Part shown: positions 1 through 64,000 of the stretch, piece by piece
Layout of the letters: the number at the start of each line of letters is the position of its first letter
Position numbering within the stretch: the stretch's first letter is position 1
From: Candidatus Woesebacteria bacterium
GTDB lineage: Bacteria; Patescibacteriota; Microgenomatia; UBA1400; UBA12108
DNA length: 64,000 nucleotides
Assembly: GCA_018060845.1 (NCBI GenBank)
Contig: JAGOVG010000005.1
Coordinates: 2,530 to 66,529, forward strand
Direction of reading: 5' to 3'
Translations under genes and position numbers: made by a program
The notes under the pieces: generated by a model
Databases searched by the model: none
Told to the model about the DNA's origin: nothing
The model's input: the letters and a program-made list of their open reading frames with translations, nothing else

Positions 1-502
1 GGTATTTGAGCAGGAGCTCTGTCTGTGTCCCTTTGCCACTACCATCTGTCCCATCTATTACGATTAGCTTGCCCTTGCGTTTGTGCATGACGACAAAGTA
101 ATCTAGGTTTTTCCGTAGAACTGTTCTAATGTTGCCTTTGGTATAGTGGGCCACATACACCTCTGGGTGTCCTTCGATCATCATAGGGAGCGGGCGATCA
201 GCCTCTTTGTAATACAAAACTAGTACTGGTTTATCCTTGGATAGCGCATGCTCCATGAGGAAGGCTGTCCCCCAAGACGGCTTGGTCACGTCAGCAATTA
301 GAGCGTCAGCTTGGTCTATTAGGATAGTCTCACGCTTATAGAGCGCGGCAGCTGACAGGTTGTCGCCTACCGGCATCTCAGGGTCTACCACGTGGCTGTT
401 AATGACTGTGTGTCCCAGTTTTTTGACCTCAGCCACAATCTGTCGATAAACAGGTAGCATTGTGCGATCTAGTGATACTGCTGCTGCAAAATATACTTTC
501 AT
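1..502 (-). CDS. tmk: Partial CDS (start ATG at 502, runs off the window). The N-terminal ~135 aa look like a nucleoside 2-deoxyribosyltransferase/DNPH1(Rcl)-like domain (MKVYFAAAV..., GTAFLMEHA). This continues in-frame with no stop into a thymidylate kinase N-terminus (KGKLIVIDGTDGSGKGTQ P-loop).
   Basis: Manual translation of the minus strand from 502 to 1. Tmk P-loop motif and Rcl-like GTAF(E/L)xG motif. No stop between the two domains. Confidence 0.5.
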   Translation of the reverse strand, partial: MKVYFAAAVSLDRTMLPVYRQIVAEVKKLGHTVINSHVVDPEMPVGDNLSAAALYKRETILIDQADALIADVTKPSWGTAFLMEHALSKDKPVLVLYYKEADRPLPMMIEGHPEVYVAHYTKGNIRTVLRKNLDYFVVMHKRKGKLIVIDGTDGSGKGTQTELLLKY

Positions 503-565
503 GGCTCAACTAGTCTACACAATAAATATCTCCTCAACAAGGCAATCAAACTATGACACTCCCTA

Positions 566-2776
566 CTACCCACACACAGCAAAACCACACCCGTAGCACT
601 TCTTACACCCCTCTTCTCTCACGAGTTTGCCGCCACAGTTCGGACACTCCATTCCCAACTCGTTATCCTTCTTCTGATTTACTGATTTGCCGACTCTCTG
701 AGTATTCTGGTTGTCCGACTTATCTGCTTTACCTACATTTAACACTTGAATGTCGCGTGAACCATCCCTATACACTGTAATCCCCTTACATTTGAGCTCC
801 GAAGCTAGGTAAAAGACGTCAAGGACATCGTCGACTGTGGCACTATTGGGTAGGTTAATAGTTTTACTAACTGCGTTGTCAGTATATTTTTGAAACGCCG
901 CAAGCATGGCTACATGTTCGCCCGCTGTCAGATCCATTGCTGTAATAAAGACGTCGCGAATCTCCTTGGGTATAGCCTCAATGTGCTGGATGCTCCCGAG
1001 GCGCGCGATCTCATCCATGAGCTCAGGCGAATAAAGACCGTTAACATGCTTGATTGCTTTGACCAGATCTGCATTAACCTCAGGCAGCGTGTAACTCCCC
1101 ATGCTTTTTCGGTAATATGCCAGAGCAAAGTGTGGCTCAATGCCACCTGAGGCGTTGGCCATCATACTGATAGTGCCGGTTGGAGCGATCGTTGTGACAG
1201 TGGCATTACGAAAATGTTTATAACCTCGCTTTTGCCAGAGTGATCCCTTAAAGTTAGGGAAGCTCCCCTTCTCTTTGCCCAGTTTAGCCGAGGTCTCCCA
1301 GCCGTTCTTCCTAACAAAGCTCATAACTTTCTCTGCCAAGTCGAGCGCTTCTTTTGAGTTATAGGGGATGTGTAGTTTGACGAGCATGTCTGCCCAGCCC
1401 ATGACACCGAGCCCTATCTTTCTGTTACCCCTCACTACTTCTGCCACTTTTTTGAGAGGGTACTCACAAACAGATACCACGTCATCGAGCATTCGAACAG
1501 AGATCTCGACACTCTCCCGGAGCTTGTCCCAGTCAATATGACTATCACCATTAGTCCCAGCCACATGTACTGCTAGGTTAATACTACCTAGGTTACAGGC
1601 TTCGTATGATAAGAGCGGCTGCTCCCCACACAGGTTAACTGTCTCTAGCACTCCGACGTGAGGGGTTGGATTGTATTTATTGATCTCGTCAACAAAAATA
1701 AGTCCTGGATCTCCGTTCTTCCAGGCCATCCTAGCTGCCTCTTCGAGTATCCCTCTGGCCGAGACTCGCGATGTTACTTGGCCGGTCCTAGGATTAATGA
1801 GCTCCCATTCTGCATTATTCTTGGCTGCCTCCATAAACTTGTGAGTGAGCGCTATCGAGTAGTTAATATGTGGCAGGTTGAGCCCAGATTCTTTGCAGTG
1901 GATAAAGTCGATTATGTCGGGGTGCGAAACTGGGATACTCACCATATTACCGCTTCGTCGTTTACCTGCTTGTAGATATATATCTGAGGCGTCGTTAATC
2001 AGCTGCATGAGTGCAACTGGCCCACAGGCTGCACCTGAGGTAGTGCTCACTGCATCATCTTTGGGTCTAATGTGTCCAAAAGTAAAGCCTACTCCCCCTC
2101 CATATTTTTTTAGTATCGAAGATTCTTTAAGTGATTCAAAGATCCCCTCGATATTGTCGGGCATTGGCATAACAAAACAGTTGGCTAGTTGGTTGTTGGG
2201 CGTACCTGAGTTAGCGAGTGTCCGCCCTCCAGGCATAAATCTAAGCTCCCTCATGACCATCTCAAACTTTTCTTGCCAAACCTTTTTATCTTTCTTTTCA
2301 CTACTGGCGAGGAACTTGGCAGTACGTCTAAACATCTCCCCAACAGTTTCTGCTACTTCGCCACTCTCGTCTTTTAAGATATATTTTTCTTTTGCGACAG
2401 TCAGTGCATTAAGGGTGAGGCCCACTTCATCATGCACACCTAGTGCATGCTTGGCCGATTCGACCTGTCTCTTCTTTTCTCTGTTTAAAATATAGGCTTT
2501 GGCAGTTTTGTAATGCGATTTTTCTAGTAGCACCCTCTCGACCATATCCCCTATCTCTGCACTAGTTACCTGGGTCAGTCTGCCATACTGCTTTTTGAGT
2601 CGCTCTAATACCTCTGCCCCTAGCTGGGCTGCTAGACTTCGATCAGTCCCGCCCGCGTCTTGAGCTGCCAGGAAGATTGAATCAGCGATCTTAGGTAGCT
2701 CCAATGCCTGCTCCCTCTCATTGCGCTTAAGTACTACTAACTTGTTGCCTGCTGCTTTTGTCTTTTTACTTCTCAT
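566..2776 (-). CDS. nrdJ: Adenosylcobalamin-dependent (class II) ribonucleotide reductase with an N-terminal ATP-cone and a C-terminal Cys4 zinc ribbon.
   Basis: 736 aa. NLCGEQPLLSYEACNLGSINLA active-site motif is typical of class II RNR. ATP-cone at the N-terminus. CPNCGG...CKKCYGCG at the C-terminus. Confidence 0.85.
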   Translation of the reverse strand: MRSKKTKAAGNKLVVLKRNEREQALELPKIADSIFLAAQDAGGTDRSLAAQLGAEVLERLKKQYGRLTQVTSAEIGDMVERVLLEKSHYKTAKAYILNREKKRQVESAKHALGVHDEVGLTLNALTVAKEKYILKDESGEVAETVGEMFRRTAKFLASSEKKDKKVWQEKFEMVMRELRFMPGGRTLANSGTPNNQLANCFVMPMPDNIEGIFESLKESSILKKYGGGVGFTFGHIRPKDDAVSTTSGAACGPVALMQLINDASDIYLQAGKRRSGNMVSIPVSHPDIIDFIHCKESGLNLPHINYSIALTHKFMEAAKNNAEWELINPRTGQVTSRVSARGILEEAARMAWKNGDPGLIFVDEINKYNPTPHVGVLETVNLCGEQPLLSYEACNLGSINLAVHVAGTNGDSHIDWDKLRESVEISVRMLDDVVSVCEYPLKKVAEVVRGNRKIGLGVMGWADMLVKLHIPYNSKEALDLAEKVMSFVRKNGWETSAKLGKEKGSFPNFKGSLWQKRGYKHFRNATVTTIAPTGTISMMANASGGIEPHFALAYYRKSMGSYTLPEVNADLVKAIKHVNGLYSPELMDEIARLGSIQHIEAIPKEIRDVFITAMDLTAGEHVAMLAAFQKYTDNAVSKTINLPNSATVDDVLDVFYLASELKCKGITVYRDGSRDIQVLNVGKADKSDNQNTQRVGKSVNQKKDNELGMECPNCGGKLVREEGCKKCYGCGFAVCG

Positions 2777-2956
2777 CGTCCATCCATACTACCCGACAAT
2801 CTCCATCCAGTGCAATAATACAAAGTAGAACAGTAGGGAGCGTAGACGTACTTTTTTTGCGCAGTGTAGTATGAGTAATCAAGCAAAATTGTCTGAGCAA
2901 GCAAAGCGGTCGAAGATAATTTTACCTGAAACGAATGTCACGCCAGCACAAAAATG

Positions 2957-4954
2957 TTAAGTCTCAGCGACTACAGACTTAACCGGCAACTTCCATGCCG
3001 CCCACTTACACTCCGGGTACTTCTCGCACCCATAAAACTTGCCCTTCCTGCTCTTCTTTATCACTACTCTCCCACCACACGTAGGACACAGATTCGCTCC
3101 CGCATACTCTACATACTGCGCCTTATAATCACATTCAGGATATCTATTACATGAGAGGAACTTGCCAAACTTACCTGTTCGGATTATGACCTCGCCCTCC
3201 TTACATTTGGGACATTGCTCACCCGTTGACTCGACCTGGACCTTTACCCTTTCACCTTTTTCCTCAACTAGCTTTACTGTCTCATTCATCGGCGTCCAGA
3301 ACGACCTAACCACATCGACCCACTTCTTTTTCCCATCTGCTACCGCATCTAGGTCTGACTCCATCCTGGCGGTAAACTCATACGCCATCACGTTCTCAAA
3401 GTTAGCAGTCAAAAACTCGACAACTGCAATCCCGACTGCAGTCGGGTGGAACCGCTTTTCTTCTTTGGTCACATAACCCCTGTCCTGGATCGTGCTGATA
3501 ATCGCCGCATAGGTGCTAGGCCGGCCGATCCCTCTCTTCTCTAGTTCTTTGATCAGCCCTGCCTCGCTATAGCGAGCAGGTGGCTGGGTAAACTTTTGAG
3601 TTGATTCGACTTTGATTAGCGGTAATACCTCACCGCTTGTTACTTGTGGTAGGAATACATCGTCTGCACTCTTGCCAAGTTTCATATACCCATCAAAGAT
3701 CATTCGCTTACCATCAGCCTTGAGCTCATACATTGTTGCATTGTTGCTCTGTTGCGTTGTTGCACTTACCAATATTGTCGTTTTATCAAATCGAGCATCC
3801 TGCATTTGGCACTGCATAAATCTAGTTCGGATCAGCTCATACAGCTTTTTGTCCCTACCCTCTAGCTCTGGAGATGCACTCACGTTTGTCGGTCTTATCG
3901 CCTCATGAGCTTCTTGGGCGCTCGCAGCCTTAGTTTTATATACCCTCGGAGCAGGTGGTAAATACTCAGCACCAAATGAGCTTAATATGTAGCTCCTAGC
4001 AGCCTCAACCGCTTCTGTCGCTAGATTATATGAGTCTGTTCGGTGGTAAGTAATTAATCCTCGCTCATAGAGTGACTGTGCTATCTGCATAGTCTGCTTG
4101 GCAGAGTATCCAAACATATTAGATCCAGCTCGCTGCAGTAGCGAGGTAGTAAATGGTGGCTGAGGTGAGCTTTTTTGCTCCTCATTACTAACTCCTAATA
4201 CAGTATAGGTCGCCTCTTCTAGGTCTTTTACGACCTTGCCTGCAGTTTCACTATTATTTATTTTCGCGGTTTTACCATCTATCCTTACTAGTTCGACCCT
4301 TAGTTCTCTTTCACCTTGTCCCTTGTCGCTTGTCCCTCCCACTGATCTAAGATCAGTAAAAATCTCCCAATATTCATCCGCAACAAAAGCGTTAATCTCT
4401 TTTTCTTTATCGACGATTAGTCGGACAGATACCGATTGGACACGCCCAGCCGATAACCCTCTCCTCACCTTTTTCCACAGTACCGGCGAGAGTGTGTAGC
4501 CCACGAGCCTATCTAGCACCCGACGTGCCTGCTGCGCATTCACTAGATCCATATTAACCACACCTGGGTGGTTTAATGCTTCAAGTATCGCGGTCTTGGT
4601 GATTTCATGAAATGTTACTCTCTTGAACCTTGTCCCTTGAACCTTGTCCCTACTATCTGACAGCAAATACTGGACATGGTAAGAGATCGCCTCTCCCTCG
4701 CGGTCTGGGTCAGTTGCCAGATAGATGATGTTGGCTTTTTTTGCTAATGCCTTAAGCTCAGACACTCGCTTCTTTTTTGAAGATAGTACCTGATAGTTAG
4801 GCTCAAAGTCATGGTCTACATCAATAGCTAGTCCGCCACCTTTTTCTGGTAGATCACGGATGTGTCCCATCGACGCTTCGATCGCATACTCACGTCCGAG
4901 GAACCTCGATAGTGTCTTAGCTTTGGTGGGTGACTCAACAATTACTAAATCCAT
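2957..4954 (-). CDS. topA: DNA topoisomerase I
   Basis: 665 aa. Toprim N-terminus (VIVESPTKAKTL...HIRDLP). Catalytic Tyr region. C-terminal Zn-ribbon repeats (CPKC...C..C). Confidence 0.9.
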   Translation of the reverse strand: MDLVIVESPTKAKTLSRFLGREYAIEASMGHIRDLPEKGGGLAIDVDHDFEPNYQVLSSKKKRVSELKALAKKANIIYLATDPDREGEAISYHVQYLLSDSRDKVQGTRFKRVTFHEITKTAILEALNHPGVVNMDLVNAQQARRVLDRLVGYTLSPVLWKKVRRGLSAGRVQSVSVRLIVDKEKEINAFVADEYWEIFTDLRSVGGTSDKGQGERELRVELVRIDGKTAKINNSETAGKVVKDLEEATYTVLGVSNEEQKSSPQPPFTTSLLQRAGSNMFGYSAKQTMQIAQSLYERGLITYHRTDSYNLATEAVEAARSYILSSFGAEYLPPAPRVYKTKAASAQEAHEAIRPTNVSASPELEGRDKKLYELIRTRFMQCQMQDARFDKTTILVSATTQQSNNATMYELKADGKRMIFDGYMKLGKSADDVFLPQVTSGEVLPLIKVESTQKFTQPPARYSEAGLIKELEKRGIGRPSTYAAIISTIQDRGYVTKEEKRFHPTAVGIAVVEFLTANFENVMAYEFTARMESDLDAVADGKKKWVDVVRSFWTPMNETVKLVEEKGERVKVQVESTGEQCPKCKEGEVIIRTGKFGKFLSCNRYPECDYKAQYVEYAGANLCPTCGGRVVIKKSRKGKFYGCEKYPECKWAAWKLPVKSVVAET

Positions 4955-4973
4955 ATGTGATTAAAATACGCGC

Positions 4974-5522
4974 TTATGCCAGGCGTGTCAACAAATCTGC
5001 TACCACTTCCTCAACTATCTTGCCTACTATTTTCCTCTCATCAGGTCCAAAATCTTGCAGACTATAAACTACTCCTGGTACTCCTTTATTCCCCCTAACT
5101 TCCCTATTCTCTACACCGACTCGCACATTCCAATACAGGTTAGTCCCTAGTGTTTGCTCGACCGACAGCAAACCATTGTGTACCTTAGGCGCTTTGCCAT
5201 GCTGGATCTTATAACTGCCGAGTGGTATATCCAGGTCATCATGAATAATAAAGATGTCCTCACTCTTTATCTTGTAAAAGCGTGAAATTGCAGAGACTGC
5301 TTTGCCACTGTCGTTCATAAAAGTGGTTGGTTTTGCGAGCACATAATCTTTTGTCTGAACAATCTCGGCATCAAATTTGGATTTTAACTGAAAGTTTAAT
5401 TCTTCACTTTCATCTTTAACCTTTAACCTTTTTACTAGTTCGTCGACCACCACAAACCCAATATTATGTCGGTTATTCTTATATTTTTCACCTGGATTGC
5501 CCAGTCCTACAACTAACTTCAT
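4974..5522 (-). CDS. pth: Peptidyl-tRNA hydrolase. Start moved to the internal Met (MKLVVGLGNPG); the track ORF extends upstream into the repeat element.
   Basis: GLGNPGxxY...RHNxG Pth signature. Conserved D/H/N residues. Confidence 0.85.
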   Translation of the reverse strand: MKLVVGLGNPGEKYKNNRHNIGFVVVDELVKRLKVKDESEELNFQLKSKFDAEIVQTKDYVLAKPTTFMNDSGKAVSAISRFYKIKSEDIFIIHDDLDIPLGSYKIQHGKAPKVHNGLLSVEQTLGTNLYWNVRVGVENREVRGNKGVPGVVYSLQDFGPDERKIVGKIVEEVVADLLTRLA

Positions 5523-5564
5523 AAAAAGATCATACACTAAGTAACACAGTGAGCTAAGAGTGCA

Positions 5565-5668
5565 GAAGTATTTTGTAGTCGAAAAATTTTGCGCAGGCCG
5601 GGTAGGCCGAGCTCGAGGTCGCCCCGCCAGCTGGCGGGGATAGACCGCTTTTTCGCACAAAGTACTTC
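5565..5668. repeat. Structured ~100-nt repeat element, family R1, copy 1. Terminal inverted repeats gaagtattttg / caaagtacttc enclose a conserved core (aaaaattttgcgcagg.cgggtag.ccgagctcgaggtcgc) and a variable inner hairpin (ccccgccagctggcgggg).
   Basis: Direct comparison with the copies at 11572, 16627 and 55987. Confidence 0.7.
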
Positions 5669-5687
5669 GAACTCTGTATGCGAACTA

Positions 5688-6275
5688 TTAATTACCCTGC
5701 AGTTTCTTTATCAAATCTTCAGGACTCCCGACCGGCACTCCCCCATTCTCTATTATCTCTATCGTCCCCGCAAAACTCGGGTCATCTACTGGACCAGGTA
5801 TCACGTAGACATCTCTTCCCAGCTCTGCTGCGTGCTTAACCGTATTCTTGACTCCACTCTTATGAGGTGAACATGTCACTAGGACTGCATCTGACAGCTT
5901 AACCAGCAACTCATTTCGCACAAAAAACTGCTCCCGTGTCGGCCTATTCCCCTCTGGGTACGCACTCGCTAGTAGTCCACCAGCGTCTAGTATCTCCTGC
6001 TTAAGACTTTTATGCTCTAACGGATAACAATAATCTAACCCATGCGCTAGAACTGCAATAGTCTTACCTCCCATTTTGATAGCTGTTCTATGCGCAATAG
6101 CATCTACCCCGAGCGCCAGTCCCGACACTATGGCATATCCTGCTTTTACCAGCGCAGCCACAAACTGCTCAGTCACCCGGACCCCATATGGGCTCACTGC
6201 CCTAGTTCCCACTACCGCGATCCGTGGCATCGATAGGCATGTCTGGTCTCCCAACAAATATACATCTCGACTCAT
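5688..6275 (-). CDS. dprA: DNA processing protein DprA/Smf (Rossmann-fold DNA-binding domain). The start is probably an internal Met (MSRDVYLLG).
   Basis: VSGLALGVDAIAHRTA... and GTxxT-type motifs typical of DprA. The track ORF starts at GTG. Confidence 0.7.
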   Translation of the reverse strand: MSRDVYLLGDQTCLSMPRIAVVGTRAVSPYGVRVTEQFVAALVKAGYAIVSGLALGVDAIAHRTAIKMGGKTIAVLAHGLDYCYPLEHKSLKQEILDAGGLLASAYPEGNRPTREQFFVRNELLVKLSDAVLVTCSPHKSGVKNTVKHAAELGRDVYVIPGPVDDPSFAGTIEIIENGGVPVGSPEDLIKKLQGN

Positions 6276-6293
6276 AGCGTTATAATAGCAAAA

Positions 6294-6332
6294 CACCCTC
6301 CTCTAGAGTGTCTTTCTCATTAGAGGAGGGTG
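6294..6332. terminator. Perfect 12-bp stem hairpin (caccctcctcta...tagaggagggtg). On the minus-strand transcript it is followed by UUUUGCUAUU, so it is a likely terminator of the small-gene operon upstream of dprA.
   Basis: Inverted repeat seen in the sequence, with a T-run on the minus strand. Confidence 0.5.
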
Positions 6333-6340
6333 TTCTAATC

Positions 6341-6472
6341 CTACTCTTCCACTAACAACATAACTGGAACATTGACAACTACTCCATCATCCAGAACGAC
6401 TTCCTTTAACCAAGTAGTCGGATCGTTAACATCAAAATCTGGATTTGTTTCTTCTAATTGTTCTACTGCCAT
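6341..6472 (-). CDS. Hypothetical 43-aa acidic peptide (MAVEQLEETNPDFDVNDPTTWLKEVVLDDGVVVNVPVMLLVEE). It has a strong RBS (AGGAGGTGAGTATAT-ATG) and lies immediately downstream of the Cys-rich 82-aa gene.
   Basis: Manual translation. Below the ORF-track length cutoff. RBS spacing is good. Confidence 0.3.
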   Translation of the reverse strand: MAVEQLEETNPDFDVNDPTTWLKEVVLDDGVVVNVPVMLLVEE

Positions 6473-6496
6473 ATATACTCACCTCCTTTCTATTAT

Positions 6497-6745
6497 TTAT
6501 TCTTGATAACCACATCTCCCTGTATGATTTTCTGCACTTATCCACCCAGCTGACGGGAAGATTCTAGCCATAATTGGACATTCTGTTGTGACTACTTGTC
6601 CTATGACTCGCAAATTCATACCTGATCTATCATCAGTGTTAGCATCAGTAATTTTCGGATTACAGACCGGAGCATTATCACAACCTCCACGACAAAATTT
6701 TTGAGTTAATCTTGATGTAGTGAATATATCTACTGTATTGGTCAT
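6497..6745 (-). CDS. Hypothetical Cys-rich small protein (82 aa; CRGGCDNAPVCNP...ECP...GRCGY).
   Basis: ORF with a C-x3-C-x5-C cluster plus two additional Cys residues. No recognisable family. Confidence 0.4.
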   Translation of the reverse strand: MTNTVDIFTTSRLTQKFCRGGCDNAPVCNPKITDANTDDRSGMNLRVIGQVVTTECPIMARIFPSAGWISAENHTGRCGYQE

Positions 6746-6755
6746 AAAATTCCAT

Positions 6756-6790
6756 TAAAAAACCCGCCTCTTGGTGCGGGTTTGTGTATT
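6756..6790. terminator. Bidirectional Rho-independent terminator (A-run, cccgc-ctcttggt-gcggg hairpin, T-run).
   Basis: GC hairpin flanked by A7 and T-rich runs. Lies between the convergent polyprenyl synthase and Cys-rich genes. Confidence 0.5.
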
Positions 6791-6941
6791 TTGCTTTTAA
6801 TTAAGCTATATATTTACACAATACCCAAAGCACCCCAGACGAGGAGGTGTTTAAAGTTAATGGTATAAATACGAGACTGGCTGTTCATAACTTTTGTAAG
6901 TATCCCAAAAACAGAATTCTCTTGCAATATATCAAAATATA

Positions 6942-7838
6942 TCAGTTTTGCCTGCTAGCCATCCAGTCCACTATTTCACGTAGCGTCGCATCATCCGTCG
7001 CGTCTTTTGCTAGCTCAGCGTGTCTTAGTATTTCAGCTTCCAGTTTTTCCTTCCCATACATCAGGGCAAAGCTATGCTTCCCCTCCCGAGCATCATTCCC
7101 GACGGGCTTACCAGTTTTACTGCTATCCCCCCACTCAGCCAGGTAATCATCACGGAGCTGAAACACCCATCCTAGCTCCATCCCATACTCAGTTAAGTTC
7201 TTTATTAATCCTGGCTTAGCGCCACCCAGTGTTGCTCCAAATACTAGCGGAAGTATGCAGCTGTACTCACCTGATTTGAGGGCCAGGATCTGCAGTAGAC
7301 TCGCTTCATCTGCTACCTGTAGCACATCTAGCATCTGCCCATATCCAACACGAGAAAAGTACTTCCCCCACACGGCCGTTGCATTTGTAATTTGTAAATT
7401 GGTTATTGGTAATTTAAGCGTAGCGAGCGTCTCCATCCCCCAACCAAATGTTAGATCCCCTGCACAGATGGCGAGAGCTTCGCCAGCGTGTCTATCACCA
7501 TACCTCGCATGCACTGTCGACACACCCCGTCGCAGATCATCCCGATCCATAATGTCGTCATGAATAAGGAGTCCTAGGTGAAATAGCTCCATAATTACTG
7601 CAGCTCGCACCACCTCACTCACACCCTCTTTGCTACCCCCAGCGATCTGGTAACCGAGGATAGTCAGTAGTCCGCGCATCCGCTTGCCACCATGCGAAAG
7701 CTCTCTCATGGCATTAACTGCCTTTACTAGTTCAGGTGAAATCTCTTTAACTTCCTCTAACCTCCTACCAAGCTCTGCCTCAATCTCAGTATCAATCAGT
7801 GGTTTCGATTGCTCAATAAAATTAGTTAACACGTTCAT
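6942..7838 (-). CDS. Polyprenyl diphosphate synthase (FPP/GGPP synthase family).
   Basis: Two Asp-rich motifs: LLIHDDIMDRDDLRRG and FQLRDDYLAEWGD. Confidence 0.85.
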   Translation of the reverse strand: MNVLTNFIEQSKPLIDTEIEAELGRRLEEVKEISPELVKAVNAMRELSHGGKRMRGLLTILGYQIAGGSKEGVSEVVRAAVIMELFHLGLLIHDDIMDRDDLRRGVSTVHARYGDRHAGEALAICAGDLTFGWGMETLATLKLPITNLQITNATAVWGKYFSRVGYGQMLDVLQVADEASLLQILALKSGEYSCILPLVFGATLGGAKPGLIKNLTEYGMELGWVFQLRDDYLAEWGDSSKTGKPVGNDAREGKHSFALMYGKEKLEAEILRHAELAKDATDDATLREIVDWMASRQN

Positions 7839-7875
7839 ATTGAATCATTATATTACTATATGCATATTCGGAATA

Positions 7876-8400
7876 TCACCTCAGAAGTAGGTGGAGGCTA
7901 AACGTTCCGTTATCAGCATCATTGGGATGTAAAAATCTATGCTTGTTTTTACCATCTGCAATATGCAATTCAACGTCAAATAATCCACTTTTATCAAACT
8001 CCTGTTTGAATATTCGACCAATTACCGGCGTTCCTGCATCGTATGTACTTTCTACCACACATAGACCACCACGATTCAAAACACGGACTAATCCTCTTAT
8101 AAAGGGCTTAATTTCGATTAATTCTTTGTCATATGGGGCAAGCAACAAGTTGGACGCAATGATTACATCAAATTTTGGATCCGAGTATCCAGCTGCAAAT
8201 TTTAGAAAACTAATTTCTTGATAGGTTGCTCCAGGAAAATTACCGAGATTAAATTGTAATTTGCGATCATCGACAAAAACGATATTTGCAGATGAAAATT
8301 TACTTAGATAATCATAAGATGGAAGAGGTCCAGGACCGATCTCTAATATCCTATCTGTTGAGCGAGGTTCATAGTCAAACCCCTTCTCTTGTCGAGACAT
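7876..8400 (-). CDS. Class I SAM-dependent methyltransferase-like protein.
   Basis: LEIGPGPLP motif I-like and VLNRGGLCVVE motif. 174 aa. Confidence 0.55.
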   Translation of the reverse strand: MSRQEKGFDYEPRSTDRILEIGPGPLPSYDYLSKFSSANIVFVDDRKLQFNLGNFPGATYQEISFLKFAAGYSDPKFDVIIASNLLLAPYDKELIEIKPFIRGLVRVLNRGGLCVVESTYDAGTPVIGRIFKQEFDKSGLFDVELHIADGKNKHRFLHPNDADNGTFSLHLLLR

Positions 8401-8417
8401 ATCTTTTCATCCTTCCT

Positions 8418-9503
8418 TTATAACCCCAATAATTTACCCTCTTCCAAAACCACCTTATCATCTATAGTCAGTACGCTCCCAGGAGTTCGCATATCCTTGA
8501 CTATATCCCAGTGGATAGCACTCTCGTTCTCTCCCCCACCTCTCTTCTCTTTATACGCCCTGCCTAGTGCCATATGGATCGTGCCGCCAATCTTTTCGTC
8601 AAATAGTGTGTTCAACATCCCTCTGGTAATCTTAAAATTAGCCCCTATTGCAAACTCACCCAGATATCTCGCACCTGGATCTGTCTCTAGCATCTTAAGT
8701 AGCGCCTCCTCTCCCCGCTCTGCCTTGGCATTTATTACCTTCCCGTCTTTAAACTCTAGGTGGATACCAGACACTTCGTGTCCATATGCGAGAGTTGGCA
8801 GTTCAAAATAGACCTCGCCATTTACCCCGTCCGTAACAGGCGCCAGAAAGCATTCACCGTCTGGGATATTCCGCTCCCCAAAACATGCTTGAGCTAGCCT
8901 CCCTTTAATATTCACGTGTAGGTCCGTCATTCGTCCGACGACATGGATCACACTCCCCTCATCCATCACTTTTTCGAGGGATTTTAGGTCTTTTTCCATC
9001 TTCTTGTAGTCAACTAGTACACTGTCAAAGTAAAAGTCACGCAAAGAAGACAAACTCATCCCTGCCTCTTGCGCCATGGCGTCCGTTGGATAATAGGTCA
9101 AGATCCAGCGGTCACTATCGATCATCGGATCCATGAGTGGTCTGATTAGTTTGGATCGCTCAGTCATCTTTTTTGGGTCTATTCGCGACAAAGCTCGTAG
9201 GTTATCGTCCGCGACAATCCGTACGTACGCATCAGCCCAAGCAATCTTGGCTTTGATTACCTCTTTGGGTACATGCAATAGCTGCCAGTCATTTGCTAGG
9301 TTATAAAACTCATAATCCATTCCTGAGGTAGCGACATCGAGCATAGGGTACGCTCCACGCTTTAAAGTCTCTATATACACCGCCTTAGCTAGTAGCAACC
9401 CTAGATCACTGCTGGTAATTAATACCTTCTCTTTGGGCTTAACTGCCACCGAGTGGTCTAACATGATCGCAGCTAATTTAAAATCATTTTCAGTCGGAAA
9501 CAT
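8418..9503 (-). CDS. Aminopeptidase, peptidase family M29 (AmpS/PepS-like).
   Basis: 361 aa. C-terminal FDEKIGGTIHMALG and EFAIGANF motifs are characteristic of M29 aminopeptidases. Confidence 0.65.
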   Translation of the reverse strand: MFPTENDFKLAAIMLDHSVAVKPKEKVLITSSDLGLLLAKAVYIETLKRGAYPMLDVATSGMDYEFYNLANDWQLLHVPKEVIKAKIAWADAYVRIVADDNLRALSRIDPKKMTERSKLIRPLMDPMIDSDRWILTYYPTDAMAQEAGMSLSSLRDFYFDSVLVDYKKMEKDLKSLEKVMDEGSVIHVVGRMTDLHVNIKGRLAQACFGERNIPDGECFLAPVTDGVNGEVYFELPTLAYGHEVSGIHLEFKDGKVINAKAERGEEALLKMLETDPGARYLGEFAIGANFKITRGMLNTLFDEKIGGTIHMALGRAYKEKRGGGENESAIHWDIVKDMRTPGSVLTIDDKVVLEEGKLLGL

Positions 9504-9539
9504 TACTTGATTATACTTGTGCTATTTTTAAATGCAAAG

Positions 9540-10952
9540 CTATTTCTTACTTATTGTTAGTAGCACCGCATCACTATCATTTAAGACGACCTCACGGCTG
9601 TATGCCCCACCCACGACCGTCATCTCAGAGTTAATACTGCGTCCCGATAGGTAAGACTCGACTACTTTGTATACCCCATCCTCCATCCCGATCATATTAA
9701 GCGGTACCACCTCGTCATGTGTCCCCTTTTCGTCGTAGTTAACAGCCAGGATCCTGATCACCTCGCTACTATCTCGCGTTGCAATGGCAGTCACGTAGCC
9801 ACCCTCGCCAGACAGTACTAGCCTGTCACCATTAATTGGTGCTAACATCTCCCATGCCTTAAACCTCGGCTTCTTGGCTACTGCTCCATATTTGGGATTA
9901 GTCAACATACCCCAGCCACCATGGAACTGTCCCTTATCAGCGGGCGCCCCATCCATAATCTCAAAAGCAAATGCTAGGTCGATATTGGTATCCATCAGTG
10001 CGCGGTTAACTGCCAGGTAATGTGCCGCAGCCCAGCGACCGTCATACATAGCCCCACGCTCTGGGTTGATCCCCCATTCGGTGATGAATAGATCTTGTGG
10101 ACGTGTGATCCGCGTACTCATCATGTCCGATGCTGTCTTAGCATCATCAATAAACTTGTCGACCTTGGTGTCGTAGCGGTGCCAGGAGAAAAAGTCGATT
10201 CGCACATTCTCATCTAGTTTGTCATAAAAACCAGTTACCCATGCAGGATAAAATCCAGTAGTTGCTGGTCCACCAATCTTAAATGGCTTGGCACCTCGCA
10301 CACCATTGGCTGCATTAGCAGCTGTTGCATAAAGCGTCACATAGTTCTTACTCCCCCCCATCTTCCAGCCACCAAACAAGTCAGGCTCATTCCAGACTTC
10401 GTATATCACCCCGTCGATGCCACCCTTATAATCACGGCTATAACGGCCAACTGTAGCAGCTACGACAGCTCCCCAATCACCCCAGTTATTAGGGAAGTCG
10501 AGGATATCGCCCTTGCTTATTGCAGACGGCATATAAGACAGCGCAATAAAAGGTTTGGCACCCATCGCTGTAATATCTGAGATCATCGCATCCAGTTTGG
10601 TCCAGTTGTATGCGAGCTGCCCATTGCCGCCACGTGACACCACATCAAAACCATCAAATACATGGTCGATTCGGACGTATCTAACCCCAGTCGATTTGAC
10701 TATTGGTGCAACGCCACTAAGTCTAAAGTCAGCATCGGGTAGTTTTTCATAACCCTGCGCTACCCCATCCCACACCCTCCGCACCCGACCATTGGTCTGG
10801 CTCACGTCCACTGTAATATTTGCAGGAGCAAAGCTCGCACCAGTTAGATATTTCCAGGCTTGCTGGGCCAGCGGGATTGTAACTGGCAGTAGTGCCATTA
10901 AGATTACAACCAACAAAATAGTCTTAAGATTCTTTTGAAAATATTTGCGCAT
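9540..10952 (-). CDS. Membrane-anchored or secreted glycoside hydrolase, clan GH-A-like (GH5/GH39-type (beta/alpha)8 fold).
   Basis: N-terminal TM/signal. WNEPD (acid/base Glu) and ITEWG (nucleophile Glu) motifs in the typical spacing. Confidence 0.5.
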   Translation of the reverse strand: MRKYFQKNLKTILLVVILMALLPVTIPLAQQAWKYLTGASFAPANITVDVSQTNGRVRRVWDGVAQGYEKLPDADFRLSGVAPIVKSTGVRYVRIDHVFDGFDVVSRGGNGQLAYNWTKLDAMISDITAMGAKPFIALSYMPSAISKGDILDFPNNWGDWGAVVAATVGRYSRDYKGGIDGVIYEVWNEPDLFGGWKMGGSKNYVTLYATAANAANGVRGAKPFKIGGPATTGFYPAWVTGFYDKLDENVRIDFFSWHRYDTKVDKFIDDAKTASDMMSTRITRPQDLFITEWGINPERGAMYDGRWAAAHYLAVNRALMDTNIDLAFAFEIMDGAPADKGQFHGGWGMLTNPKYGAVAKKPRFKAWEMLAPINGDRLVLSGEGGYVTAIATRDSSEVIRILAVNYDEKGTHDEVVPLNMIGMEDGVYKVVESYLSGRSINSEMTVVGGAYSREVVLNDSDAVLLTISKK

Positions 10953-10982
10953 TACAGTAACTATGACATATAATCACAATCT

Positions 10983-11546
10983 ATGTCCACCATCAAAGCT
11001 AATCAACTCAAAGGCGGGATGTTTGTCCTCTTTAAAGACGCTCCTCATGAGGTAGTAAAGTGCGAGTTCTACTTCCCCGGCAAAGGCAGCGCTTTTGCTC
11101 GAACTCGCCTTAAGAATGTACGTACTGGCAGTGTCCAAGATTTTACCTACAAAAGTAGCGAAACAGTCGAAGTGGTCGAGGTCGATACACTAGAGCTTCA
11201 GTATCTCTACGCAGATGGTGACACCTTCTACTTTATGAACCCTAGGACTTTTGATCAATTCGAAGTAAAGAAATGGGTCTTTGACGGCAAAGAAAGATAC
11301 CTCCTAGCCGAAGCCAAGATGTTCTTTAATCAATACGAGGGCGAGGTCATTGGTGTCCGTTTTCCCCCCAAAGTTAATCTTAAGATTACCGAGTCCCAAG
11401 ATGCCGTAGCCGGCAACACTGTAAACGCCGCCAAAAAACCCGCCATGACCGAGAATGGTTTTGAGGTTATGGTCCCCCTCTTTGTCAAAACTGGTGAGTC
11501 AGTAATCGTCGATACCGAAACAGGCGAATACGTTAGTCGAGCATAA
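10983..11546 (+). CDS. efp: Elongation factor P
   Basis: 187 aa. KGG motif at the N-terminus and conserved EF-P OB-domains. Confidence 0.9.
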   Translation: MSTIKANQLKGGMFVLFKDAPHEVVKCEFYFPGKGSAFARTRLKNVRTGSVQDFTYKSSETVEVVEVDTLELQYLYADGDTFYFMNPRTFDQFEVKKWVFDGKERYLLAEAKMFFNQYEGEVIGVRFPPKVNLKITESQDAVAGNTVNAAKKPAMTENGFEVMVPLFVKTGESVIVDTETGEYVSRA

Positions 11547-11571
11547 TTCTCATAAAACGGTTACAGACACA

Positions 11572-11665
11572 ACTTTACAGTCAAAAAATTTATCGCAGTT
11601 CGGGTAGAACGAGATCGAGGTCGCTGAGTCAGCTGACTCAGACAGACCGCTTTTTTGCGTAAAGT
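11572..11665. repeat. Family R1 structured repeat, copy 3 (divergent). Inner hairpin ctgagtcagctgactcag and outer stem actttac/gtaaagt both carry compensatory changes relative to copies 1 and 2.
   Basis: Alignment to the other copies. The conserved core cgggtagaacgagatcgaggtcgc...gacagaccgctttttt is retained. Confidence 0.6.
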
Positions 11666-11687
11666 GGGTCGAAAACCAATATTAGAA

Positions 11688-12260
11688 TTATCTCTCGGCC
11701 GTTAGTTTTAGCCAGTTATCGTTATTGCTTGCACAAGTCTTAGATTCTACCCTGACTTTCATATAATCAACGCCTGAGATTGTCTTGATAGTCCCGCTCC
11801 TACCACCATAAGTAGTGTTAGCTAGTAGCTCATTACCATCTTTTTTCCAGATGGTTATACCAAAGCTAGTGTTATCAATTAGTTCGTAGCGCAATGTAAG
11901 TGGTCCAGTAATATCCTTAACCTCAGTTATATAACTGATCGGGCAGATGCTGGTCTTAACTAAAGTAAGGGTTAGGTGAGATGTAGTAGTTGTGGTCGTC
12001 TTAGTGGTGGCTACACCTTTAACTGTCCCGATATTTTTGACTGGTAGCCCACCTTTGGTCGTAGATGGAGCAGATGGCTCTGGTGACATACTAGGTTTAA
12101 CTGATGTCGAGGGAGCAGGAGATGTAGAAGCTATAGGTGTAGGTGACGCACTAGGTGTAGGAAAGAGCTTGCCAAACAGTCCGGTCACCCCGCGAAAAGC
12201 GAGGACACCAGCGACTACTAATACGAGCACAGTAACTAAACCGATCAAAAATTGTTTCAT
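11688..12260 (-). CDS. Hypothetical membrane-anchored or secreted protein with a Ser/Pro/Thr-rich linker. Start moved to MKQFLIG.
   Basis: N-terminal hydrophobic helix. Low-complexity PSxSP linker. Confidence 0.45.
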   Translation of the reverse strand: MKQFLIGLVTVLVLVVAGVLAFRGVTGLFGKLFPTPSASPTPIASTSPAPSTSVKPSMSPEPSAPSTTKGGLPVKNIGTVKGVATTKTTTTTTSHLTLTLVKTSICPISYITEVKDITGPLTLRYELIDNTSFGITIWKKDGNELLANTTYGGRSGTIKTISGVDYMKVRVESKTCASNNDNWLKLTAER

Positions 12261-12310
12261 ATGTCCTATATTATATACCACGCTGTCAAATATTATGATA
12301 AATGCTAGTA

Positions 12311-12547
12311 TCAATCTATATTTTCAGATCCGCTACGCTTATCCTGGGTCATCCATGGCAAGACTGTCGTTTCCCCCAATATCCGCTGTCTAAATGCTGC
12401 TCTTTTTTCTAAATATGATTTGACAGACATCCCAGGTTTGATATCGTCTACTATGTAATCAGCTTCTTCGCTGGGCAACCCCAGCTTTAGTAATTCTGCT
12501 AATATCTTTAATTTCTTATCTTCTCTGCCCACACTATTTTCGGTCAT
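12311..12547 (-). CDS. Hypothetical protein (78 aa)
   Basis: ORF overlaps the 3' end of the upstream EpmA-like gene by 14 nt in an operon-like arrangement. Confidence 0.3.
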   Translation of the reverse strand: MTENSVGREDKKLKILAELLKLGLPSEEADYIVDDIKPGMSVKSYLEKRAAFRQRILGETTVLPWMTQDKRSGSENID

Positions 12548-13580
12548 ATAATTCCTCTACCGGGAAAAAAAGTGTATCAGCAATGCTCGGTGTATCGGCA
12601 AATAGTGCGACCAGCCTGTCCACCCCGACAGCTATTCCCCCAGTTGCTGGAATACCTAGCTTTAGCGCTTCGATAAAATCCTCATCCATTGGATACTCGG
12701 TCTTACCTAGTTTTTTGCGCTCCAAGAGGTCTGCTTTACACCTACTCTCCTGCTCTCTCCAGTCCGTCAGCTCCGAAAAACAGTTCCCTAGCTCGTATCC
12801 TGCCAGATACACTTCCCATCGCTCCGCAAACCTTGGGTCTTTTGCTTTACGCGCGAGCGCAGCCTGGGACACAGGAAAATCGTACAGGATAGTCGGGCCA
12901 GCTACACCCAGCTTAGGTTCTATCTCATTTGCGATGATCTGGTTCCACATCTCTTCCCACGTCGAGTTCTCGTCGACTTGATACCCTTTATTTTTGCTCG
13001 CCACAAACAGCTTATCCCTATCCAGCATCGACTCGGTATCAATCTCTGCATACTTTTCAAAAGCTTGCGCAACAGATATCCTCTCCCACGGTGCCTTTAG
13101 CGAATATTCTTTACCTTGATACTTAAGTGTTGTTGCATTGTTGCTATGTTGCATTCTATTGTTTATCGCAATCATCATTTCCTCAAAATCTGCTGCCACC
13201 GTCATATAGTCACCTGGTGTGTGATACCACTCGAGGATGGTAAACTCTGGGTTGTGCCGACTAGACCGCCCCTCACCGTTACGAAAAGATTTGGCAATGG
13301 TAAAGATGGAGCCTGACCCAGCAGATAAGAGTTTTTTTAGTGCAAACTCAGGTGAGGACGGCAAAAAACCGTCCCACTTATTGCCATGATCATCTACTAG
13401 CTGAGTCTTAAATACCTCTAGGAATGGCTCGGTAGAAGGCGTGGGGAGTAGTAGCGGCACCTCTGCTTCATGAAATCCACGAGTCTTAAAAAATGAGCGA
13501 ATCGCGTCAATTACCTGCTCTCTCACCCAGTACTGGCGCCACAGCGCGGGATTAGCTTTTAGTTTTTGAAATGTTTTCAC
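12534..13580 (-). CDS. epmA: EF-P lysine ligase-like class II aminoacyl-tRNA synthetase paralog (EpmA/GenX/PoxA-like, i.e. LysRS catalytic core without an anticodon-binding domain).
   Basis: 348 aa. Class II aaRS motifs (FTILEWY, GYELGNCFSEL, GGIAVGVDRLVALF). No N-terminal OB domain. Lies ~1 kb from efp. Confidence 0.6.
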   Translation of the reverse strand: MKTFQKLKANPALWRQYWVREQVIDAIRSFFKTRGFHEAEVPLLLPTPSTEPFLEVFKTQLVDDHGNKWDGFLPSSPEFALKKLLSAGSGSIFTIAKSFRNGEGRSSRHNPEFTILEWYHTPGDYMTVAADFEEMMIAINNRMQHSNNATTLKYQGKEYSLKAPWERISVAQAFEKYAEIDTESMLDRDKLFVASKNKGYQVDENSTWEEMWNQIIANEIEPKLGVAGPTILYDFPVSQAALARKAKDPRFAERWEVYLAGYELGNCFSELTDWREQESRCKADLLERKKLGKTEYPMDEDFIEALKLGIPATGGIAVGVDRLVALFADTPSIADTLFFPVEELYDRK

Positions 13581-13882
13581 TCAAGTATCTTAACACTGTC
13601 CGGATTTAACACATATTGATCAGTTGGTCGAAGAGTAATGATCATAGCTTCATCGCCAAAACCTCCATGATCATCAAACCAACCCATCTTCTCCAGATCT
13701 TCTCGAGTAATTCCATGCTGCCAGTTACCTTGCGAAACCACCCAGTCAATAACCGATGCTTCCCACTTTAGCGCATCAAGTCCACACTTTTCCACTACCC
13801 CCTTAGCCACAGGATATCCTTGTCCTTCTTTGAGATTAAGATATTCCCGTACTGATATACCTAGAATTACTACCTCTGTCAT
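13577..13882 (-). CDS. Hypothetical protein (101 aa). Its stop overlaps the start of the EpmA-like gene.
   Basis: ORF with ATGA overlap. Confidence 0.35.
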   Translation of the reverse strand: MTEVVILGISVREYLNLKEGQGYPVAKGVVEKCGLDALKWEASVIDWVVSQGNWQHGITREDLEKMGWFDDHGGFGDEAMIITLRPTDQYVLNPDSVKILE

Positions 13883-13966
13883 ATATTGAACATTTTAATC
13901 GTTTGAATATTGTTTTCCTGACATTTTTTGACAAAAACTACCAGTACATCATGCATACTCTCCAGG

Positions 13967-14302
13967 TTAGCGCGTAATAACTTTGTGTATCTTGCATTGA
14001 GTGTAATCATCACATCGCACATTGCATTTGTTAACTGCCTCAGTTACAGTCGCGATATCTTTGGGGAGCTGCTCATTAATGTCAGCAAGGCTCTTCTCAT
14101 CACCATAGGCTCTAATATTCGTATCATTTATCATCGGATCAAGTCTTAAAAATTTGGGGATAAGTCTTAAAGCAGAGTTAACTACAAAATGTGGAGCAGT
14201 AATTGCAAAAACCCTGAGTGTGTGAGCTATTTTACCCTGTGAACCCTTACATTCAACCTTACTTGCATGTTGTTCCATTTCTACCAAAGCAGCATTACTC
14301 AT
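13967..14302 (-). CDS. Hypothetical protein (111 aa). Divergent partner of wHTH paralog C.
   Basis: ORF. Its leader contains a TATGGGGT motif shared with the leaders at 46764 and 50899. Confidence 0.35.
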   Translation of the reverse strand: MSNAALVEMEQHASKVECKGSQGKIAHTLRVFAITAPHFVVNSALRLIPKFLRLDPMINDTNIRAYGDEKSLADINEQLPKDIATVTEAVNKCNVRCDDYTQCKIHKVITR

Positions 14303-14382
14303 ATAATCCTTTCATATAATTATATATCTACCCCATAGTCTACATAGTAAAAATAATATTTCCTGACAAATTTTGACACCAG

Positions 14383-15417
14383 GTGTATACTATGGGATAT
14401 ATGAAAATAGCTTGGGACTGGTCACTAGAGAGCGAGGCAGAGAGGATACTTGAGATGTCCCTCAAGATCAGTAATGGCTTCTACCACCTCCATCACTTCC
14501 TCCCCCTCCCATTTGACCTAAAAAATACTCGAAAAGATACCTCCCACCATGTCTATCTCCCAGATCTACCCTATACCAAGATCCCTCGGTACTGGGAGTC
14601 TACAAGTCAGGTTGGGGCAACCTACCCCCTCAAACAACTTGGTTCTATCTCCGACCAGTTAGCGCAGCATCTTACCCTCCGCAAACTCCCTTCGCTCGAT
14701 AGCCATATAGTCCAACCAGATGCCGAGATCTATCTCCCCCTAGTGATTACTTGGCTACAATACACGTTCCCTAGACTTCCGCTCCCAGAGACAATCTTGA
14801 TCCACCCCAGCTACTTTGGCACCGGCGGCTCATTCTATTTTAATCAAGAGTCAAAAACAGTCATCCTCTATCTGCGCCATGATCAAGGCCTCTACCCCCT
14901 AGTTGAGATCCTCTTAACTGCACTCCTTAGGCCTCATGCAGGCGAGACCATCTATGCCGACTGGGAAAAGACAGAGTACCTAGTCGACTATCTACTCCTC
15001 GAGAGTAATCTAAAAGATCTCCTGCCCTCTCCTTCTTCTTGGACTCCTACTACCATCCCACCCCACTACTCACTATTCACAGTCAAAGAGTCGACAGACT
15101 TTGTCAAAAAAATAGGACTTAGCAACCATGTCGAATGCCAGTTTAGTCTAGAGGGTGATACTATCTGCTTTAACCATGTCCTCCTGACAGACTTTACAGC
15201 TAGCCAACATGCATTACTTTCTGCCTTGATCTCGCGCTCACCCGCGCCCTTAACCGTAGACGAGATCGCAGACTTAATATTCACCAAAGATGAAAAATTT
15301 AGCCTGAGTGCAATCGGCAAAACTATAGAGAGGCTTCGCAAAAAACTAACGACACTCGGCATCAGTAGTAGCTATATCGCAACAGCGAGCGGTGTCGGGT
15401 ATTATCTCAAGAATTAA
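14383..15417 (+). CDS. Standalone transcriptional regulator with a C-terminal OmpR/PhoB-type winged-helix DNA-binding domain and no receiver domain (paralog C of three).
   Basis: The C-terminal region (LTVDEIADLIF...TIERLRKKL...SGVGYYL) has the trans_reg_C pattern. The N-terminal domain aligns with 50966..52000 (LPxLPYTxIPRxWES, ILLTALLRP/ILAAIFRP). Confidence 0.55.
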   Translation: MYTMGYMKIAWDWSLESEAERILEMSLKISNGFYHLHHFLPLPFDLKNTRKDTSHHVYLPDLPYTKIPRYWESTSQVGATYPLKQLGSISDQLAQHLTLRKLPSLDSHIVQPDAEIYLPLVITWLQYTFPRLPLPETILIHPSYFGTGGSFYFNQESKTVILYLRHDQGLYPLVEILLTALLRPHAGETIYADWEKTEYLVDYLLLESNLKDLLPSPSSWTPTTIPPHYSLFTVKESTDFVKKIGLSNHVECQFSLEGDTICFNHVLLTDFTASQHALLSALISRSPAPLTVDEIADLIFTKDEKFSLSAIGKTIERLRKKLTTLGISSSYIATASGVGYYLKN

Positions 15418-15422
15418 GTAAT

Positions 15423-16478
15423 CTAATACCGTAGCCGTGCCCCTACCTTTACCTTCTTTAGCAGCCTCTCATCAGTCAGTAGTTTGCCGCACCCTCTTAC
15501 TACCGCCGCCATCGGCTCCTCACACACGTAAACAGGCATGCTAGTTGCTTCGGATACCATTTTATCTATGCCTCTAATTAGCGATCCACCCCCAGCCATC
15601 GTGATCCCATGCTGGATAATATCCGATATCAGCTCAGGCGGTGTCTCCTCTATTACGTCCATTACCCCTCGTACTATCTGCTGCAGAGTAGGCGCCATCG
15701 CCTCTCTCACTTCACTCGCATTAAACTTCATCGATTTTGGCAGCCCTGATCCTAGGTCTCGTCCCCTCACCACTGCCTGCAGTCCATCTAGCTTGCTATC
15801 AGCAGTTGCACTACCTACACTCGTTTTTACTTCTTCGGCACTCGCATCGCCCAGTAACAGCCCATACTTTACTCTGGAAAAATGAATAATCGACTCTGTC
15901 AGCTCATCCCCCGCCACCCGTAGTGATTTATTCAAAACAATGCCACCAAGCGACAGCACCGCAATCTCCGTAGTCCCACCACCTATATCTATGATCATCT
16001 GCCCTCTAGGCTCATCAATCGGTAGTCCTGCTCCGATCGCCGCGGCCATCGGCTCTTCAACCAAAAATGCTTCTCTGGCTCCCGCCGAAACCGCCGCCTC
16101 AGACACTGCCCTTCGCTCTACTTCGGTCACCCCCGACGGGATACCAATAATCACCCTTGGCCTTGGCACTTTTGCAATCCATGGCGAATTTTCGTGAACT
16201 TTTTTAATATAGAAATCAAGCATCGCAAGCGCCCCATCGTAGTCAGCAATCACCCCATCGCGTAGTGGTCGCACCGCCTCGATCGCTTGCGGCGTCTTAC
16301 CCGCCATTAACTTGGCTTCGCTCCCAATCGCGAGGACCGCTCCAGTTTTTTTGTGCCGTGCCACGTAGCTAGGCTCCCTTATTAAGATCCCTTTATTCTT
16401 TACAAAAACTAGCGTGTTGGCAGTCCCGAGGTCGATCCCCATATCCATCGAAAAAAGTCCCAAAAGTGCATTAAGCAT
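15423..16478 (-). CDS. mreB: Rod-shape-determining actin homolog MreB (paralog 1).
   Basis: GIDLGTANTLVF... phosphate-1 motif. DIGGGTTE phosphate-2. Overall MreB signature. Confidence 0.9.
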   Translation of the reverse strand: MLNALLGLFSMDMGIDLGTANTLVFVKNKGILIREPSYVARHKKTGAVLAIGSEAKLMAGKTPQAIEAVRPLRDGVIADYDGALAMLDFYIKKVHENSPWIAKVPRPRVIIGIPSGVTEVERRAVSEAAVSAGAREAFLVEEPMAAAIGAGLPIDEPRGQMIIDIGGGTTEIAVLSLGGIVLNKSLRVAGDELTESIIHFSRVKYGLLLGDASAEEVKTSVGSATADSKLDGLQAVVRGRDLGSGLPKSMKFNASEVREAMAPTLQQIVRGVMDVIEETPPELISDIIQHGITMAGGGSLIRGIDKMVSEATSMPVYVCEEPMAAVVRGCGKLLTDERLLKKVKVGARLRY

Positions 16479-16626
16479 AGCGTCCTATATGATAGCACAG
16501 ATCTGGGATCAAGACACAGGGATAGCATCATAAAACATCAGAAAGCATCAAAGTAGACATTAACCACAACCAGTACAGACGTCAATTTTTTGTGCAGGAT
16601 AATTTTCTATCACTAAGCCGATGGAA

Positions 16627-16728
16627 GAGTATTTTGCAGTCAAAAAATTTTGCGCAGGGCGGGTAGCCCGAGCTCGAGGTCGCCCCGCCAGCTGGCGGGG
16701 ATAGACCGCTTTTTTGCGCAAAGTACTC
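16627..16728. repeat. Family R1 structured repeat, copy 2. Nearly identical core and inner hairpin to copy 1. Outer stem gagtattttgc/gcaaagtactc.
   Basis: Alignment. Lies in the divergent intergenic region between mreB and the O-antigen-ligase-like gene. Confidence 0.7.
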
Positions 16729-16764
16729 TGAATCGCAGTGACATAATCCTGTTATACTTTTCCT

Positions 16765-26703: not shown

Positions 26704-26961
26704 CTATACCACTTCAGAACTATCCCCAAGATGGGCACGGTGTGCTCTAATAGGAACAAAAGCCGGACAAGTGCCTGGGCAAATAGGAATTTGTACAGTC
26801 ATAGCTTGACCATGTTCATGCATAGCACCTGGTAACACCATTTCTAGACCGAGATATACTGGCTGACTAGCTGGATTGGCACTTCCACATCTAGTACATT
26901 TCACCCCAGATATAGATGTTTCAGAATGTGCCAAAGCACATTTTTCGAGTGCCGATACCAT
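26704..26961 (-). CDS. Hypothetical Cys/His-rich small protein (85 aa)
   Basis: CTRCGS...CPGTCP motifs. No family recognised. Confidence 0.3.
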   Translation of the reverse strand: MVSALEKCALAHSETSISGVKCTRCGSANPASQPVYLGLEMVLPGAMHEHGQAMTVQIPICPGTCPAFVPIRAHRAHLGDSSEVV

Positions 26962-26968
26962 ACTTAAA

Positions 26969-27583
26969 TTAGTGACTTACACTACCCCTGTTTCTAAATA
27001 TCAGTGAAGCACCAATAGCTAGTCCTACTATCACTAGTACGATAACTAATAGTGAAGTCAGAATCCTGCCTACCACGCTACCTGCTGTACTAGTGGTAGT
27101 ACTTACTTTTGTCGCTGCATCCTGTACCGTCATCCCAGTAGGAGCTGTACTAGCTGCAGGTGTAGTAACAGTGGTCGTAGTAACCTTAGATTTATCAAAG
27201 TCAAAGATGGCGACTTTACCGCTCACAACTACTCTATCGCTCGCTCTGCGTACTAGTCCATCAGATTCAGCTGTAATGACCATACCGTCAAATGGACTCG
27301 CAATATTACCAGAGAAGTAACCTTTATCTACCTCAGCTACACGGATCATCTCGCCACGTGCAGTGGTCTTACCCCAGAGGACATACTTGTTGTAAGTAGT
27401 CTCAAAGGGATAAACCAAGCCATCGCAGCGGCCAGATACACGGTAAGAACCAGATTGATAAAGTGATATACCTTTACAGGAGACACTACTACTAGTGAGG
27501 TCAATCATGCCCTCGTGGGCGACTGCCTTAGGAGCAAATGTAGTAATTAACGCAAAAATAGCGAGCACAAATAGTTTTTTCAT
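26969..27583 (-). CDS. Hypothetical secreted Thr-rich protein with a C-terminal TM anchor
   Basis: Signal peptide MKKLFVLAIFALITTFAPKAVA. TTTVTTP low-complexity region. Hydrophobic C-terminus. Confidence 0.4.
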   Translation of the reverse strand: MKKLFVLAIFALITTFAPKAVAHEGMIDLTSSSVSCKGISLYQSGSYRVSGRCDGLVYPFETTYNKYVLWGKTTARGEMIRVAEVDKGYFSGNIASPFDGMVITAESDGLVRRASDRVVVSGKVAIFDFDKSKVTTTTVTTPAASTAPTGMTVQDAATKVSTTTSTAGSVVGRILTSLLVIVLVIVGLAIGASLIFRNRGSVSH

Positions 27584-27636
27584 ATGTCCCATAATATATC
27601 ATATATTATCCAGATGTCAAGGTTTTAGGTTATACT

Positions 27637-28260
27637 ATGACCATGTTATCCACCCTCTTTACCAACCCCATCATCTTCTTAATCTGGGCAGTCAGCCTGG
27701 TCGTAGCACTGACTATTCACGAATATGCTCACGCCAAGGTTGCAGATACACTGGGTGACCCCACCCCACGCGCTAACGGTCGTGTAACACTGGACCCTCG
27801 TGCACACCTGGATCCACTAGGTACGGTTTTGATCTTAATCGTCGGCTTTGGCTGGGGCAGACCTGTTGAATTTGATCCTTATAACCTGAGGAATCCCAAA
27901 AGAGATACCGCGCTTATAGCACTCGCCGGCCCTGCTAGCAATATTCTACTCGCCATCATTTTATCCATCGTCTCCAACTTTTTCGTCGCTGGCAGCTTGT
28001 TTGCAGGTGTCATCCCCCTCATGATCATGATCAATATCAGCCTCGCTATCTTTAACCTAGTCCCCGTCTTCCCACTTGATGGAGAGAAAATATTAAAGGG
28101 GTTACTACCTCATGATCTCGCAGTCGAATATGAGAACCTGATGCGACAGTACGGCACCTTGATCCTGATTATGCTATTACTCCCTCTCGCTGGTGGCACC
28201 TCCCCCATCTCCGCTCTCATCTCCCCTGCTATCAGTTTTGTAAATAATCTGTTACTCTGA
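27637..28260 (+). CDS. Site-2 protease family (M50) zinc metalloprotease, small membrane form
   Basis: HEYAHAKVADTLGD (HExxH) and the LDG motif within TM helices. Confidence 0.7.
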   Translation: MTMLSTLFTNPIIFLIWAVSLVVALTIHEYAHAKVADTLGDPTPRANGRVTLDPRAHLDPLGTVLILIVGFGWGRPVEFDPYNLRNPKRDTALIALAGPASNILLAIILSIVSNFFVAGSLFAGVIPLMIMINISLAIFNLVPVFPLDGEKILKGLLPHDLAVEYENLMRQYGTLILIMLLLPLAGGTSPISALISPAISFVNNLLL

Positions 28261-28294
28261 GTTTTCTGAGTTTTCTGGTAAAATCCGTACAGAT

Positions 28295-28365
28295 AGGGGT
28301 ATGATGCAATGGTAGCATGAAGCTCTCCAAAAGCTTTCATCTAGGTTCGAGCCCTAGTACCCCTG
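28295..28365 (+). tRNA. tRNA-Trp (anticodon CCA)
   Basis: Perfect 7-bp acceptor stem aggggta/tacccct. Anticodon loop cuCCAaa. T-loop TTCGAGC. Confidence 0.8.
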
Positions 28366-28390
28366 CAGTGATATATTTTGATATACTTAT

Positions 28391-28669
28391 CTAAAGTTTC
28401 TCTATACAAAAAACTAGTATCTGAAGCACGCTACCAATTAGTAGATACAGTCTATCAATTTTGCTTGGATTTGATTTAGTCCCTACCCACAACAAAGTAC
28501 CACTCCATATAAAGTATCTTTTATACCACGGCAACTCATCTAACTTATTTTTCGTAAGTACAGGCAAATTGTAGTACTTAGCACCCCTACCTAGTATATA
28601 AGCTAAAATACCCCACAACCCCCTTACTCCAATAAAAAGTATCAACAAATCATAAATATTTGTATACAT
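28391..28669 (-). CDS. Hypothetical small membrane protein
   Basis: ORF flanked by TGATAT-N3/4-TGATAT repeats. Shares a 17-nt upstream motif with the 28751..29530 gene. Confidence 0.3.
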   Translation of the reverse strand: MYTNIYDLLILFIGVRGLWGILAYILGRGAKYYNLPVLTKNKLDELPWYKRYFIWSGTLLWVGTKSNPSKIDRLYLLIGSVLQILVFCIEKL

Positions 28670-28702
28670 ATATCCACAGTTTATATGAAAAAGTATGTTC
28701 TT

Positions 28703-28719
28703 ACATCCTTCACGAGTCC
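28703..28719 (-). promoter_or_regulatory. Conserved 17-mer acatccttcacgagtcc (sense: GGACTCGTGAAGGATGT) upstream of gene 28391..28669. A second identical copy lies at 29568..29584.
   Basis: Exact 17-nt identity plus a similar downstream -10-like TATAA(T) context in both copies. Confidence 0.4.
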
Positions 28720-28750
28720 CTGCATTGATATATATTGATATAGTAGTAAA

Positions 28751-29530
28751 TTACTTAACCTTAAATGCTTTTTCTGCGAGTTTTAACAATTTAGGCTCAA
28801 GGGCTAGTTTTTTTGCGAAAATCTCAAAGTAGTCTTGTTGATAATCTTTCGTTGAATATAAATGGGGATATAACACCTTTTTTTCACTAAGTGTCATATC
28901 GTATACAACTTTCAATAAACAGATAACCCCCAGCACCCAGATGGGTGCACTAATCTTGCGTCCAATAATACTCATTGCCGTCTGCCCCAATATCAAAAGT
29001 AACCCGAGATAAAATAAAGCTAGTTGAAGAAGATGTGGCTTGTATTTATCAGTAAACATTTGGTAGTAATGTTCTTTAGACTTAGGCACTGGTTGACACG
29101 CATGAGCTAACTCCTCAACGATTACGTTACTTACTAGTTGCGTTAATCTCGTTCTCCTTTGGAGTTTCTTTAGCTTGAGTACATTTGGTAAAAACCCCTC
29201 CGGATAAATAACTACCAACTCCTTATTCGGTTGATAAAATCCGAACCCTATATGCATACTTTTTACTCCACGCCTAAAGGTCTTTTTTATATAAGAATAG
29301 TAGTTAGAAATATCAATAGTTCTAGAACTCCCTTTCACTCTTTGTTTGATAGGTATACCACCACGCCAAATAAATTTCTTTAATCGTAATCGTTCGTGAA
29401 CATCAATTGAGGCTAACAATTGCACGAAATGTTTCTCACTGAATTCGACTCTGACATACTTTAAGGGATAACGAACATCTTCTCGCACCAAAATCTTTTT
29501 TCCTCTATATGAAACATTTGTATTTATCAT
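28751..29530 (-). CDS. Hypothetical membrane protein (259 aa)
   Basis: ORF. Two C-terminal TM helices. Confidence 0.35.
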   Translation of the reverse strand: MINTNVSYRGKKILVREDVRYPLKYVRVEFSEKHFVQLLASIDVHERLRLKKFIWRGGIPIKQRVKGSSRTIDISNYYSYIKKTFRRGVKSMHIGFGFYQPNKELVVIYPEGFLPNVLKLKKLQRRTRLTQLVSNVIVEELAHACQPVPKSKEHYYQMFTDKYKPHLLQLALFYLGLLLILGQTAMSIIGRKISAPIWVLGVICLLKVVYDMTLSEKKVLYPHLYSTKDYQQDYFEIFAKKLALEPKLLKLAEKAFKVK

Positions 29531-29567
29531 CGTGGATAATTATACCCAACATATTATAAAAGTTATC

Positions 29568-29584
29568 ACATCCTTCACGAGTCC
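29568..29584 (-). promoter_or_regulatory. Second copy of the conserved 17-mer GGACTCGTGAAGGATGT, upstream of gene 28751..29530
   Basis: See 28703..28719. Confidence 0.4.
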
Positions 29585-29605
29585 TTCCCATGATATGATT
29601 CAGGC

Positions 29606-29944
29606 ATGATAACCACCCAGGCTACTCCTTTCACAAAAGAACAGATAAAAGTGTTAGGTACACAATTTGAGGTCTATATCAAAACGGTAATAGATGTCGA
29701 GAACAAAGTCTGCTCAGCTGGCATGGATCTACACTATGAAGGTGAGCAGATACTACTCACCCAGGGTTCACTCCATGGCAATATCTGGGGAGGTGGTATA
29801 GATCTAACAACCAAAGACATCGACTACAACTCATTTATTAATATCAGACCTAATGATGGCAATCCCAAGAACGAGATACAAAGTGAAAAAATAAAAGCCA
29901 AATATCTAAAATTAACCAAATACTTCTTTCAAGAGATTTTATGA
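29606..29944 (+). CDS. Hypothetical protein
   Basis: ORF only. Confidence 0.3.
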   Translation: MITTQATPFTKEQIKVLGTQFEVYIKTVIDVENKVCSAGMDLHYEGEQILLTQGSLHGNIWGGGIDLTTKDIDYNSFINIRPNDGNPKNEIQSEKIKAKYLKLTKYFFQEIL

Positions 29945-30210
29945 ACAAAACCAATCTTCTCCTCGGTTCGCTCAGCAATGACCTCCTACGGCTCGCCACC
30001 TTTGTCCACAACGACTCTCCCTCTGCTAGGCGCTTCTTGACCGAAGCCAAGCGCTGGGCCCTGCAGCTCAAAGACCAAGAATTGCCTCCTTATCTATCAA
30101 AGATAGTAATAGATATTCACGAAACACCTAGCACCATGCCCACCCTCGCTCAAGCCGAAAAATATCTAATGTATAGTGTCCTCTTGCAAAACCATACACT
30201 CCACAGTTAA
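29941..30210 (+). CDS. Hypothetical protein
   Basis: ORF. ATGA overlap with the previous ORF. Confidence 0.25.
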   Translation: MNKTNLLLGSLSNDLLRLATFVHNDSPSARRFLTEAKRWALQLKDQELPPYLSKIVIDIHETPSTMPTLAQAEKYLMYSVLLQNHTLHS

Positions 30211-30219
30211 AGTGTATGT

Positions 30220-31545
30220 ATGCCCACTAATTCACACTCCCCTATCCCCGAAGATCTAGAATTTAAACGTACTGCCCATGAAGAACGCCATTTACTCGAG
30301 ACAGTCGACATCCCAATCGTCACAGTCAGCGCTACATTTAAAGAACAGCTCAAAGAGAGGTTTGGCGAAAACCTAGGCTCAGACACACCCGATGTCACCT
30401 TTAGCCGCGCCCACTACAGCATGGCCAATGCGTTAGTTATCGCCGCTACCAAAGCACGTAAGACTTTTTGGATGATCGACCCGACCAACTATGTAAGTAG
30501 CAAAGACTGGCCTAAGATCATGTTCACCCAGAGAATGGGCCGTCTAATTGCCCGCTCTCCCCTCCTCAAAGAACTCAAAGATTTGATGGATACTAGACTA
30601 CGTAACCAGCTCCCGCTAACCGCAGCCATTAGAGGTGGCCTCACATATGTAACAGGCAGAGTGCAGCGTCCTATCATTAGCCTCCACTATGAAGCCGGCA
30701 ATATTCTGCTCGAAAATGGTAAGACTGTCCTACAGGTAATAACAGACCCTCACGTTCGCCCACAGTATCTAACCCATGCTGATAACCCCAAACTTACCTG
30801 GGCTGTTTTTGACGAAGCCACCAAGGCTCGGGTCATAGAGCTCGGCTACATCCTCGGCCACAAGATTGACTATAATCGCGTCCATGTTACCGGCTGCCCT
30901 GTCGACCCCAGGATACCCCTCAAAGATAAAAATACAGCCATACGTGGCTACCGCTACCGCCCCCTCCGCCTAGCTATTACAACTGGTGGTCTCGGTACCA
31001 ACAAAGATGAGATCCAAGATCTGTTAGTCCATCTTGCTCCCGCCATCAAAAAAGGTGAAGTCCATATCGCCGCCTATGCTGGTGTTCACGAAGATTTTCA
31101 AAACATGTTTAGCACATTTGCCCGTACCCACAACATCAAAATTGGTGAGACCAATGACGACCAAGCGCCATTTAGGATCTTTCAGGGTAGCGATATTATC
31201 GATGCCAACGAACTCCTCCTCGATTACATCTTCCCCTGGGCAGATGGATTTATTAGCAAGCCGAGCGGTGACATGGCATACGAGGCGATCGCTGCCGGCT
31301 GCTTCCTACTAACACTTCGTCCGTGGGGCGAGTGGGAAGAAAATATCAGAGCTGTCACCGAGAATTGGGGTGTGTCTTTAAGAGCTGATATCGAGAATAT
31401 CTTGCCTCAACTACGCGCTATCACTACGATGCCAGTAGAGGGTAAATTACCTTGGGTAGAACTAGCGCTCACTCGCGCTCACCGTCTAGCACCACAAATT
31501 GCCAAAGGTGCCGACAACATCCTAAAACTACATAGAAAAATATAA
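30220..31545 (+). CDS. Hypothetical protein, possibly a GT-B-fold glycosyltransferase-like protein (MGDG-synthase/MurG-like C-terminal half)
   Basis: Weak pattern resemblance only (GGLGTN..., SKPSGDMAYEAIAAGCFLL). Confidence 0.3.
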   Translation: MPTNSHSPIPEDLEFKRTAHEERHLLETVDIPIVTVSATFKEQLKERFGENLGSDTPDVTFSRAHYSMANALVIAATKARKTFWMIDPTNYVSSKDWPKIMFTQRMGRLIARSPLLKELKDLMDTRLRNQLPLTAAIRGGLTYVTGRVQRPIISLHYEAGNILLENGKTVLQVITDPHVRPQYLTHADNPKLTWAVFDEATKARVIELGYILGHKIDYNRVHVTGCPVDPRIPLKDKNTAIRGYRYRPLRLAITTGGLGTNKDEIQDLLVHLAPAIKKGEVHIAAYAGVHEDFQNMFSTFARTHNIKIGETNDDQAPFRIFQGSDIIDANELLLDYIFPWADGFISKPSGDMAYEAIAAGCFLLTLRPWGEWEENIRAVTENWGVSLRADIENILPQLRAITTMPVEGKLPWVELALTRAHRLAPQIAKGADNILKLHRKI

Positions 31546-31554
31546 AACTTTAAG

Positions 31555-31734
31555 CTATTTCAGCTTCTTAGACTCTTTGTGCTCTGTGTGCTTGCGACAA
31601 GTTGAGCAGTACTTGTTTGGAGTCATTTTCTCGGGTGTGTTTAGCTTGTTACGAGTGGTGATGTAATTAAACATTTTACACACAGTACATGCGAGACCAA
31701 ATTGTTGTCGTGGACCTTTTTTTGCTTTTGCCAT
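31555..31734 (-). CDS. rpmG: 50S ribosomal protein L33 (59 aa)
   Basis: Manual translation: MAKAKKGPRQQFGLACTVCKMFNYITTRNKLNTPEKMTPNKYCSTCRKHTEHKESKKLK. This has the CxxC...CxxC L33 signature. Below the ORF-track cutoff. Confidence 0.75.
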   Translation of the reverse strand: MAKAKKGPRQQFGLACTVCKMFNYITTRNKLNTPEKMTPNKYCSTCRKHTEHKESKKLK

Positions 31735-31818
31735 GTGGGTATTCTACCACTGCCCCCTACTGCCATACAAGTATGTAGATCAGAGAGCTGTAGTATAGTT
31801 AATTACGGGTAGTTATTT

Positions 31819-34185
31819 ATGTCAATAAAAGCGCTTGCGATCACCATCTCACTTTTACTGCTCACTGTCTTAGGATTTTACAAGTTTAAACCCACCCCAC
31901 TCGGCATCAATCTGGTAGGCTCCGGCTCTAGCTACAGTGTAGTTGTAGCTGGCGCTGGTACGGGCGGCATCTCTGCAGCTATCCAGGCAGCTCGGATGGG
32001 GAGCATGGTACTTTTGACCGAAGAGACAGATCTACTGGGTGGCCAGATCGGTGCCGCAGGAGTTACCTCAACCGATATCGGTGACTGGAAGTGGAACTCT
32101 GGAATATCAGCTGAGTATATAAATCGAGTCAAAGCGTACTATGCTCAAAAAGGCTTAAGCCCAGGCACCTGTTACTTTATGCCCAACACGGTCTGCCCTG
32201 AGCCACATGTAGCACGCAAGATCTTAACTGACATGCTCTCGAGCGAGCCCAACATTACACTCGCTTATAACTCCAAAATAACCAAAGTCATTAAAAATGG
32301 TTCACAAATAATCGGTGTCGAACTAAACAACCAAACCAACATTGAGACCAGGTTGGTGATCGATGCGACCGAGTACGGCGACATCCTCCCCCTCGCTCAA
32401 GCAGAGTATCGCTATGGCAATGCGACTAACTCTAGTCCCGACGCAAATGCCTGCCTCCAGAACATCACCTACCTCGCAGTAGTCAAAAAATATCCATCAG
32501 GAGTGCCAGAAGAGCTTAAAATCAAAACTCCTCCTCCCGGGTACGACACGTCCGTTAAGCAAAAATTTGCAGCGATAGTAACCAGAAATGGTAGTGACAC
32601 GTTTAATGGCCAATACCCTTACTCTGTTGCACTCCATAACTCCTACCGCGGGATGCCAAACTCCAGTTTAGCTAGCAGCGAGATCACCAAGACTGGGGTC
32701 AACTGGGCCAACGACTACGCTATCCCAAATGCGCAGAGCTACCTAGAAGATCCAATCTCGCGCAAAAATGCCAACTGCAATGCAAAGTTGCACACCCTCC
32801 AGTTCATCTATTATCTCCAAACAGAACTAGGCCTTTCAGACTGGTCGGTCGCTACCGAAGAGGGTTACAACTCGCCATACAACCGATCCCAGGCATGTTC
32901 TAACATTCCAGCAGAACTAAAGGCAATCGAATACAACCTACCCATCATCCCTTACGTCAGGGAGGCACGACGCATGATCGGCCTAACCACAATTACAGCC
33001 AAAGATATTTATCGTACCGGTACCCCAAAAAGAGGCAAGACCTTAATGCCTACTAGCATTGCCGTTGGCGACTATCACACCGATCTACACAACTGCAATA
33101 CCAACCAGACCCTCGAATCTAGTTTTGAAAGTAGTAGCGACAACAGTGATATAGGCCCATTCCAGATCCCACTCGGCTCTTTGATCTCTAGCAATATCGA
33201 CGGCCTAATCGCAGCCGAAAAAAATATCTCAGTCTCTCGGCTTGTTAACGGTGCCGCTAGACTACAGCCTATCACTATGGCAACAGGTCAGGCAGCTGGA
33301 GCGCTAGCTGCCATATCTGCAGCCAATCAAGTAAGGCCTAGGGACATCAACCCGCTAGCTGTGCAGAGTGCACTTTTGAGTGCAAAATCAATCCTTTATC
33401 CCTCTTTTGACACGGATCCCAACCACCCTCTCTTTAGACCCATTCAGCTCTCGCTCCTACGTATGCAGATCCTCCCTGTCTCTGAAATCAATTTTGTACC
33501 AGATCAAAAAGCTTCCAAAACAGAAGTTGCAATAGCTCTAATGCGAGCCAAATACGGCCCAGGTTATGTCCCTACCAGTCGAACTGTTGTCTATAGCGAT
33601 GTCCCATCTGCGCTCTGGAGTGCCCCCTGGATCAACCAGTTAAGTATCGATGGTATCTCACTACCTTGTGAGCCCAACAAGTTCTGCCCTGACAAAATAG
33701 TAACTCGAGCAGACCTCGCAATCATGCTAGGTCGAGCCAAATACGGCCCTACTGTCCCGAGCTATAGCAGTAGTGTCTTTAGCGATCTACCTCTCTCTAA
33801 CCCCGCCTCACCCTGGGCGCAAAAACTCTATCAGGACAGTGTTACTAGCGGCTGCTCTGCCCAACCGCTCAATTTTTGCCCAACTAACGAAGTCACGCGT
33901 AGCCAACTAGCAGTCTTTTTGGCCAATGCTTACCCACAACCTGCGACACTTAACCCAGTGACCACCACTCCACCTCCCCAGGCTCCCAGCCCTGCACCCC
34001 CTACCCCGACACCCTCGATCGTTCCATCACCAGTCTCCTCGCCATCTGTTCGTACCCTCATACCAGGTGATCTAAATGAAGATGGGCGTGTCAACTTGCT
34101 CGACTTTAATGCCTTAATAACTGGCTTTGGCAACCCCTATACCATCCTCGATTTTAACAACATCTTAACCAACTTTAACAAGTAG
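31819..34185 (+). CDS. Surface protein: N-terminal FAD-dependent oxidoreductase-like domain, three SLH-like repeats, a Pro-rich linker and a dockerin-like Ca-binding C-terminus.
   Basis: GAGTGG FAD dinucleotide motif. Three ~60-aa repeats with W...GI...FCP..VTRADLA.ML (SLH-like). DLNEDGRVNLLD dockerin-like loop. Confidence 0.5.
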   Translation: MSIKALAITISLLLLTVLGFYKFKPTPLGINLVGSGSSYSVVVAGAGTGGISAAIQAARMGSMVLLTEETDLLGGQIGAAGVTSTDIGDWKWNSGISAEYINRVKAYYAQKGLSPGTCYFMPNTVCPEPHVARKILTDMLSSEPNITLAYNSKITKVIKNGSQIIGVELNNQTNIETRLVIDATEYGDILPLAQAEYRYGNATNSSPDANACLQNITYLAVVKKYPSGVPEELKIKTPPPGYDTSVKQKFAAIVTRNGSDTFNGQYPYSVALHNSYRGMPNSSLASSEITKTGVNWANDYAIPNAQSYLEDPISRKNANCNAKLHTLQFIYYLQTELGLSDWSVATEEGYNSPYNRSQACSNIPAELKAIEYNLPIIPYVREARRMIGLTTITAKDIYRTGTPKRGKTLMPTSIAVGDYHTDLHNCNTNQTLESSFESSSDNSDIGPFQIPLGSLISSNIDGLIAAEKNISVSRLVNGAARLQPITMATGQAAGALAAISAANQVRPRDINPLAVQSALLSAKSILYPSFDTDPNHPLFRPIQLSLLRMQILPVSEINFVPDQKASKTEVAIALMRAKYGPGYVPTSRTVVYSDVPSALWSAPWINQLSIDGISLPCEPNKFCPDKIVTRADLAIMLGRAKYGPTVPSYSSSVFSDLPLSNPASPWAQKLYQDSVTSGCSAQPLNFCPTNEVTRSQLAVFLANAYPQPATLNPVTTTPPPQAPSPAPPTPTPSIVPSPVSSPSVRTLIPGDLNEDGRVNLLDFNALITGFGNPYTILDFNNILTNFNK

Positions 34186-34223
34186 TAATACCCTATTGAC
34201 ATGCTACTAGTTAAAACTATAAA

Positions 34224-34874
34224 GTGTATGTAATGCCCGATACAATAAATAAGCAAACACTTATCAATCTTTTGATTGACTCACCACTCCGTGAGCCGAT
34301 CAAAATCAATCTCATCGATATTATTAATAATACGACTGAGCCTGATCTCCCCAAAGTCTTCCCAACTATTGTCAAAGAACTAGAAATCTTTCAAAAAGCT
34401 ACCGAGCGCAGGATGAAGCTAGCCGACGAAACTATATCTAAGCTAGGCGGTGTCGCACCAGCTTCCACTGATCCTACCCAGCCACTCACCACTAACGAAA
34501 CTCCATCTGCAGCACCTCTAACACCTCCACCATTGGACCTTCCACCATTACCTACCCTCGAATCTCCTGTCCTCGAACCAGTCGCACCCGCTACGGCTCC
34601 AGTTGCTGAGCCAGTTGCACCGCCCGTTGTGCCAACTACTCCCCTTAGCGTCCCACCATTAGATCTACCTCCACTCCCTACTGTCTCAGCTCCTATCGAG
34701 CCCGCCATGCCAGCATCTCCACTCCCTTCCCCTGAGCCACTTGGTGGAGCAGTCGCAACTCCTAGTAGCGACGAAGCCGCACTCGCCGAGATCCAAAAAG
34801 AACTAGAGTCCCTCAAAGCAGGTGTTGCAGCAGATGCTGCCCAAACCACTCCTCCCACTGCCCCACAATCATAA
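34224..34874 (+). CDS. Hypothetical Pro-rich repeat protein (PPLDLPPLPT repeated twice)
   Basis: Internal tandem repeat visible in the translation. Confidence 0.35.
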   Translation: MYVMPDTINKQTLINLLIDSPLREPIKINLIDIINNTTEPDLPKVFPTIVKELEIFQKATERRMKLADETISKLGGVAPASTDPTQPLTTNETPSAAPLTPPPLDLPPLPTLESPVLEPVAPATAPVAEPVAPPVVPTTPLSVPPLDLPPLPTVSAPIEPAMPASPLPSPEPLGGAVATPSSDEAALAEIQKELESLKAGVAADAAQTTPPTAPQS

Positions 34875-34900
34875 GAAATTTATTTTGCTACTTACTTTTC

Positions 34901-34977
34901 TGGAGCCACCTCGGGGAATCGAACCCTGGACCTGCTGTTTACAAAACAGCCGCTCTAACCAACTGAGCTAAGGTGGC
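34901..34977 (-). tRNA. tRNA-Thr (anticodon TGT), CCA encoded
   Basis: Reverse complement gives gccacct / aggtggc acceptor, D-arm tagctcagttggttagagc, anticodon loop uuUGUaa, T-loop TTCGATT. Confidence 0.8.
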
Positions 34978-35003
34978 ACTTTCTCCATTTTATCCTATGA
35001 TTG

Positions 35004-36638
35004 CTATTTCCCCAACCCCTTCCACTCATCCAGTATTTGCTTAGCTATAGGTCCAGCTACCGCCGACCCCTCACCCCCCGACTCGACTAATACTGTTATT
35101 ACTAACTCTGGGTTCTCACCGGGATAAGCTACAGTAATCCATGCATGCGGTAGGTCATCTTCGTCAATTTGCCCTGCATGCTGAGCTGTCCCAGTCTTAC
35201 ATAACACATATGGTTCAAAACTAAAGAATGGATATGCTGTCCCACCAGTTGCACAAGCCGCCCTCATCCCCTCCTTAACCGCCTCAATGTCAGGAGTAGG
35301 TATACCTAGATCAGTACACTCTGCTTCACTCTCAGCTACTATCTTGGACCGACAAACCCTGCCTGTCACGCTAGCCACACTCATCCGAGCCACCTGCAGG
35401 GGAGTTGTTAGTAGGTCGCCCTGCCCGATCGAGAGATGATAAGTATTGCCAAGAAACCATGATTCACCCGTCCGCCGCTCTTTCCATAGTGGGTCAGGCA
35501 CCAGTCCCTCTGCTTCACCTCCTATTTCGATCCCAGTTGAGGACCCGAGTCCAAACTTCCTGGCCATTTTTACCAGATCCGTGACCCCAACCAGCTCGCC
35601 CACTCTATAAAAGTAGATATCATTGCTACGCGATAGCGCTCGAGTCAAGCTAAGATTACCCTCTTTGCGCCCTGCCTGGTCAAAGTTCCAGGTTCCATAC
35701 CTATAATCTCCAATTTTAATTTCCCCTATATCCTCGATTTCTGTATCTGACTCTATTTTGTCACTGGCGAGCCCTGCGTACGCAGTAACCATTTTAAAAA
35801 CACTCCCAGGTGGATACTGTCCTGTTGTCGCTCTATTTAAAAAATAATTTTCGGTAGTGTCACTCAAGTACTTAGGGACCTCCGCTGGGTCATAGGTCGG
35901 ATAAGAGACTAGTGCCAAGATCTCTCCCTGCATACTCATGACAACCACTGCGCCTTTGACTGATTTATCCTCAACTCGAGCAGTGTCCATGGCTCGGTAC
36001 GCGATACTTTGCAGTCTAGAATCCAGTGTTAGCTTAACTATCGCCCCATCCTCACTCTCGTTCCTCCCTCGCTCTCTCACTACATTACCTTTTGCATCTA
36101 TCTCCTGGATTAACCCTCCATCATTGCCACGCAGCCTTCGCTCCTGCGCTTTTTCGATACCTGATCTGCCTGTTAACATCCCAGGTCCATAACACAATCC
36201 CTCAAGACACCCTAACTCATCACTAGTCACCTCAGACATGTATCCGAGTACGATCGAACCAGATGGGCCGAGTGGATAGTTGCGCACCCACGCACTAGGG
36301 CTCGCAGTCGCAATGCCCTCTTTTAACACACTTTCAGCTAGTACCACTCCATTTTTATCGACAATACTCCCCCGTTTTGCCGTAATTCTGACCTGCTCTA
36401 TATGGTTGGTCTCAGATAAAAGTAACTGCTGATTAGCGTCAAAGATATGCAGATAAGTGACACGGGCGGCAACTACCGCAAATGCGAGGATCGCTACCAC
36501 CCATATTAAACGCACTCTAAACCTAGTTGTCCATTCTGCTCTTTCGTTGACCAGTGCTTTAAAGCCTAGCCGCTGCCGCTGCGAGACAGTGACCATCTCT
36601 TCTTGCCACCCTCCTAACAGCTCGTCTTTCTTGCGCAT
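35004..36638 (-). CDS. Penicillin-binding protein 2/FtsI-family peptidoglycan D,D-transpeptidase
   Basis: N-terminal TM. SVFK (SxxK), SxN and KTG motifs of class B PBPs. Confidence 0.85.
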   Translation of the reverse strand: MRKKDELLGGWQEEMVTVSQRQRLGFKALVNERAEWTTRFRVRLIWVVAILAFAVVAARVTYLHIFDANQQLLLSETNHIEQVRITAKRGSIVDKNGVVLAESVLKEGIATASPSAWVRNYPLGPSGSIVLGYMSEVTSDELGCLEGLCYGPGMLTGRSGIEKAQERRLRGNDGGLIQEIDAKGNVVRERGRNESEDGAIVKLTLDSRLQSIAYRAMDTARVEDKSVKGAVVVMSMQGEILALVSYPTYDPAEVPKYLSDTTENYFLNRATTGQYPPGSVFKMVTAYAGLASDKIESDTEIEDIGEIKIGDYRYGTWNFDQAGRKEGNLSLTRALSRSNDIYFYRVGELVGVTDLVKMARKFGLGSSTGIEIGGEAEGLVPDPLWKERRTGESWFLGNTYHLSIGQGDLLTTPLQVARMSVASVTGRVCRSKIVAESEAECTDLGIPTPDIEAVKEGMRAACATGGTAYPFFSFEPYVLCKTGTAQHAGQIDEDDLPHAWITVAYPGENPELVITVLVESGGEGSAVAGPIAKQILDEWKGLGK

Positions 36639-36969
36639 ACTCCGATTATAACTTGATAAGCTTGCAACTTTACAAACTATCCACTACGATGAACTTGCCC
36701 TGCGACCTTAATAAGGGACTGCGAGGAATTTTTTCCTCGACAAAATGTCGCTTTACGGGAGAGTGCGTATCTTTACTCCATTGGGGCAAGGATCAACTCA
36801 CCCACCTTGGATTCATCTCCGGGGAAAGCTTCACCGCAACCCCCTAGGTCGCGGGGCATTTCATTGCAAATTGTCATATTTTCAGAGATAATACAACTCT
36901 CTCACTGTTGCTTGCACTTCAAGTTGCGCTAGCGACATGAGAATAAATCCAGTTAATATAAACTGGCAT

Positions 36970-37052
36970 GCTGAGGTACTCAAGCGGTCAACGAGGGCAG
37001 ACTGTAAATCTGCTGCTTCACGGCTACATAGGTTCGAATCCTATCCTCAGCA
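36970..37052 (+). tRNA. tRNA-Tyr (anticodon GTA), type II with a long variable arm
   Basis: Acceptor gctgagg/cctcagc. Anticodon loop cuGUAaa. 14-nt variable arm. T-loop TTCGAAT. Confidence 0.8.
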
Positions 37053-37192
37053 CAATTTATTTTGGTAATCATGTTGCCAAAATAAATTGTTTTGTAAGAT
37101 GTATGAGAACCGTAGGTGAGGAGATCCTGACGGAAAAACCGAATAACATGAGGTTAAGCCTAACACCCGAAGGGTGTATCCTACTTATTAAA

Positions 37193-37280
37193 GCCGATGT
37201 AGCGAGCACATCAAGTTGCGTAGCAACATGAGAAATGCCTCCAGAAACGCAGTATTCTGGGAGGCCAGTTGGTAGAGCGA
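37193..37280 (+). pseudogene. tRNA-Thr 5'-half fragment (gccgatgtagc ... cagttggtagagcga) interrupted by a ~62-nt insert. The insert carries a 35-nt repeat that also occurs upstream of tRNA-Tyr.
   Basis: 11-nt identity to the 5' end of the downstream tRNA-Thr, plus a D-arm-like segment. No anticodon or T arm. Confidence 0.35.
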
Positions 37281-37310
37281 TAGTTAAAAATTGAATAAGT
37301 ATGTTAAATA

Positions 37311-37383
37311 GCCGATGTAGCTCAGTTGGTAGAGCGCGTTCTTGGTAAGAACGAGGTCTCGGGTTCGATCCCCGACGTTGGCT
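37311..37383 (+). tRNA. tRNA-Thr (anticodon GGT)
   Basis: D-arm tagctcagttggtagagc. Anticodon stem cgttc/gaacg with loop uuGGUaa. T-arm tcggg-TTCGATC-cccga. Confidence 0.8.
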
Positions 37384-37421
37384 CAAGACTATAGTCCTGA
37401 GAGACTATCAGGAACCGAAGG

Positions 37422-38096
37422 ATGAATCTAAAAAATAAAACTATTCTCATAACAGGTGCAACAGGTGGCATTGGCAGTGTTTTAGCTCAAAAACTATCCG
37501 ACCTCGGTGCAAACGTAATCACCATTGGCAGAGACCAGAAAAAAGTAGCATCTTATCACGCAGATCTTGCAGATCGCGCAAGTCGCCAAAAATTAGTAGA
37601 TACCCTACTCTCTAATCATACGAACATAGATTTTGTTATTCACGCAGCAGGTATCGCAATCGACAAGCCATTCTCCGATATATCACAACAAGACTGGGAG
37701 CAGTCTTACATGATCAATGTAGAATCACCATATTTCATTACACAAGGTCTTCTCCCAATATTAAAGAATTCTCGAATTATTGTTATCGGGTCAAAGATGG
37801 GCGTGATACCTACAGCGGGGCGCAGCGCTTACTGTGCCCACAAGTTTGCACTTCGAGGACTAACCTTAGCACTAGCAGAAGAATATCGTGACACCAAAAT
37901 TCTTTTTCAGCACATTACTTTGGGACCAGTGATGACTAACTTTGGAGGTAGAACAATCATGGATCGTCAGCACGAAGCCAAGCAAGGCAAAGCATTCTTT
38001 ACACCAGTTTGGGTCGCCGACAAACTAATCGAAATTATGCAAGACGACGGTCATGAGGACGAAATCACCCTCTTCCCTAAATCTGCAACCCCTTGA
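37422..38096 (+). CDS. SDR-family NAD(P)-dependent oxidoreductase
   Basis: TGATGGIGS Rossmann motif. YxxxK (YCAHK) catalytic motif. Confidence 0.75.
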   Translation: MNLKNKTILITGATGGIGSVLAQKLSDLGANVITIGRDQKKVASYHADLADRASRQKLVDTLLSNHTNIDFVIHAAGIAIDKPFSDISQQDWEQSYMINVESPYFITQGLLPILKNSRIIVIGSKMGVIPTAGRSAYCAHKFALRGLTLALAEEYRDTKILFQHITLGPVMTNFGGRTIMDRQHEAKQGKAFFTPVWVADKLIEIMQDDGHEDEITLFPKSATP

Positions 38097-38973
38097 TAAA
38101 CTCCTTAAGTTCCCCATTCATGGATGGATCCTTAAGTGCAAACTCTATCTGGGTTTTCATGTACTCTAGCTTGTTACCAGTATCATAGTACTTACCATTT
38201 TTAATCTCTGTAGCGAGCACGTGCTTGCCATCTTTAAGCATTAGCTTGAGCGCGTCGTTGTAATAAAACTCATCGCCATCTTTAAGGTTTGCGAGCACTG
38301 TATCTAAGTATTCAAAGATATCGGGGGTAAACAAGAATCCAGATACATTAGCAAGGTCACTCGGCGCATTAGCTTTGCCTGGCTTCTCTATGATAGTGGT
38401 ACAGTCAATCACACCTGGCTCTATCTCGTTCCCTGCTGCAAAACCATATCGGTCATAGTCGGCATCAGATTTGGCGCGCACCGAGGCCATACATGAGTAA
38501 CCATACTTCTGGTATGCCTCAAGTAACTGCTTAAAGCGTGATGGGTCTGCCGCAATAAAATCATCGCTCCATGTATAAATAAATGGCTCGTCCCCTATTA
38601 GGTGTCGTACATTCATGAGGGGGGTACCGTTGCCATAGGGACCTTTTTGGCGAACATACGCAAAGTTGGCCATGGTCGAGATCTTCATAACCGACTCAAG
38701 TAGTGGCTTCTTCTTTTCCCCACCCATTTTTAGGTTCTCTATTAAGTCAGTTGAGGGGTTATCAAAATGGTCTTCAATAGTCCTCTTGTGATAGCCGGTT
38801 ACAATGATAATATCTTCGATCCCAGCATCCACTAGCTCTTCAACTATGTACTGGATTACAGGCTTGTCTACGATAGGTAGCATCTCCTTTGGCATCGCCT
38901 TGGTCTGGGGTAGGAAGCGGGTTCCAAAACCAGCAGCAGGAATAACAGCTTTGCGGACTTTTTGAAATGCCAT
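38077..38973 (-). CDS. galU: UTP--glucose-1-phosphate uridylyltransferase
   Basis: KAVIPAAGFGTRFLPQTKAMPKEMLPIVDKPVIQY N-terminal signature. Confidence 0.85.
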   Translation of the reverse strand: MAFQKVRKAVIPAAGFGTRFLPQTKAMPKEMLPIVDKPVIQYIVEELVDAGIEDIIIVTGYHKRTIEDHFDNPSTDLIENLKMGGEKKKPLLESVMKISTMANFAYVRQKGPYGNGTPLMNVRHLIGDEPFIYTWSDDFIAADPSRFKQLLEAYQKYGYSCMASVRAKSDADYDRYGFAAGNEIEPGVIDCTTIIEKPGKANAPSDLANVSGFLFTPDIFEYLDTVLANLKDGDEFYYNDALKLMLKDGKHVLATEIKNGKYYDTGNKLEYMKTQIEFALKDPSMNGELKEFIKGLQI

Positions 38974-39015
38974 ATAGTCTATACTCCTTATGTATTCTCT
39001 ATATTTATTAAAATT

Positions 39016-39573
39016 TTATAACGTCATCAATTCTTTTTCTTTATCTCGACCCACTTCTTCGATCTTAACTATAGTACCGTCTACGCTTTTCTGCATCGAC
39101 TCTAGCCATGACTTAATACTATCTTCCGAGATCCCCGACTCCCCTTTTTGCGCTTCAATCTCTTCTTTGATCTCAGTTCTAATCTGTCTAATCATGACTT
39201 TACCGCTCTCAATCTTCTGGTGTACCAGCTTAACCAGCTCTTCACGCCTCTCCTGAGTAAGTGCAGGGATCGCGATCTTGATCACATCACTATCTGTAAC
39301 TGCATTTAAGTTGAGTCCTGCTTTGTTAATCGCAGTAGCTACAGCCCCGACTAGCGATTTGTCCCAAGGTGAAATAGTGATCAGAGATGGATCTGGTGCG
39401 CTAATAGTGGCGAGCTCTCTCAAGCTCATATATGTGCCGTATGCTTCTACCTTTACTTCTTCGACAATTGATGGCTTGGCACGGCCAGTCCGCACAGAGC
39501 TTAGATCTTTGCGTACCACATCCACTGCCTGCTCAAGTCGACTCTTTAAATTGGCCAATATGACATCACTCAT
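39016..39573 (-). CDS. frr: Ribosome recycling factor
   Basis: 185 aa with an RRF pattern (…ISPWDKS…, charged C-terminal helices). Confidence 0.9.
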   Translation of the reverse strand: MSDVILANLKSRLEQAVDVVRKDLSSVRTGRAKPSIVEEVKVEAYGTYMSLRELATISAPDPSLITISPWDKSLVGAVATAINKAGLNLNAVTDSDVIKIAIPALTQERREELVKLVHQKIESGKVMIRQIRTEIKEEIEAQKGESGISEDSIKSWLESMQKSVDGTIVKIEEVGRDKEKELMTL

Positions 39574-39612
39574 AATTTGTAGTCTATCACAATCTCCTGC
39601 TACAATAGCAAT

Positions 39613-39792
39613 ATGAACCTAATAACATACTTAAAAGAAGTTAAAGCCGAAATGGTCCACATTACCTGGCCAACCCGTGAAGAAACTCAATTTTTAACTG
39701 GCATTGTCCTAGGTGGCTCTCTCCTCGTCGGACTCTATATCGGTGGTCTCGATTACGGCCTCACCTACCTCCTGGGGATGTTCCTAAAATGA
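39613..39792 (+). CDS. secE: Preprotein translocase subunit SecE (59 aa)
   Basis: Manual translation: MNLITYLKEVKAEMVHITWPTREETQFLTGIVLGGSLLVGLYIGGLDYGLTYLLGMFLK. KxVxWPxR motif plus a single TM. Below the ORF-track cutoff. Confidence 0.75.
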   Translation: MNLITYLKEVKAEMVHITWPTREETQFLTGIVLGGSLLVGLYIGGLDYGLTYLLGMFLK

Positions 39793-40601
39793 AGCAATCG
39801 GGGCTCAACAAATTTCTCGCCCTTTTAATACTGTTGCTATTACTCCCAGACTTATTGCGTTTAGTCCAACAAGTTTTAACCAAAATAGCTCCCAAACCAC
39901 TCTCAACAACCAACTCAAACTACTCACCGACACCCAACCAAACACCAGATTACTCAGTGAGTGAACCACGTCAACATGAGAGCAAAGAACTAAAAATCAC
40001 CTTATCGATACCAAATCCTAGTATGACAGTCTCTTCAGATGATGTCAGAGACTATAAAGACGAAGTAAGCAGCCAGGCCATTGTTCGCACTCTCGGAATC
40101 AGCGCAGTAGATGTCGACATTGTGGTTAGTACTGCAACTTCCATCGACAACTCCCCATTTTCGTGGGAAGGGACACCAAGCTACTTGATTGGAAAAATTG
40201 AGAATGATGCGTCTACAGAAGAAATCTTCCAATTGTTAACAACCTATGATTTGAAACCAATATATATACAAAACATATACCTCGAAAACTTTCATAGAGC
40301 CGCATATATTGTTTTTGGAAGATCTTGCTATGGACCTTGTCGTCTGACTAGAACCTATATAATTCCTTGGGAAAAAACAATCGATAACAAAATATATCAC
40401 AACCTTTCGATCAAAATGGATCTTGGCTCAATAGTTTCCGATCCACTCAACGAGATTGATCCTCACATTCCTGACTTCAGTTCAACAACTCTTAGCGAAT
40501 TGACACAGGGTAAATTTACTACTACTATATTTCCAGAAAATATCCAGCAACGTATAAGATTTCAGGACTACATCGTTCAATCTATCGAAGTTCTTCCATA
40601 G
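39789..40601 (+). CDS. Hypothetical secreted protein inserted between secE and nusG
   Basis: ATGA overlap with the secE stop. N-terminal signal/TM (LALLILLLLL). Confidence 0.4.
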   Translation: MKQSGLNKFLALLILLLLLPDLLRLVQQVLTKIAPKPLSTTNSNYSPTPNQTPDYSVSEPRQHESKELKITLSIPNPSMTVSSDDVRDYKDEVSSQAIVRTLGISAVDVDIVVSTATSIDNSPFSWEGTPSYLIGKIENDASTEEIFQLLTTYDLKPIYIQNIYLENFHRAAYIVFGRSCYGPCRLTRTYIIPWEKTIDNKIYHNLSIKMDLGSIVSDPLNEIDPHIPDFSSTTLSELTQGKFTTTIFPENIQQRIRFQDYIVQSIEVLP

Positions 40602-40720
40602 CCTCTATACTATAGTTTGCATGCATCCAACTGTGCATCTATTCAATGATCACTAGTTATGCTATACTTGACAAGTTCCCCCAAGATATTAGTTTAAAAA
40701 AGATAAAAGGAGAATTCATC

Positions 40721-41383
40721 ATGTCAGATGACACTCAGCTAAAGACCGAAGAAATAGTAGAAAAAGTCGAAGAAGCCAAAACAGGAGACATCCTCTCAGA
40801 GGTCAAAGAACCTAACCCCTACCACGTCGTCTACGAAGAAAACGAAGGTCTAGAAAAAATCGCCAAATGGTACGTCGTCCACACCTACAGTGGTCACGAG
40901 CTCAAAGTAGCCGAACAGCTCAAAGTCCGTATTGCCAGCATGCACGTCGAAGGCAAAATCTTCCAGGCCGTCGTCCCCGCCCAAGACAAGATCCAGGTCA
41001 AAAAAGGCCAAAAGAAAACAATCAAGGAGAAGATCCTCCCTGGCTACATGTTGATCAAAATGATTGTCGACGACCTCTCATGGCTCGCTGTTCGCACCAC
41101 CCCAGGTGTCACCGCCTTTATCGGTAGTGTCGGCAAAAAACCTACCCCTATCCCAGAGCGCGAAGTCGACACCATTATGAAGTTTATGGAGGTCAAAGCT
41201 CCCAAATTCAAGAGCACCTTCTCCTCTGGCGAAGCCGTCAAGATCGTGGAGGGACCATTTGCCGACTTCTTGGGTACAGTTGATCACATTGACGAAACCA
41301 AGGGCAAACTATCAGTCCTTGTTTCTATCTTTGGTCGCGAGACCCCAGTAGAATTAGATTTTGCACAAGTTAGCAAAATCTAA
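40721..41383 (+). CDS. nusG: Transcription termination/antitermination factor NusG, with an acidic N-terminal extension. Start at MSDDTQL, which has an AAGGAG RBS.
   Basis: NGN domain (KWYVVHTYSGHE) and KOW domain (GEAVKIVEGPFADFLGTV). Confidence 0.85.
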   Translation: MSDDTQLKTEEIVEKVEEAKTGDILSEVKEPNPYHVVYEENEGLEKIAKWYVVHTYSGHELKVAEQLKVRIASMHVEGKIFQAVVPAQDKIQVKKGQKKTIKEKILPGYMLIKMIVDDLSWLAVRTTPGVTAFIGSVGKKPTPIPEREVDTIMKFMEVKAPKFKSTFSSGEAVKIVEGPFADFLGTVDHIDETKGKLSVLVSIFGRETPVELDFAQVSKI

Positions 41384-41518
41384 GTGATTTCGCTGCGCCC
41401 CACCGAAGCTCACCAGAGCGAAGGAGGGCTCAGGTGTCAAAAATCTAAATATAGGTTATAATTACGCCCGGTACCACGCTTCTAGGTACTAGGTAATTAG
41501 TACTAGGAACTAACAAAT

Positions 41519-41944
41519 ATGGCTAAAAAAATCAAAACAATCATCAAAGTCTTCCCTATGGGCGGTGCGGCTAATCCAGCCCCTCCCATCGGTCCTGCAC
41601 TCGGTCAACATGGTGTTAACATCATGGAGTTTGTTAATCAATACAACAAAGCTACTGCAGACAAAAAAGGTCAAAAAGTCCCCGCCGAGATCACTATCTA
41701 TGAGGATCGCACCTTTACCTTTGTCATCAAGCTCCCCCCAGTCTCCGAGATGATCAAGCAAGAGCTCAAGTTAAAGAGTGGCTCAGGCGTCCCCAACAAA
41801 ACCAAGGTTGGCAAGCTTAGTAAAGCTCAGCTCGAAAAAATCGCCAAAGAAAAAATGCCAGATCTCTCAGCTAGTACTCTCGAGGCCGCGATGAAGACCG
41901 TCGCCGGTACCGCCAAGAGCATGGGTGTAGACGTCGAAAGTTAA
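41519..41944 (+). CDS. rplK: 50S ribosomal protein L11
   Basis: [22 protein letters not shown] signature. Confidence 0.9.
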
Positions 41945-42660
41945 GAGTCATCTGACTGGTAGGTTTCACGAGTTTCTATCGCCAATAATTTTGACTCTAC
42001 TTCATCAGGCATAATTAAATCTTCCGATGCAGCAATCATACTCTCAATCTCGCTTCTTTCAGAACGTTTACCAATAAAATTACCTAAGAAGTCTAAACTC
42101 TTGCTAAGCTTTCCATCAGCAACAGCATCAGTAATTGACTTACTCGCTAGCACAGACGCCGCGAGGAGTAGTGTACCGAAAAAGTCTCCAGGAATATCAA
42201 TTGTATTATTGAAAATAGTAGTTGTCTCTAGCCATCCAGCCAGGAATACACCCACACCCACTGAGCCGACAAACCTTTTTATTGGATCTATTCCTGAGTG
42301 CCCACTTTCCTTCAGTTTCTTATCAATGCGCCGTGATATTAGTTCTGAAAACATAAAACCTAGTGCTGCAATAGTTCCGTCCCCCGTATTCATATCAAAA
42401 AGTCTCTGTATGCCCTCTTGCAACCTTTGGTTCTGCCACAGATCATCTCCCCATGAGTCTACCGCTCTTGTATTCTCCCAAAACCCATAGAAAAACGCTG
42501 CAAAGTAAGGAACTATATCCCTAGTTTTAACAAACCAAAGAATTTCGTCGCCTAGTTTATTACTATTACTCTCTCTCTCTGGATTATCGATCACTACGTC
42601 GACTCTAGTACTCTGTCCGACTCCTTGATCTATGTCATGTTTAACTGTATCTCCACTCAC
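41941..42660 (-). CDS. Hypothetical membrane protein, inserted antisense between rplK and rplA
   Basis: ORF with hydrophobic segments. Confidence 0.35.
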
Positions 42661-42718
42661 TCAGCTATCTTCTCACATTTATCTTGCCTCCATCAACCAC
42701 TTTTGCTATAACATAAAC

Positions 42719-42937
42719 ATGCTAACCAATTCAGACAAGGATGATATCAGAGATTTAATCCGCGAAGAACTTGATCGCGTCGAAAACAAAATAGATAAAG
42801 TCCTAAGTATAGTAACCAGAACAGATCAAGAACACCAGATCACCCAGGCCAAAGTGAACAAGCTAGAAAAACGTACTACCAATATCGAGAAAAAAGTTGG
42901 GATCAAACCTCCAGCCTCTACCACCGTCTTTGCCTAA
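42719..42937 (+). CDS. Hypothetical small coiled-coil protein. Start moved to MLTNSDKDD.
   Basis: ORF with a heptad-like charged pattern. Confidence 0.3.
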   Translation: MLTNSDKDDIRDLIREELDRVENKIDKVLSIVTRTDQEHQITQAKVNKLEKRTTNIEKKVGIKPPASTTVFA

Positions 42938-43015
42938 ACTCCCCCACCTCTGCTATAATCCCCTTATTCATTATTACTTGAATCCGGCCACGTCCGAGAT
43001 ATTAAGGAGAATTAT

Positions 43016-43939
43016 ATGGGTAAAAGAAAAGAATCAACAACTGTAGCTCCAAAAAAGCAAAAGTCCATGACCAAATGGGAGGAGCTCTACACAGATCTCT
43101 CCGATCATACCGCCATGGCTCTCCGCGAAGCCCGCGTTAAGCCAGAACAGCTCAAGAACATGGCCGATGGTGAACTCACTGCAATCAACGGTATTAGTGA
43201 ATCAGCTCTCGAAGAAATCAGGGCCAAATACTCAGCCGATGTCGCATCCGTTGACTCTTCTGTCGAATCTGAATCTAGCGAATCAACCGAAGCTCCCGTA
43301 GTAGTCGAAGAAGTAGGTATCATCCCTCCCAACAAACGCCATGATTTTCGTGGTGGCAAAGCCATGACTACTGCCAAATCTCAGGTCGACCGCAACAAAA
43401 ACTACGGTATCGAAGAAGCGGTCGCACTCGTCAAAAAGACTAACATCACGAGCTTTAACGCAACAGTAACTCTACATCTCAACCTAACTGCCAAAGATGC
43501 CCCGACCCGTGTCGAGCTCACCTTCCCTCATGCAGCCGGTGCAGCCAAGAAGGTGGCGATTGTTAGCGACGAACTCTTAGCCAAGCTCGATAAAAATATT
43601 ATCGACTTTGATATCCTCATTACTACTCCAGCTTTCATGCCTAAGCTCGCTAAATACGCGAAGTTTCTAGGTCCCAAAGGACTAATGCCTAACCCCAAAG
43701 CTGGAACCGTTACCCCCAATCCCGAGGCCAAAGCTAAAGAGTTTGAGGGTGGTAAGACCCAGGTCAAAGCAGAACCCAAATATCCTCTCATGCACGTGAC
43801 AGTCGGTAAGACCAGTCAGCCAGAGGCTGAGCTAGTCGCCAACATCCGCGCCATGATAGAGGCAGTCAGACCTAAGTTCATCGTCAAAGCAACTCTTGCT
43901 GCGACAATGAGTCCAGGTATCAAGCTATCTCTAAACTAG
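43016..43939 (+). CDS. rplA: 50S ribosomal protein L1, with an unusual ~115-aa N-terminal extension. The extension contains a helix-hairpin-helix-like motif and an acidic Ser/Glu linker. The canonical L1 core begins near 43364.
   Basis: L1 core motifs (NYGIEEAVALVKK, TVTLHLNL, GPKGLMPNPKAGTV). The extension is in-frame with no stop. Confidence 0.8.
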   Translation: MGKRKESTTVAPKKQKSMTKWEELYTDLSDHTAMALREARVKPEQLKNMADGELTAINGISESALEEIRAKYSADVASVDSSVESESSESTEAPVVVEEVGIIPPNKRHDFRGGKAMTTAKSQVDRNKNYGIEEAVALVKKTNITSFNATVTLHLNLTAKDAPTRVELTFPHAAGAAKKVAIVSDELLAKLDKNIIDFDILITTPAFMPKLAKYAKFLGPKGLMPNPKAGTVTPNPEAKAKEFEGGKTQVKAEPKYPLMHVTVGKTSQPEAELVANIRAMIEAVRPKFIVKATLAATMSPGIKLSLN

Positions 43940-44092
43940 TCCTATAACTTGACATTTATCCCGTATCACTGCGGTCATTTTCATCAGGGTGTCCGAGTTT
44001 CTCGGACTGAAGATTAAACTACATTTAATATCAACGACTAGCGCGGACGCAAACAATATATTAATAACCAAAGTGTAATATACTGATCATAT

Positions 44093-44959
44093 ATGACAGA
44101 AACACTACCAATAGCCCAAGAATGGAATCAATATAACGGAGAACTCCGCAACACAATTGTTAGCGCGCTCGCTACTAAAGGCTCGCCTCTCTCTGCAGGC
44201 GACGTAGTCGATGGACCTCCCACATTACCTCTTATTGGACTATTAGCCGAATCTCAGGGTGAGGCGGCAAGATACCACAAATTATATCCCGACAAAAAAT
44301 TATCAGTTGTCGAAGTTATGGCTAGTATTCGTAACTTTTCAGATCAAGTAAGAGCCGCCGAACTCGCGGGAAAAAACGCCTTAGATTTTCACTATGTCGA
44401 CGGTAGTAGCGAAAAACTAACACCCCGAGCCGCCAATGCTAGGCTACTCGGATTTACAATCTATGCACTCGATCGTCATCTAATCGACCGAGAAATGATA
44501 GAGGATATCCTTAAAAACGAGGATCCCTTAGAATTCTGGAAGAAACAGGTAAAAGATCACTCAGTTGATGGGAACGAAATGCTAAATGAACTCATTATTA
44601 AACATCCGTACCACCCTTTTAACATCCAAGCCAGACAACTGATACCTAGCGCTGAAAGCCCTGATATTATTTTTGAAGATAATCCTGTTATGCAAACTGT
44701 CCTTGATGCACACAAAATGCATCTACGTTTACAACAAGCTCGCCCCCATGGAACAACTTTGCAAGATCTACTCGTGACACAGCAAGCTACCCTTGAGCTT
44801 GTCAGCATGTACCACCCACTCCCTGATGAAGCTCTACAAATCAATACTCTCGCTTTTTTGGGCAAAAAGACTGTTGATGATAATGAATTTAGTGCGCTCA
44901 GCACAGCTATCACAAAATACATGTACGAAACCAAGTATCCTGCCCTCATCTCGCCCTAA
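44093..44959 (+). CDS. Hypothetical protein inserted between rplA and rplJ
   Basis: ORF only. Confidence 0.35.
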   Translation: MTETLPIAQEWNQYNGELRNTIVSALATKGSPLSAGDVVDGPPTLPLIGLLAESQGEAARYHKLYPDKKLSVVEVMASIRNFSDQVRAAELAGKNALDFHYVDGSSEKLTPRAANARLLGFTIYALDRHLIDREMIEDILKNEDPLEFWKKQVKDHSVDGNEMLNELIIKHPYHPFNIQARQLIPSAESPDIIFEDNPVMQTVLDAHKMHLRLQQARPHGTTLQDLLVTQQATLELVSMYHPLPDEALQINTLAFLGKKTVDDNEFSALSTAITKYMYETKYPALISP

Positions 44960-45101
44960 TCTATATAGTGTTATACCCTAGTACAAACACTTATTCACTT
45001 GTAATTCAACACTACCCCTGCTACAATACTCCTAATCCTCAAGACAACAGGCAATTACCTAAGTCCTGTCTAAGGCAAGTCACCACAAGTTGTGGTAATT
45101 A

Positions 45102-45135
45102 GCTGTCTATCTGGAGGACAGCTATTTTTGTTTTT
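45102..45135 (+). terminator. Hairpin gctgtc-tatctggag-gacagc followed by TATTTTTGTTTTT, ~80 nt upstream of rplJ. This is a candidate rplJ-leader attenuator/terminator.
   Basis: Inverted repeat plus T-run. An L10 leader with an attenuator is known in E. coli (established knowledge), but homology is not demonstrable here. Confidence 0.4.
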
Positions 45136-45211
45136 AGACACTTAGTGTATAAAAACAACCCCTAACGTAGCCTTAAGGCGAAGTGGGGTCAATACCGAAG
45201 GAGAGCACACA

Positions 45212-45733
45212 ATGCCAAATCTAAAAAACCAAGGCCAAGTCAAAGAACTAGAGGCAAAACTAGACTCAGTCTCAGCCATCTTCCTCGCTGACTACCAAGG
45301 CATGAACACCAAAGATCAGAGGAACCTCCGTGCAGCTGTCCGTGCAGCTGGTGGCGAACTCCTTGTCGCCAAGAATACTCTCCTCAAGATTGCCCTCACC
45401 AACAAAGGCTACGATGCCGAGTCCATCTCCTCTTTTCTCAAAGGCAGCACCGTTACCCTCTTTGCAGGCGCCGATGCCGTAGCTCCTCTTAAGGCTCTAG
45501 TCGAATTTGCCAAAAAGCAAGACAAAGAGCTCCCCGCCGTCAAAACTGGATTCTTAGGAAAAGAGACCCTCTCAGTCGAGAAAATCCAGCAGTTAGCCGC
45601 TCTACCAAGCAAGACCGAGCTCATCGCCAAACTCTTGGGTACCCTCTCTAATCCAGCCCGCAACATGGTCAACGTCCTGGTCGCCCCTATGCGCAACCTA
45701 GTTTATGCATTAAACGCTATTAGTAAAAAATAA
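45212..45733 (+). CDS. rplJ: 50S ribosomal protein L10
   Basis: 173 aa with an L10 pattern. Confidence 0.9.
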
Positions 45734-45744
45734 AGGAGACAAAT

Positions 45745-46122
45745 ATGTCAGATCTTAATGCTCTAGTAGAGCAAATCGAAAAATTATCCGTTCTCGAAGT
45801 CGCCGACCTCGTCAAAGCACTCGAAGAAAAATTTGGTGTTAGTGCAGCCGCTCCTATGATGGCCGCTCCAGCAGCAGGTGCAGCAGCCGCCGCTCCTGTC
45901 GAAGAGAAAGACAGTTTTGATGTCGTACTCACTGCAGGTGGTGCCAACAAAATCGGTGTCATCAAGGTAGTTCGCGAACTCAACCAGACCCTCGGCCTCA
46001 AAGAAGCCAAGGATCTAGTCGAAGCAGCTCCAAAAGTACTCCTAGAGGGTGCTAAAAAAGAAGATGCCGAAGCAGCCAAGAAAAAGCTCGAAGAAGCTGG
46101 TGCAACAGTCGAACTCAAATAA
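45745..46122 (+). CDS. rplL: 50S ribosomal protein L7/L12
   Basis: Ala-rich hinge. C-terminal domain [28 protein letters not shown]. Confidence 0.9.
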
Positions 46123-46145
46123 GAACTTTAGTTACTTATTAAATC

Positions 46146-46174
46146 AAAAACCCCGTCATAAGGCGGGGTTTTTA
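46146..46174 (+). terminator. Rho-independent terminator after rplL (ccccg-tcataagg-cgggg + TTTTT)
   Basis: GC hairpin followed by a T-run. Confidence 0.6.
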
Positions 46175-46196
46175 GTAGTGTTTTAGCAAGAATTTA

Positions 46197-46763
46197 TTAC
46201 CATGATCTAGTTGATAGCTTTGGCGCAAAATGACCTTGAAGATCAAAATTCAAGTCTCCATGTATCTTCGGGTCGTACTCCTGCCATTTTCCTTTCACCA
46301 TTACCCTATACTCATACCACTCTGCCCCATCTGGCTCTGTATGCAGCGTTACTCTTTTATCTGTATGCTGAATTATCGCACCCCTCCTTCGACTACCCTT
46401 AAATCCATTTCTCATATATCCATCAACAATCGGGAAATAATCGCGCTCATCATCTGGATTATCTAATCGTTTCCCTTGAGACACAGTAAGAAATTCCAAA
46501 GCATCCTTGGCTCCATGATAATATTCTTCGATTTCACGATTAGTCAAGTCACATGGCTCTTTTCCTAACTCACCAATCATATATATGCCTACAATAGTGC
46601 TTAATGTATGCGCTGTTCTCGCCGCCATGAGTTCAATCAACTGACCAGGATTAGAGTTTCTATCGACAACTTTAATAATTTTCCCCAGTAAATCTAGATT
46701 TGCGTATCCACGACTATCTAGTATTCTATAAAGCTGAAGTTCAGTTTGTGTACCCATACACAC
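46197..46763 (-). CDS. Hypothetical protein (188 aa). Divergent partner of wHTH paralog A. RBS AGGAGG.
   Basis: ORF. Its ~45-nt leader is nearly identical to that of gene 50269..50898. Confidence 0.4.
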   Translation of the reverse strand: MCMGTQTELQLYRILDSRGYANLDLLGKIIKVVDRNSNPGQLIELMAARTAHTLSTIVGIYMIGELGKEPCDLTNREIEEYYHGAKDALEFLTVSQGKRLDNPDDERDYFPIVDGYMRNGFKGSRRRGAIIQHTDKRVTLHTEPDGAEWYEYRVMVKGKWQEYDPKIHGDLNFDLQGHFAPKLSTRSW

Positions 46764-46861
46764 CTCCTATGTTTTGTTTAACCCCATAATATTGACAGAT
46801 CCTGGTATAATTGCTTGATTAGTTAGTTGACACTAATATGTCAACTTGACAGAGTATCGTT
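46764..46861. promoter_or_regulatory. Divergent intergenic control region. It holds the conserved leader (CATACACACCTCCTATGTTTTGTTTAACCCCATAATATTGACAGATC), TTGACA-type repeats, and the 7-bp inverted repeat GTTGACA-ctaata-TGTCAAC.
   Basis: Near-identical ~45-nt block also at 50896..50940. The palindrome was read directly from the sequence. Confidence 0.5.
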
Positions 46862-47947
46862 ATGAACAGTTATAGTCAAATGCCAATCAACTACCTCGAA
46901 CCTCAGTATTCAACCTGGGGCAGATATCTCTCATCGCATCAAACATGTAACATATTTTTTCTTAAGAACACAGGTATCATCCCGCGTATACTCCAGTTTG
47001 TTGACTATTACCATGGTGTTGAAAAAATAAAACCAGTTGTCCTCGATCTAGAAGCACTCAATGCTACTGACCCTCATAATCTCCTGACTGTATTATCCGA
47101 GGCTGGAAGCAAACCAACCATAATAATAGCCAGAGACCTATTCCTTCAGCCAGGTGCTAGCCGACTCGAGAAGGTTCTGGAACAATACTATGTCTCATCA
47201 ACTAGTGGTCTATTAATCGTTCATGAATGCGCACCACACGAACTTTATAACAACTATGAGCGAGCATCATGTCTCTATGTACACCCTCAATTATTCAAGC
47301 TACCCTCAGAAAAGTCAGTGTTAACAGAATACATTAAGAGTACATCTAGATTATGGAAACTGACCTTAACTCCGGCAATAATAGATGAAATTATTGCCTA
47401 CTCAGGCAATATCCCTTGGTTACTCAACGAAAGCATAAGACTCTGCAGCGAAAACCCAAACCTCAAATTTATTGAAATATGCAAACTCCCGAGTCTGAGC
47501 AGCAGAGTAATGTCGTTCTATTCGACCCTCCCCAAGATCTACAAAATACAGCTAAATAGTAAAATGGATCAAGTGGCAAAAGACGAATTAATCGGTTTTG
47601 GACTCATGCAAAGCGACCATCTAATTGGTGAACATTTAAACGAATCTACACATAACTACAAAAAAGAAAAGTTAACAACCACTCCAACCCAGATCCTTCT
47701 TAACTCTATCGACATCTCTGCCTTTTTCTCAAACAGTGAATTGCGACTCATCAACTTACTAAATACTACATCTAAAGAAACTCTAACACGTGATGAAGTG
47801 GCAAATACATTTTATAATACAGACGAGTCATACAGCGACTGGGCCCTATCTCAGATGATCACTAGACTTAGGGCTAAAATAAACAAGCACGAGATACCCT
47901 TAACTATCACGACCAAAAGAGGTATAGGATATGGGATCTCCCGCTGA
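46862..47947 (+). CDS. Standalone regulator with a C-terminal OmpR/PhoB-type winged-helix domain (paralog A; its N-terminal domain diverges from B and C)
   Basis: C-terminal ETLTRDEVANTFY...SQMITRLRAKINK...TKRGIGYGI matches the trans_reg_C pattern. Confidence 0.5.
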   Translation: MNSYSQMPINYLEPQYSTWGRYLSSHQTCNIFFLKNTGIIPRILQFVDYYHGVEKIKPVVLDLEALNATDPHNLLTVLSEAGSKPTIIIARDLFLQPGASRLEKVLEQYYVSSTSGLLIVHECAPHELYNNYERASCLYVHPQLFKLPSEKSVLTEYIKSTSRLWKLTLTPAIIDEIIAYSGNIPWLLNESIRLCSENPNLKFIEICKLPSLSSRVMSFYSTLPKIYKIQLNSKMDQVAKDELIGFGLMQSDHLIGEHLNESTHNYKKEKLTTTPTQILLNSIDISAFFSNSELRLINLLNTTSKETLTRDEVANTFYNTDESYSDWALSQMITRLRAKINKHEIPLTITTKRGIGYGISR

Positions 47948-49319
47948 GCAGTTTTTACCATTATCAGTAGTCGCGAGTATTACTGGAATCTGGCCACAAC
48001 CACTCCATGAACCAGGTGTAGTATCGATTCTAAAAGAATATCCAAAAGGTGCTGTTGGCATCGGCTTGAATGCTACGAGAAGTACTCTCATCGAAAGCAC
48101 TTCAGTATCAGGTAGTTGCGCTGTTCCCGATGGGCATTATCAGGGAGAACAATCAGGATTAACACGGGCACTCTCTCCGGTTTTTACCAACCGCCAAGTT
48201 AACGTTAGAGCTGGAAAATCCGATGACGCTGCCCTACTCCCACCCGAGGCAACTAATACTTTTTCCCATGCCTCAAATCTAGATTTGATTGAAGATGATA
48301 GTCCCGACGCCACAGCCTGGAAACAAACTCTTAACTTTCAGTCTGGACCTAACATAGATATTGTCGAAAAATCTAAATTTCGTAATCTGGAATCAGTCAA
48401 TGCAATCCTCTTTGCTATCTACCCAGCCTACACCTACCTTAACTCACTAGACAGAGATGGATATTACAGTCTTTTTCGCCACGAAGGACGTATCACAATT
48501 TTAAGGTATCACAATTTTAATAATAGAACTCATGGAGGAACCAACTTTATAGCTATTCCTAATGGCAGAGACGAGTATAACGAGCGTAGTATCGGCCGCG
48601 TACACCAAACGCGAGCATTAGCCCACAACTCAAATGGTGAACCAGGTTTTTTCACAGATCCTCGATTTTATGATGAACCTAGCCGGCTACTCATAGACTC
48701 ACAAGACCCTAGCATTCGCCTCAAATGGCTTGCTCAAGAACTACGTACCCAAACACGAAAACCCTCTCATCATGTCGACTTTGGTAGTCACCACCTCGAA
48801 ACACTGAGGTATTCAACAGATAAAATTAACCCTAACGACGCTTCTCGCATTACAGCAGAAGTTTTTAACGCACTGTTTGAGAATTACGACTTCACAGCGG
48901 GTCAACTCAAGTCTCTCGGTCTTTGGGGAACAGTATTTGCTCAAAATAATGCTAGAGAGGTCAAGCAAAGCCTAGAACGTGCTGAAGCGACTTACTTTAG
49001 AGACAACGCTTCTCACGGAGGAGTATTTAGTAAGCTCAGCAGCCATCTATTTGCCGAGCTTATGGCTATCGCCCTGCCAATCCCTCTAAGTCAATTTATC
49101 ACCCGCCCAACCAAAAGCGATCGAGTTATCGCAACTTCGTACATTGGTCATCATAGTCCACGTTCTCTCTGGGCAGATCGACAGCTTACCATGGCAAAAA
49201 ACGCATTAGAAAAAACCAAACGTATCGCTAAATCACGTGGAGACGAAAACACAGTTAAGATGTTGGAGCACGATATTCACTACTTCAGCAATGAAATCTC
49301 AAAATCTAGCTGGGATTAA
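47931..49319 (+). CDS. Hypothetical protein (462 aa), likely co-transcribed with wHTH paralog A (17-nt overlap)
   Basis: ORF only. Confidence 0.4.
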   Translation: MGSPAEQFLPLSVVASITGIWPQPLHEPGVVSILKEYPKGAVGIGLNATRSTLIESTSVSGSCAVPDGHYQGEQSGLTRALSPVFTNRQVNVRAGKSDDAALLPPEATNTFSHASNLDLIEDDSPDATAWKQTLNFQSGPNIDIVEKSKFRNLESVNAILFAIYPAYTYLNSLDRDGYYSLFRHEGRITILRYHNFNNRTHGGTNFIAIPNGRDEYNERSIGRVHQTRALAHNSNGEPGFFTDPRFYDEPSRLLIDSQDPSIRLKWLAQELRTQTRKPSHHVDFGSHHLETLRYSTDKINPNDASRITAEVFNALFENYDFTAGQLKSLGLWGTVFAQNNAREVKQSLERAEATYFRDNASHGGVFSKLSSHLFAELMAIALPIPLSQFITRPTKSDRVIATSYIGHHSPRSLWADRQLTMAKNALEKTKRIAKSRGDENTVKMLEHDIHYFSNEISKSSWD

Positions 49320-49540
49320 CCTTCTTTTTGCGTACTTCTCTGCATAGCTTCAGCCTCTCCTGCACCCTGATAAAACTTTTCAAATAAGTCTTTCCAATCT
49401 TTAAATCTTGTTTTTTGATACGAAGAGCCATCTAGAGTGCCTGGGGGAAAGTTGTATTTCTTTTCCCACAACCTCTTGGCTTCTTCACTCATTCCCTCAA
49501 CCTCTTGTAAAGCATCAGTAGCAGCACTCATTCTACTCAT
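49316..49540 (-). CDS. Hypothetical small protein
   Basis: ORF only. Confidence 0.25.
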   Translation of the reverse strand: MSRMSAATDALQEVEGMSEEAKRLWEKKYNFPPGTLDGSSYQKTRFKDWKDLFEKFYQGAGEAEAMQRSTQKEG

Positions 49541-49635
49541 ATCTATATATTATCAAATTATCGCTCGTCAACTTGACACCCATAGTCAGCTAAGAGGTCA
49601 AGCGAAGTTTGTGAAGCAGGTTTAATATACAGAAC

Positions 49636-49893
49636 ATGGCCATAGGTGAAAAAGATGTCTTATACGATCCACAAGACTTAAAGGAGCAGATCATTGCTGC
49701 ACTAACCCCTGCTCAACTGGCACGTATCGAAGAGTACAGTAACATGGCTGAAGTCGCAGGAGTTACAGTCAAAGCAGAATATGGCCCACCCGCACAAATC
49801 TATATAACAAATAGTCTCCGTCAAGGAGCCACAACACCATTACCCAAGGGTAGCGAGCTAGCCCAAATCTTACAGAATAGAACAAGAACCTAG
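49636..49893 (+). CDS. Hypothetical protein (85 aa)
   Basis: ORF only. Confidence 0.3.
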   Translation: MAIGEKDVLYDPQDLKEQIIAALTPAQLARIEEYSNMAEVAGVTVKAEYGPPAQIYITNSLRQGATTPLPKGSELAQILQNRTRT

Positions 49894-49898
49894 GAATA

Positions 49899-50243
49899 AT
49901 GATAAATATCGCTCACTTTGACAATGATCCACTTGTGTTCAGAAACACCGAAAAATTTCTTAAGCCTGCTGGTATAAATATTGTTAGAAAGGTGGAGTCT
50001 CTCAAGGATGCTCGAGTAATTATCCCTACTTTATTTGATCTTGGGGTCATCCTAGCTCTAATCGATGGCGATATCGGTGGAGAAGAGATTGCCAGACTCC
50101 TCGCTCAGGTTTGCCCATCAATCATCCGCGTAGGTTACACAGCTGAAGCTCGTTTTGATAACTTGCATGAGTACATTTTCAAAACCACTCCACCAGATGA
50201 GTTTGTTAGGTTAGTTAAATTGTATACAGCTCAAACAACATAA
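49899..50243 (+). CDS. Single-domain CheY-like receiver protein (orphan response-regulator receiver domain)
   Basis: Acidic pair FDND near the N-terminus. Candidate phospho-acceptor Asp in LALIDGDIGG. Conserved T (VGYTAE) and K (IFKTTPP) in the expected order and spacing. Confidence 0.45.
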   Translation: MINIAHFDNDPLVFRNTEKFLKPAGINIVRKVESLKDARVIIPTLFDLGVILALIDGDIGGEEIARLLAQVCPSIIRVGYTAEARFDNLHEYIFKTTPPDEFVRLVKLYTAQTT

Positions 50244-50268
50244 TACACGGCTGTACTACATAATCGAT

Positions 50269-50898
50269 CTAATATCTAAAAGCGTCCCAAAGATGAGGTG
50301 CTTCACCGTTAGCAAATGAGGTAATCCCATTCTGTATATAACGTTTACTAACTTCATCTATGTCATCAAAGGAAACACCAACTGGTCTTACATCGCTAAG
50401 TATTGAATTAATAGAGCGCAGCAATGTGTGTGGAAACCAATATATCTTATTATCTAATCCGCCGTAGACAAATTCTATTTCATTTCGATATTCGATACAG
50501 TCAAATATAGGACTAGGCCACTCAGAAATATCTATGGGCACACGATATGGCCCACCCCAGAGTGTTCCACTCCCGTGCTTCTTGATATATACCCCCCTAT
50601 CCTTCGCACTGCCATTACAGGTTTTTGAGACCACGCTCACTGCTCGCTGCAGATCCCCTCGGTATTGCAGTATATGCTCACCGTACATGGCTCTGTTTGC
50701 ATCTGGTATTAGTGAAGCCTGATCAAACGCGAGTTGATACAACGCAATCGAAGTCCACCAAGATCTATATCCATCATCGCCATTTGCAGCATTATGCCAT
50801 TCTACTAGTTCTGGGCGTACTAACCTGCCACTACCATCAAGCATGTGCTTACTAATCAATTTAAACGCATCCTTCCAAGTTTCTCTTTGGCCTATCAT
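50269..50898 (-). CDS. Hypothetical protein (209 aa). Divergent partner of wHTH paralog B. RBS AGGAG.
   Basis: ORF. The leader is conserved with that of 46197..46763. Confidence 0.4.
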   Translation of the reverse strand: MIGQRETWKDAFKLISKHMLDGSGRLVRPELVEWHNAANGDDGYRSWWTSIALYQLAFDQASLIPDANRAMYGEHILQYRGDLQRAVSVVSKTCNGSAKDRGVYIKKHGSGTLWGGPYRVPIDISEWPSPIFDCIEYRNEIEFVYGGLDNKIYWFPHTLLRSINSILSDVRPVGVSFDDIDEVSKRYIQNGITSFANGEAPHLWDAFRY

Positions 50899-50965
50899 AC
50901 ATATCTCCTAAGTTCATTTAACCCCATAATCTTGACACATCTGAGATAATTATCTTGACACTTTT
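50899..50965. promoter_or_regulatory. Divergent intergenic control region, paralogous to 46764..46861 (TTTAACCCCATAATCTTGACACATC). It has two CTTGACAC repeats 24 bp apart and a TGACGTCA palindrome at the start of the + gene.
   Basis: Direct alignment of the two intergenic regions. Confidence 0.5.
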
Positions 50966-52000
50966 ATGACGTCAAAGAACTGGACTATACCAACTATTAA
51001 CTTTACCCACTCTCCAGAGCTGGAGGCTCGGCGTATCCTCTTTGTCGCCGGTAGCCTCGCCCGTGGCTGGTACCAAAAACACAACTTCCTCATCCTCCCC
51101 GAGCTTGCTGCGCGTGCTCCATCCAGCCAGGTCATCCTCCCCAACCTACCCTATACCACAATCCCTCGCTTTTGGGAGAGTGTGGCCAAACTCAAACTCG
51201 TGACTCCACAGCTCGCGCCTGCCCCGCTCATTGCCGCTACCGAGGCATTGTGTAAGCCATTCTACAAACCAGCGCTATATGTTAGTCATTTATCAGAGCT
51301 AGAAAAATCATATAATCAAGTCAAAGATAACTTTTGGAATACTTTATTTACTCTATTTCCCAGCTACTCCTCCAGAGTAAAAGTTATTACTATCATCAGT
51401 TCTCAGTACGGATCGAGCTCCAGCTTTAACTTGGCTACCACAGAATATAGTTCGATCACAATATATCTACGATCTGATACCAAAATCGATAAACTACTCT
51501 GGTCTATCCTTGCCGCAATCTTTCGACCAAAAATGCAAGATGAGCAAAAATATAGCTGGGAAGAGGTCGAGGCCGTAATAGACTGGCTCATGTCCGAGTC
51601 CAGCCTGGCAGCTAAGCTATCACACCCCCACCCAACTCTCACCAATCTGCGAGCCAACCAACTGTCTAAGTATCGCCAGGATAGCGAGGCATATCTCTCT
51701 AGTCTTGGTATCTCTGGCGTGCTACGCCTAGAAAAGCTTAGTAGTAGCTACTCATATGGTGACACCAAGATCTCTGATTTGACTACCAAACAGCAGATCC
51801 TACTCGATCTACTCCTCGTGAGACGCGGTTTAACCGTAAGTTACGACGAAATCGCCGCATCACTTTGGCCCGACGACGAAGATTGGTCTCTGTATGCCAT
51901 AACCAAAGAAGTTCAAAGACTGCGAGACAAAATAAAAAGTTGTGGGATCAACTCTCCACTCATCCACGCACACCGCAAACTCGGCTACTCGATCGCCTAG
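50966..52000 (+). CDS. Standalone regulator with a C-terminal OmpR/PhoB-type winged-helix domain (paralog B)
   Basis: C-terminal LTTKQQILLDLLLVRRGLTVSYDEIAASLW...RLRDKIK...HRKLGYSI. The N-terminal domain aligns with 14383..15417. Confidence 0.55.
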   Translation: MTSKNWTIPTINFTHSPELEARRILFVAGSLARGWYQKHNFLILPELAARAPSSQVILPNLPYTTIPRFWESVAKLKLVTPQLAPAPLIAATEALCKPFYKPALYVSHLSELEKSYNQVKDNFWNTLFTLFPSYSSRVKVITIISSQYGSSSSFNLATTEYSSITIYLRSDTKIDKLLWSILAAIFRPKMQDEQKYSWEEVEAVIDWLMSESSLAAKLSHPHPTLTNLRANQLSKYRQDSEAYLSSLGISGVLRLEKLSSSYSYGDTKISDLTTKQQILLDLLLVRRGLTVSYDEIAASLWPDDEDWSLYAITKEVQRLRDKIKSCGINSPLIHAHRKLGYSIA

Positions 52001-52022
52001 AACAACCTATTACTTATCCACA

Positions 52023-52060
52023 CCTGCCCGCAGTGCTATAGCACAGCTATTGCAGGCGGG
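52023..52060. repeat. Family R2 small hairpin repeat, copy C (cctgcccgcagtgctatagcacagctattgcaggcggg). The inner stem carries a compensatory G-C pair where copies A and B have A-T.
   Basis: Alignment with the copies at 21714 and 62528. Confidence 0.5.
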
Positions 52061-52290
52061 TTCCCCCATTTATCCATACCACTACTGGTAGTGCCGCGCC
52101 CCTAACGAAGCCATAGGCGGAGTGGGGTCCTAGGTCGCACAATACATCTATATCAATCTATTCATTTATAACTACTAGAACATCTTCATAGATCTATACA
52201 TATCATATACATAGTCAAATGATATCCTATTGACACTCACCCATACAATTGCTAATATCAACACATAACCTGTAATGAGCTCGCCGAATT

Positions 52291-52497
52291 ATGAACAACT
52301 CAGTCGATCTAAAAAATCTCCCCGACCTACTCACAGTTAGAGAAGTAGCTGACCTCCTCCGTGTCTCTCCCCTCACCCTCAAACGCTGGGGCAAACGCGG
52401 CAAGCTCCCTGCTATTCGCATCAACTCGCGCGGTGACCGCAGGTACAAAAAAGAACAGGTTCAATGGCTACTTGGAATTAATCCAGATCAAGCTTAA
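52291..52497 (+). CDS. Small excisionase/MerR-type HTH (HTH_17-like) DNA-binding protein
   Basis: LLTVREVADLLRVSPLTLKRWGKRGKLPAIRINSRGDRRYKKEQV pattern. The 4-nt stop overlaps the convergent dus gene. Confidence 0.5.
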   Translation: MNNSVDLKNLPDLLTVREVADLLRVSPLTLKRWGKRGKLPAIRINSRGDRRYKKEQVQWLLGINPDQA

Positions 52498-53585
52498 TTA
52501 CTTAAAGATTTCTCAACTAGCTCCCTCACTTCATCTGCATTTTTAGTCTTCATCAAAGACATTCGTAGTTCTACTGCCCCAGGGAATCCGTGTGCATACC
52601 ACGCTAGGTGCTTGCGTAGTGGCAGGAACCAGCGAATATCATCGTCACTAGCGGTCTCTGGTTTAAACACTTGCTCATACACATAAGCATGCTCGACCGC
52701 CCACGCTAAACGCTGTTTATAGTCTGGCTCATCTATTCCCTGAAAAATTTGTGGATTACCCTCCGCTGCTCTCCCAATCAATACTCCATCCACTCCATAT
52801 CTTTCAACTTTTAACTTGGCACTTTCAACTGACTCTACATCACCATTGCCTAGGAGTCTTAGCCCAGCTTTATGTACTATCTCGGCTGCTCTCCCTATCG
52901 TCTCCCAGTCTGCACTACCTTGATATAGCTGCTTGAGAGTCCGTCCATGCAAGCTAATATTGGCAGGTCGTACCTCACATATCGCCGCCATCCACTCATC
53001 CATCTCGCTCGCGCTACTAACCCCTATCCTAGTCTTCAAGGAGACTGGTAGCTTGGTCGCTGCCTTAGTAGCCAGGACTATCTCTTGCGCGAGCTTGGGT
53101 GTCTTAATCAGTGCTGCGCCACACCCATTCTCTGACACATTCTTAGCTGGGCAGCCCATATTGATATCTACTCCATCAAATCCTAGGCTCTCAATAAGCC
53201 GTGCCGCCTCTACAAAAAAATCAGGTTTATTGCCAAAGACTTGAGCAACTTCGTATGGATATGTTTCGTTAATCCGTAAACCTGCCTGCGCAGGCAGGTC
53301 CGTAAATCCGTTTTCCCGTTCTATTTTATTCCGGCTATACGGGTCTACGGCTATACGGCTAGACGACAGTAGGTCTCTAGCCTTAATAAACTCCTTAAGC
53401 ATCCTCTCCCTCTTAACCCCCTCGGCAAAATGGAGACCGTCCACACTTACAAACTCAGTAAAGATTACACCAGGCCGCCCGTACTTGGCGACCATATAGC
53501 GAAACGGGCCGTCAGTCACCCCATCCATGGGACTCATCCCAATGACTGACTGTTCGCGACCGTATAAAACATCCCAAAATGACAT
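52494..53585 (-). CDS. dus: tRNA-dihydrouridine synthase (DusB family)
   Basis: MSPMDGVTDGPFR N-terminal FMN-binding TIM-barrel signature. Catalytic Cys region. Confidence 0.85.
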   Translation of the reverse strand: MSFWDVLYGREQSVIGMSPMDGVTDGPFRYMVAKYGRPGVIFTEFVSVDGLHFAEGVKRERMLKEFIKARDLLSSSRIAVDPYSRNKIERENGFTDLPAQAGLRINETYPYEVAQVFGNKPDFFVEAARLIESLGFDGVDINMGCPAKNVSENGCGAALIKTPKLAQEIVLATKAATKLPVSLKTRIGVSSASEMDEWMAAICEVRPANISLHGRTLKQLYQGSADWETIGRAAEIVHKAGLRLLGNGDVESVESAKLKVERYGVDGVLIGRAAEGNPQIFQGIDEPDYKQRLAWAVEHAYVYEQVFKPETASDDDIRWFLPLRKHLAWYAHGFPGAVELRMSLMKTKNADEVRELVEKSLSN

Positions 53586-53608
53586 ATACTTTATTATAAA
53601 CTAGTATA

Positions 53609-54412
53609 TCAAAATATTCTCTTTAACCTCACTAAAAGAACGATAAATCCAAAATGTGCTACCCGTATTATCCTAGGCAAGCGCATGGGCTGCGCAACCA
53701 GTCGCCATAACCACTTAAACCCCAAGTTATCAATCCATTCTGGGCACTGCCTAACTAGACCTGCCCACTCGTCAAACACTCCCCCTACCCCCATCGCAAC
53801 ACGAGCTCGCAGGTACGGTCGGTTGTCTTCTATCCAGATATCTTGCCAGGGTGAACCGTAGGCCACGAGTAGATAATCTGGCTCAAATGCATTAATCCGG
53901 GCTATTGTCATGCTCGCTTCTTCATTTTTCTCTACTTTTACTGTCTGGGCGCCGCTATACCAAGCGATCTGGAGTTGAGGGTAAATTTTGCTCAAATTGG
54001 CAGCTGCTTGCTCAGCCACTCCCATCCCTCCCCCCAACAAAAAGACTTTTTCACCTTTTTCTGCCGCATGAGCAACTATTTGCTCCGATAACCAGGTCCC
54101 ACTGATCCGATCCACTTGTAACTTGCTACTTTCACATTGCAACTTACTGGCCCACACTATCCCCCATCCATCTGCGACAGTTAGGCACTGTTTTAGGCTC
54201 TGACTAAAGCGTTTATTGGTTCTTGCCTCCATTACAAACTCAGGGTTAACAGTTGCAATATGCAGCATTTCCTTCCTCTGGAGCCATATTTTCTTTAGCA
54301 CTCCACTTTTTTGAGTGCCAGATATAACCACATTCATTATTTCTACGGGTATATCAATCTTTTTTGGTACTTTATTGCTAGATATTTTTGCTTTTTTAAT
54401 CACTTTTTTCAT
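53609..54412 (-). CDS. WecB/TagA/CpsF-family (GT26) glycosyltransferase
   Basis: IATVNPEFVMEA...KVFLLGG...AWYSG pattern of GT26. Confidence 0.7.
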   Translation of the reverse strand: MKKVIKKAKISSNKVPKKIDIPVEIMNVVISGTQKSGVLKKIWLQRKEMLHIATVNPEFVMEARTNKRFSQSLKQCLTVADGWGIVWASKLQCESSKLQVDRISGTWLSEQIVAHAAEKGEKVFLLGGGMGVAEQAAANLSKIYPQLQIAWYSGAQTVKVEKNEEASMTIARINAFEPDYLLVAYGSPWQDIWIEDNRPYLRARVAMGVGGVFDEWAGLVRQCPEWIDNLGFKWLWRLVAQPMRLPRIIRVAHFGFIVLLVRLKRIF

Positions 54413-54762
54413 ATCTATCTACTTTCTAGGCTCACTACTCTGATGTTCATCATACTCAAATGAGCATAATTATGCAAAAATCAGGTATTTTCTTGTTTCC
54501 GATATAGCCCTATATTAAATAGAGAGGTAGTTAACTTACTAGCTAAACATCATGACCATAATAGATATACTACAAGACTAAATAATACTATTTCATACTA
54601 GTCAAAAAGACTTATTTGATCACATATTATAAACATTTATTGACCTGAAATATGTAAATTATACTAATAATTAATGATTTGATTGCTTAACAACTATGAC
54701 ACATCCCCCACTACTCTATATATTAATATAAAAAGAAAATATTATTACTAATTTATGGATGA

Positions 54763-55905
54763 CTATTGACCTGTAGTAATGAACTTAAGAGTCTTCTCTG
54801 CGACACTCTTCCAGCTAAATTGTCGCACCCGGCTTAACCCGCTCTTAATTAATGTATTCTGCTGTTTTGAATCACCGATTAGGTTAATGATCGCTTGCGA
54901 GAGAAGACTAGCGAATTTAGTAGCAGATGACCCCAGAGGGACCACAACCCCAGCCTCCCCCACCACCTCTGGTAGTGCTCCACCACTACTGACTATCACG
55001 GGCACCCGATTAGCCATCGCTTCAAGCACTGGCAAGCCAAAACCCTCAGTCCAGCTAGGTTGTACATAGATGCTCGCTCCCAGATATAACACCCGTAGTA
55101 TTTCTGAGCTCACTCGACCAGTAAAGATAACCGAGTCGGGGATCCCGAGGGTCTGAGGGAGAGCTAGATCACTCTCCGCATCCCAGCCTATCCCGCCTGC
55201 TATTACTAGCTGGTAATCTGGATAAGCCTGTCTAACTTTGGCAAATGCAGTAATTAATGCACCGATATTCTTCCTCGGCTGCACTGTCCCCACAAACAAA
55301 ATATACTTTTTCTGAGTGATACCCAACTTCTGATAGATCTGAATCTCTGGTTTTCTGTCATTCCGAGTTTTCTGATTGTCCGAAAAACTCGCCCCTTCGT
55401 ATATCACACTAATCTTTTCTGTATCAATACCAGTCTCAGCAACCAAATCTCGCTTTGTACTCTCCGACACGCAAATCAGTCGATCAGCCGCTCGGGCTGC
55501 ATAAAATGTCGAAAGAGGCAGATACCATCGCTGCAACATGTTGTTGTACTCACGTAGATATTTGTACTCCAATCCATGGATAGTCACCACAGTTTTTAAC
55601 TTATTGTTCCGCAATACTGGTAGTGTATGTGCAGGTATCCAGAGGACATCAAGTTTTGACCCCCATGTTGCTAGAGCTAACCCTACTTGGGTCCAGAGAA
55701 CGGGCCATTTGATAGTTTTGACGATTACATTGCTATATCCATCCAATTCTATTGGTAATTTTGCATTTGGACGGATAAAGAGCACAAAAGTATGCTTTTT
55801 TGAAGTTATCAGTCTAAGCATGTGAGTGATAATCTCGTACGAATAGTTCTCGGTCCCTGTCCGATCGGCTACAAACGCTCTCGAGGCATCAATTCCAATA
55901 ACCAT
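54763..55905 (-). CDS. Glycosyltransferase family 4 (GT-B)
   Basis: EGFGLPVLEAMANRVPVIVS C-terminal GT4 motif. Confidence 0.75.
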   Translation of the reverse strand: MVIGIDASRAFVADRTGTENYSYEIITHMLRLITSKKHTFVLFIRPNAKLPIELDGYSNVIVKTIKWPVLWTQVGLALATWGSKLDVLWIPAHTLPVLRNNKLKTVVTIHGLEYKYLREYNNMLQRWYLPLSTFYAARAADRLICVSESTKRDLVAETGIDTEKISVIYEGASFSDNQKTRNDRKPEIQIYQKLGITQKKYILFVGTVQPRKNIGALITAFAKVRQAYPDYQLVIAGGIGWDAESDLALPQTLGIPDSVIFTGRVSSEILRVLYLGASIYVQPSWTEGFGLPVLEAMANRVPVIVSSGGALPEVVGEAGVVVPLGSSATKFASLLSQAIINLIGDSKQQNTLIKSGLSRVRQFSWKSVAEKTLKFITTGQ

Positions 55906-55986
55906 ATCAGAATATTACCATATATGATCAAAATAACGTCCAAAAAGATGTGTCTCATGCAACATACTTGCGAACTAAAGGGTGCA

Positions 55987-56089
55987 GGAGTATTTTGTAA
56001 AGAAAAATTTTGCGCAGGTCGGGTAGACCGAGCTAGAGGTCGCTACGCCATCAGGCGGAGACAGACCGCTTTTTCTGACAAAATACTCC
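55987..56089. repeat. Family R1 structured repeat, copy 4. Outer stem ggagtattttgt/acaaaatactcc (12 bp). Inner hairpin ctacgcc-atca-ggcggag.
   Basis: Alignment. Lies immediately downstream of the mreB paralog-2 stop. Confidence 0.7.
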
Positions 56090-56108
56090 GAACCACCGAG
56101 TGAGCTGA

Positions 56109-57107
56109 TTACTTAAGTGCCCGCCGATACATCTCAATATTCTCAACCGCCCTCCCCGTCCCCTTGACCACACAGAGCATTGGCTCCTCGGCCACATACG
56201 CTGGTACTCCTACTTCGCGAGTCAGGAGTGTATCCAGATTTCTCAAGGTTGAGGTCCCACCACTCATCACAATCCCTCGGTCAATGATGTCACTCGAGAG
56301 CTCGGGTGGAGTCTCCTCAAGGACCGCCTTAACTACTCCTACGATTTGTGACAATGGTCTCGCTAGAGCTGTAGTCACATCACTCGAAGTGATAGTAATC
56401 GTCTGTGGGAGACCTGACACCGAGTCACGCCCCTTAACTTCCATACTCTCTTCTTTGGGGAGCTTGGTAGCTGAGCCTATCTTGAGCTTGATCATCTCTG
56501 CAGTTTGGTCGCCAATTATCAAAGAATGGCTCCTTCGAATATAATCCGCAATCGCCTCATCAAGTTTGTTCCCGCCGACTCGCGCACTTTTGTGCACTAC
56601 TACTCCGCCCAGTGCTATGACCGCCGCCTCTGCCGCTCCACCACCAATATCTAGGATCATATGTCCCGCTGCCTCGGCGATCGGCATGCCGGCACCTATG
56701 GCTGCTGCTAGAGGTTCGTCAATCAGATAAGCTTCTTTAGCCCCTGCCGAGAGTGTGGCATCCAATGCGGCTCTCCTCTCTACCTGAGTACAGCCTGCCG
56801 GGACACAAATCATTACCTCTGGTTTAAACCACGAGCGCGCGCCTAAGGAGCGAGATATAAAGAAACGCAGCATCGCCTCAGTGACCGCATAATCAGCGAT
56901 CACACCGTCCTTCATTGGGCGGCTGGCTATGATATTGCCAGGTGTACGACCTAGCATTATCTTTGCTTCGTTCCCGACTGCAACTACCTTTTGATCCATC
57001 ACCGAGACCGCAACAACTGTGGGCTCATTTAGCACTATCCCCTCACCCGCTACCCAGACTAATGAGTTAGCTGTCCCTAGATCTATGCCGAGTCGTTTTG
57101 CAAACAT
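56109..57107 (-). CDS. mreB: Rod-shape-determining protein MreB (paralog 2)
   Basis: GIDLGTANSLVWV, DIGGGAAE. 332 aa. Confidence 0.85.
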   Translation of the reverse strand: MFAKRLGIDLGTANSLVWVAGEGIVLNEPTVVAVSVMDQKVVAVGNEAKIMLGRTPGNIIASRPMKDGVIADYAVTEAMLRFFISRSLGARSWFKPEVMICVPAGCTQVERRAALDATLSAGAKEAYLIDEPLAAAIGAGMPIAEAAGHMILDIGGGAAEAAVIALGGVVVHKSARVGGNKLDEAIADYIRRSHSLIIGDQTAEMIKLKIGSATKLPKEESMEVKGRDSVSGLPQTITITSSDVTTALARPLSQIVGVVKAVLEETPPELSSDIIDRGIVMSGGTSTLRNLDTLLTREVGVPAYVAEEPMLCVVKGTGRAVENIEMYRRALK

Positions 57108-57309
57108 GGCTCTATTCTAGCATGTTGGTGACCATGCCTGATAATTAATATTTTTCACGGCCTAATGCCTGTCTATTGCTTATTTACCGCAGCATGTGTT
57201 ATTTACCGCGTTACAGGTATTATAACTGCGGTAATAATTCGTCCTTGACACCTCTAATAGTAGTATCTACACTACATATATCACTTAATAAACTTGGACA
57301 TCCCAGATC

Positions 57310-58221
57310 ATGACCAACTTTGAGACAACATCCTACACTATCTCCGAAACCGCCGAAAAGCTAGACCTCTCCGAAAAAACTCTGCGAAGGTGGGAAGAAG
57401 CCGGGCGCTTTGCCCCATCACGCACGGTTGGTAATCAGCGTCGTTATACTGTCGAAGACCTCCAAATACTGGACGCTATCAAACACAACATCATCCCCCA
57501 TCAAAAAGATTTATTAAATATAACAGCGGCCGCCCAGTTTTTGGATGTGACCGAACCCACGATAGAGCGCTTAGTTAGCGAGGGCTCTCTCCACCCCTTT
57601 ATCACTGTCACTGGCAGATACTACCCACGCCATCGCCTACTCCCATTCCTCGGAAACCTCAAAGGTGAGTCCCCTATCCCACCCACTATCCCCAGCCTAA
57701 CTCCAACCACAGACCCAGTTCCCGAGCCAGTTAAACAGTTCGTAACTCCACCACTTCCCCCTCAGTCAACTGTAGTCCCACTTTCAAAGAATAATACTCA
57801 ATCCCACCCTTCTTACACTATATATAGTATGCAGGTGGTCATTACTGTCGCCCTCCTCACCGTCTACCATCTCCTCTTCCGTGCTCCCATTACCCCAACT
57901 AGCCCCACTCCAGTTCCTGGCAGTGTCCAGGGTGCGGCAACCAATCCCAGTCTCCTCCTACTCGACGACATGCTAGATAGCACAACTGGTGGTCTAACTG
58001 CCACAACCATTACCTCCAAGCTAGGTACCATCACCCCAAACCTCACCCTGCTGCCCGGGATCTCCCCCACCTCGCCGTTCCCAGGTAGTCTCTACTATGA
58101 TGCGAGTGAAAATGTCCTAAAAATCTACACCACTAACGGCTGGCAAGCAATCACAACTTCTGCCGAACTAAACGCACTTAAATTTGATCTGGAATCAAAG
58201 GTTGCAACTACAAGTAACTAG
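57310..58221 (+). CDS. Membrane protein with two tandem N-terminal MerR/excisionase-type HTH domains, a Pro-rich linker, one TM helix and an extracytoplasmic C-terminal domain
   Basis: Two LxxKTLRRWEExG / LDVTEPTIERLVSEG HTH repeats. TM VVITVALLTVYHLLF. Confidence 0.45.
   Translation: MTNFETTSYTISETAEKLDLSEKTLRRWEEAGRFAPSRTVGNQRRYTVEDLQILDAIKHNIIPHQKDLLNITAAAQFLDVTEPTIERLVSEGSLHPFITVTGRYYPRHRLLPFLGNLKGESPIPPTIPSLTPTTDPVPEPVKQFVTPPLPPQSTVVPLSKNNTQSHPSYTIYSMQVVITVALLTVYHLLFRAPITPTSPTPVPGSVQGAATNPSLLLLDDMLDSTTGGLTATTITSKLGTITPNLTLLPGISPTSPFPGSLYYDASENVLKIYTTNGWQAITTSAELNALKFDLESKVATTSN
58160..58221 (+). repeat. 3'-terminal coding segment of gene 57310..58221 (…AELNALKFDLESKVATTSN*). A diverged copy is duplicated at 59580..59641.
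   Basis: ~60-nt similarity. The differences are mostly synonymous. Confidence 0.6.
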
Positions 58222-58261
58222 CCCATTGACACCCTATAGCATAAGTGTAGAATACACATCT

Positions 58262-59566
58262 GTTATGTCTCAAGTAGCAGAAACAGGGGTAAGCAAAGCC
58301 ATTAGAAGCGCAGGCGACCTGTTTTGGAGCGTACCATCCTCGATCGCCACTTACTATGCGCTAGGTGTCAGCATGCTGACCGAAATTACCCAGGTAGCTA
58401 CCACACAAAGAACATCACAGCTCAGCCCTGCTTCTGATTTTTATACGACAGAGTATATAGAGGTCCTCCAAGATAGCTATGAGCCTTACAGGATACTAGA
58501 GAATGTTATTCCACAATCAGACAACTATTTCACACCAGGCGAACTAGGATTCATCCTCGCTGGCATGCACCTATTCTCTCGCAATCTAAATTTTGACGAC
58601 CCAAGTGGATTTACTAATCCATTATCAAGACTCTCTGCAAATCTAGAGGAAAAACAGGCTAAGCTCTCTAGCATTTTTGACAATGCACTAGAAAATCACC
58701 CGTTTATCAGAGCTACCCTACACCAGCTCTCGCGGTCACTAGAATACTCTACGGTCATACTAGACCCACTACTCCCATCAGCTGCCAAGTTATTAGTGCT
58801 GGGTATCGCAACGGAGGCATATATCGACAACCCAGCTATCTACAGCGCACTGCTACTAGTGTCTACTGTCGGAACCATTATCACTATCAACGATATTATC
58901 AGGATTACAGGCAAATCATTAGATGCTCTCCAAAAATTCGGTTTCCAAATAACCGCTGATGAGCCAATTACAAATAGTAGCACATCTACCATAAATATGG
59001 CCAAGAGTTCCTCAAAACCGGGATCTAATAGAACAAAATCCGCTCAATCGGCGAGCCATTATGCGCCAATTATGAGTGCTCACCCTGACGCAAGTTCACT
59101 GGGCGGACTAGGTATTGATCCAAATCAGGCCTTATTACACCAGATGTCTCCAAAAGGCAACAGAAAATCAGTCGATGTGGGTTCCTTTAGTATTGTTGTG
59201 GAATCTGAGGTCGATACTCATTTGGGGTTGGTTGGACCACAATCAGAATCTGCGGCACGCAATCTAGCCGCTGAGCTCAGAAGTAAAGGTGTAAAAGTTG
59301 CCGTAGTAGATACAGATAATTCCATTGGCAGATTAGGATCTAAGACTGAAGGTGGCGCTGTAGTTATTGCTTTCACTAGAAATCCTAGTCCAGTCGAACC
59401 TAGCAATGAACACTATGATCGAGAAAAACCTCAATTAGGTGCTACTGTTATTACTTTCAAAGCCGTAGACGATACAACCATTGTAGCGAACGATATCCTA
59501 ACAGGTAAACCGTTCACTGGAATTATTGGCAAGAAGAAACCTCCATCGCCAAAACTTCTAAAATAG
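58262..59566 (+). CDS. Hypothetical protein (start at MSQVAETG), flanked by the duplicated 3' tail of the upstream gene
   Basis: ORF in a different frame from the upstream gene. Confidence 0.4.
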   Translation, partial: VMSQVAETGVSKAIRSAGDLFWSVPSSIATYYALGVSMLTEITQVATTQRTSQLSPASDFYTTEYIEVLQDSYEPYRILENVIPQSDNYFTPGELGFILAGMHLFSRNLNFDDPSGFTNPLSRLSANLEEKQAKLSSIFDNALENHPFIRATLHQLSRSLEYSTVILDPLLPSAAKLLVLGIATEAYIDNPAIYSALLLVSTVGTIITINDIIRITGKSLDALQKFGFQITADEPITNSSTSTINMAKSSSKPGSNRTKSAQSASHYAPIMSAHPDASSLGGLGIDPNQALLHQMSPKGNRKSVDVGSFSIVVESEVDTHLGLVGPQSESAARNLAAELRSKGVKVAVVDTDNSIGRLGSKTEGGAVVIAFTRNPSPVEPSNEHYDREKPQLGATVITFKAVDDTTIVANDILTGKPFTGIIGKKKPPSPKLLK

Positions 59567-59579
59567 CCAAATATAGCCA

Positions 59580-59641
59580 CTAGAACTAAATGCACTCAAA
59601 TTTGATCTGGAATCAAAGGTTGCTACAAATACTAGCAACTA
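59580..59641 (+). repeat. Orphan second copy of the upstream gene's C-terminal tail (encodes ELNALKFDLESKVATNTSN*)
   Basis: Alignment to 58160..58221. Confidence 0.6.
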
Positions 59642-59931
59642 ACTAATTACCCTCTTTTGTGTGTCCCGGGCCATACTTAATCTCTCCGCCATTCGCAATA
59701 AGAGTCCTAGACCCTATCGTTCCTTCGGGACTAATTTTAGGCGCGAATATTTCACAAAGAAAATTCGGTAATCCCAAAAACACTAAAGTTTTGTAAATCC
59801 ACATACTTTCTGGTTCAACTGCATTTGTCATGATTATCCTTTAGCAAAAGAATTATATATTTGTGCGTACCATTTACACACAAAAAGCTATTTTACACCT
59901 CTCTCACAACTTGTCAACAACATTGCAAAAT

Positions 59932-60387
59932 CTATTTAAACAACTCAGCCTTACCCTTTACTGCCTTATCAATCGCATCTAACATACTCCCCGAGTCTCT
60001 GGGAGATTGCCAGATCACATTGCTAATGGCTCCAGCCAATTCTTGAATATTTCCTGCACGCACATGGCGGTAATTTTTCAATACTATCTTACTAGCGAGA
60101 GTGTCAGCGTCTTTCTTAACAGTTTCAAATACCTTTTTGTACTCACCCTCAGATCTTACTAAGAGATGTACCGCGTTAGCACTAGACAGATATAATAATA
60201 AGAGAGCATTTTCATCATGGTTCAGATTAAAACCATCTGTATCAGCCACCATCATTAAGATTGTTGAGATGTTGCCAACCCAACCAAACGCGTCTACTTC
60301 ATCTGTAGGTATACTCCTAACCGAATCAACGTATGCCTGCCCTAAGACAGTTGCTAGCGCCAACACACCCTCAATATTTATGCTCAT
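59932..60387 (-). CDS. Hypothetical protein (151 aa)
   Basis: ORF only. Confidence 0.3.
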   Translation of the reverse strand: MSINIEGVLALATVLGQAYVDSVRSIPTDEVDAFGWVGNISTILMMVADTDGFNLNHDENALLLLYLSSANAVHLLVRSEGEYKKVFETVKKDADTLASKIVLKNYRHVRAGNIQELAGAISNVIWQSPRDSGSMLDAIDKAVKGKAELFK

Positions 60388-60479
60388 TTTGTATCATTCT
60401 CCATATTGACATAGTATAAGAGAGGTGTATTATATCCTATATTATTAGTAAATACACATTAAATATATAAGGATAAAAT

Positions 60480-61052
60480 ATGTACTTCGCACCCGCTGTA
60501 AAAGAACAAGCAAGCTATCACGAAATAAATACATCAGATCAGAGCGTAGATTCATTCGCTAGTGTTGCACTACTGCTTCCCTTGTTTAACGAGAGGCTCA
60601 AAAATTTTGATCTAAATGATGTTTTAACATGGGCTGCAGGTATTACAACAGGATTAATAGTTATTTATCTAGCATCAGCGGTCAAAGAAAATAACGAAGA
60701 ACCTAGGCGTAAAGGCCAAAGTCTAGATGAATTTTCCTTAGATACAATGGAGCCAGGAAAAAGAAGGCATAGCATGGAAACCAAACTTAACACAAAACTT
60801 AAAAATAATGCAGATCAATTAACGGACAGTGAAAAAGAATACATAGCTAACTTAAGACCTGATCAAATATCAAAACATCTGAAACATCTCATATCCCACG
60901 CAGTCGAACTCGAAAGCATAATGAGGTCTAATGATATTCACAATGGATTCAACCCAAATATGGACTCACGCAGAAATCAAGCATTCAATAATTATAGAGG
61001 CACAACGACCCAAATCAAAAAGGCTATCCAGCCATCACGCTTTAAGAAATAA
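60480..61052 (+). CDS. Hypothetical protein with one TM helix
   Basis: ORF only. Confidence 0.3.
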   Translation: MYFAPAVKEQASYHEINTSDQSVDSFASVALLLPLFNERLKNFDLNDVLTWAAGITTGLIVIYLASAVKENNEEPRRKGQSLDEFSLDTMEPGKRRHSMETKLNTKLKNNADQLTDSEKEYIANLRPDQISKHLKHLISHAVELESIMRSNDIHNGFNPNMDSRRNQAFNNYRGTTTQIKKAIQPSRFKK

Positions 61053-61107
61053 TAGACAGAGTACTATTATGTTACTTTAGTTCTCTACTTAAGCTATAAT
61101 TGTAAGG

Positions 61108-62520
61108 ATGAAAAAGCACGACCACATCTACCGCCCCCTCGTCTTCTTTGCGACCATCCTCTTTGTCCTCGTCGGCACCTACTTTGTCATCCGCTACGCC
61201 AAGGGTGATCGCCTAGGCCAGACTGGCGTCGTCAAAGGGACCGGCCTCCTCTCTGCCAACAGCTTCCCGACCAGTGCTCAGGTCTATATCGACGGCAGGT
61301 TAACCACAGCTACCGACAATACCCTCAACCTCGATCCAGGTACCTACAAAATCGAGATCAAAAAAGACGGCTACCACACCTGGTCAAAGAGTGTCGCTAT
61401 AGCTGCTGAGTTAGTAACCCCCACTAACGCCCAGCTCTTTCCCACTAGCCCGACCTTGGAGCCACTGACTTATACTGGCGCCGAGAACCCGACCCCCAGC
61501 GCCGATGGTAACGCTCTAGCTTTTACTGTTGCCTCCGCTTCTGCTAGCACCAAAAACGGACTATATGTCCAGGATCTCAGTAGCAGCCCAATCAGCCTCA
61601 ACAAAAATGCGCGTCAGATCGCCCAGAATACGAGCGAGCACAACTATAGCCGCTCAAAGTTTGTCTTCTCGCCCAACAGCAGCGAGATCTTGGTCTCCTT
61701 TGATTCTGGTGCACACCTCCTCCTTGATGCTAGTCGCTTTAACAACCCTCAGGATCTCCAGGATGTGACCTGGAACCTCAGCTCTATCCTCAATGATTGG
61801 GAACTAGAGATGGCGCGCACCGAGCGAGTGAGGCTACTCGAGCTCCCTATCTTCTTTCAGGAGATCGCAACCGAGAGCGGCAAGCTAACTAACCTCTACT
61901 TCTCCCCCGACGGCAAAAAGCTCCTCTACCAGGCGCTCCAAGAGATCGAGATCCCAATCGGGTTGATCCCTCCACTACCTGCCACAAGTAGTCAGGTAGA
62001 GTCCAGGAAAATCTCTCCCGGTAACTGGTATATTTATGACATTGTCGAAGACAAAAACTTTGCCATTGCCAGTGGAACTATTGCAACACCGAGTCCAACC
62101 CCAACCCCCAAAAATAACAAAAAAATAACTACTCCTCAGACACCTGTCGCCGCGATCTCCAAACTCATGTTGCTAGACAATCTCTCCCCAATCCCCGCCG
62201 AGACTACTAGTAGTCCCAGTGCCTACCGCAAGCTCCAGGACAATGTATCTCGCGAAACTACACTCGCCCTCATCTCCGCCCAATACTCCTCGATCTACAT
62301 CGACTCTGTCCAGTGGTATCCTGACTCCGCTCACCTCATCCTCCACTCAGATAACAAAATCGAGATCGTCGAATATGACGCCACCAACAAAGTAACACTC
62401 TACGATGGACCCTTTGATAGTAGTATCGTCTACCCTTGGCCAGACGGAAGTAAAATAATTACAAGAATTGGTTTTTCAGAAGGGACCGTGCCTAATTTAT
62501 ATACAATTAAACTAAAATAG
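61108..62520 (+). CDS. Membrane-anchored PEGA-domain protein with a probable beta-propeller (TolB-like) C-terminal region
   Basis: N-terminal TM. PEGA-like segment (VYIDGRLTTATDNTLNLDPGTYKIEIKKDGYHTW). Confidence 0.5.
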   Translation: MKKHDHIYRPLVFFATILFVLVGTYFVIRYAKGDRLGQTGVVKGTGLLSANSFPTSAQVYIDGRLTTATDNTLNLDPGTYKIEIKKDGYHTWSKSVAIAAELVTPTNAQLFPTSPTLEPLTYTGAENPTPSADGNALAFTVASASASTKNGLYVQDLSSSPISLNKNARQIAQNTSEHNYSRSKFVFSPNSSEILVSFDSGAHLLLDASRFNNPQDLQDVTWNLSSILNDWELEMARTERVRLLELPIFFQEIATESGKLTNLYFSPDGKKLLYQALQEIEIPIGLIPPLPATSSQVESRKISPGNWYIYDIVEDKNFAIASGTIATPSPTPTPKNNKKITTPQTPVAAISKLMLLDNLSPIPAETTSSPSAYRKLQDNVSRETTLALISAQYSSIYIDSVQWYPDSAHLILHSDNKIEIVEYDATNKVTLYDGPFDSSIVYPWPDGSKIITRIGFSEGTVPNLYTIKLK

Positions 62521-62527
62521 TATCACC

Positions 62528-62562
62528 CCTGCCCGCAATGCTACGCATAGCGTTGCAGGCGG
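62528..62562. repeat. Family R2 small hairpin repeat, copy B (cctgcccgcaatgctacgcatagcgttgcaggcgg). It sits between two copies of the PEGA gene's 3' tail.
   Basis: Alignment. Confidence 0.5.
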
Positions 62563-62570
62563 ACGCATCC

Positions 62571-62620
62571 AGTTCTCCGAAGGCACCATTCCTAATCTGT
62601 ATACTATCAAGTTAAAATAA
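62571..62620 (+). repeat. Diverged duplicate of the PEGA gene's last 16 codons (QFSEGTIPNLYTIKLK*, versus GFSEGTVPNLYTIKLK* at 62472..62520)
   Basis: Peptide near-identity with ~9 synonymous DNA differences. Confidence 0.55.
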
Positions 62621-62642
62621 CCTAACGTCCCGGTAGTTCAAC

Positions 62643-62677
62643 GGATAGCCCAGCTGCTCGCGAGCGGCTGGGTCCTA
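62643..62677. repeat. 35-bp direct repeat DR-left (ggatagcccagctgctcgcgagcggctgggtccta). It contains the near-perfect 22-bp palindrome CCAGCTGCTCGCGAGCGGCTGG and is preceded by a tRNA D-arm-like segment.
   Basis: Identical 35-mer at 63024..63058. Confidence 0.6.
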
Positions 62678-62684
62678 AACCTAT

Positions 62685-62930
62685 ATGTATTACGTCTATA
62701 TCATTCAAGATGAAAAGAACAAGCTATATGTCGGCTACTCATCAAACTTGCGTCAAAGATTCAAAGCACATCTTCTAGGCAGCACGCATACCACTGCAAA
62801 TTTTTTAAAGCCCAGACTAATATACTACGAAGCATACGAATCTGAGCAGCTTGCTAGGGATAGGGAAACAAAACTAAAACAGTATGGCTCAAGTTATACA
62901 GGACTTCTCAAGCGACTTGGGTTAAAATAG
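62685..62930 (+). CDS. Small GIY-YIG nuclease-domain protein (81 aa)
   Basis: YVYIIQDEKNKLYVGYSSNLRQRFKAH is a GIY-YIG motif with the conserved Arg. Confidence 0.6.
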   Translation: MYYVYIIQDEKNKLYVGYSSNLRQRFKAHLLGSTHTTANFLKPRLIYYEAYESEQLARDRETKLKQYGSSYTGLLKRLGLK

Positions 62931-62938
62931 ACTCAATA

Positions 62939-63010
62939 GCTCCCATAGTTTAACGGATAGAACAGAGGTTTCCTAAACCTCTAATCCAAGTTCAATTCTT
63001 GGTGGGGGCA
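62939..63010 (+). tRNA. tRNA-Arg (anticodon CCT)
   Basis: Acceptor gctccca/tgggggc (one G-U). Anticodon stem gaggt/acctc with loop uuCCUaa. T-arm ccaag-TTCAATT-cttgg. Confidence 0.75.
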
Positions 63011-63023
63011 CAATATTTTCAAT

Positions 63024-63058
63024 GGATAGCCCAGCTGCTCGCGAGCGGCTGGGTCCTA
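63024..63058. repeat. 35-bp direct repeat DR-right, identical to 62643..62677. It is followed by a second, related palindromic hairpin (ccagctcttcgcgaagggctgg).
   Basis: Exact repeat. The second hairpin has compensatory C-G to T-A changes. Confidence 0.6.
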
Positions 63059-63103
63059 TCCAGCTCTTCGCGAAGGGCTGGACAATTCCCGGTCGGGACA
63101 CCA

Positions 63104-63361
63104 TTACGCTTTATCTTCTTTGAATTTCAATGCTGTAAATATTGAGACTATGTCAGGAACGTATTCTGGGTTAGCGATAACCTGCTGATTTTCACGACTT
63201 AGATCAAATTCATGACAAAAAACCTTAATAGAGTCAGAAATAGAACCTGCGGTCTCACCATCTAGTCTTTGAATCTCTTTAACCTCTTCAGTAGTCATTG
63301 TAAATCGACCAATATGCCCAGGCTCATCACGAAAGAGCGTTCGACGATCAATTATATTCAT
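63104..63361 (-). CDS. Hypothetical protein (85 aa)
   Basis: ORF only. Confidence 0.3.
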   Translation of the reverse strand: MNIIDRRTLFRDEPGHIGRFTMTTEEVKEIQRLDGETAGSISDSIKVFCHEFDLSRENQQVIANPEYVPDIVSIFTALKFKEDKA

Positions 63362-63363
63362 AT

Positions 63364-63837
63364 TTACTTCCCTCGCTCAAAATCGGAGTAGATCAAGCAC
63401 TCTTCGGCATTTTCGTACTCAAATAGCTCTTTGTCTGTAAAGATTAAGCTGATTTCTTTTTTGGCATTATCTGGCTCGTCAGAAGCGTGGATCAAGTTTT
63501 GGCTCCCGCTCATAGCGTAGTCACCGCGGATACTACCGGCTTCGGCATCATACCCTTTGGTTACGCCCACGATCTTACGTACGGCAGAAACTGCCTCCTG
63601 CCCTTCCCAGACCATAGCTACGATTGGGGTCCAGGTCATAAAGGCTTTTAGATCTTTAAAGAATGATTTGTCTTTGTGGTGAACATACCAGGTATCTAGT
63701 AGCTCGTCAGTCAGCCTCATCATCTTAAGACCAATAAGCTTGAGACCTTTGCGCTCAAACCTCTGCATTATTGCTCCAATGAGCCCACGTTGTAATCCAT
63801 CTGGCTTAACTAGTACGACTGTTCTCTGCATTGACAT
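63364..63837 (-). CDS. ndk: Nucleoside diphosphate kinase
   Basis: RTVVLVKPDG...NLIHASD (NxxHxSD active-site His motif). Confidence 0.85.
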   Translation of the reverse strand: MSMQRTVVLVKPDGLQRGLIGAIMQRFERKGLKLIGLKMMRLTDELLDTWYVHHKDKSFFKDLKAFMTWTPIVAMVWEGQEAVSAVRKIVGVTKGYDAEAGSIRGDYAMSGSQNLIHASDEPDNAKKEISLIFTDKELFEYENAEECLIYSDFERGK

Positions 63838-64000
63838 AAAATATCTCCTTAAAGTTCTAACATAACTATTCTATCATGGCTACTCACCTATTATTAAGTC
63901 CCCATCTGAGGCATCGCCAAAAAGAAAATTTTATAAAACTCTTCTTGGTTGAGATCGCCCTCTCTTACTGAGTTTCTCATTTCAAGGATCAGTTTCTTTC

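Follow-up and report, generated by a model that had tools for sequence, protein, structure and literature searches.

Four repeats of about 100 nt, all in the same orientation, lie in a 64,000-nt stretch of a Candidatus Woesebacteria contig (the window) and raise the question of what they are: a structured RNA acting in place, or a DNA element that folds and moves. The sequence-only reading had offered both a novel noncoding RNA (ncRNA) and a MITE-like or protein-recognized DNA hairpin. All four copies were found on the + strand, where that reading had placed them, and the pattern of the conserved core (CGGGTAGNNCGAGNTNGAGGTCGC) matches exactly four places in the window, compared with 0 in 100 shuffles. 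Searched in full with the covariance model and without filters, the window yields these four copies only, with scores of 121 to 131 bits and the next best match at 12 bits, and thus no further copies or degenerate relics. Two other candidates in the window, a 112-nt insert in its tRNA-dihydrouridine synthase (Dus) gene and the gap at 12315-12533, were rejected as family members.

The copies, numbered c1 to c4 along the window (Table 1), occupy dissimilar places: between pth and dprA (c1), in the convergent pair of efp and a hypothetical gene (c2), in the divergent pair of mreB and an O-antigen-ligase-like (TPR) gene (c3), and between the start of a GT4 glycosyltransferase gene and the stop of a second mreB (c4). 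The sequences of the inner hairpins and outer stems had been quoted correctly and the gene contexts hold, but the descriptions of the second and third copies had been swapped relative to their coordinates. The ctgagtcAGCTgactcag hairpin and the actttac stem belong to the copy at 11572, in the convergent efp region, and the ccccgcc hairpin to the copy at 16627, in the divergent mreB region. The open reading frames (ORFs) at 5589..5870 and 16650..16841, previously ascribed to translation of the repeat, are indeed read-throughs of it. One minus-strand frame is often open in the copies; since the copies are related, this was judged uninformative and coding potential was dismissed.

Table 1. Positions of the four window copies, their helices, and their flanking direct repeats
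Copy	Feature	Position	Strand	Sequence or remark
c1	Upstream direct repeat	5549..5556	+	GTGAGCTA
c1	Full folded unit	5557..5675	+	131 bits (covariance model)
c1	P0	5557-5561 / 5671-5675	+	AGAGU / ACUCU
c1	GCA/GA internal loop	5562-5564 / 5669-5670	+	
c1	P1	5565-5575 / 5658-5668	+	
c1	P6 hairpin, within three-way junction		+	ccccgccAGCTggcgggg
c1	Downstream direct repeat	5680..5687	+	GCGAACTA; adjoins dprA stop codon 5688-5690
c2	Full folded unit	11559..11677	+	123 bits (covariance model)
c2	P0	11559-11562 / 11674-11677	+	GGUU / AACC
c2	P1	11572-11578 / 11659-11665	+	
c2	P6		+	ctgagtcAGCTgactcag
c3	Full folded unit	16619..16735	+	131 bits (covariance model)
c3	P0	16619-16622 / 16732-16735	+	CGAU / AUCG
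c3	P1	16626-16637 / 16718-16729	+	
c3	P6		+	Identical to c1 P6 (ccccgccAGCTggcgggg)
c4	Upstream direct repeat	55970..55978	+	GCGAACTAA
c4	Full folded unit	55980..56097	+	121 bits (covariance model)
c4	P0	55981-55983 / 56092-56094	+	GGU / ACC
c4	GCA loop	55984-55986	+	
c4	P1	55987-55997 / 56079-56089	+	
c4	P6		+	ctacgccATCAggcggag
c4	Downstream direct repeat	56100..56108	+	GTGAGCTGA; adjoins mreB stop codon 56109-56111

The repeat is genuine, but its folded unit, at ~130 nt, is larger than had been recognized: it continues beyond the outer stem noted earlier with a conserved GCA/GA internal loop and a covarying helix, P0. The unit consists of a long stalk (P0, this internal loop, P1, and an A/T helix, P2) capped by a three-way junction that includes P6, a hypervariable 7-bp hairpin. 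The unpaired nucleotides at the junction (the GGGUA loop, GAG-N-U-N-GAGG, and GAYAGACCG) are invariant. Besides the two nested helices described before, the region inside the outer stem contains a third covarying hairpin (P4, GNNC-GGGUA-GNNC), whose covariation had been missed, and a 2-bp helix. In an alignment of 24 copies, 92.8% of the pair cells are paired, compared with 75.6% after shuffling (0/500) and 29 to 45% in slid controls, and 24 of the 37 pairs display compensatory change on both sides. The earlier argument for selection on secondary structure across nested helices thus carries over from four copies to 24. The P0 and P1 arms form inverted repeats in every copy, yet their sequence varies and covaries; they are the least conserved part of the element, and its core is invariant across several species. 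The element strand folds more stably than its complement in 22 of the 24 copies, with a mean gain of 6.1 kcal/mol, and contains 56 G-U pairs versus 25 on the complement. A pairing between the flanking GCGAGC and an internal GCUCG, considered by eye, was rejected for its lack of covariation, as seen in copies of the L014 type.

The four repeats are members of an undescribed, lineage-restricted interspersed family. No fewer than 33 copies, spread over 27 independent sites, were counted, every one in a low-GC assembly of an uncultured bacterium labeled Woesebacteria, Microgenomates, or “Pseudomonadales”; those of L057 and L061 form a divergent subfamily. The density of copies is uneven: stretches of 15 and 64 kb contain 4 each, and 98 kb elsewhere contain none. 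Copies from one genome are only 69 to 84% identical to each other, which indicates an old family without a recent burst. The comparison with Rfam proposed in the sequence-only reading produced no matching family: scanning the window at gathering thresholds returned tRNAs only, a scan across one copy at E<10 gave only chance matches of 11 to 15 bits, and the related loci (designated here by L numbers) contain matches to tRNA and tmRNA only. A tRNA-like origin was rejected, as both ARAGORN and the Rfam tRNA model miss the copies. Searches for a viral, plasmid, or phage origin gave no matches, and the literature searched contained no prior description of the core sequence or of any repeat family from the candidate phyla radiation.

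The polarity of the family, which did not figure in the sequence-only reading, emerged on follow-up. The element is on the C-rich strand of the chromosome at 27 of 27 independent sites, whatever the direction of the genes, and gene orientation around the copies is mixed. Genes of both strands show one sign of skew, third codon positions included; the GC skew of the element itself (+0.11) is opposite to that of its surroundings. The leading strand is usually G-rich, which would put the structured strand on the leading-strand template. This rule agrees with 112 of the 161 long ORFs and is contradicted by the location of nusG-rplKAJ, 9 of the 12 tRNA/tmRNA genes, and, in a relative, gyrBA on the C-rich strand, so that the evidence on leading and lagging strands is contradictory. 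Among insertion sequences (IS), the bias in orientation relative to replication is specific to the family (PMC3971601). The usual rule would place the structured strand opposite the lagging-strand template favored by IS200/IS605, which is a possible strand conflict. The GC skew of the host is very strong, yet a ribosomal-protein operon and most of the tRNA genes are found on the C-rich strand.

Comparison with syntenic relatives shows that copies are both gained and lost. The c2 site is empty in L047, with TTAA formed by the overlap of the two stop codons, and c2 is retained in the close relatives L052 and L053. Copy c4 is missing from the syntenic L041 and from L054 and L056, both of which encode an identical MreB, and is present in L055; the c4 intergenic site of L054 and L056 is not empty but occupied by long, unrelated hairpins. 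Conversely, the copies L047b, L044/L051, and that of L041 are missing from the window. The available empty sites are >10% diverged, so that the junctions are known only approximately; look-ups of the exact Pth and first MreB proteins, made to find closer relatives, gave no match. Insertion into coding sequence is tolerated: in L041, the Dus ORF (1711-2871) contains a copy (2484-2650) and nevertheless stays open, encodes 386 aa, and aligns end to end with the Dus protein of the window; another copy is found between two comEC ORFs in L057.

Exchange of segments between copies is apparent at c1, whose orthologue is kept in L047 (L047a, 7655-7785) with a swapped P6. Identity between the two is 87% outside P6 and 44% in P6 itself, and the P6 hairpins of c1 and c3 are 100% identical. 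Orthologous copies have thus exchanged the whole inner hairpin, pointing to concerted evolution. Outside P6, c1 and L047a differ by compensatory changes, from A-U to U-A in P0 and from G-C to A-U in P2, and by wobble shifts in P1, against a background identity of ~75%. Such in-place compensation could reflect a function at the level of the host rather than mobility.

The copies are flanked by imperfect direct repeats of the RCGAGY type, matching at 6 to 8 of 9 positions; the counterpart of the upstream repeat of c1 in the L047 orthologue is GCGAGCAG. These repeats resemble each other more within copies than between copies (p = 0.002). The spacing from the right arm to the right repeat varies by 0 to 7 nt, and the L044/L051 copy bears AATAATT on each flank. 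The presence of RCGAGY motifs on both sides is compatible with a role as cleavage sites.

A candidate for the cleaving enzyme is encoded in related assemblies. They contain genes for REP-associated-type Y1 (HUH) transposases (Y1_Tnp/REP-Tyr-transposase-like), which score 44 bits with PF01797 and 38 to 55 bits with NF047646, below its cutoff of 80. Enzymes of the Y1 class act on folded single-stranded DNA (ssDNA) at the lagging-strand template (PMC6006769, PMC5027513). The Y1 genes are flanked by 23-nt palindromes, CCTGCGAGGATWATCCTCGCAGG, that differ from the ~130-nt element and also occur inside the RAYT-like genes, in a REPtron-like arrangement; the REP/RAYT subclade of this lineage is of the CCTGCGAGG type. 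The motifs GCGAG and CGCAGG are common to these palindromes and to the element with its flanking direct repeats, a sharing that is a lead only. Family members are found 0.4 to 1.3 kb from Y1 genes in L006 and L057, and four of them lie within 15 kb of the two Y1 genes of L057; as 98 kb around more distant Y1 homologues contain no copy, an association with Y1 genes is not established. Among the ~50 ORFs of the 64-kb window, no transposase or integrase Pfam match was found. A loose HUH motif screen of the ORFs in ~250 kb of related loci, which could not detect DDE enzymes, flagged only a Y1 gene.

The best reading of these data is that in its behavior the family resembles selfish mobile DNA of small size, not an RNA gene. 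More specifically, we see an about even chance that it is a nonautonomous ~130-nt element of Microgenomates-type bacteria (candidate phyla radiation), resembling REPINs, MITEs, and Rickettsia palindromic elements (RPEs), that is moved as ssDNA at the replication fork by a Y1 enzyme acting in trans. Such an element would be recognized in its folded single-stranded form, most plausibly by a REP-associated-type Y1 (HUH) tyrosine transposase conserved in the lineage, which would cut at the RCGAGY motifs on each side of the hairpin and act in peel-and-paste fashion, as IS200/IS605 and REP/RAYT do. Structure would be conserved because only folded copies would be substrates and gene conversion would homogenize the copies. 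Effects on host transcripts, such as those of the terminator-like P5/P6 hairpin and U tract on the + strand, would be secondary.

A structured + strand RNA acting in place, as a unidirectional terminator or insulator, an antisense RNA, or a stability module, with mobility being incidental, is unlikely but has several points in its favor. These include covariation with G-U pairs that favor one strand, a core invariant across species, and the same-locus compensatory changes between c1 and L047a. In addition, the GC-rich P5/P6 hairpin runs into GC and then U5-7 on the + strand of all copies, and efp, a gene of that strand, has c2 right at its 3' end. However, of the four copies a terminator scan reports just one, with a different stem, and a terminator has no need of P0 to P4 and the invariant loops. 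No consistent promoter or terminator consensus was found at the four copies, although ordinary -10 boxes are seen at tRNA and tmRNA genes in this lineage. The gene next to the element is encoded on the opposite strand at ~16 of 23 sites, so that read-through there would yield the less stable complement, and one copy lies within the Dus ORF. Nor does this reading explain why all 27 sites are locked to a chromosome strand rather than to gene direction. A dedicated ncRNA gene is therefore unlikely: of the two options of the sequence-only reading, the ncRNA gene is disfavored by the lack of a conserved promoter, the mostly antisense position relative to neighbors, and the copy within coding sequence, whereas the DNA element is favored by gain and loss, the Dus copy, the flanking repeats, the polarity, and the Y1 genes.

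Somewhat less probable still is a classical MITE, that is, one derived by deletion from a DDE insertion sequence, in which P0/P1 are terminal inverted repeats (TIRs) bound as double-stranded DNA and the flanks are 7- to 10-bp target-site duplications (TSDs). The inverted terminal arms, the presence/absence polymorphism, and direct repeats that covary between the two flanks of a copy (e.g., AATAATT around L044/L051) would fit this origin, and DDE families can show orientation bias via the beta clamp (PMC3971601). However, a transposase-binding TIR should keep its sequence, whereas the arms covary freely and the invariant nucleotides are in the internal loops and the junction; the one-strand preference for G-T pairing points to a single-stranded form, the distance to the right repeat is variable, and the window ORFs revealed neither a parent IS nor a DDE transposase. 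The idea that the element is a polar chromosomal site domesticated by the host is the most doubtful; the folded DNA would be recognized by a host protein whose role is linked to replication (fork or lagging-strand processing, chromosome orientation, or control of recombination), and purifying selection would keep it at each locus. This idea would accommodate the absolute polarity at 27 sites, the composition of the element opposing local skew, the interspecies invariance of the core, and the retention of an orthologous copy with compensatory changes. Yet most sites are not conserved between relatives, density is irregular, the family is confined to a narrow clade, and relatives bear unrelated long hairpins at one and the same intergenic site. 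A broader version, in which the three-way junction is a host-maintained, replication-polar module of ssDNA (or RNA) read on one strand, with purifying selection per locus and P6 as an exchangeable “cassette,” is about as improbable as the classical MITE. If true, a domesticated Y1/HUH enzyme that serves a chromosomal function could act on such a module; alternatively, the module could be a sign that, in these genomes, GC skew relates to the direction of replication in the opposite of the usual way.

Mobile DNA and noncoding structures of the candidate phyla radiation are little known, and this family is small and alignable, with unusually clean covariation. Its absolute strand polarity would be a signature of replication-coupled single-strand transposition and, together with the RAYT-like genes of the lineage, offers a directly testable pairing of enzyme and substrate; were this pairing true, REP/RAYT biology would extend from simple hairpins to a complex junction. 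The polarity could also help to resolve the discord between skew and gene strand in these hosts. The repeat yields spurious ORFs and can sit inside real genes, and annotators of these genomes should therefore mask it.

Among the known systems, integron attC sites resemble the element in folding as ssDNA and in conserving structure rather than sequence, although its role as a recombination substrate is only inferred. A single strand of attC is active, and it matters how the site is oriented with respect to replication (PMC5371416). The element differs in having no R''/R' boxes (RYYYAAC/GTTRRRY), in its GCA and GA(A) flanks, which are not complementary, and in the absence of a cassette array or a nearby integron integrase; its copies are scattered among housekeeping genes.

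The RNA-folding MITEs (Correia/NEMIS, ERIC, BOX, RUP, and bcr1) are similar in size (100 to 170 bp), inverted arms, target-site-like flanking repeats, location at gene ends, and potential effect on transcripts. For bcr1, compensatory changes have been reported as well. In contrast to the element, with its variable arms and invariant internal junction, these MITEs have sequence-conserved, IS-related TIRs and defined TSDs (e.g., TA or TTTAT); to our knowledge, none of them has been reported to be strand-locked to replication. The RPEs are palindromic repeats of ~100 to 150 bp in reduced genomes and, like the element, consist of old, diverged copies without a linked transposase. RPEs insert in frame into genes (PMC10969869), a property to which the copy in the L041 Dus ORF provides one clear parallel, the likeness being one of description. 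They belong to an unrelated host phylum, whereas the copies of the element are mostly intergenic, with no conserved encoded peptide shown; strict strand polarity and junction covariation are not mentioned for RPEs in the review (PMC10969869).

The REP/REPIN and IS200/IS605 systems differ from the element in several details. The hallmark of REPs is a hairpin of ~20 to 65 nt with GTAG/GTGG 0 to 2 nt 5' of its foot (PMC6006769), whereas the element is a 130-nt structure with a three-way junction, in which GTAG is found only in the P4 loop and neither motif at the hairpin foot. It does not form the inverted doublets of REPINs, and the repeats around the RAYT-like genes are the different, 23-nt palindrome. 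Unlike REP and IS200/IS605, it has direct repeats on both flanks; instead of the distinct left and right subterminal hairpins of IS200/IS605-type elements, which have conserved cleavage tetra- or pentanucleotides and lack TIRs, it is one composite hairpin whose arms are its ends, and, under the standard skew rule, its structured strand is opposite to that of IS608-type elements. Nevertheless, like REPs and REPINs, it consists of interspersed, mostly intergenic hairpins in which conservation falls on the structure and on a few unpaired nucleotides instead of on the sequence of the stems, and its host lineage encodes RAYT-like genes in REPtron-like arrangements. With REP/RAYT and IS200/IS605 it would share the recognition of an ssDNA hairpin and foot motifs, as suggested by its one-strand pairing and RCGAGY repeats, and a coupling to replication with strand bias (PMC6006769, PMC5027513).

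The element, a hairpin-forming repeat of ~130 nt, represents a genuine, undescribed and structurally constrained interspersed repeat family. Its four copies in the window (c1 to c4) are all on the + strand, where the sequence-only reading had located them. The core pattern CGGGTAGNNCGAGNTNGAGGTCGC matches the window at these four sites only (0 matches in 100 shuffles), and an unfiltered covariance-model search of the whole window returns c1 to c4 alone, with scores of 121 to 131 bits and a runner-up at 12 bits. NCBIfam assignments agree with the flanking genes named earlier. In the earlier reading, the descriptions of copies 2 and 3 were interchanged with respect to the coordinates it listed: the copy at 11572, with a ctgagtc hairpin and an actttac stem, lies after efp, and the copy at 16627, with a ccccgcc hairpin, lies in the divergent mreB region.

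Copies of the element and other features of the window and of related assemblies (loci designated L)
Feature	Location	Strand	Left neighbor	Right neighbor	Remarks
c1	window, from ~5557	+	pth(-); topA(-) farther out	dprA(-)	Sole copy conserved between window and L047
c2	window, from ~11559	+	efp(+)	hypothetical(-)	Site empty in L047: stop codons of efp and the convergent gene overlap there as TTAA
c3	window, from ~16619	+	mreB(-)	O-antigen-ligase/TPR(+)	
c4	window, from ~55980	+	GT4 glycosyltransferase(-)	mreB(-)	Absent from L041, L054, L056; present in L055
L047b, L044/L051 and L041 copies					No window counterpart
Divergent copy	L057 6220-6347				Between the two comEC ORFs
comEC, two ORFs	L057 5323-7491				Lactamase_B + Competence
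RAYT-like Y1 genes	L006 351-1144; L057 4508-5301, 13911-14622; L061 9917-10710; L070 9923-11775				REPtron-like settings
Unrelated hairpins at c4 site	L054 3500-3661; L056 1520-1683				~130-160 nt; fold better on mreB sense strand
Dus ORF	window 52494-53585				112-nt insert at 53259-53370, same position as the element in L041
Palindrome (A)CCTGCCTGCGCAGGCAGG(T)	window 53281-53298; L006 1909-1926				Perfect, 18-20 nt; in the window, within the Dus insert
CCTGCCTGCCGGCAGGCAGG	L047 5326-5345				Resembles the Dus-insert palindrome
Palindrome CCCAGCTGCTCGCGAGCGGCTGGG	window 62649-62672, 63030-63053				24 nt; flanks small ORF + tRNA-Arg
719-aa ORF	window 24268-26427	-			Weak TrwB_AAD_bind match, E = 2.5e-7
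Trans_reg_C paralogues	window 14383-15417, 46862-47947, 50966-52000	+			~345-360 aa
Weak model match	L027 2807-2966	-			19 bits, E = 0.07

The anatomy of the element was derived with RNAalifold on 20 copies and by pair counting on 24. Its outermost helix, P0, absent from the earlier description, has 4 to 5 bp (e.g., AGAGU/ACUCU, CGGGU/ACCCG, UUGGU/ACCAA, or CGAU/AUCG). A conserved asymmetric internal loop, 5'-GCA/5'-GA, corresponds to the "GCAG...GAAC" conservation immediately outside the previously proposed outer stem. P1 consists of 10 to 12 bp; P2 is A6/U6 except in a second subfamily, which has GCAAAA/UUUUGC; and P3 has 2 bp, with G-C, U-A, and A-U all seen. P4, GNNC-GGGUA-GNNC, covaries at its two middle pairs, P5 is GGUC/GACC (GGUG/CACC in divergent copies), and P6 is a hypervariable 7-bp hairpin with an ANNN loop. 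The covariation across nested helices noticed in the sequence-only reading is upheld: 92.8% of cells are paired in the 24 copies, versus 75.6% in shuffles (0 of 500 reach 92.8%) and 29 to 45% in slid controls, with double-sided changes at 24 of 37 pairs and a covariation score of 0.51 versus 0.18. The structured strand is the one that bears the motif as written; it is more stable than its complement in 22 of 24 copies (mean difference, 6.1 kcal/mol) and has 56 G-U pairs versus 25. The GC skew is +0.11 in the element versus about -0.18 in its surroundings, and the preference for the structured strand opposes the local mutational bias.

An exact-pattern scan of species-representative genomes yields 44 loci, of which 17 are true homologues from low-GC assemblies (0.41 to 0.51 GC) and the other 27 are chance matches in high-GC coding DNA. 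A metagenome scan adds 8 copies; the searched viral contigs, plasmids, and phages give no match, the comparison with Rfam proposed earlier finds no matching family, and a literature search with the core sequence finds no relevant paper (its string in one Arabidopsis study is a chance match). A weak match in L027 contains scrambled core pieces (ACGCAG, CGAG, GGTCGC, and AAAAATTTTGCGC) and could represent a copy that has decayed or been rearranged. These low-GC assemblies are labeled Candidatus Woesebacteria, Candidatus Microgenomates, "bacterium," or "uncultured Pseudomonadales." The last are syntenic with the window and a Microgenomates assembly at 70 to 80% identity; the taxonomic labels are therefore in conflict, and the gene content would fit an organism of the candidate phyla radiation. 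The Pseudomonadales title is carried by ten records (L006, L012, L022, L024, L029, L034, L035, L037, L041, and L043), yet their contigs either show synteny with the window or are almost identical to Woesebacteria- or Microgenomates-labeled assemblies (L021 against L022; L041 and L044 against the window), and the label looks wrong.

The most distinctive property of the element is its strand polarity. It lies on the C-rich strand at all 21 first-round loci, then in L057 and L061, and in total at 27 of 27 independent sites, with a locus skew in its orientation of -0.10 to -0.32. Every arrangement relative to neighboring genes occurs. The skew follows the chromosome strand, irrespective of gene orientation: genes of both strands and third codon positions have the same skew sign in every locus, and the skew is constant across 32 + and 38 - ORFs of the window. 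On the window + strand it is very strong and uniform, with an overall value of about -0.18 and values of -0.2 to -0.4 when third codon positions are taken alone. In the canonical arrangement, most ORFs are on the G-rich strand, which is taken as leading. Here, 112 of 161 long ORFs are on the G-rich strand, in conflict with the nusG-rplK-rplA-rplJ genes (window 40646-45733), 9 of 12 tRNA/tmRNA genes (4 of 5 tRNA genes within the window), and gyrB-gyrA of a Collierbacteria relative, all on the C-rich strand. For the highly expressed nusG-rplK-rplA-rplJ and tRNA genes of the window, this means either that they run head-on into replication or that the lineage has an inverted skew rule.

Window copies are only 69 to 84% identical to one another, so they stem from no recent burst. 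The orthologues c1 and L047a (a copy in L047) share 87% identity outside P6 and 44% inside it, where CCCCGCC/GGCGGGG is swapped whole for CUGAGUC/GACUCAG. Outside P6, they differ by structure-preserving changes (A-U to U-A in P0, G-C to A-U in P2, and two A-to-G changes that give G-U on the element strand). P6 is exactly alike in c1 and c3 and 94% identical in c4 and the non-orthologous L047b, a pattern that, together with the P6 swap, is read as probable gene conversion between copies.

Synteny pairs L047 with window 566-12862 and L041 with window 45236-61694, exposing both empty and filled sites (see the table). L054 and L056, which lack c4, encode an MreB protein identical to that of the window and have other long hairpins at the site (-61.5 and -44.3 kcal/mol, respectively); intergenic long hairpins seem to be rapidly replaced in this lineage. 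The L041 copy lies inside a tRNA-dihydrouridine synthase (Dus) ORF, with an extra 36-nt hairpin at the junction; the ORF is still open (386 versus 363 aa) and aligns over its full length, as in insertions of Rickettsia palindromic elements within open ORFs (PMC10969869). The extra hairpin is a variant of the palindrome in the window's own Dus insert. In L057, where comEC is called as two ORFs, a divergent copy lies between them; in L064, the gap between the two comEC ORFs is only 13 nt.

Most copies are flanked by RCGAGY-type direct repeats, 0 to 4 nt before P0 and 0 to 7 nt past its 3' half, the downstream one often directly adjoining the stop codon of the neighboring gene. The repeats are more alike within a copy than between copies (p = 0.002), and the L044/L051 copy has AATAATT on either side instead. 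Target-site duplication could account for them, as could conservation of a cleavage or target motif.

When the 459 ORFs of all low-GC loci are screened with a loose HUH...Y motif, a single one is flagged, L006 379-1071, which matches Pfam Y1_Tnp (44 bits; cut-off, 23) and, as its top NCBIfam match, the REP-associated tyrosine transposase (RAYT; 38 bits, under the cut-off of 80). Its protein family exceeds 2000 members, among them some with Microgenomates and Collierbacteria names. The gene has 23-nt perfect palindromes CCTGCGAGGATWATCCTCGCAGG on both flanks and one inside, an arrangement resembling a REPtron (a RAYT gene flanked by its own palindromes) that recurs in homologues in L061, L062, and L070; the cognate palindromes, 23 to 27 nt, stand on both sides and within the coding sequence. 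In two species (L057 and L064), the RAYT-like gene adjoins comEC/comEA, which suggests vertical inheritance. The 15-kb locus L057 has two Y1 genes and four family members (one typical, three divergent); these four copies are all on the C-rich strand. The Y1-gene palindromes share GCGAG with the flanking repeats and CGCAGG with the two conserved YGCAGG motifs of the element. Against a specific link, these palindromes differ from the element. The 98 kb around more distant Y1 homologues contain no element copies, and no transposase is found among about 50 ORFs of the 64-kb window searched against Pfam. The two window copies of CCCAGCTGCTCGCGAGCGGCTGGG, each preceded by a conserved tcaayggatag, have a center, GCTCGCGAGC, that includes the GCGAGC motif found beside elements, and may represent a REP-like family particular to this genome. 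Elsewhere in the window, an ORF surrounded by many others without a family match weakly resembles the DNA-binding domain of type IV secretion coupling proteins, and the sole domain common to three paralogues is a C-terminal winged helix of the OmpR/PhoB type, with no receiver domain detected.

At roughly even odds, the evidence favors a DNA element that is non-autonomous, is read in folded single-stranded form, and is coupled to replication. That it acts locally as an RNA appears unlikely. The + strand has a terminator-like P5/P6 hairpin with GC and U5-7 after it; the gene abutting the element is, however, on the other strand at most sites, and the rest of the structure would be superfluous for a terminator. 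The tRNA and tmRNA genes of this lineage have ordinary -10 boxes 8 to 10 nt 5' of the mature 5' end; 5' of the element copies, there is no such box or other conserved sequence besides the short direct repeats, which weighs against the ncRNA gene first envisaged. A host-domesticated polar site, an idea that the uniform polarity would fit but against which the lack of conservation of most sites between relatives counts, is less probable still. Formally, the element qualifies neither as REP, nor as IS200/IS605 ends, nor as attC, and it fits no Rfam family. The closest known mechanism is that of REP/RAYT and the peel-and-paste transposition of IS200/IS605 (PMC6006769, PMC5027513), and the closest systems in behavior are the Rickettsia palindromic elements.

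Follow-up and report, generated by a model that had tools for sequence, protein, structure and literature searches.

How can a cluster of ribosomal-protein and transcription-factor genes be interrupted at several junctions, and what becomes of its feedback control? In a Candidatus Woesebacteria genome (CPR/Patescibacteria; hereafter W), secE, nusG, rplK, rplA, rplJ and rplL share genes, order and orientation with the classical secE-nusG, rplKA and rplJL(-rpoBC) arrangement of E. coli and most bacteria, but accessory genes stand at three boundaries. The preliminary description had reported three junctions interrupted by hypothetical genes, and we recovered four such genes (ins1 to ins4), which belong to no known family, where it had placed them.

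The six core genes are genuine by Pfam and NCBIfam (Table 1); the match of rplA to rplA_bact falls under the curated cutoff, and its N-terminus carries a clade-specific extension of about 110 aa. In source records the proteins are listed under Candidatus Woesebacteria bacterium, with the locus tags KBD69_03510, KBD69_03525 and KBD69_03540. TIGR00922 aligns with residues 75-245 of the longest nusG ORF. The start of that ORF at 40646 was rejected as overextended, and translation probably begins at the ATG at 40721, which follows an AAAGGAG Shine-Dalgarno sequence. Positions 40646-40720 are a promoter/5′ UTR element rather than coding sequence; it is kept in eight of the nine relatives listed, and in the ninth, L003, Ns mask the site. 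In a further difference from the classical arrangement, rplL ends at a strong terminator, which has A- and T-runs on both sides and may act on either strand, and rpoBC is found neither downstream of rplL nor elsewhere in the window (the whole 64-kb stretch of DNA analysed).

Table 1. Genes and putative regulatory features of the secE-rplL region of W, in order of position.
Feature	Coordinates	Strand	Basis
Putative secE promoter, extended -10 box TGCTACAAT	39598..39606	+	sequence reading; TGYTAYAMT match
secE, 59 aa	39613..39792	+	Pfam SecE 6.9e-18
ins1, 270-aa accessory protein	39789..40601	+	ORF list; sequence reading
Putative nusG promoter TGCTATACT, 5′ UTR element TTGACAAGTTCCCC and AAAGGAG	40660..40720	+	conservation, sequence reading, motif match
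nusG, 220 aa	40721..41383	+	TIGR00922, 9.4e-57
65-bp W-specific insert, 3′ of nusG stop	41384..41448	+	comparison with relatives
rplK promoter-like site, GTGTCA-17-TATAAT	41434..41462	+	scan; comparison with relatives
rplK (L11)	41519..41944	+	Pfam Ribosomal_L11_N and Ribosomal_L11
ins2, 239-aa accessory protein, family C	41941..42660	-	ORF list; homologues
Putative ins3 promoter, extended -10 box TGCTATAAC	42704..42712	+	homologue comparison
ins3, 72-aa coiled-coil protein, family A	42719..42937	+	homologues
Putative rplA promoter, TTGCCT-18 nt-TG-extended TATAAT	42930..42959	+	scan; motif match
rplA leader hairpin, candidate L1 autoregulatory site	42977..43009	+	conservation and folding
rplA (L1), 307 aa	43016..43939	+	Ribosomal_L1 1e-24; rplA_bact 1.9e-41
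ins4, 288-aa soluble accessory protein, family B	44093..44959	+	homologues
Putative rplJ promoter, extended -10 box TGCTACAAT	45019..45027	+	motif match
L10 leader/attenuator	45037..45134	+	covariation, RNAalifold, Rfam, terminator scan
rplJ (L10)	45212..45733	+	Pfam Ribosomal_L10 6.5e-23
rplL (L7/L12)	45745..46122	+	both domains by Pfam
Strong terminator hairpin closing the cluster, 12-bp stem	46146..46173	.

We compared about 38 related loci (L-numbers denote the loci of compared genomes), all from the Woesebacteria-like clade that shares the 307-aa L1. Because most of these are fragmentary MAG contigs, many junctions are unobserved in relatives. At the rplK/rplA junction, about half of the relatives have an insert: at least 0.97 kb separates the two genes in W, L025, L001, L012, L028-30, L032, L031, L022/23, L009, L008, L021 and L036, and at most 65 bp in L003, L004, L005, L006, L010, L011/L037, the L013 group, L033, L039 and L043. 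The rplA/rplJ junction is filled (at least 1 kb) in about a quarter (W, L024/25, L001, L027, L012, L007 and L009), secE/nusG only in W and L021, and nusG/rplK only in L008. W thus fills three of the four slots, with four genes, and it does depart from a compact cluster, as had been noted: many close relatives are compact (L003, L004, L005, L010, L011 and L013), one fully compact relative having an L1 87% identical to that of W. On the L1 tree, occupancy is patchy and basal lineages are compact.

The preliminary description had allowed that the inserts might prove to be lineage-typical, essential members of the operon. Because they are missing from many relatives, one of them close, they are not essential members, and because homologues occupy the same junctions in some relatives, they are not a one-off recent event. 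Judged by gene order, the insert genes are therefore not fixed in the operon and did not arrive in one recent mobile-element insertion; the junctions are recurrent slots holding patchy accessory genes. The ribosomal cluster is not specially targeted, because the extra DNA of W lies at six intergenic sites within 33 kb colinear with L003, three of them outside the cluster; on this comparison the insertion pattern is genome-wide.

An artefact, either mis-assembly or chimerism of a MAG or spurious ORFs in non-coding spacers, might be suspected because W is a metagenome-assembled genome, and in the relative L012 L1 is split and runs of N occur. The same architecture is found, however, in independent assemblies from other samples and pipelines (L025, L024, L001, L021 and L022; NCBI GCA_964393925, Logan SRR25018341 and SRR21875704, and ENA ERZ27247837), and the insert proteins have conserved homologues, at dN/dS values under 1; an artefact is therefore very improbable. 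Homologues with conserved motifs and the dN/dS of ins4 and ins3 indicate that all four are real coding genes.

The start of ins1 overlaps the secE stop as ATGA, and through this overlap ins1 appears translationally coupled to secE. Its predicted product has a hydrophobic helix near the N-terminus (residues 4-32) and, after a linker rich in Ser, Thr and Pro, an alpha/beta domain at the C-terminus; the AF2 model has a mean pLDDT of 49. Position and overlap had been described correctly, but the label "secreted" is not firm, because the lone N-terminal hydrophobic helix behind it could equally be a membrane anchor. We found no match to ins1 in Pfam, NCBIfam, PADLOC, PHROG or PDB; its single other homologue among 5.8e9 proteins (42% identical, with conserved motifs) is in L021, likewise between secE and nusG. 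Position and antisense strand also stood for ins2, whereas its description as a membrane protein is not firm: no 19-residue window reached 1.6 in a crude Kyte-Doolittle scan, and its segments are moderately hydrophobic and Gly/Ala-rich. Homologues of ins2, which carries the conserved motifs NTGDGTI and NNTIDxPGDxFG and forms a divergent pair with ins3, lie antisense between rplK and rplA in L022/L023, L025, L001 and L021. The coiled-coil ORF ins3 is present, but is 72 and not 73 aa long; its N-terminus reads MLTxxD..., and homologues stand 5′ of rplA in L001, L009, L012, L021, L022, L025 and L044 and 5′ of rplJ in L033 and L039. The placement of ins4 between rplA and rplJ was confirmed. It has the conserved motifs HHPsG...ANARllG and YPDxPL, its family comprises only five proteins (exhaustive HMMER search, 1.84e9 representatives), and orthologues (84-86%) lie 5′ of rplJ in L001, L024 and L025, alongside tandem paralogues, which the family has formed in a sister strain.

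Insert families are tiny, with 1-3 homologues each in 5.8e9 proteins and 1-5 members overall, and homologues of each insert were found at the same junction in a few relatives. In the same slots, other relatives carry AbiEii toxin modules (L036, and two junctions of L028), an IS3-type transposase (L044) or a glycosyltransferase together with a glycoside hydrolase. The toxin modules and the transposase could suggest that the inserts are recent, discrete mobile elements (IS, MITEs, integrative islets or toxin-antitoxin cassettes) that landed by chance, as could the lower GC and GC3 of the inserts (GC3 0.34-0.43; core genes 0.38-0.57, lowest in rplL at 0.381) and the 65-bp insert 3′ of nusG with its duplicated target-like sequence. 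We consider this unlikely, since neither terminal inverted repeats nor target-site duplications were found around ins1-ins4, the W inserts gave no transposase, integrase or defence-family match in Pfam, NCBIfam, PADLOC and PHROG searches, and same-junction homologues occur in genomes down to 64-67% L1 identity. Core genes have a dN/dS of 0.02-0.05, and the values for ins4 (0.19-0.27) and ins3 (0.49) are higher; the inserts evolve far more rapidly than the neighbouring genes, under purifying but relaxed selection. Because the dS of ins4 and ins3 is about equal to that of their flanks, both were co-inherited with the cluster over the W/L025/L001 divergence, which also speaks against a recent mobile-element origin. 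Our best guess for the cargo is that it encodes envelope, host-interaction or conflict-related proteins.

Could the inserts instead be lineage-specific partners of their neighbours, with ins1 a Sec translocon accessory or substrate and ins3 and ins4 co-expressed ribosome- or translation-associated proteins? The coupling of ins1 to secE and its position in L021 would fit, as would ins3-type genes directly 5′ of rplA or rplJ in at least ten genomes, sharing promoter sequence. The absence of the inserts from many relatives that retain the core genes, some of them close, nevertheless makes such a role quite unlikely, as do the small, fast-evolving families, the unrelated cargo in the same slots of other relatives, and similar ORFan insertions at non-ribosomal sites in the window.

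The preferred reading, to which we assign a probability of about 0.7, is a chain of self-sufficient transcription units with permissive slots for exchanged accessory genes, in which feedback control is kept. The cluster of this lineage would then consist of the units secE, nusG, rplK(-rplA) and rplJL rather than one tight operon, and at the boundaries between them accessory genes would be gained, lost and swapped among related lineages. Two observations bear on the route of exchange. The allele of ins2 has diverged much further than the genes around it (W versus L025, dN 0.67 and dS 1.6; flanks, dS 0.25-0.47). The 65-bp insert terminates in another copy of the nusG 3′ end (GCTCAGGTGTCAAAAATCTAA), with synonymous differences from the first; this relic matches the native nusG terminus of L012 at 100% identity and is a candidate recombination footprint. 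From this rate discordance at one gene and this one duplication relic we infer exchange by recombination, for which the nearly invariant ribosomal genes would probably serve as anchors for homologous recombination.

Under this reading, secE, nusG, rplA and rplJ would have their own extended -10 promoters (TGCTAYAMT) and rplK a plain TATAAT site. The secE box ends 6 nt 5′ of the ATG, and the secE mRNA is probably leaderless. The box-N6-ATG layout is also found at ORF 16765 and at ins3, where it likewise suggests a leaderless design; all ins3 homologues keep the -35, the extended -10 and N6-ATG. The rplJ -10 box is kept in all relatives, and its TG extension in most. Because TGYTAYAMT, with seven matches in the window against 5.2 expected, is not enriched over chance, only the positions of the matches are telling. 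The putative promoters are conserved among relatives as sequences, and it is from sequence that their activity, the leaderless starts and attenuator function are predicted. The rplK 5′ UTR (about 41480-41512) carries UAG repeats with a 7-nt period. The rplA promoter was found only in genomes with an insert at rplK/rplA, the rplK stop codon sitting in its place in compact genomes; in W, the terminal codons and stop of ins3 (TTTGCCTAA) are its -35 box. Only the co-transcription of rplK and rplA would have been lost, and replaced by a promoter built into the ins3 3′ end.

Directly 5′ of rplA, each of the 14 distinct relatives has a hairpin that overlaps the AAGGAG Shine-Dalgarno sequence and would mask it. 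From CUUGA it runs through a variable stem and a bulged A to UUAAG. It is the lowest-energy fold in 13 of them and can form in L013, and its inner helix has more than ten different sequences among relatives; no Rfam family matched. An L1-interacting mRNA structure directly 5′ of rplA, with a G-A pair and an unpaired A as its signature, has been described in Cyanobacteria, Actinobacteria, Chloroflexi and some Firmicutes (Fu et al. 2013, PMC3616713). The W hairpin resembles it in lying between rplK and rplA and in overlapping the Shine-Dalgarno sequence, and its short stem, 3′-side bulge and often unpaired A are a candidate likeness; L1 may bind here, 5′ of rplA and not of rplK as in the classical arrangement.

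In E. coli, the rplJL unit has the PL10 promoter. W likewise appears to transcribe rplJL separately, from a promoter of its own and with an L10 leader, and differs from the classical arrangement in putative promoters of their own for secE, nusG, rplK and, when split, rplA. An L10(L12)4-interacting leader 5′ of rplJ has been described (PMC3616713). Four elements make up the W leader: a CCU/AGG stem that resembles a kink-turn, a helix with covariation, another hairpin, and a terminator/attenuator hairpin with a U tract (45100-45124). Covariation is strong: 93.8% of alignment cells are paired, against 31-40% in slid controls, and in nine pairs both members have changed (0 of 500 shuffles). Its top Rfam match over the full model is L10_leader (RF00557), sub-threshold at 18.1 bits versus a gathering score of 44, as for a divergent CPR variant; position upstream of rplJ, the kink-turn-compatible core AAGACAnCAGG...CCUGnC(G/U)AAGG and the attenuator with its U tract agree with that family. 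Single-sequence folding energies of the rplA and rplJ leaders are indistinguishable from shuffles (z = -0.76 and -1.42). Leader/attenuator and promoter lie directly 5′ of rplJ in the examined relatives, filled or compact, except L013, whose attenuator 5′ of rplJ is not recognisable; W, L001 and L003 have an extra segment of about 70 nt between attenuator and rplJ ATG. Of the leader structures for which the preliminary description proposed a check, upstream of rplK and rplJ, that of rplJ was thus found, and the L1 candidate lies before rplA instead.

Integration hot spots, or flexible genomic islets between core genes, are a general concept, with O-antigen and capsule loci as examples. The W slots resemble them in their fixed flanks, variable content, unrelated cargo sharing a slot, AT-richer cargo and one allele far more diverged than its flanks, but they lie inside a ribosomal-protein/transcription-factor cluster, are very small (1-4 genes) and hold almost wholly ORFan cargo. 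In Saccharibacteria and alphaproteobacterial MAG loci (L014-L020), the rplA/rplJ boundary is opened as in W, by 4-5 kb of unrelated genes. In Saccharibacteria, in contrast, the content is partly annotated and two genes recur across genomes, encoding an MprF-like LPG-synthase C domain protein (L014, L015 and L017) and a dCTP deaminase (L014 and L018), so that a lineage trait seems a better description there than a patchy slot for ORFans.

The preliminary description had suggested that the inserts break L1/L10 autoregulatory coupling. This does not follow from the layout, since every insert stands 5′ of the promoter and leader that belong to the core gene after it: rplA would keep its cis-regulatory hairpin and rplJ its L10 leader/attenuator, each immediately upstream. 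Because all cargo is so placed, L1 and L10 feedback control should persist, and autoregulation has probably been kept despite the inserts. The cluster would tolerate them because it is modular.

The six core genes secE, nusG, rplK, rplA, rplJ and rplL occupy positions 39613-46122 in canonical order and in the same (+) orientation, as established from the ORF list, Pfam and NCBIfam. Their tight adjacency is lost at three junctions, which measure 0.86, 1.07 and 1.27 kb and contain four extra genes that we termed ins1 (between secE and nusG), ins2 and ins3 (between rplK and rplA) and ins4 (between rplA and rplJ). The three-junction interruption claimed in a preliminary description was thus confirmed, as were its ORFs for ins1, ins2 and ins4; the small ORF ins3 encodes 72 instead of 73 amino acids.

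Core genes, inserted genes and extra DNA relative to the colinear relatives L003 and L002 (window positions)
Feature	Position	Strand	Remarks
secE	39613-39792	+	Pfam/NCBIfam
ins1	39789-40601		270 aa; ATGA overlap with secE stop
nusG	start ATG 40721	+	Pfam/NCBIfam; AAAGGAG Shine-Dalgarno ahead; start from conserved upstream element
rplK	41519-41944	+	Pfam/NCBIfam
ins2	41941-42660	-	239 aa
ins3	42719-42937	+	72 aa
rplA	43016-43939	+	Pfam/NCBIfam
ins4	44093-44959		288 aa
rplJ	45212-45733	+	Pfam/NCBIfam
rplL	45745-46122	+	Pfam/NCBIfam
Extra DNA	31819-34185 (31.8-34.2 kb)		788-aa FAD-dependent oxidoreductase gene; vs L003/L002
Extra DNA after rplL	46197-52400		6.4 kb; ORFan block; L003 has 0.8 kb here
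Extra DNA	58222-61107		2.9 kb; ORFs 58184-59566, 59932-60387 (-), 60480-61052; vs L003/L002

The longest ORF at nusG (from 40646) starts 25 codons too early, and the stretch 40646-40720 represents a predicted promoter and 5′ UTR that are kept in relatives; the promoter TGCTATACT and the 5′ UTR motif TTGACAAGTTCCCC are common to all of them. A motif akin to the latter, TATAACTTGACA, is found at 43943-43954 after the rplA stop. L1 carries an N-terminal extension of ~110 aa (43016-43345, the first ~110 rplA codons) that is conserved clade-wide and consists of a KK-rich start, a helix-hairpin-helix-like 'ELTAINGISESALEEIRAKY' and, further on, an acidic linker rich in Ser. Alignment with the bacterial L1 model begins only at residue 114, is ~30 positions short and has a score of 142 (cutoff 216). 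In Saccharibacteria, L1 ORFs are likewise long (296-353 aa), with N-termini that are not alignable to this extension. In the related locus L012, rplA (5479-6410) is divided between two overlapping frames, which cover residues 1-183 and 170-307, with N-runs nearby. The split reflects a frameshift pseudogene or else an error of assembly.

Related loci (designated L001 and so on) were obtained from an L1 scan of species-representative genomes and JGI metagenomes (~38 loci), and further loci were added through look-ups of insert homologues. The ~38 loci all belong to a clade that has the unusual 307-aa L1 in common, at 55-97% identity, and occupancy of the boundaries between core genes was read from a tblastn synteny table. 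The rplK-rplA boundary spans at least 0.97 kb in the window and in L025, L001, L012, L028-30, L031, L032, L022/23, L009, L008, L021 and L036, and at most 65 bp in L003, L004, L005, L006, L010, L011/L037, the L013 group, L033, L039 and L043. Between rplA and rplJ, at least 1 kb is present in the window, L024/25, L001, L027, L012, L007 and L009. The secE-nusG boundary is filled only in the window and L021, and the nusG-rplK boundary only in L008. Filled and empty states are interleaved in the L1 tree, the basal lineages of which are compact, and L003, whose L1 is 87% identical and which adjoins the subclade of the window, is yet compact at all three junctions visible there. Because of this patchy distribution and the compact L003, the inserts are not confined to the window, nor are they fixed members of the operon; lineage-typical membership does not hold, with the inserts absent in L003, L004, L005, L010, L011, L013 and others.

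Hot spots for accessory genes between core genes are a known phenomenon, of which the slot pattern is a new instance at an unusual location: the flanking core genes are constant, presence and content are variable, and the cargo includes unrelated families. Cargo in other members includes AbiEii-type toxin modules (L028 and L036 only), an IS3-type transposase (L044), a glycoside hydrolase with a glycosyltransferase (L008) and many unrelated ORFans in further relatives. The AbiEii-type nucleotidyltransferase genes, each with an ~85-aa partner, are located at 7229-8090 and 9115-9950 in L028 and at 168-1026 in L036; the rplK-rplA boundary is the site in both, and L028 has one also just 3′ of rplA, where the contig end precedes rplJ. 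GC-rich palindromic spacers of 100-200 bp, e.g., GGTCTGACCTG...CAGGTCAGACC, occur at frr-secE or secE-nusG in relatives (L010, ~8421-8608; secE-nusG spacers of L006, L008 and L009) and may be small non-autonomous elements. Genes also separate rplA from rplJ in an alphaproteobacterial MAG and in Saccharibacteria; in the latter, two of these genes are shared by several genomes and two are annotated. Literature searches yielded no account of genes inserted into CPR ribosomal clusters.

Three of the insert proteins are publicly recorded as hypothetical proteins of Candidatus Woesebacteria bacterium (KBD69_03510, KBD69_03525 and KBD69_03540). Pfam, NCBIfam, PADLOC and PHROGs returned no match for any of ins1-ins4, with generic coiled-coil noise only for ins3, and PDB sequence profiles returned none for the inserts. 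No transposase, integrase or recombinase was found among the window's inserts (Pfam, NCBIfam and PHROG), PADLOC matched no anti-phage defence or toxin-antitoxin family in the window, and neither terminal inverted repeats nor target-site duplications flank any of the four inserts. In a set of 5.8 billion clustered proteins, each insert family is represented by just 1-3 further members, and an exhaustive HMMER profile search with ins4 of 1.84 billion representatives gave only 5 proteins, none tied to a known family. The preliminary description had called ins1 secreted, but its N-terminal hydrophobic helix would fit a membrane anchor just as well; the protein also has a Ser/Thr/Pro-rich linker. 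Its view of ins2 as a membrane protein is insecure, since the Gly/Ala-rich segments are moderately hydrophobic and none passes a strict transmembrane threshold. AlphaFold2 models were of low confidence (mean pLDDT of 40 for ins4, too poor for a fold search, and 49 for ins1), and a Foldseek search of the PDB with the ins1 model gave nothing below E = 0.1. A likeness of ins1 to mycobacterial secreted MTC28/LpqN was rejected as unreliable (probability ≤0.47, TM ≤0.35).

Synteny, a comparison suggested in the preliminary description, gave a divided answer, with insert homologues at the same junctions in a few relatives and absent in many. L021 has a homologue of ins1 (42% identical) at the secE-nusG junction, and ins2 homologues are antisense between rplK and rplA in L022/23, L025, L001 and L021. 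Genes of the ins3 type are found directly 5′ of rplA in eight other genomes and 5′ of rplJ in L033 and L039. Orthologues of ins4 (84-86% identical) lie 5′ of rplJ in L001 and L024/25; in L024/25, a 6-TM protein and two paralogues (277 and 575 aa) are encoded ahead of the orthologue.

The dN/dS ratios were 0.19-0.27 for ins4 and 0.49 for ins3 compared to 0.02-0.05 for L11, L1, L10 and NusG; selection on the inserts, which are genuine genes, is purifying but relaxed. Because the dS of ins3 and ins4 equals that of their flanks, these two genes were inherited together with the cluster. For ins2 and the L025 allele, a dN of 0.67 and a dS of 1.6, compared to a dS of 0.25-0.47 in the flanks, point to a putative allele replacement rather than in-place divergence. 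GC3 is 0.34-0.43 in the inserts versus 0.45-0.57 in most core genes, with the exception of rplL (0.381). Because ins1 has a hydrophobic N-terminus, the inserts evolve rapidly, the ins2 allele was apparently replaced and the same slots carry toxin modules in relatives, our best guess is that the cargo encodes envelope, host-interaction or conflict-related proteins.

An extended -10 box (TGCTAYAMT form) is present 5′ of four core genes, secE (39598), nusG (40660), rplA (42951) and rplJ (45019). The 64-kb window contains only seven such matches; these boxes are four of them, each on the coding strand. A TATAAT promoter is predicted for rplK just 3′ of the nusG stop, and each core unit has its own predicted signals. 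In insert-bearing genomes, a predicted promoter TTGCCT-N18-TGCTATAAT precedes a hairpin upstream of rplA, and in compact genomes the hairpin directly follows the rplK stop. The 3′ end of ins3, with its last codons and stop codon (TTTGCCTAA), overlaps the -35 box of the predicted rplA promoter. Relics of this end survive decay of the gene in L008, L001 and L021, and 5′ of rplJ in L007.

A box-N6-ATG layout (TGnTAnAnT, 6 nt, ATG) occurs at secE (39598-39615), at ins3 (42704-42721) and ahead of the ORF 16765-18738 (16750-16767), suggesting that leaderless mRNAs may be common in this genome. In the rplK 5′ UTR (41480-41512), UAG (or UAGGxAx) is repeated at 7-nt intervals, which possibly provides stops in all three frames or forms a protein-binding array. 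Similar 7-nt repeats are found in the rplK leaders of L012, L003, L004 and L005, and other relatives are almost without an rplK 5′ UTR.

The hairpin at 42977-43009 ends 6 nt 5′ of the rplA ATG, and its position is kept in 14 of 14 distinct relatives. It consists of ACUUGA, a variable stem, usually a bulged A and then UUAAGGAG, with 6-10 nt to the start codon, and is the lowest-energy fold in 13 of the 14 distinct sequences; that of L013 can form it. The closing helix is invariant and covers part of the Shine-Dalgarno sequence, more than 10 different inner helices occur and covary, and a 3′-side bulge, often A, is conserved. L1-interacting mRNA leaders are located at rplA or rplK and have a 6-12 bp stem and an internal bulge with a G-A pair and an unpaired A; in Cyanobacteria, Actinobacteria and Chloroflexi, such RNAs lie immediately 5′ of rplA (PMC3616713). 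The rplA hairpin resembles them in position, whereas the G-A pair is not assignable from sequence, and no credible Rfam match to the hairpin was found. We infer that it is a candidate L1-binding site.

With the exception of L013, all relatives examined, filled or compact, have a predicted promoter, a structured leader and a terminator hairpin with a U tract 5′ of rplJ. Because the single-sequence thermodynamic stability of the leaders was not significant, the argument for the leader rests on covariation. Pairing was retained in 93.8% of cells across 17 distinct sequences compared to 31-40% in slid-partner controls, and nine compensatory pairs were found, a level that none of 500 shuffles reached. 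The terminator/attenuator is located at 45100-45124, and the core AAGACAnCAGG...CCUGnC(G/U)AAGG is compatible with a kink-turn, as described for L10(L12)4 sites (PMC3616713). The best Rfam family in a 226-nt search was L10_leader (RF00557), matched over the full model (1-138) but scoring 18.1 bits, which is far below the gathering score of 44; at gathering thresholds the whole window gave tRNAs only, and E-value mode over 7.8 kb gave no match in the leaders. The covariation argues for a divergent CPR L10 leader/attenuator, a candidate L10(L12)4-binding repressor of rplJL. An extra segment of ~70 nt between the attenuator and the rplJ Shine-Dalgarno sequence (45135-45211) occurs in the window, L001 and L003, with two small palindromes at 45128-45158 and 45165-45184; in most relatives, 11-44 nt separate the U tract from the rplJ start codon.

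Across 33 kb that are colinear with L003 and L002, the window has extra DNA at six intergenic sites, three of which are the ribosomal-cluster junctions. Because of these six sites, the ribosomal cluster is one example of a genome-wide habit. Most genes of the block after rplL are missing from relatives, and rpoBC does not follow the rplL terminator. A 361-aa protein encoded there has a C-terminal OmpR/PhoB-type winged helix only (Trans_reg_C, 290-357), without a receiver domain. A window-specific insert of 65 bp after the nusG stop (41384-41448) terminates in a duplicate of the final seven codons of nusG. This duplicate differs synonymously from the corresponding codons of the window's nusG and matches those of the native gene in L012 exactly; BLAST showed that the segment is not repeated, and it is possibly a recombination scar.

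Overall, the best-supported reading is a modular ribosomal-protein cluster, the boundaries of which appear to serve as recurrent slots for small fast-evolving accessory genes while the feedback leaders are preserved. Core units with their own promoter and leader would let the boundaries accept cargo without loss of feedback control. The preliminary description was correct in its observation and partly so in its interpretation: a leader structure, for which it suggested a check at rplJ, is present there, with covariation and a terminator, but the loss of L1/L10 autoregulation that it considered is unlikely because all cargo lies 5′ of the next promoter and leader. As judged from the predicted signals, only the co-transcription of rplK and rplA is lost.

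A further proposal, which we consider doubtful, is that the ins3-type gene is a portable operon-splitting adaptor with a promoter at its 3′ end and that ribosomal genes act as recombination anchors for hypervariable loci. This small leaderless gene, whose last codons and stop would supply the -35 box of a strong TG-extended promoter, occurs ahead of rplA in ~9 genomes and ahead of rplJ in 2, and L007 and L008 retain relics of it; wherever present, it would restore transcription of the downstream ribosomal gene and leader and thereby allow variable cargo inside an essential cluster. The near-invariant ribosomal genes would anchor recombination of small hypervariable envelope or conflict loci of these episymbiotic bacteria, as conserved flanking genes anchor O-antigen and capsule loci.

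The slots provide a concrete example of regulatory modularity permitting gene flux: a highly conserved cluster can bear strain-variable cargo if each core gene keeps its promoter and feedback leader. For marker extraction by synteny in CPR MAGs, the contiguity of these genes is not safe to assume. The by-products are a CPR version of the L10 leader, missed at the Rfam threshold, and a candidate L1 leader, which could better annotate Patescibacteria genomes, together with a recurrent small gene that has a putative 3′-end promoter. This leaderless gene and the four very narrow, fast-evolving families are candidates for strain-level envelope, host and phage interactions.

Follow-up and report, generated by a model that had tools for sequence, protein, structure and literature searches.

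Receiver-less regulators with an OmpR-type winged helix and their exchanged orphan neighbors in Candidatus Woesebacteria

Gene content of the three modules

The window, by which we mean the whole stretch of DNA that was analyzed, comprises 64 kb of assembly GCA_018060845.1 (contig JAGOVG010000005.1, positions 2,530 to 66,529 of the forward strand) from Candidatus Woesebacteria, a member of the Candidate Phyla Radiation (CPR), superphylum Microgenomates. It carries three modules, A, B, and C, in each of which a regulator gene is separated by approximately 67 to 104 nt from a divergently transcribed small orphan gene, referred to here as the cargo gene. The features are as follows:

13577..13882, minus strand: 101-aa orphan ORF, overlapping the start of epmA (12534..13580) by 4 nt
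13914..13933, plus strand: second exact regulator A box, TTTCCTGACAnnTTTTGACA, 32 nt upstream of the start of the 101-aa/epmA operon
13967..14302, minus strand: module A cargo gene, a 111-aa orphan divergent from regulator A
14303..14400: module A bidirectional promoter, with ACCCCATAGT at 14330-14339, tandem boxes CTGACA-N4-TTGACA within 14359-14378, and a -10-like TATACT at 14386-14391
14383..15417, plus strand: regulator A, a predicted zincin-like N-domain followed by an OmpR-type winged helix (wHTH) (Trans_reg_C, E = 4e-10)
46197..46757, minus strand: module B cargo gene, a 186-aa orphan with an ortholog in related locus L004
46758..46861: module B bidirectional promoter and leader, with ACCCCATAAT at 46781-46790, TTGACA boxes at 46792-46797 and 46846-46851, an extended -10 element TGgTATAAT at 46803-46811, and the inverted repeat AGTTGACA-N6-TGTCAACT at 46825-46846
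46862..47947, plus strand: regulator B, a predicted degenerate AAA+-like N-domain, a helical region, and an OmpR-type wHTH
47931..49319, plus strand: protein X (462 aa), overlapping B by 17 nt
49636..49893, plus strand: 85-aa ORF, 67% identical in L004
49899..50243, plus strand: 114-aa ORF, weakly receiver-like, 75 to 77% identical in L011 and L027
50269..50898, minus strand: module C cargo gene, a 209-aa orphan (dN/dS, 0.12 to 0.25)
50899..50965: module C bidirectional promoter, with ACCCCATAAT at 50921-50930 and ATCTTGACAC boxes at 50929-50938 and 50952-50961 (TTGACA-N17-TTGACA), which bracket TGaGATAAT at 50942-50950
50966..52000, plus strand: regulator C, a predicted zincin-like N-domain followed by an OmpR-type wHTH

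The three regulator ORFs are present where the preliminary description of this DNA had placed them, and its observations that each is divergent from an upstream gene and that regulators B and C lie 3 kb apart, with a 462-aa gene in between, were borne out; sequence comparison showed the three divergent partners to be mutually unrelated, as it had stated. Homologs and conserved upstream DNA indicate that the true start of regulator A is probably the ATG at 14401 (MKIAWDW). The module B cargo gene probably starts at the ATG at 46757, which is preceded by an AGGAGG ribosome-binding site.

Searches of Pfam, NCBIfam, PADLOC, PHROGs, and PDB sequences were empty for the cargo genes (186/188, 209, and 111 aa) and gave no function for the small ORFs of the island. 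In a set of 5.8 billion proteins, the homologs of the 209-aa cargo make up only 4 clusters and therefore provide no functional lead. The 101-aa ORF sits within a strain-variable segment (13582..14319); it matches nothing in Pfam or NCBIfam, and the syntenic locus L024 contains nothing similar to it at the nucleotide or protein level. The 114-aa ORF had been described as a CheY-like receiver, but its match to Pfam Response_reg (E = 0.075; 13.6 bits; cutoff, 30.2) falls under every threshold. It matched the receiver region of NCBIfam TorS with an E value of 0.006, found no receiver among PDB sequences, and is absent from L001 and L004; by eye only, D8/D10, D56, T81-A-E-A, and K95 occupy receiver-like positions. 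Nothing was found that ties the locus to two-component signaling, and the reported absence of a histidine kinase agrees with our scan of approximately 50 larger window ORFs, which detected no HisKA or HATPase_c domain. A neighboring gene, 52291..52497, encodes an excisionase-family HTH protein and shows extreme conservation. The sole PADLOC match was that of a neighboring small HTH to mad1, and an Rfam scan of the window returned only tRNAs.

Architecture of the regulators

Pfam placed a Trans_reg_C domain in the last ~75 residues of each of the three regulators (E = 4e-10, 5e-10, and 1e-10), with scores of 40 to 42 bits that exceed the gathering cutoff of 26.2, and the winged-helix output domain was also recovered by fold. 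No receiver domain was detected in A, B, or C by Pfam, NCBIfam, or fold. Both results match what had been claimed for these proteins; however, they are not three paralogs, as had also been claimed. Only A and C can be aligned from end to end (29% identity; E = 1e-30), and the motif LPxLPYTxIPRxWES is carried by 14383..15417 and 50966..52000 and not by 46862..47947. Regulator B was rejected as a paralog of A and C, since its similarity to them is confined to ~70 residues of the wHTH and the profile-profile probability for the N-domains was 0.04. The proposed lineage-specific expanded family is thus lineage restricted, as suggested, but it is two architectures with unrelated sensor domains rather than one family. 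Likewise, the N-terminal region, previously regarded as a single domain of unknown function, was modeled as zincin-like in A and C and as AAA+-like in B, and neither model is a receiver.

The zincin-like family comprises at least 580 clusters at 50% identity (search at E ≤ 1e-3), and the informative organism names in its records all fall in Microgenomates. The N-domain of regulator A gave a profile match of 3e-80. Family members are nearly all 330 to 350 aa long, which indicates a fixed architecture, and the two-domain arrangement, without phosphotransfer domains, is constant across the best 150 of the 580 clusters. The predicted structure of the ~250-aa N-domain (pLDDT, 86.5) runs through three strands, a helix at 174-193, and a helix at 198-211, an order that we take to be the zincin order of an active-site helix followed by a helix with the third metal ligand. 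The HExxH motif is found in just 1 of 154 members, at a nonhomologous position; the helix in its place reads [IL][AV]E[AG]IL[TS][SA]LTR (consensus over the 154 members, xxExxxTxxTR) and is followed by W198-x-E200-x-E202-xxx-D206. The family has a near-invariant charged cluster (E20, R23, R169, D171, E179, R187, E200, E202, and D206), in which E179 is present in 102 of 154 members; in the C subfamily, including the protein in the window, the putative catalytic Glu is replaced by Trp. The N-domain had no match in a profile search of PDB sequences or in member-by-member Pfam scans, and the wHTH was the sole Foldseek match of the model against the PDB. The model points to a zincin-like domain that has lost its metal-binding histidines and that may act as a ligand- or peptide-binding pseudo-enzyme.

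The N-domain of regulator B was modeled as a three-layer alpha/beta fold whose structural matches are AAA+ proteins; confidence in this model is moderate (pLDDT, 74.8) and falls below 50 near the putative P-loop. None of 12 B-family sequences carries the Walker A motif GxxxxGK[ST], at the position of which stands a conserved FFLKNTGI[IL]PR, and the domain is best described as a predicted AAA+/Orc1-Cdc6-like domain lacking Walker A. The two-domain architecture is fixed in this family too. The recognition helix, S-D-W-A-L-S-Q..I..R-L-R-K, is invariant across B alleles that are just 30% identical overall; between L001 and the window, the B wHTH is 33% identical outside this helix, and the promoters are 93% identical. 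Protein X, which has no match in Pfam, NCBIfam, PDB, PADLOC, or PHROG, belongs to a fast-evolving family that is always found downstream of B; the two genes form an operon, and X is therefore not a bystander.

Conserved promoters and cargo turnover

The TTGACA-type repeats noted earlier in the intergenic regions proved to be real, conserved, and nonrandom in the window and in related loci. The exact sequence ACCCCATA[AG]T occurs three times in the 64 kb, always in the three intergenic regions, and the regulator A box has only two matches in the window even at a tolerance of 3 mismatches, against an expectation of 0.11. The promoters of modules B and C are ~81% identical over 58 bp. Across related loci totaling 219 kb, with both strands counted, TTGAC-N5-TTGAC occurs 10 times, with 6 of these occurrences lying ≤100 nt upstream of a regulator. 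Box geometry varies by subfamily: most have direct repeats of 10 bp, C has a period of 23 bp, and the B repeat is inverted. Of 15 distant loci, 10 have a -10-like hexamer that ends 5 to 6 nt 5' of the ATG. Since TTGACA is also the sigma-70 -35 consensus, some boxes may be mere promoter elements; a canonical sigma-70 consensus scan found no -35/-10 pair in the divergent intergenic regions of B and C. When metagenomes were scanned with a 19-nt promoter motif, 8 matches were obtained, of which 3 were real B modules and the remainder were, by rough estimate, at about chance level.

The proposal of a variable gene for each regulator was well founded: elsewhere, orthologous regulators adjoin unrelated small genes. 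At L024, the locus of the A ortholog, unrelated ORFs of 94 and 87 aa replace the 111-aa cargo; both box copies are kept (one at 3240), the intervening DNA is unrelated, and DNA homology picks up again at 14320. The module B cargo is 71% identical to its L004 ortholog (dN/dS, 0.30) and is swapped for unrelated genes in seven loci (L001, L027, L025, L026, L032, L033, and L030). Unrelated genes also take the place of the module C cargo in L007 and L011, and a paralog of this cargo is the B cargo of L001. The cargo genes are under purifying selection, as judged by dN/dS.

Between the window and L001, the rplJ-rplL DNA is 97% identical, and across 46123-50176 (~4 kb) there is no nucleotide similarity save for the 90-bp B promoter, which is 93% identical with both flanks replaced. 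Homology to L027 begins exactly at 46755. At least five to seven unrelated cargo families adjoin near-identical B promoters, cargo replacement breaks exactly at the promoter boundary, and the shared promoter is more conserved than the gene on either flank.

Interpretation and comparison with known systems

On the basis of the observed domain composition, homology, synteny, promoter conservation, and cargo turnover, we consider it probable that these proteins are autoregulated one-component transcription factors, in which a sensor domain other than a receiver controls a wHTH and each of which guards a variable cargo slot. Two unrelated designs have the output domain and promoter layout in common. 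The C-terminal OmpR/PhoB-type winged helix would respond to the putative sensor rather than to phosphorylation, and each regulator gene would be transcribed from a compact bidirectional promoter, the regulator mRNA of the zincin-like family usually being leaderless. Such promoters carry at least two TTGAC(A) boxes, for the most part direct repeats spaced by 10 bp that coincide with the -35 element or lie immediately upstream of it. We infer that, like PhoB and OmpR, the wHTH binds them as a tandem dimer, which would permit autoregulation and control of whatever lies on the divergent side, be it one gene or several. Opposite the regulator, the promoter faces the cargo slot, where small orphan genes are exchanged for unrelated ones between related strains while the promoter and boxes stay. 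Protein X is a rapidly evolving partner of ~400 to 460 aa that would be translationally coupled to B. Several observations weigh against this reading: the identity of the box sequence with the -35 consensus, the missing canonical -35/-10 pair in the B and C intergenic regions, the variation of box geometry among subfamilies, the moderate confidence of the B model, and the low identity of the L001 and window B wHTHs outside the recognition helix despite their near-identical promoters.

It can be imagined, although we hold this to be quite unlikely, that the promoter and wHTH regulator form a fixed docking and expression platform at which orphan genes are exchanged among coexisting CPR strains, in other words, a promoter-anchored gene-cassette system, possibly with a role in symbiont-host or interstrain conflict. 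The boxes might then be both operators and recombination anchors; the B-X sensor pair would diversify too, leaving conserved regulatory DNA amid variable genes.

Other explanations place the emphasis elsewhere. The modules could be toxin-antitoxin, abortive-infection, or defense conflict modules, with the regulator, in analogy to ImmA/IrrE-type zincin plus HTH pairs, as an antitoxin-like autorepressor and the cargo and X as effectors or toxins. The turnover of cargo and B-X alleles between near-identical strains would fit this explanation, as would the compact, bidirectional, and presumably autoregulated promoter, the all-orphan content, the HEPN/nucleotidyltransferase pair adjoining a B module in L026, and the HATPase_c plus DUF4325 genes that occupy the slot of L007. 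We nevertheless think it unlikely: no regulator, cargo gene, or X has a PADLOC match, there was no informative PHROG match, viral contigs yielded no relatives of either family, so that a phage or mobile-element origin was rejected, the window ORFs scanned included no integrase or transposase, and the rplL-dus chromosomal position is kept down to 45% regulator identity. The 188-type cargo also accompanies two B alleles with only 33% identity to each other, which argues against tight toxin-antitoxin coevolution. It is very unlikely that the boxes are primarily integron- or shufflon-like recombination sites for cassette exchange, with the wHTH or the excisionase-like HTH as accessory factors, since no recombinase was found in the window ORFs scanned or in related loci, the boxes keep a fixed relation to the -10 element and start codon in distant members, and plain homologous recombination between conserved flanks accounts for the replacement. 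Such sites would agree with the coincidence of replacement breakpoints and the conserved promoter, with the box copy that is the only conserved sequence in the variable A segment of two genomes, with the arrangement of the B and C promoters as 81%-identical direct repeats 4.1 kb apart, with the L030 B-X pair that is inverted relative to the promoter, and with the adjacent, extremely conserved gene at 52291..52497.

The remaining two alternatives concern the N-domains. An active, noncanonical, DNA-tethered metallohydrolase in A and C, with conserved acidic residues standing in for HExxH, might act as a protease on a repressor or the cargo protein, by analogy with ImmA/IrrE or Wss1/SprT; the near-invariant charged cluster from E20 to D206 is consistent with this idea, but the loss of both zinc-ligand histidines throughout the family and the Glu-to-Trp change in the C subfamily make it very doubtful. 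We regard as extremely improbable the idea that the proteins are atypical, phosphorylation-independent response regulators whose N-domains are receivers too diverged to be recognized, with a possible partner in the 114-aa protein or in a kinase whose gene lies elsewhere. The ~250-aa A/C domain has a modeled sheet-plus-helices topology that fits zincins and not CheY, the B domain matches AAA+ proteins and not receivers, Response_reg matches A, B, and C at no threshold, no kinase was found among the window ORFs scanned, and L001 and L004 lack the 114-aa ORF; in favor of the idea are the C-terminal position of the OmpR-type wHTH, as in response regulators, the three-layer alpha/beta N-domain of B, and the weakly receiver-like ORF in the island.

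Read as one-component regulators that guard cargo slots, the modules define two uncharacterized regulator architectures, one of which has a sensor domain without a Pfam model in a family of at least 580 clusters at 50% identity. To our knowledge, the CPR/Patescibacteria, with their tiny genomes, have almost no characterized gene regulation. The modules provide candidate operator sequences, a probable leaderless promoter layout, and a set of orphan proteins whose expression is probably conditional, and a noncoding promoter that is more conserved than its flanking genes, with orphans swapped at its edge, offers a handle on the diversification of accessory functions in CPR bacteria.

A literature search found no description of the zincin-like or AAA+-like regulator families. 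A, B, and C share the C-terminal Trans_reg_C domain with the OmpR/PhoB response regulators PhoB, OmpR, PmrA, and KdpE; unlike those proteins, they have no receiver, phosphoacceptor Asp, or kinase within the window, and their predicted zincin-like or AAA+-like input domains are twice the size of a receiver. ToxR/CadC/TcpP and SARP/AfsR/EmbR are also receiver-less OmpR-type proteins, but there the wHTH is N terminal and is followed by transmembrane/periplasmic or BTAD/NB-ARC/TPR domains, whereas A, B, and C have a C-terminal wHTH, look cytoplasmic by eye, and have dissimilar sensor domains. ImmA/IrrE (COG2856) combines a zincin-type fold with a DNA-binding module in a small unit that is often near variable or mobile genes. 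It has an intact HExxH, proteolyzes a separate repressor, and works with XRE-type HTHs, whereas the A/C family, in which no sequence similarity to ImmA/IrrE was detected, has no HExxH and carries an OmpR-type wHTH in the same polypeptide. Regulator B differs from Orc1/Cdc6 and DnaA-type initiators in having no Walker A motif, in its OmpR-type winged helix, and in its location in an operon with a variable protein rather than at an origin. An analogy to the modules is provided by BrxR/CapW-type wHTH-WYL regulators, in which a conserved regulator and promoter lie beside interchangeable cargo; their domains are unrelated to those described here, where regulators, cargo, and X have no PADLOC matches, and their islands contain recognized defense systems, whereas the cargo of the modules described here consists of single small orphan genes.

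Domain architecture and distribution

The three regulators fall into two architectures.

14383..15417, regulator A, C-terminal Trans_reg_C
46862..47947, regulator B, C-terminal Trans_reg_C
50966..52000, regulator C, C-terminal Trans_reg_C

The Pfam family Trans_reg_C matched above its gathering score in the final ~75 residues of all three proteins (E 1e-10 to 5e-10), which bears out the OmpR-type winged helix-turn-helix (wHTH) assignment in the preliminary description; a six-frame profile search of the window returned three such wHTH domains and no others. An NCBI protein annotated 'winged helix-turn-helix domain-containing protein [Candidatus Woesebacteria bacterium]' matches protein C at 100% identity, which places the window in a Candidate Phyla Radiation (CPR)/Microgenomates genome. 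The three regulators had been called paralogs; this holds for A and C, which align over their full length (29% identity over 336 residues, E 1e-30), but not for B, whose alignment with A and C is confined to ~70 wHTH residues and whose N-terminal part matched theirs with a probability of only 0.04 in profile-profile comparison. Three-way paralogy was therefore ruled out. The full-length relationship and the LPxLPYTxIPRxWES motif had been attributed to B and C through a mix-up of labels; it is A and C that carry the motif. On sequence comparison, there are thus two architectures with one output domain in common.

The AlphaFold model of protein C, based on a 17-sequence alignment, was confident (pLDDT 86.5) and places three strands before helix 174-193 and helix 198-211, an order that we take to be that of zincins, in which the active-site helix precedes a helix with the third ligand. 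The A/C N-terminal domain was not recognized by Foldseek, PDB sequence profiles or Pfam; its assignment as zincin-like is therefore made with moderate confidence. The zincin metal-binding motif is missing: a single one of 154 A/C-family members has HExxH, at another position. The helix in question reads [IL][AV]E[AG]IL[TS][SA]LTR, with the Glu replaced by Trp in the C subfamily, and is followed by W198-x-E200-x-E202-xxx-D206. The model of protein B, with its putatively AAA+-like N-terminal domain, was weaker (pLDDT 74.8). No B-family member examined had a Walker A motif; in its place stands the conserved sequence FFLKNTGI[IL]PR, and all members keep H121-E122-C123-x-P125.

An exhaustive HMMER profile search with the A/C N-terminal domain returned 580 clusters (50% identity) at E<=1e-3 and 442 at E<=1e-10. 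Nearly all members are 330 to 350 aa long, so the two-domain architecture is fixed, across the best 150 of the 580 clusters. A single-pattern scan of species-representative genomes found 14 loci, eight in records titled Woesebacteria, Amesbacteria or Shapirobacteria and six assigned by record title only, the generic 'uncultured Gammaproteobacteria'; one further homolog is annotated as Collierbacteria. A word-indexed search for the B family gave only 9 clusters; this family must be larger, since B alleles in neighbouring strains are 30 to 33% identical to the window B. Neither family was found in the viral contigs searched.

Gene neighbourhoods and promoters

Orthologs of C (89%, 82%, 66% in two genomes, 47% and 46% identical) are always followed by a small HTH_17 gene (uncalled at one locus) and dus, with wecG, a GT4 glycosyltransferase gene and mreB next at most loci; rplJ-rplL lies upstream wherever the contig extends far enough. 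Module B has a conserved four-part layout of variable minus-strand gene(s), a ~100-bp promoter, B and protein X. The last of these, encoded by the 462-aa gene at 47931..49319 (+), had been described merely as lying between regulators and is instead an operon partner of B: it overlaps B by 17 to 20 nt in module B loci, and X proteins form one family with 20 to 28% identity between alleles and up to 69% within an allele. In the A/C family, a small divergent ORF lies ~10 to 100 nt upstream of the regulator in about 11 of 14 genome loci and in all six related loci (in L006 the contig ends within the partner). BLAST finds no similarity among these partners, in agreement with the earlier proposal of a nonhomologous divergent gene for each regulator.

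Three copies of the exact 10-mer ACCCCATA[AG]T are present in 64 kb, each within a divergent intergenic region; on the coding strand of the cargo, as the small divergent gene is called here, they precede the start codon by 23 to 28 nt. The B and C promoters have in common TTTAACCCCATAAT[AC]TTGACA[GC]ATC..TG.(T/G)ATAAT. The C type carries TTGACA-N17-TTGACA around an extended -10-like TGnGATAAT, a layout kept down to 46% protein identity, and the B type carries an extended -10 TGgTATAAT, then the 8-bp inverted repeat AGTTGACA-N6-TGTCAACT and then another TTGACA. This repeat (46825-46851) is also found in the leaders of L001, L004, L025-L027, L032 and L033; the L001 and L033 alleles show a paired change of its arms, from TTGACA/TGTCAA to CTGACA/TGTCAG. 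An allele-specific operator is one possible role for the repeat; a leader (RNA) hairpin, in which the arms would have changed together from UA to CG, is another. At distant A/C-family loci, the motif (A)TCTTGAC-N5-TTGAC occurs 10 times in 219 kb (both strands), six of them <100 nt upstream of a regulator. In 10 of 15 distant A/C-family loci, a TATAAT-like hexamer ends 5 to 6 nt ahead of the ATG, which implies leaderless regulator mRNAs.

The regulator A box TTTCCTGACAnnTTTTGACA has two exact copies, at 14359 and 13914 (0.11 expected). The second (13914-13933) is a short distance upstream of the operon of a 101-aa ORF and epmA; in L024, a syntenic locus, it is at 3240-3255.

10983..11546, efp
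12534..13580, epmA (EF-P lysine aminoacylase)

Between the window and L024, protein A is 83%, EpmA 84% and MreB 99% identical; L024 lacks any equivalent of segment 13582-14319 but keeps both box copies. Since the second copy is kept amid unrelated DNA, EF-P modification may belong to the regulon of A.

Several other features of the neighbourhoods were recorded. The window has two mreB paralogs, one (15423-16478) that converges on regulator A, 5 nt separating the two stop codons, and one (56109-57107) four genes away from regulator C; relatives show synteny for both arrangements. The gene at 52291-52497 encodes a small excisionase/MerR-type HTH protein that is BldC-like and also matches the PADLOC mad1 model; it is 92 to 97% identical in genomes where the adjoining C is only 46 to 82% identical, an unusually conserved small DNA-binding protein beside a hypervariable region. 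The 290-nt noncoding gap separating it from C (52001-52290) has no match in Rfam; its 3' half, which includes GC-rich palindromic stretches, is conserved (about 73 to 84% in L007 and L011). The nusG-rplK-rplA-rplJ-rplL cluster is broken by orphan genes at 41941..42660 (-) and 44093..44959 (+); in the comparison of 41945-42793 and 43958-45017 with L001, the latter has other genes at both positions, between ribosomal genes that are 91 to 97% identical. In the window rplL is not followed by rpoB/rpoC; positions 46146-46173 form a strong terminator. A HEPN and nucleotidyltransferase pair adjoins the B module of L026 (259-947), and a HATPase_c and DUF4325 pair occupies the rplL-to-C slot of L007 (6195-7324); both gene types are frequent in conflict or regulatory islands. 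The 719-aa protein encoded at 24268-26427 carries domains of the TrwB/TraG-D/HerA type, which are characteristic of type IV secretion coupling proteins, and several flanking ORFs have no Pfam match.

Cargo turnover beside fixed promoters

The window and L001 share 97% identity in rplJ-rplL DNA and 89% in protein C; between 46123 and 50176, nucleotide similarity is absent except for the 90-bp B promoter, at 93%. In L001 the B protein reaches only 30% identity with its window counterpart, and the cargo comprises a paralog of the 209-aa family (the module C cargo) and an unrelated 193-aa gene. L027 carries the same allele as the window (B 76%, X 69%) with a different cargo, and homology starts exactly at 46755, the cargo start codon. 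Across nine B modules there are at least five to seven unrelated cargo families alongside near-identical promoters, so the earlier suggestion of a variable cargo gene per regulator was well founded. The cargo dN/dS of 0.12 to 0.30 indicates real genes. The cargo proteins of L027 (815-1258, -), L025 (150-587, -) and L026 (994-1509, -) are unrelated by BLAST but have a common cysteine pattern, GCxxCxLR ... CP[AV][LI]; they may form one very divergent small zinc-binding family. In L030 (metagenome contig Ga0209211_10045839), a B-type promoter and cargo gene accompany B-like and X-like genes that are inverted, toward the promoter, which may reflect an inversion at the promoter.

Regulatory interpretation

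The best-supported reading of the observed domain content, homology, synteny, motif enrichment and turnover is that A, B and C are autoregulated one-component transcription factors. DNA binding, like the sign of regulation, sensing by the N-terminal domains and the function of the cargo, is something that we infer: through its OmpR-type wHTH, each regulator would bind TTGAC boxes and control transcription from a bidirectional promoter, on the far side of which lies a cargo slot that varies between strains.

Rival readings, each less probable, bear on different parts of this scheme. A conflict or toxin-antitoxin-like module would make partners of the regulator and its small divergent gene; however, L004 retains the 188-type cargo of module B (71%) beside a 33% B allele, so cargo and regulator alleles assort independently, which speaks against a tightly coevolving protein pair. 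The boxes might alternatively be recombination sites.

The proteins themselves could be degenerate response regulators; NCBIfam matched A, B and C to the C-terminal third of OmpR-family regulators only and found no receiver region in them. The 114-aa ORF (49899..50243), previously taken for a CheY-like receiver, resembles one only weakly and is present in L011 and L027 and absent from L001 and L004; as described before, the window showed no histidine kinase, among the ~50 larger ORFs scanned. An active tethered hydrolase would be a further reading of the zincin-like domain.

The combinations of a C-terminal wHTH with these N-terminal domains, the A/C sensor domain (covered by no Pfam model) and the arrangement of interchangeable genes beside a conserved promoter all appear to be undescribed in the libraries and papers searched; receiver-less OmpR-type regulators as such are already known, for example, ToxR/CadC and the SARPs.

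Follow-up and report, generated by a model that had tools for sequence, protein, structure and literature searches.

A 64-kb window of a Candidatus Woesebacteria genome (the whole stretch of DNA analysed, 64,000 nt) contains three divergent gene modules. The rightward gene of each encodes one of three paralogous proteins of 338-361 amino acids, which we refer to as regulators, and a partner gene is read leftward from the same intergenic region (Table 1). The intergenic regions of modules 2 and 3, 4.1 kb apart, share a control region of about 65-78 nt with ~80% identity over 65 nt. The best local alignment (46755-46819 against 50896-50958) matched at 52 of its 65 columns and scored 59, far above the maxima of 28 in 1,000 shuffles and 29 among 1,140 other window segments, and the duplicated block reported in the first-pass annotation is thus real. 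The 21-mer TTTAACCCCATAATMTTGACA occurred exactly twice in the window (46777-46797 and 50917-50937; 0.01 expected), and homology with conserved box spacings of 23 and 12 bp reached ~46832 and ~50972. The leftward gene has its start codon and ribosome-binding site inside each copy. Each copy further contains a leftward −10-like KATTAT followed by GGGG; a −10-like hexamer for the rightward gene (TATAAT in module 2, GATAAT in module 3) without a usable −35 partner; and TTGAC(A) boxes at the fixed spacings of 23 and 12 bp.

Table 1 Coordinates of genes and sequence features in the three modules
Module	Feature	Position	Strand	Detail
1	Second exact copy of tandem boxes	13918-13933	+	CTGACA-N4-TTGACA; upstream of leftward gene 13577-13882
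1	Leftward partner gene	13967-14302	−	111 aa; no known domain (Pfam)
1	Tandem boxes	14363-14368, 14373-14378	+	CTGACA, TTGACA; 10-bp period
1	−10-like TATACT	14386-14391	+	downstream of tandem boxes
1	Regulator gene	14401-15417	+	338 aa; Pfam Trans_reg_C E 4.1e-10
2	Leftward partner ('cargo') gene	46197-46757	−	186 aa; family B; from ORF list
2	Block copy	46755-46832		start codon 46755-46757; AGGAGG 46763-46768, minus strand
2	TTTAACCCCATAATA	46777-46791		minus-strand reading TATTAT + GGGG
2	Box 1	46792-46797		TTGACA
2	Rightward −10-like element	46803-46811		TG-n-TATAAT
2	Box 2	46815-46820		TTGATT, degenerate
2	Box 3	46827-46832		TTGACA
2	Module-2-specific extension	46826-46851		inverted repeat GTTGACA-N6-TGTCAAC, then TTGACA 46846-46851
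2	Regulator gene	46862-47947	+	361 aa; novel N-terminal domain, C-terminal OmpR/PhoB winged helix
2	Third box array of the locus	49567-49602		GTCAAC-TTGACA-N6-GTCAG-N7-GTCAAG
3	Leftward partner gene	50269-50898	−	209 aa; family A
3	Block copy	50896-50975		start codon 50896-50898; AGGAG 50905-50909, minus strand
3	TTTAACCCCATAATC	50917-50931		minus-strand reading GATTAT + GGGG
3	Box 1	50932-50937		TTGACA
3	Rightward −10-like GATAAT	50945-50954		inside palindrome GATAATTATC
3	Box 2	50955-50960		TTGACA
3	Box 3 and inverted partner	50966-50975		ATGAC/GTCAA; overlaps regulator start codon
3	Regulator gene	50966-52000	+	344 aa; 65-89% identity in relatives

Both ribosome-binding sites of the first-pass annotation are present, as are its 7-bp inverted repeat in module 2 (46826-46845) and its palindrome in module 3 (TGACGTCA, 50967-50974). 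Several details required correction. The module-2 string placed at 46741 starts at 46755; the two CTTGACAC repeats of module 3 (50931 and 50954) are 23 bp apart, not 24; and the common start context ATGTGTATG is similar between the copies without being identical (GTGTGTATG versus ATATGTATG). The module-2 leftward gene, previously started at GTG 46763, likely begins at ATG 46757, as backed by orthologues in the related loci L003 and L014 (MSTQ.. and MSRQ..). The label 'leader' is apt for the leftward 5′ UTR, ribosome-binding site, start codon and −10/GGGG element that the block comprises, and not in the sense of an RNA structure.

Module 1 had been described as a weaker third copy (14303-14382). 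We rejected it as a true copy: it could not be aligned, ACCCCATAGT persists in no relative but the closest (L023), and all that it has in common with the block is ACCCCATA and the architecture of boxes and promoter. ACCCCATA had four matches in the window against two expected, three of them inside the three module intergenic regions; the module-1 element (14330-14337) is intergenic and lies just outside the leftward gene. The repeats said to flank the small gene of module 1 were confirmed as exact copies (Table 1), of which the one at 13918-13933 has no counterpart at the corresponding position of L023, a locus with different partner genes. The start of the module-1 regulator (ATG 14401) was set by alignment to P0021 and P0024.

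Regulator leaders measure 15 nt or less in modules 1 and 3 and have no ribosome-binding site, the module-3 ATG lying 15 nt past its −10-like hexamer. The module-2 leader is about 50 nt long and carries the inverted repeat, an extension found in all six module-2 loci examined; in L001 both arms are altered (CTGACA..TGTCAG). Its 12-mer GTCAACTTGACA recurs at 49567, in the third box array. This array lies upstream of two small + strand genes (49636-49893 and 49899-50243) and is kept at the equivalent place in L001, L009, L003, L005, L012 and L014. A BldC/excisionase-like helix-turn-helix protein is encoded downstream.

The regulators and their partner genes

All three regulators matched Pfam Trans_reg_C (PF00486) at 39.8-41.8 bits against a cut-off of 26.2 (E 1e-10 to 5e-10; 4.7e-10 for module 2), and a profile search of the PDB matched DrrD (E 3.6e-10). 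When a full-length AF2 model of the module-3 regulator (pLDDT 86.9) was searched with Foldseek, residues ~255-343 aligned to the effector domains of NsrR, CovR, ArlR, GlnR and PhoB (TMt 0.66-0.77, r.m.s.d. 2-3.5 Å). The modelled C terminus has the features of an OmpR/PhoB winged-helix effector domain, namely an N-terminal beta-sheet, a three-helix bundle that includes the recognition helix and a C-terminal hairpin wing, in agreement with the winged-helix proteins annotated earlier beside the blocks. The family comprises at least 416 sequence clusters of ~340-amino-acid proteins; genome and metagenome scans for family loci retrieved nine loci.

These proteins share the DNA-binding fold and Pfam family of PhoB and differ from it in the rest of the chain. 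Pfam found no Response_reg (receiver) domain in any of the three, and full-length response regulators aligned to the module-3 model through the DNA-binding domain only; these results and the search with the N-terminal part led us to reject a receiver. The N-terminal 251 amino acids (model pLDDT 90.5) had no match in the PDB (best E 0.46, TM ≤0.22). No histidine kinase domain was encoded by the neighbouring window genes that were scanned or by orthologous loci, with the sole exception of an unrelated HATPase_c_2 gene in L006. Residues of the recognition helix also differ from those of PhoB. ToxR, CadC and the SARP/AfsR proteins likewise join an OmpR/PhoB winged helix to a non-receiver sensor or oligomerization module, and ToxR and CadC domains were among the structural and sequence matches; unlike them, the window regulators carry this domain at the C terminus, as response regulators do, and lack both a transmembrane segment and a BTAD domain.

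The module-2 regulator is hypervariable, with 32-47% identity to alleles in close relatives. Its best-conserved part is the recognition helix (YSDWALSQxIxRLR), which keeps 12 of 17 residues against 32% overall. Its gene overlaps the next one (47931-49319, 462 aa, no known domain). Searches for partner-gene function in Pfam, PADLOC and NCBIfam were empty: the module-2 partner had no domain match in any of the three, and the module-3 partner had no known domain by Pfam. Family A, to which the latter belongs, has only four relatives among 5.8 billion protein clusters.

Box geometry and promoter elements

TTGACA is not enriched across the window (39 occurrences, 34 expected). Within the window, TTGAC is most densely clustered in the module-2 intergenic region (5 per 100 nt), which has four full TTGACA against a shuffle maximum of three. 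TTGACA-N16-18-TAnnnT promoters elsewhere in the window have a single box each, and within these 64 kb multi-box arrangements occur only at the loci of the three paralogues. Among the fetched loci, the 13-mer TTAACCCCATAAT was confined to module-2- and module-3-type intergenic regions; a distant paralogue locus (L021) had only TTTACA and no clear boxes.

Box positions in module 3 were identical across nine orthologous loci, and L020 had lost exactly one 23-bp unit. Relative to the regulator ATG, box coordinates were fixed inside each orthologue group. Across the 14 aligned regions, neither TTGACA of box 1 nor TGAC of box 3 changed, in contrast to the variable spacers between them, and the 23-bp distance between boxes was preserved because an indel before the −10 was compensated after it. 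On the + strand, the distance from TTGACA to the −10-like hexamer is 8 nt in module 2 (TATAAT), as reported earlier, and 7 nt in module 3 (GATAAT), for which 8 nt had also been given; box 2 lies over the predicted start site and box 3 over the start codon. No + strand promoter pair at 16-18 nt was found in either intergenic region. Three to five boxes per ~70-100 nt, some in inverted pairs and with compensated spacing, are difficult to reconcile with pure promoter DNA, in which the boxes would be the −35 and the AT-rich hexamers the −10 elements of overlapping divergent sigma-70 promoters that need no dedicated regulator.

Other sites fit a promoter well. In module 1, CTGACA-N17-TATACT forms a canonical pair, conserved in four orthologues, with the second box inside the spacer; the string TTCCTGACA-N4-TTGACA-N7-TA[TC]A[CA]T-N9-ATG does not vary among L023, L024 and L025, loci with proteins 83-44% identical to that of the window. 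Boxes also stand at the canonical −35 distance in L022 (TTGACG-N17-TAAACT) and on the module-3 minus strand (TTGACG-N18-AATTAT), where AATTAT competes with KATTAT plus GGGG and leaves the leftward −10 assignment ambiguous. The + strand −10 hexamers vary as working −10 elements do (GATAAT, TATAAT, TACAAT), with A2 and T6 kept. The first-pass statement that the spacing is wrong for a simple sigma-70 promoter holds on the + strands of modules 2 and 3; in module 1, on the module-3 minus strand and in L022, some boxes have the canonical spacing. Most TTGACA are not ordinary −35 elements, because they lie 7-8 nt from a −10, across a predicted start site or start codon, or in inverted pairs; since some do stand at the canonical distance, boxes and promoter elements overlap and are not mutually exclusive. 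We consider promoter function as the sole explanation unlikely, although it is the most serious of the alternatives.

Proteins of the OmpR/PhoB family bind direct repeats of 6-7 bp with a 10-11-bp period, as in the pho box (CTGTCAT-N4-CTGTCAT). Read on the other strand, the module half-site TGTCA(A/G) resembles the pho-box core TGTCA, and module 1 reads TGTCAA-N4-TGTCAG. Module 1 and L022 (TTGACT-N4-TTGACG) have direct repeats with a 10-bp period, and a module-3 box replaces the predicted leftward −35 (TGTCAA-N17-GATTAT). The predicted sites of modules 2 and 3 depart from this tandem pattern: hexamer-N4-hexamer repeats were seen at two sites in module 1 and in L022, whereas modules 2 and 3 space their boxes by 23 and 12 bp and add inverted partners. 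Box positions relative to the −10 at the module loci also differ from those of pho promoters.

Conservation of the block and replacement of its neighbours

In relatives, the leftward partners give way to unrelated ORFans, with the switch falling precisely at the start codon; neither this exchange nor the hypervariability of the module-2 regulator was noticed in the first-pass annotation. Unrelated genes occupy the module-2 slot in L001, L009 and L012 and the module-3 slot in L005, L006 and L008, and the module-1 partners of L023, L024 and L025 (92, 132 and 110 aa) are unrelated to that of the window and to each other. In a comparison with L001, the window's homology ends precisely at the rplL stop (46122), returns precisely at the leftward start codon (46754) and is lost again past 46843. 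Four unrelated types of first cargo gene occur in the six module-2 loci, all at the same CAT-ACACACCTCC junction, and the window's locus is mosaic, matching L003 and L014 to the left of the block and L009 to the right.

Such sharp boundaries raise the possibility that the block is kept chiefly as a homology tract or site-specific target for cassette exchange rather than as an operator. It resembles integron or expression-site cassette systems in placing a constant promoter, 5′ UTR and start context ahead of unrelated, exchangeable open reading frames. The likeness is one of arrangement only: no integrase, attI/attC site or silent cassette array was seen, and the variation observed is between genomes. 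Pfam tables for the fetched loci listed no integrase or recombinase domain, and no att-like or attC-like repeats were seen flanking cargo genes. Moreover, the blocks of modules 3 and 1 are equally conserved despite their stable regulators, and conservation within the block follows boxes, −10 and ribosome-binding site, a pattern expected of expression signals. We therefore find an anchoring role improbable as the main function; as ordinary homologous recombination between conserved flanking sequences would produce identical boundaries, it is compatible with an operator and does not replace it. An origin from a mobile element or phage was also rejected, as searches of viral contigs with a 20-mer of the block gave no match and no recombinase domain lies nearby.

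A role at the RNA level, through a leader structure, riboswitch or small RNA governing translation or stability of the leftward gene, appears highly improbable. The block does include the leftward 5′ UTR and ribosome-binding site, and the module-2 inverted repeat, the only part to fold, could form a hairpin of 7-11 bp in the leader of the rightward gene. Among four sequences, two changes affect both arms, as would equally be expected of a symmetric protein site. Rfam had no match at gathering score or E≤1 and RNAalifold found 0 conserved pairs in the leftward leader (11 sequences), so both a known RNA family and a conserved leader fold were set aside. Every plausible leftward start site lies downstream of the bases that are conserved best (TTGACA, ATAAT).

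Both blocks, with bases that distinguish the paralogues (for example, ATATTGACAG versus ATCTTGACAC and TGGTATAATTGC versus TGAGATAATTATC), occur in L001, L009, L003 and L012, and the regulators of block-carrying relatives are 45-89% identical. The module-2 block is 85-93% identical in L001, L009 and L003 and module-2 intergenic DNA 85-88%, compared with 56-75% for adjacent coding sequences; the figures for module 3 are 71-97% for intergenic DNA and 60-89% for the regulator coding sequence. Sequence comparison thus supports a real cis-regulatory element under purifying selection. A recent segmental duplication or gene conversion without functional meaning, as might be suggested by two such similar regions so close together in one genome, is refuted by the orthologues, since both copies keep their copy-specific bases even where module-3 proteins are only 66-89% identical, flanking coding DNA is at the random level of 53% identity, and within-genome copies (73-75% identical) show no concerted evolution relative to orthologous ones (85-97%); the first-pass annotation had noted that the similarity reaches no more than ~3 codons into the coding N-termini. 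The window's module-2 and module-3 regulators have ~24-34% protein identity, varying with the alignment used, and the block most likely dates from the ancient duplication that would have given rise to their genes.

A candidate bidirectional promoter-operator

We think it probable that two paralogous bidirectional promoter-operators, read by the adjacent regulators, have the block as their common core, which is ancient and under purifying selection. Leftward, it would supply the resident gene with KATTAT plus GGGG, a leader of ~20 nt, an AGGAG ribosome-binding site and a start codon; rightward, the −10-like hexamer without a usable −35 partner would drive the regulator gene. We infer that the interleaved TTGAC(A) half-sites, with their 23- and 12-bp phasing and inverted partner, are bound by the OmpR/PhoB-type domains. 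Because boxes occupy the spacer of the predicted regulator promoter and extend over its start site and the start codon, binding should repress the regulator (autoregulation). PhoB-type activators recruit RNA polymerase from a position that replaces the −35; one box takes the place of the leftward −35, so the same protein would also control the divergent partner gene. Divergent pairs of the LysR type are similar in that a regulator and its presumed target stand back to back across a short common intergenic region and repeated sites overlap the regulator's own promoter. They differ in that the winged helix of the window regulators is C-terminal and of OmpR type, with no LysR substrate-binding domain, and the target gene is not conserved, being replaced by unrelated ORFans in relatives.

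The operator reading of the first-pass annotation is consistent with a conserved cis element whose boxes are mostly not −35 elements, and is qualified by those at the canonical −35 distance. As the box sequence is also the sigma-70 consensus for the −35 and, in module 1, in L022 and on the module-3 minus strand, one box stands at the canonical 17-18 nt from a −10-like hexamer, conservation could be partly due to promoter function; were the boxes only promoter elements, the finding would amount to a divergent promoter of unusual density and conservation.

More speculatively, the promoter-operator might act as a constant, regulator-guarded 'expression socket' in a hypervariable island of these reduced-genome bacteria, where ORFans and divergent alleles of the module-2 operon are exchanged through recombination at the block and newcomers inherit promoter, operator, 5′ UTR and start context under the control of an undescribed one-component family. 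The regulators may, on this proposal, cooperate with the stand-alone receiver-like protein encoded at 49899-50243. We offer it tentatively and think it unlikely to hold in full.

To our knowledge, transcriptional control is almost entirely uncharacterized in bacteria of the Candidate Phyla Radiation, which cannot be grown alone, and literature searches on their promoters and on this regulator family turned up nothing relevant. The finding offers a concrete regulon candidate, consisting of a regulator family, a TTGAC(A) candidate element in three geometries and candidate targets. A short non-coding block has outlasted the genes on both of its sides, and it therefore provides a marker for the hypervariable island by rplL and might be one way for incoming genes to gain regulated expression.

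Three paralogous regulators with divergent partners

A profile search found exactly three paralogues of the regulator family within the window, each divergent from a small minus-strand gene whose product has no known domain; we refer to each gene pair with its intergenic region as modules 1, 2 and 3. All three regulators carry a C-terminal winged helix of the OmpR/PhoB type (Pfam Trans_reg_C, E ~1e-10). The module-3 protein shows 100% identity with an NCBI entry from Candidatus Woesebacteria, a member of the Candidate Phyla Radiation. In the full-length model (pLDDT 86.9) the last ~90 residues superposed on OmpR/PhoB effector domains with a TM of ~0.7, and structure 1GXP was among the structural matches. 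The N-terminal 251 residues were modelled better than the full length (pLDDT 90.5, pTM 0.88) and matched no solved structure (best E 0.46); this part is not a receiver domain. Among 1.84 billion representatives, 416 clusters matched the family profile at E<=1e-30, almost all of them ~330-355 aa long; the family is sizeable, uncharacterised and of fixed architecture. In the hypervariable module-2 regulator no stretch is kept as well as the recognition helix, YSDWALSQxIxRLR, which fits a conserved DNA target.

Genes and repeats of the window
Feature	Position	Arrangement	Basis or identity
Module-1 regulator	14401-15417	divergent from minus-strand gene	profile search and Pfam Trans_reg_C
Module-2 regulator	46862-47947	divergent from minus-strand gene	profile search and Pfam Trans_reg_C
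Module-3 regulator, 344 aa	50966-52000	divergent from minus-strand gene	profile search and Pfam Trans_reg_C
74-aa ORF	49316-49540, minus strand	between 462-aa gene and third box array	
Receiver-like (CheY-like) protein, 114 aa	49899-50243	stand-alone, between two receiver-less OmpR-type regulators	Pfam Response_reg E 0.075; TorS receiver E 0.006
BldC/excisionase-type HTH protein, 68 aa	52291-52497	downstream of module-3 regulator in most relatives	NCBIfam E 1.7e-12
~110-nt repeat	5567-5671, 11569-11673, 16628-16732, 55988-56092	four intergenic copies	73-92% identical
GC-rich palindromic repeat CCTGCCCGCA...TGCAGGCGGG	21714-21753, 52024-52060, 62528-62567	intergenic	
41-nt direct repeat	62637-62677, 63018-63058	either side of tRNA-Arg (62939-63011)	98% identical
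44-nt repeat	58165-58208, 59583-59626	ends of adjacent genes 57310-58221 and 58184-59566	93% identical

The similarity of the 114-aa protein to receivers is weak; its acidic-pocket, Asp, Thr and Lys positions are plausible by eye, and it is kept in L009 (77%) and L012, two of the related loci (L numbers) retrieved for comparison. Among the repeats, the ~110-nt element had no Rfam match and resembles either a structured small RNA or a repeat element carrying a terminator: its two internal hairpins are altered on both arms among copies (for example GGCCGGGTAGGCC / GTTCGGGTAGAAC / GGGCGGGTAGCCC) and a T-run follows. The GC-rich palindrome resembles a REP-like element or shared terminator, and the 44-nt repeat points to tandem paralogues whose C-terminal or junction sequence is conserved.

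The shared block and its predicted expression signals

The duplicated intergenic block described in the first-pass annotation was borne out. The best local alignment of the module-2 and module-3 intergenic regions, 46755-46819 with 50896-50958 (52 of 65 columns identical), scored 59, against maxima of 28 in 1000 shuffles and 29 among 1140 other window segments; the first sequence quoted in that annotation begins at 46755 and not at 46741. The 21-mer TTTAACCCCATAATMTTGACA occurs exactly twice in the window, at 46777 and 50917 (0.01 expected). TTGAC boxes, numbered 1 to 3 rightward, lie at 46792, 46815 and 46827 in module 2 and at 50932, 50955 and 50967 in module 3, and because their 23- and 12-bp distances are identical in both regions, the homologous block reaches ~78 nt. 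The distance from one CTTGACAC repeat to the other is 23 bp rather than 24. The supposed third copy at module 1 did not align to the block and shares with it ACCCCATA and the general architecture, nothing more; CTGACA-N4-TTGACA recurs there without a mismatch, at 13918 and 14363.

Read leftward, the aligned blocks run TGTCAA-KATTAT-GGGGTTAAA, ~10 nt, AGGAG(G), 5-6 nt and ATG, a predicted succession of -10-like hexamer with G-rich discriminator, short leader, ribosome-binding site and start codon. Discriminators of the GGG(A) type strengthen promoters without a -35 element, as known from work on sigma region 1.2. The leftward gene of module 2 likely starts at ATG 46757, matching its orthologues. 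Rightward, module 2 has TG-n-TATAAT as its -10-like hexamer, and module 3 has GATAAT, TATAAT or TACAAT; A2 and T6 are retained, as expected of a working -10. In these two modules the hexamer has no -35 partner at 16-18 nt, and a consensus scan found no plus-strand promoter pair in either intergenic region. The ATG lies 10-15 nt past the hexamer in module 3 and exactly 9 nt past it in all four module-1 orthologues, and both regulator genes lack a ribosome-binding site, so that mRNAs without a leader, or with hardly any, are predicted for them. In module 2 the rightward leader is ~50 nt long and bears GTTGACA-N6-TGTCAAC followed by another TTGACA.

Operator and promoter readings of the boxes

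Elsewhere, the window has ordinary promoters of the form TTGACA-N16-18-TAnnnT, among them those at 57245, 40500, 59917 and 52230, the last a canonical TTGACA-N17-TAATAT promoter of the HTH gene. The boxes of modules 2 and 3 lie 7-8 nt upstream of the -10 (8 nt, as first annotated, in module 2; 7 nt in module 3), span the predicted start site, coincide with the start codon or form inverted pairs. Within the window, TTGAC is most densely clustered in the module-2 region, and module 3 ranks in the top four; a further array, GTCAAC-TTGACA-N6-GTCAG-N7-GTCAAG at 49567-49602, occupies the same place in six relatives. Module-1 orthologues with as little as 44% protein identity keep TTCCTGACA-N4-TTGACA-N7-TAyAmT-N9-ATG unchanged, and L022, a distant paralogue, has TTGACT-N4-TTGACG. 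The classical OmpR/PhoB geometry is a hexamer-N4-hexamer direct repeat, and the core of the pho box, as established, resembles the opposite-strand half-site here, TGTCA(A/G).

On balance, we consider the TTGAC(A) boxes to be probable operators of these regulators, which would bind them, autoregulate their own genes and control the divergent ones; whether they would activate or repress, where transcription starts and whether paralogues cross-talk we can only infer. The main rival, in which the block serves only as promoter, appears unlikely. It draws on canonical pairs: the distal box of module 1 sits in CTGACA-N17-TATACT, the proximal box of L022 stands 17 nt from TAAACT, and on the module-3 minus strand TTGACG is paired with AATTAT at 18 nt. 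The earlier view that TTGACA is not a simple sigma70 -35 does not extend to these pairs and agrees with modules 2 and 3 rightward, where the placement of the boxes speaks against promoter function alone. Boxes and predicted promoter elements overlap, as expected of autoregulatory operators but also compatible with the promoter-only reading.

Constraint on the block and exchange of its neighbours

Orthologous loci, drawn from metagenomes and genome bins, keep the order rplJ, rplL, leftward gene(s), module-2 regulator, a 390-460-aa protein, small genes, leftward gene, module-3 regulator, HTH gene and Dus. The leftward partners differ among relatives at all three modules, and none matched Pfam, PADLOC or NCBIfam. 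At module 3 the partner is family A (209-214 aa; four relatives in the entire database searched) in four genomes and an unrelated protein of 148, 188 or 87 aa in L005, L006 and L008, respectively. At module 2 the window, L003 and L014 have family B, L001 has a family-A paralogue together with a protein of 193 aa, L009 has three other small proteins and L012 has one of 98 aa. Partners at module 1 (111, 92, 132 and 110 aa) are all unrelated to one another. Conservation among module-2 loci sets in exactly at the start codon (…CAT followed by ACACACCTCC…).

Between the window and L001, rplL DNA is 98% identical up to the stop at 46122, 46123-46753 is without homology, the block (46754-46843) is 93% identical, and homology resumes only at 50177. 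The module-2 regulators are 32% identical, the downstream 462- and 444-aa proteins 25% and the module-3 regulators 89%. The locus is a mosaic, resembling L003 and L014 left of the block and L009 right of it. Within the hypervariable island adjoining rplL (46123-50176; GC 0.40-0.43 versus a window average of ~0.45), blastn aligned only the ~90-nt block with L001; the 74-aa ORF may be another variable insert, the equivalent spacer being absent in L001. The module-2 inverted repeat reads TTGACA/TGTCAA in the four alleles of the window type, of which L014 carries TTGACG as its first arm. L001 has CTGACA/TGTCAG and L003 has TTGACA/CGTCAA, which is suggestive of variation with the regulator allele across just three allele groups. 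That the block is a recombination anchor is doubtful, and would be compatible with operator function; that it is an RNA element is very improbable.

Recent duplication or gene conversion, the former named in the first-pass annotation as an objection, is scarcely credible and was ruled out, because both blocks are found in orthologous loci, each with its own signature bases (ATATTGACAG...TGGTATAATTGC for module 2, ATCTTGACAC...GATAATTATC or TATAATTATC for module 3). Among relatives, intergenic DNA is kept better than the regulator coding sequence, at 85-88% versus 56-75% identity for module 2 and 71-97% versus 60-89% for module 3. In all 14 aligned regions box 1 (TTGACA) and the box-3 TGAC never vary, nor does most of TTAACCCCATAAT; the spacers differ, and box coordinates are fixed relative to the regulator ATG within each orthologue group. 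One module-3 variant (L020, 800-875) has lost exactly one 23-bp unit, comprising a -10-like hexamer and a box. In another, rearranged (L015, 392-562), TGACGTCA and one box are kept and the regulator starts ~35 nt farther downstream; since this palindrome persists there without overlapping the start codon, it is a DNA element rather than a coding constraint. Very probably, the block is a paralogous region that controls expression in both directions and is maintained by selection.

Our searches turned up no literature on this regulator family or on how promoters are built in these bacteria. As a type, the element is familiar: a divergent promoter between a self-regulating regulator gene and its target, in which half-sites for an OmpR-type domain are repeated. 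What is new is the protein architecture, in which a C-terminal OmpR domain lacking a receiver follows a fold without a solved relative, the box geometries, and a ~90-nt control block that persists within a hypervariable island as its neighbours on either side are exchanged.
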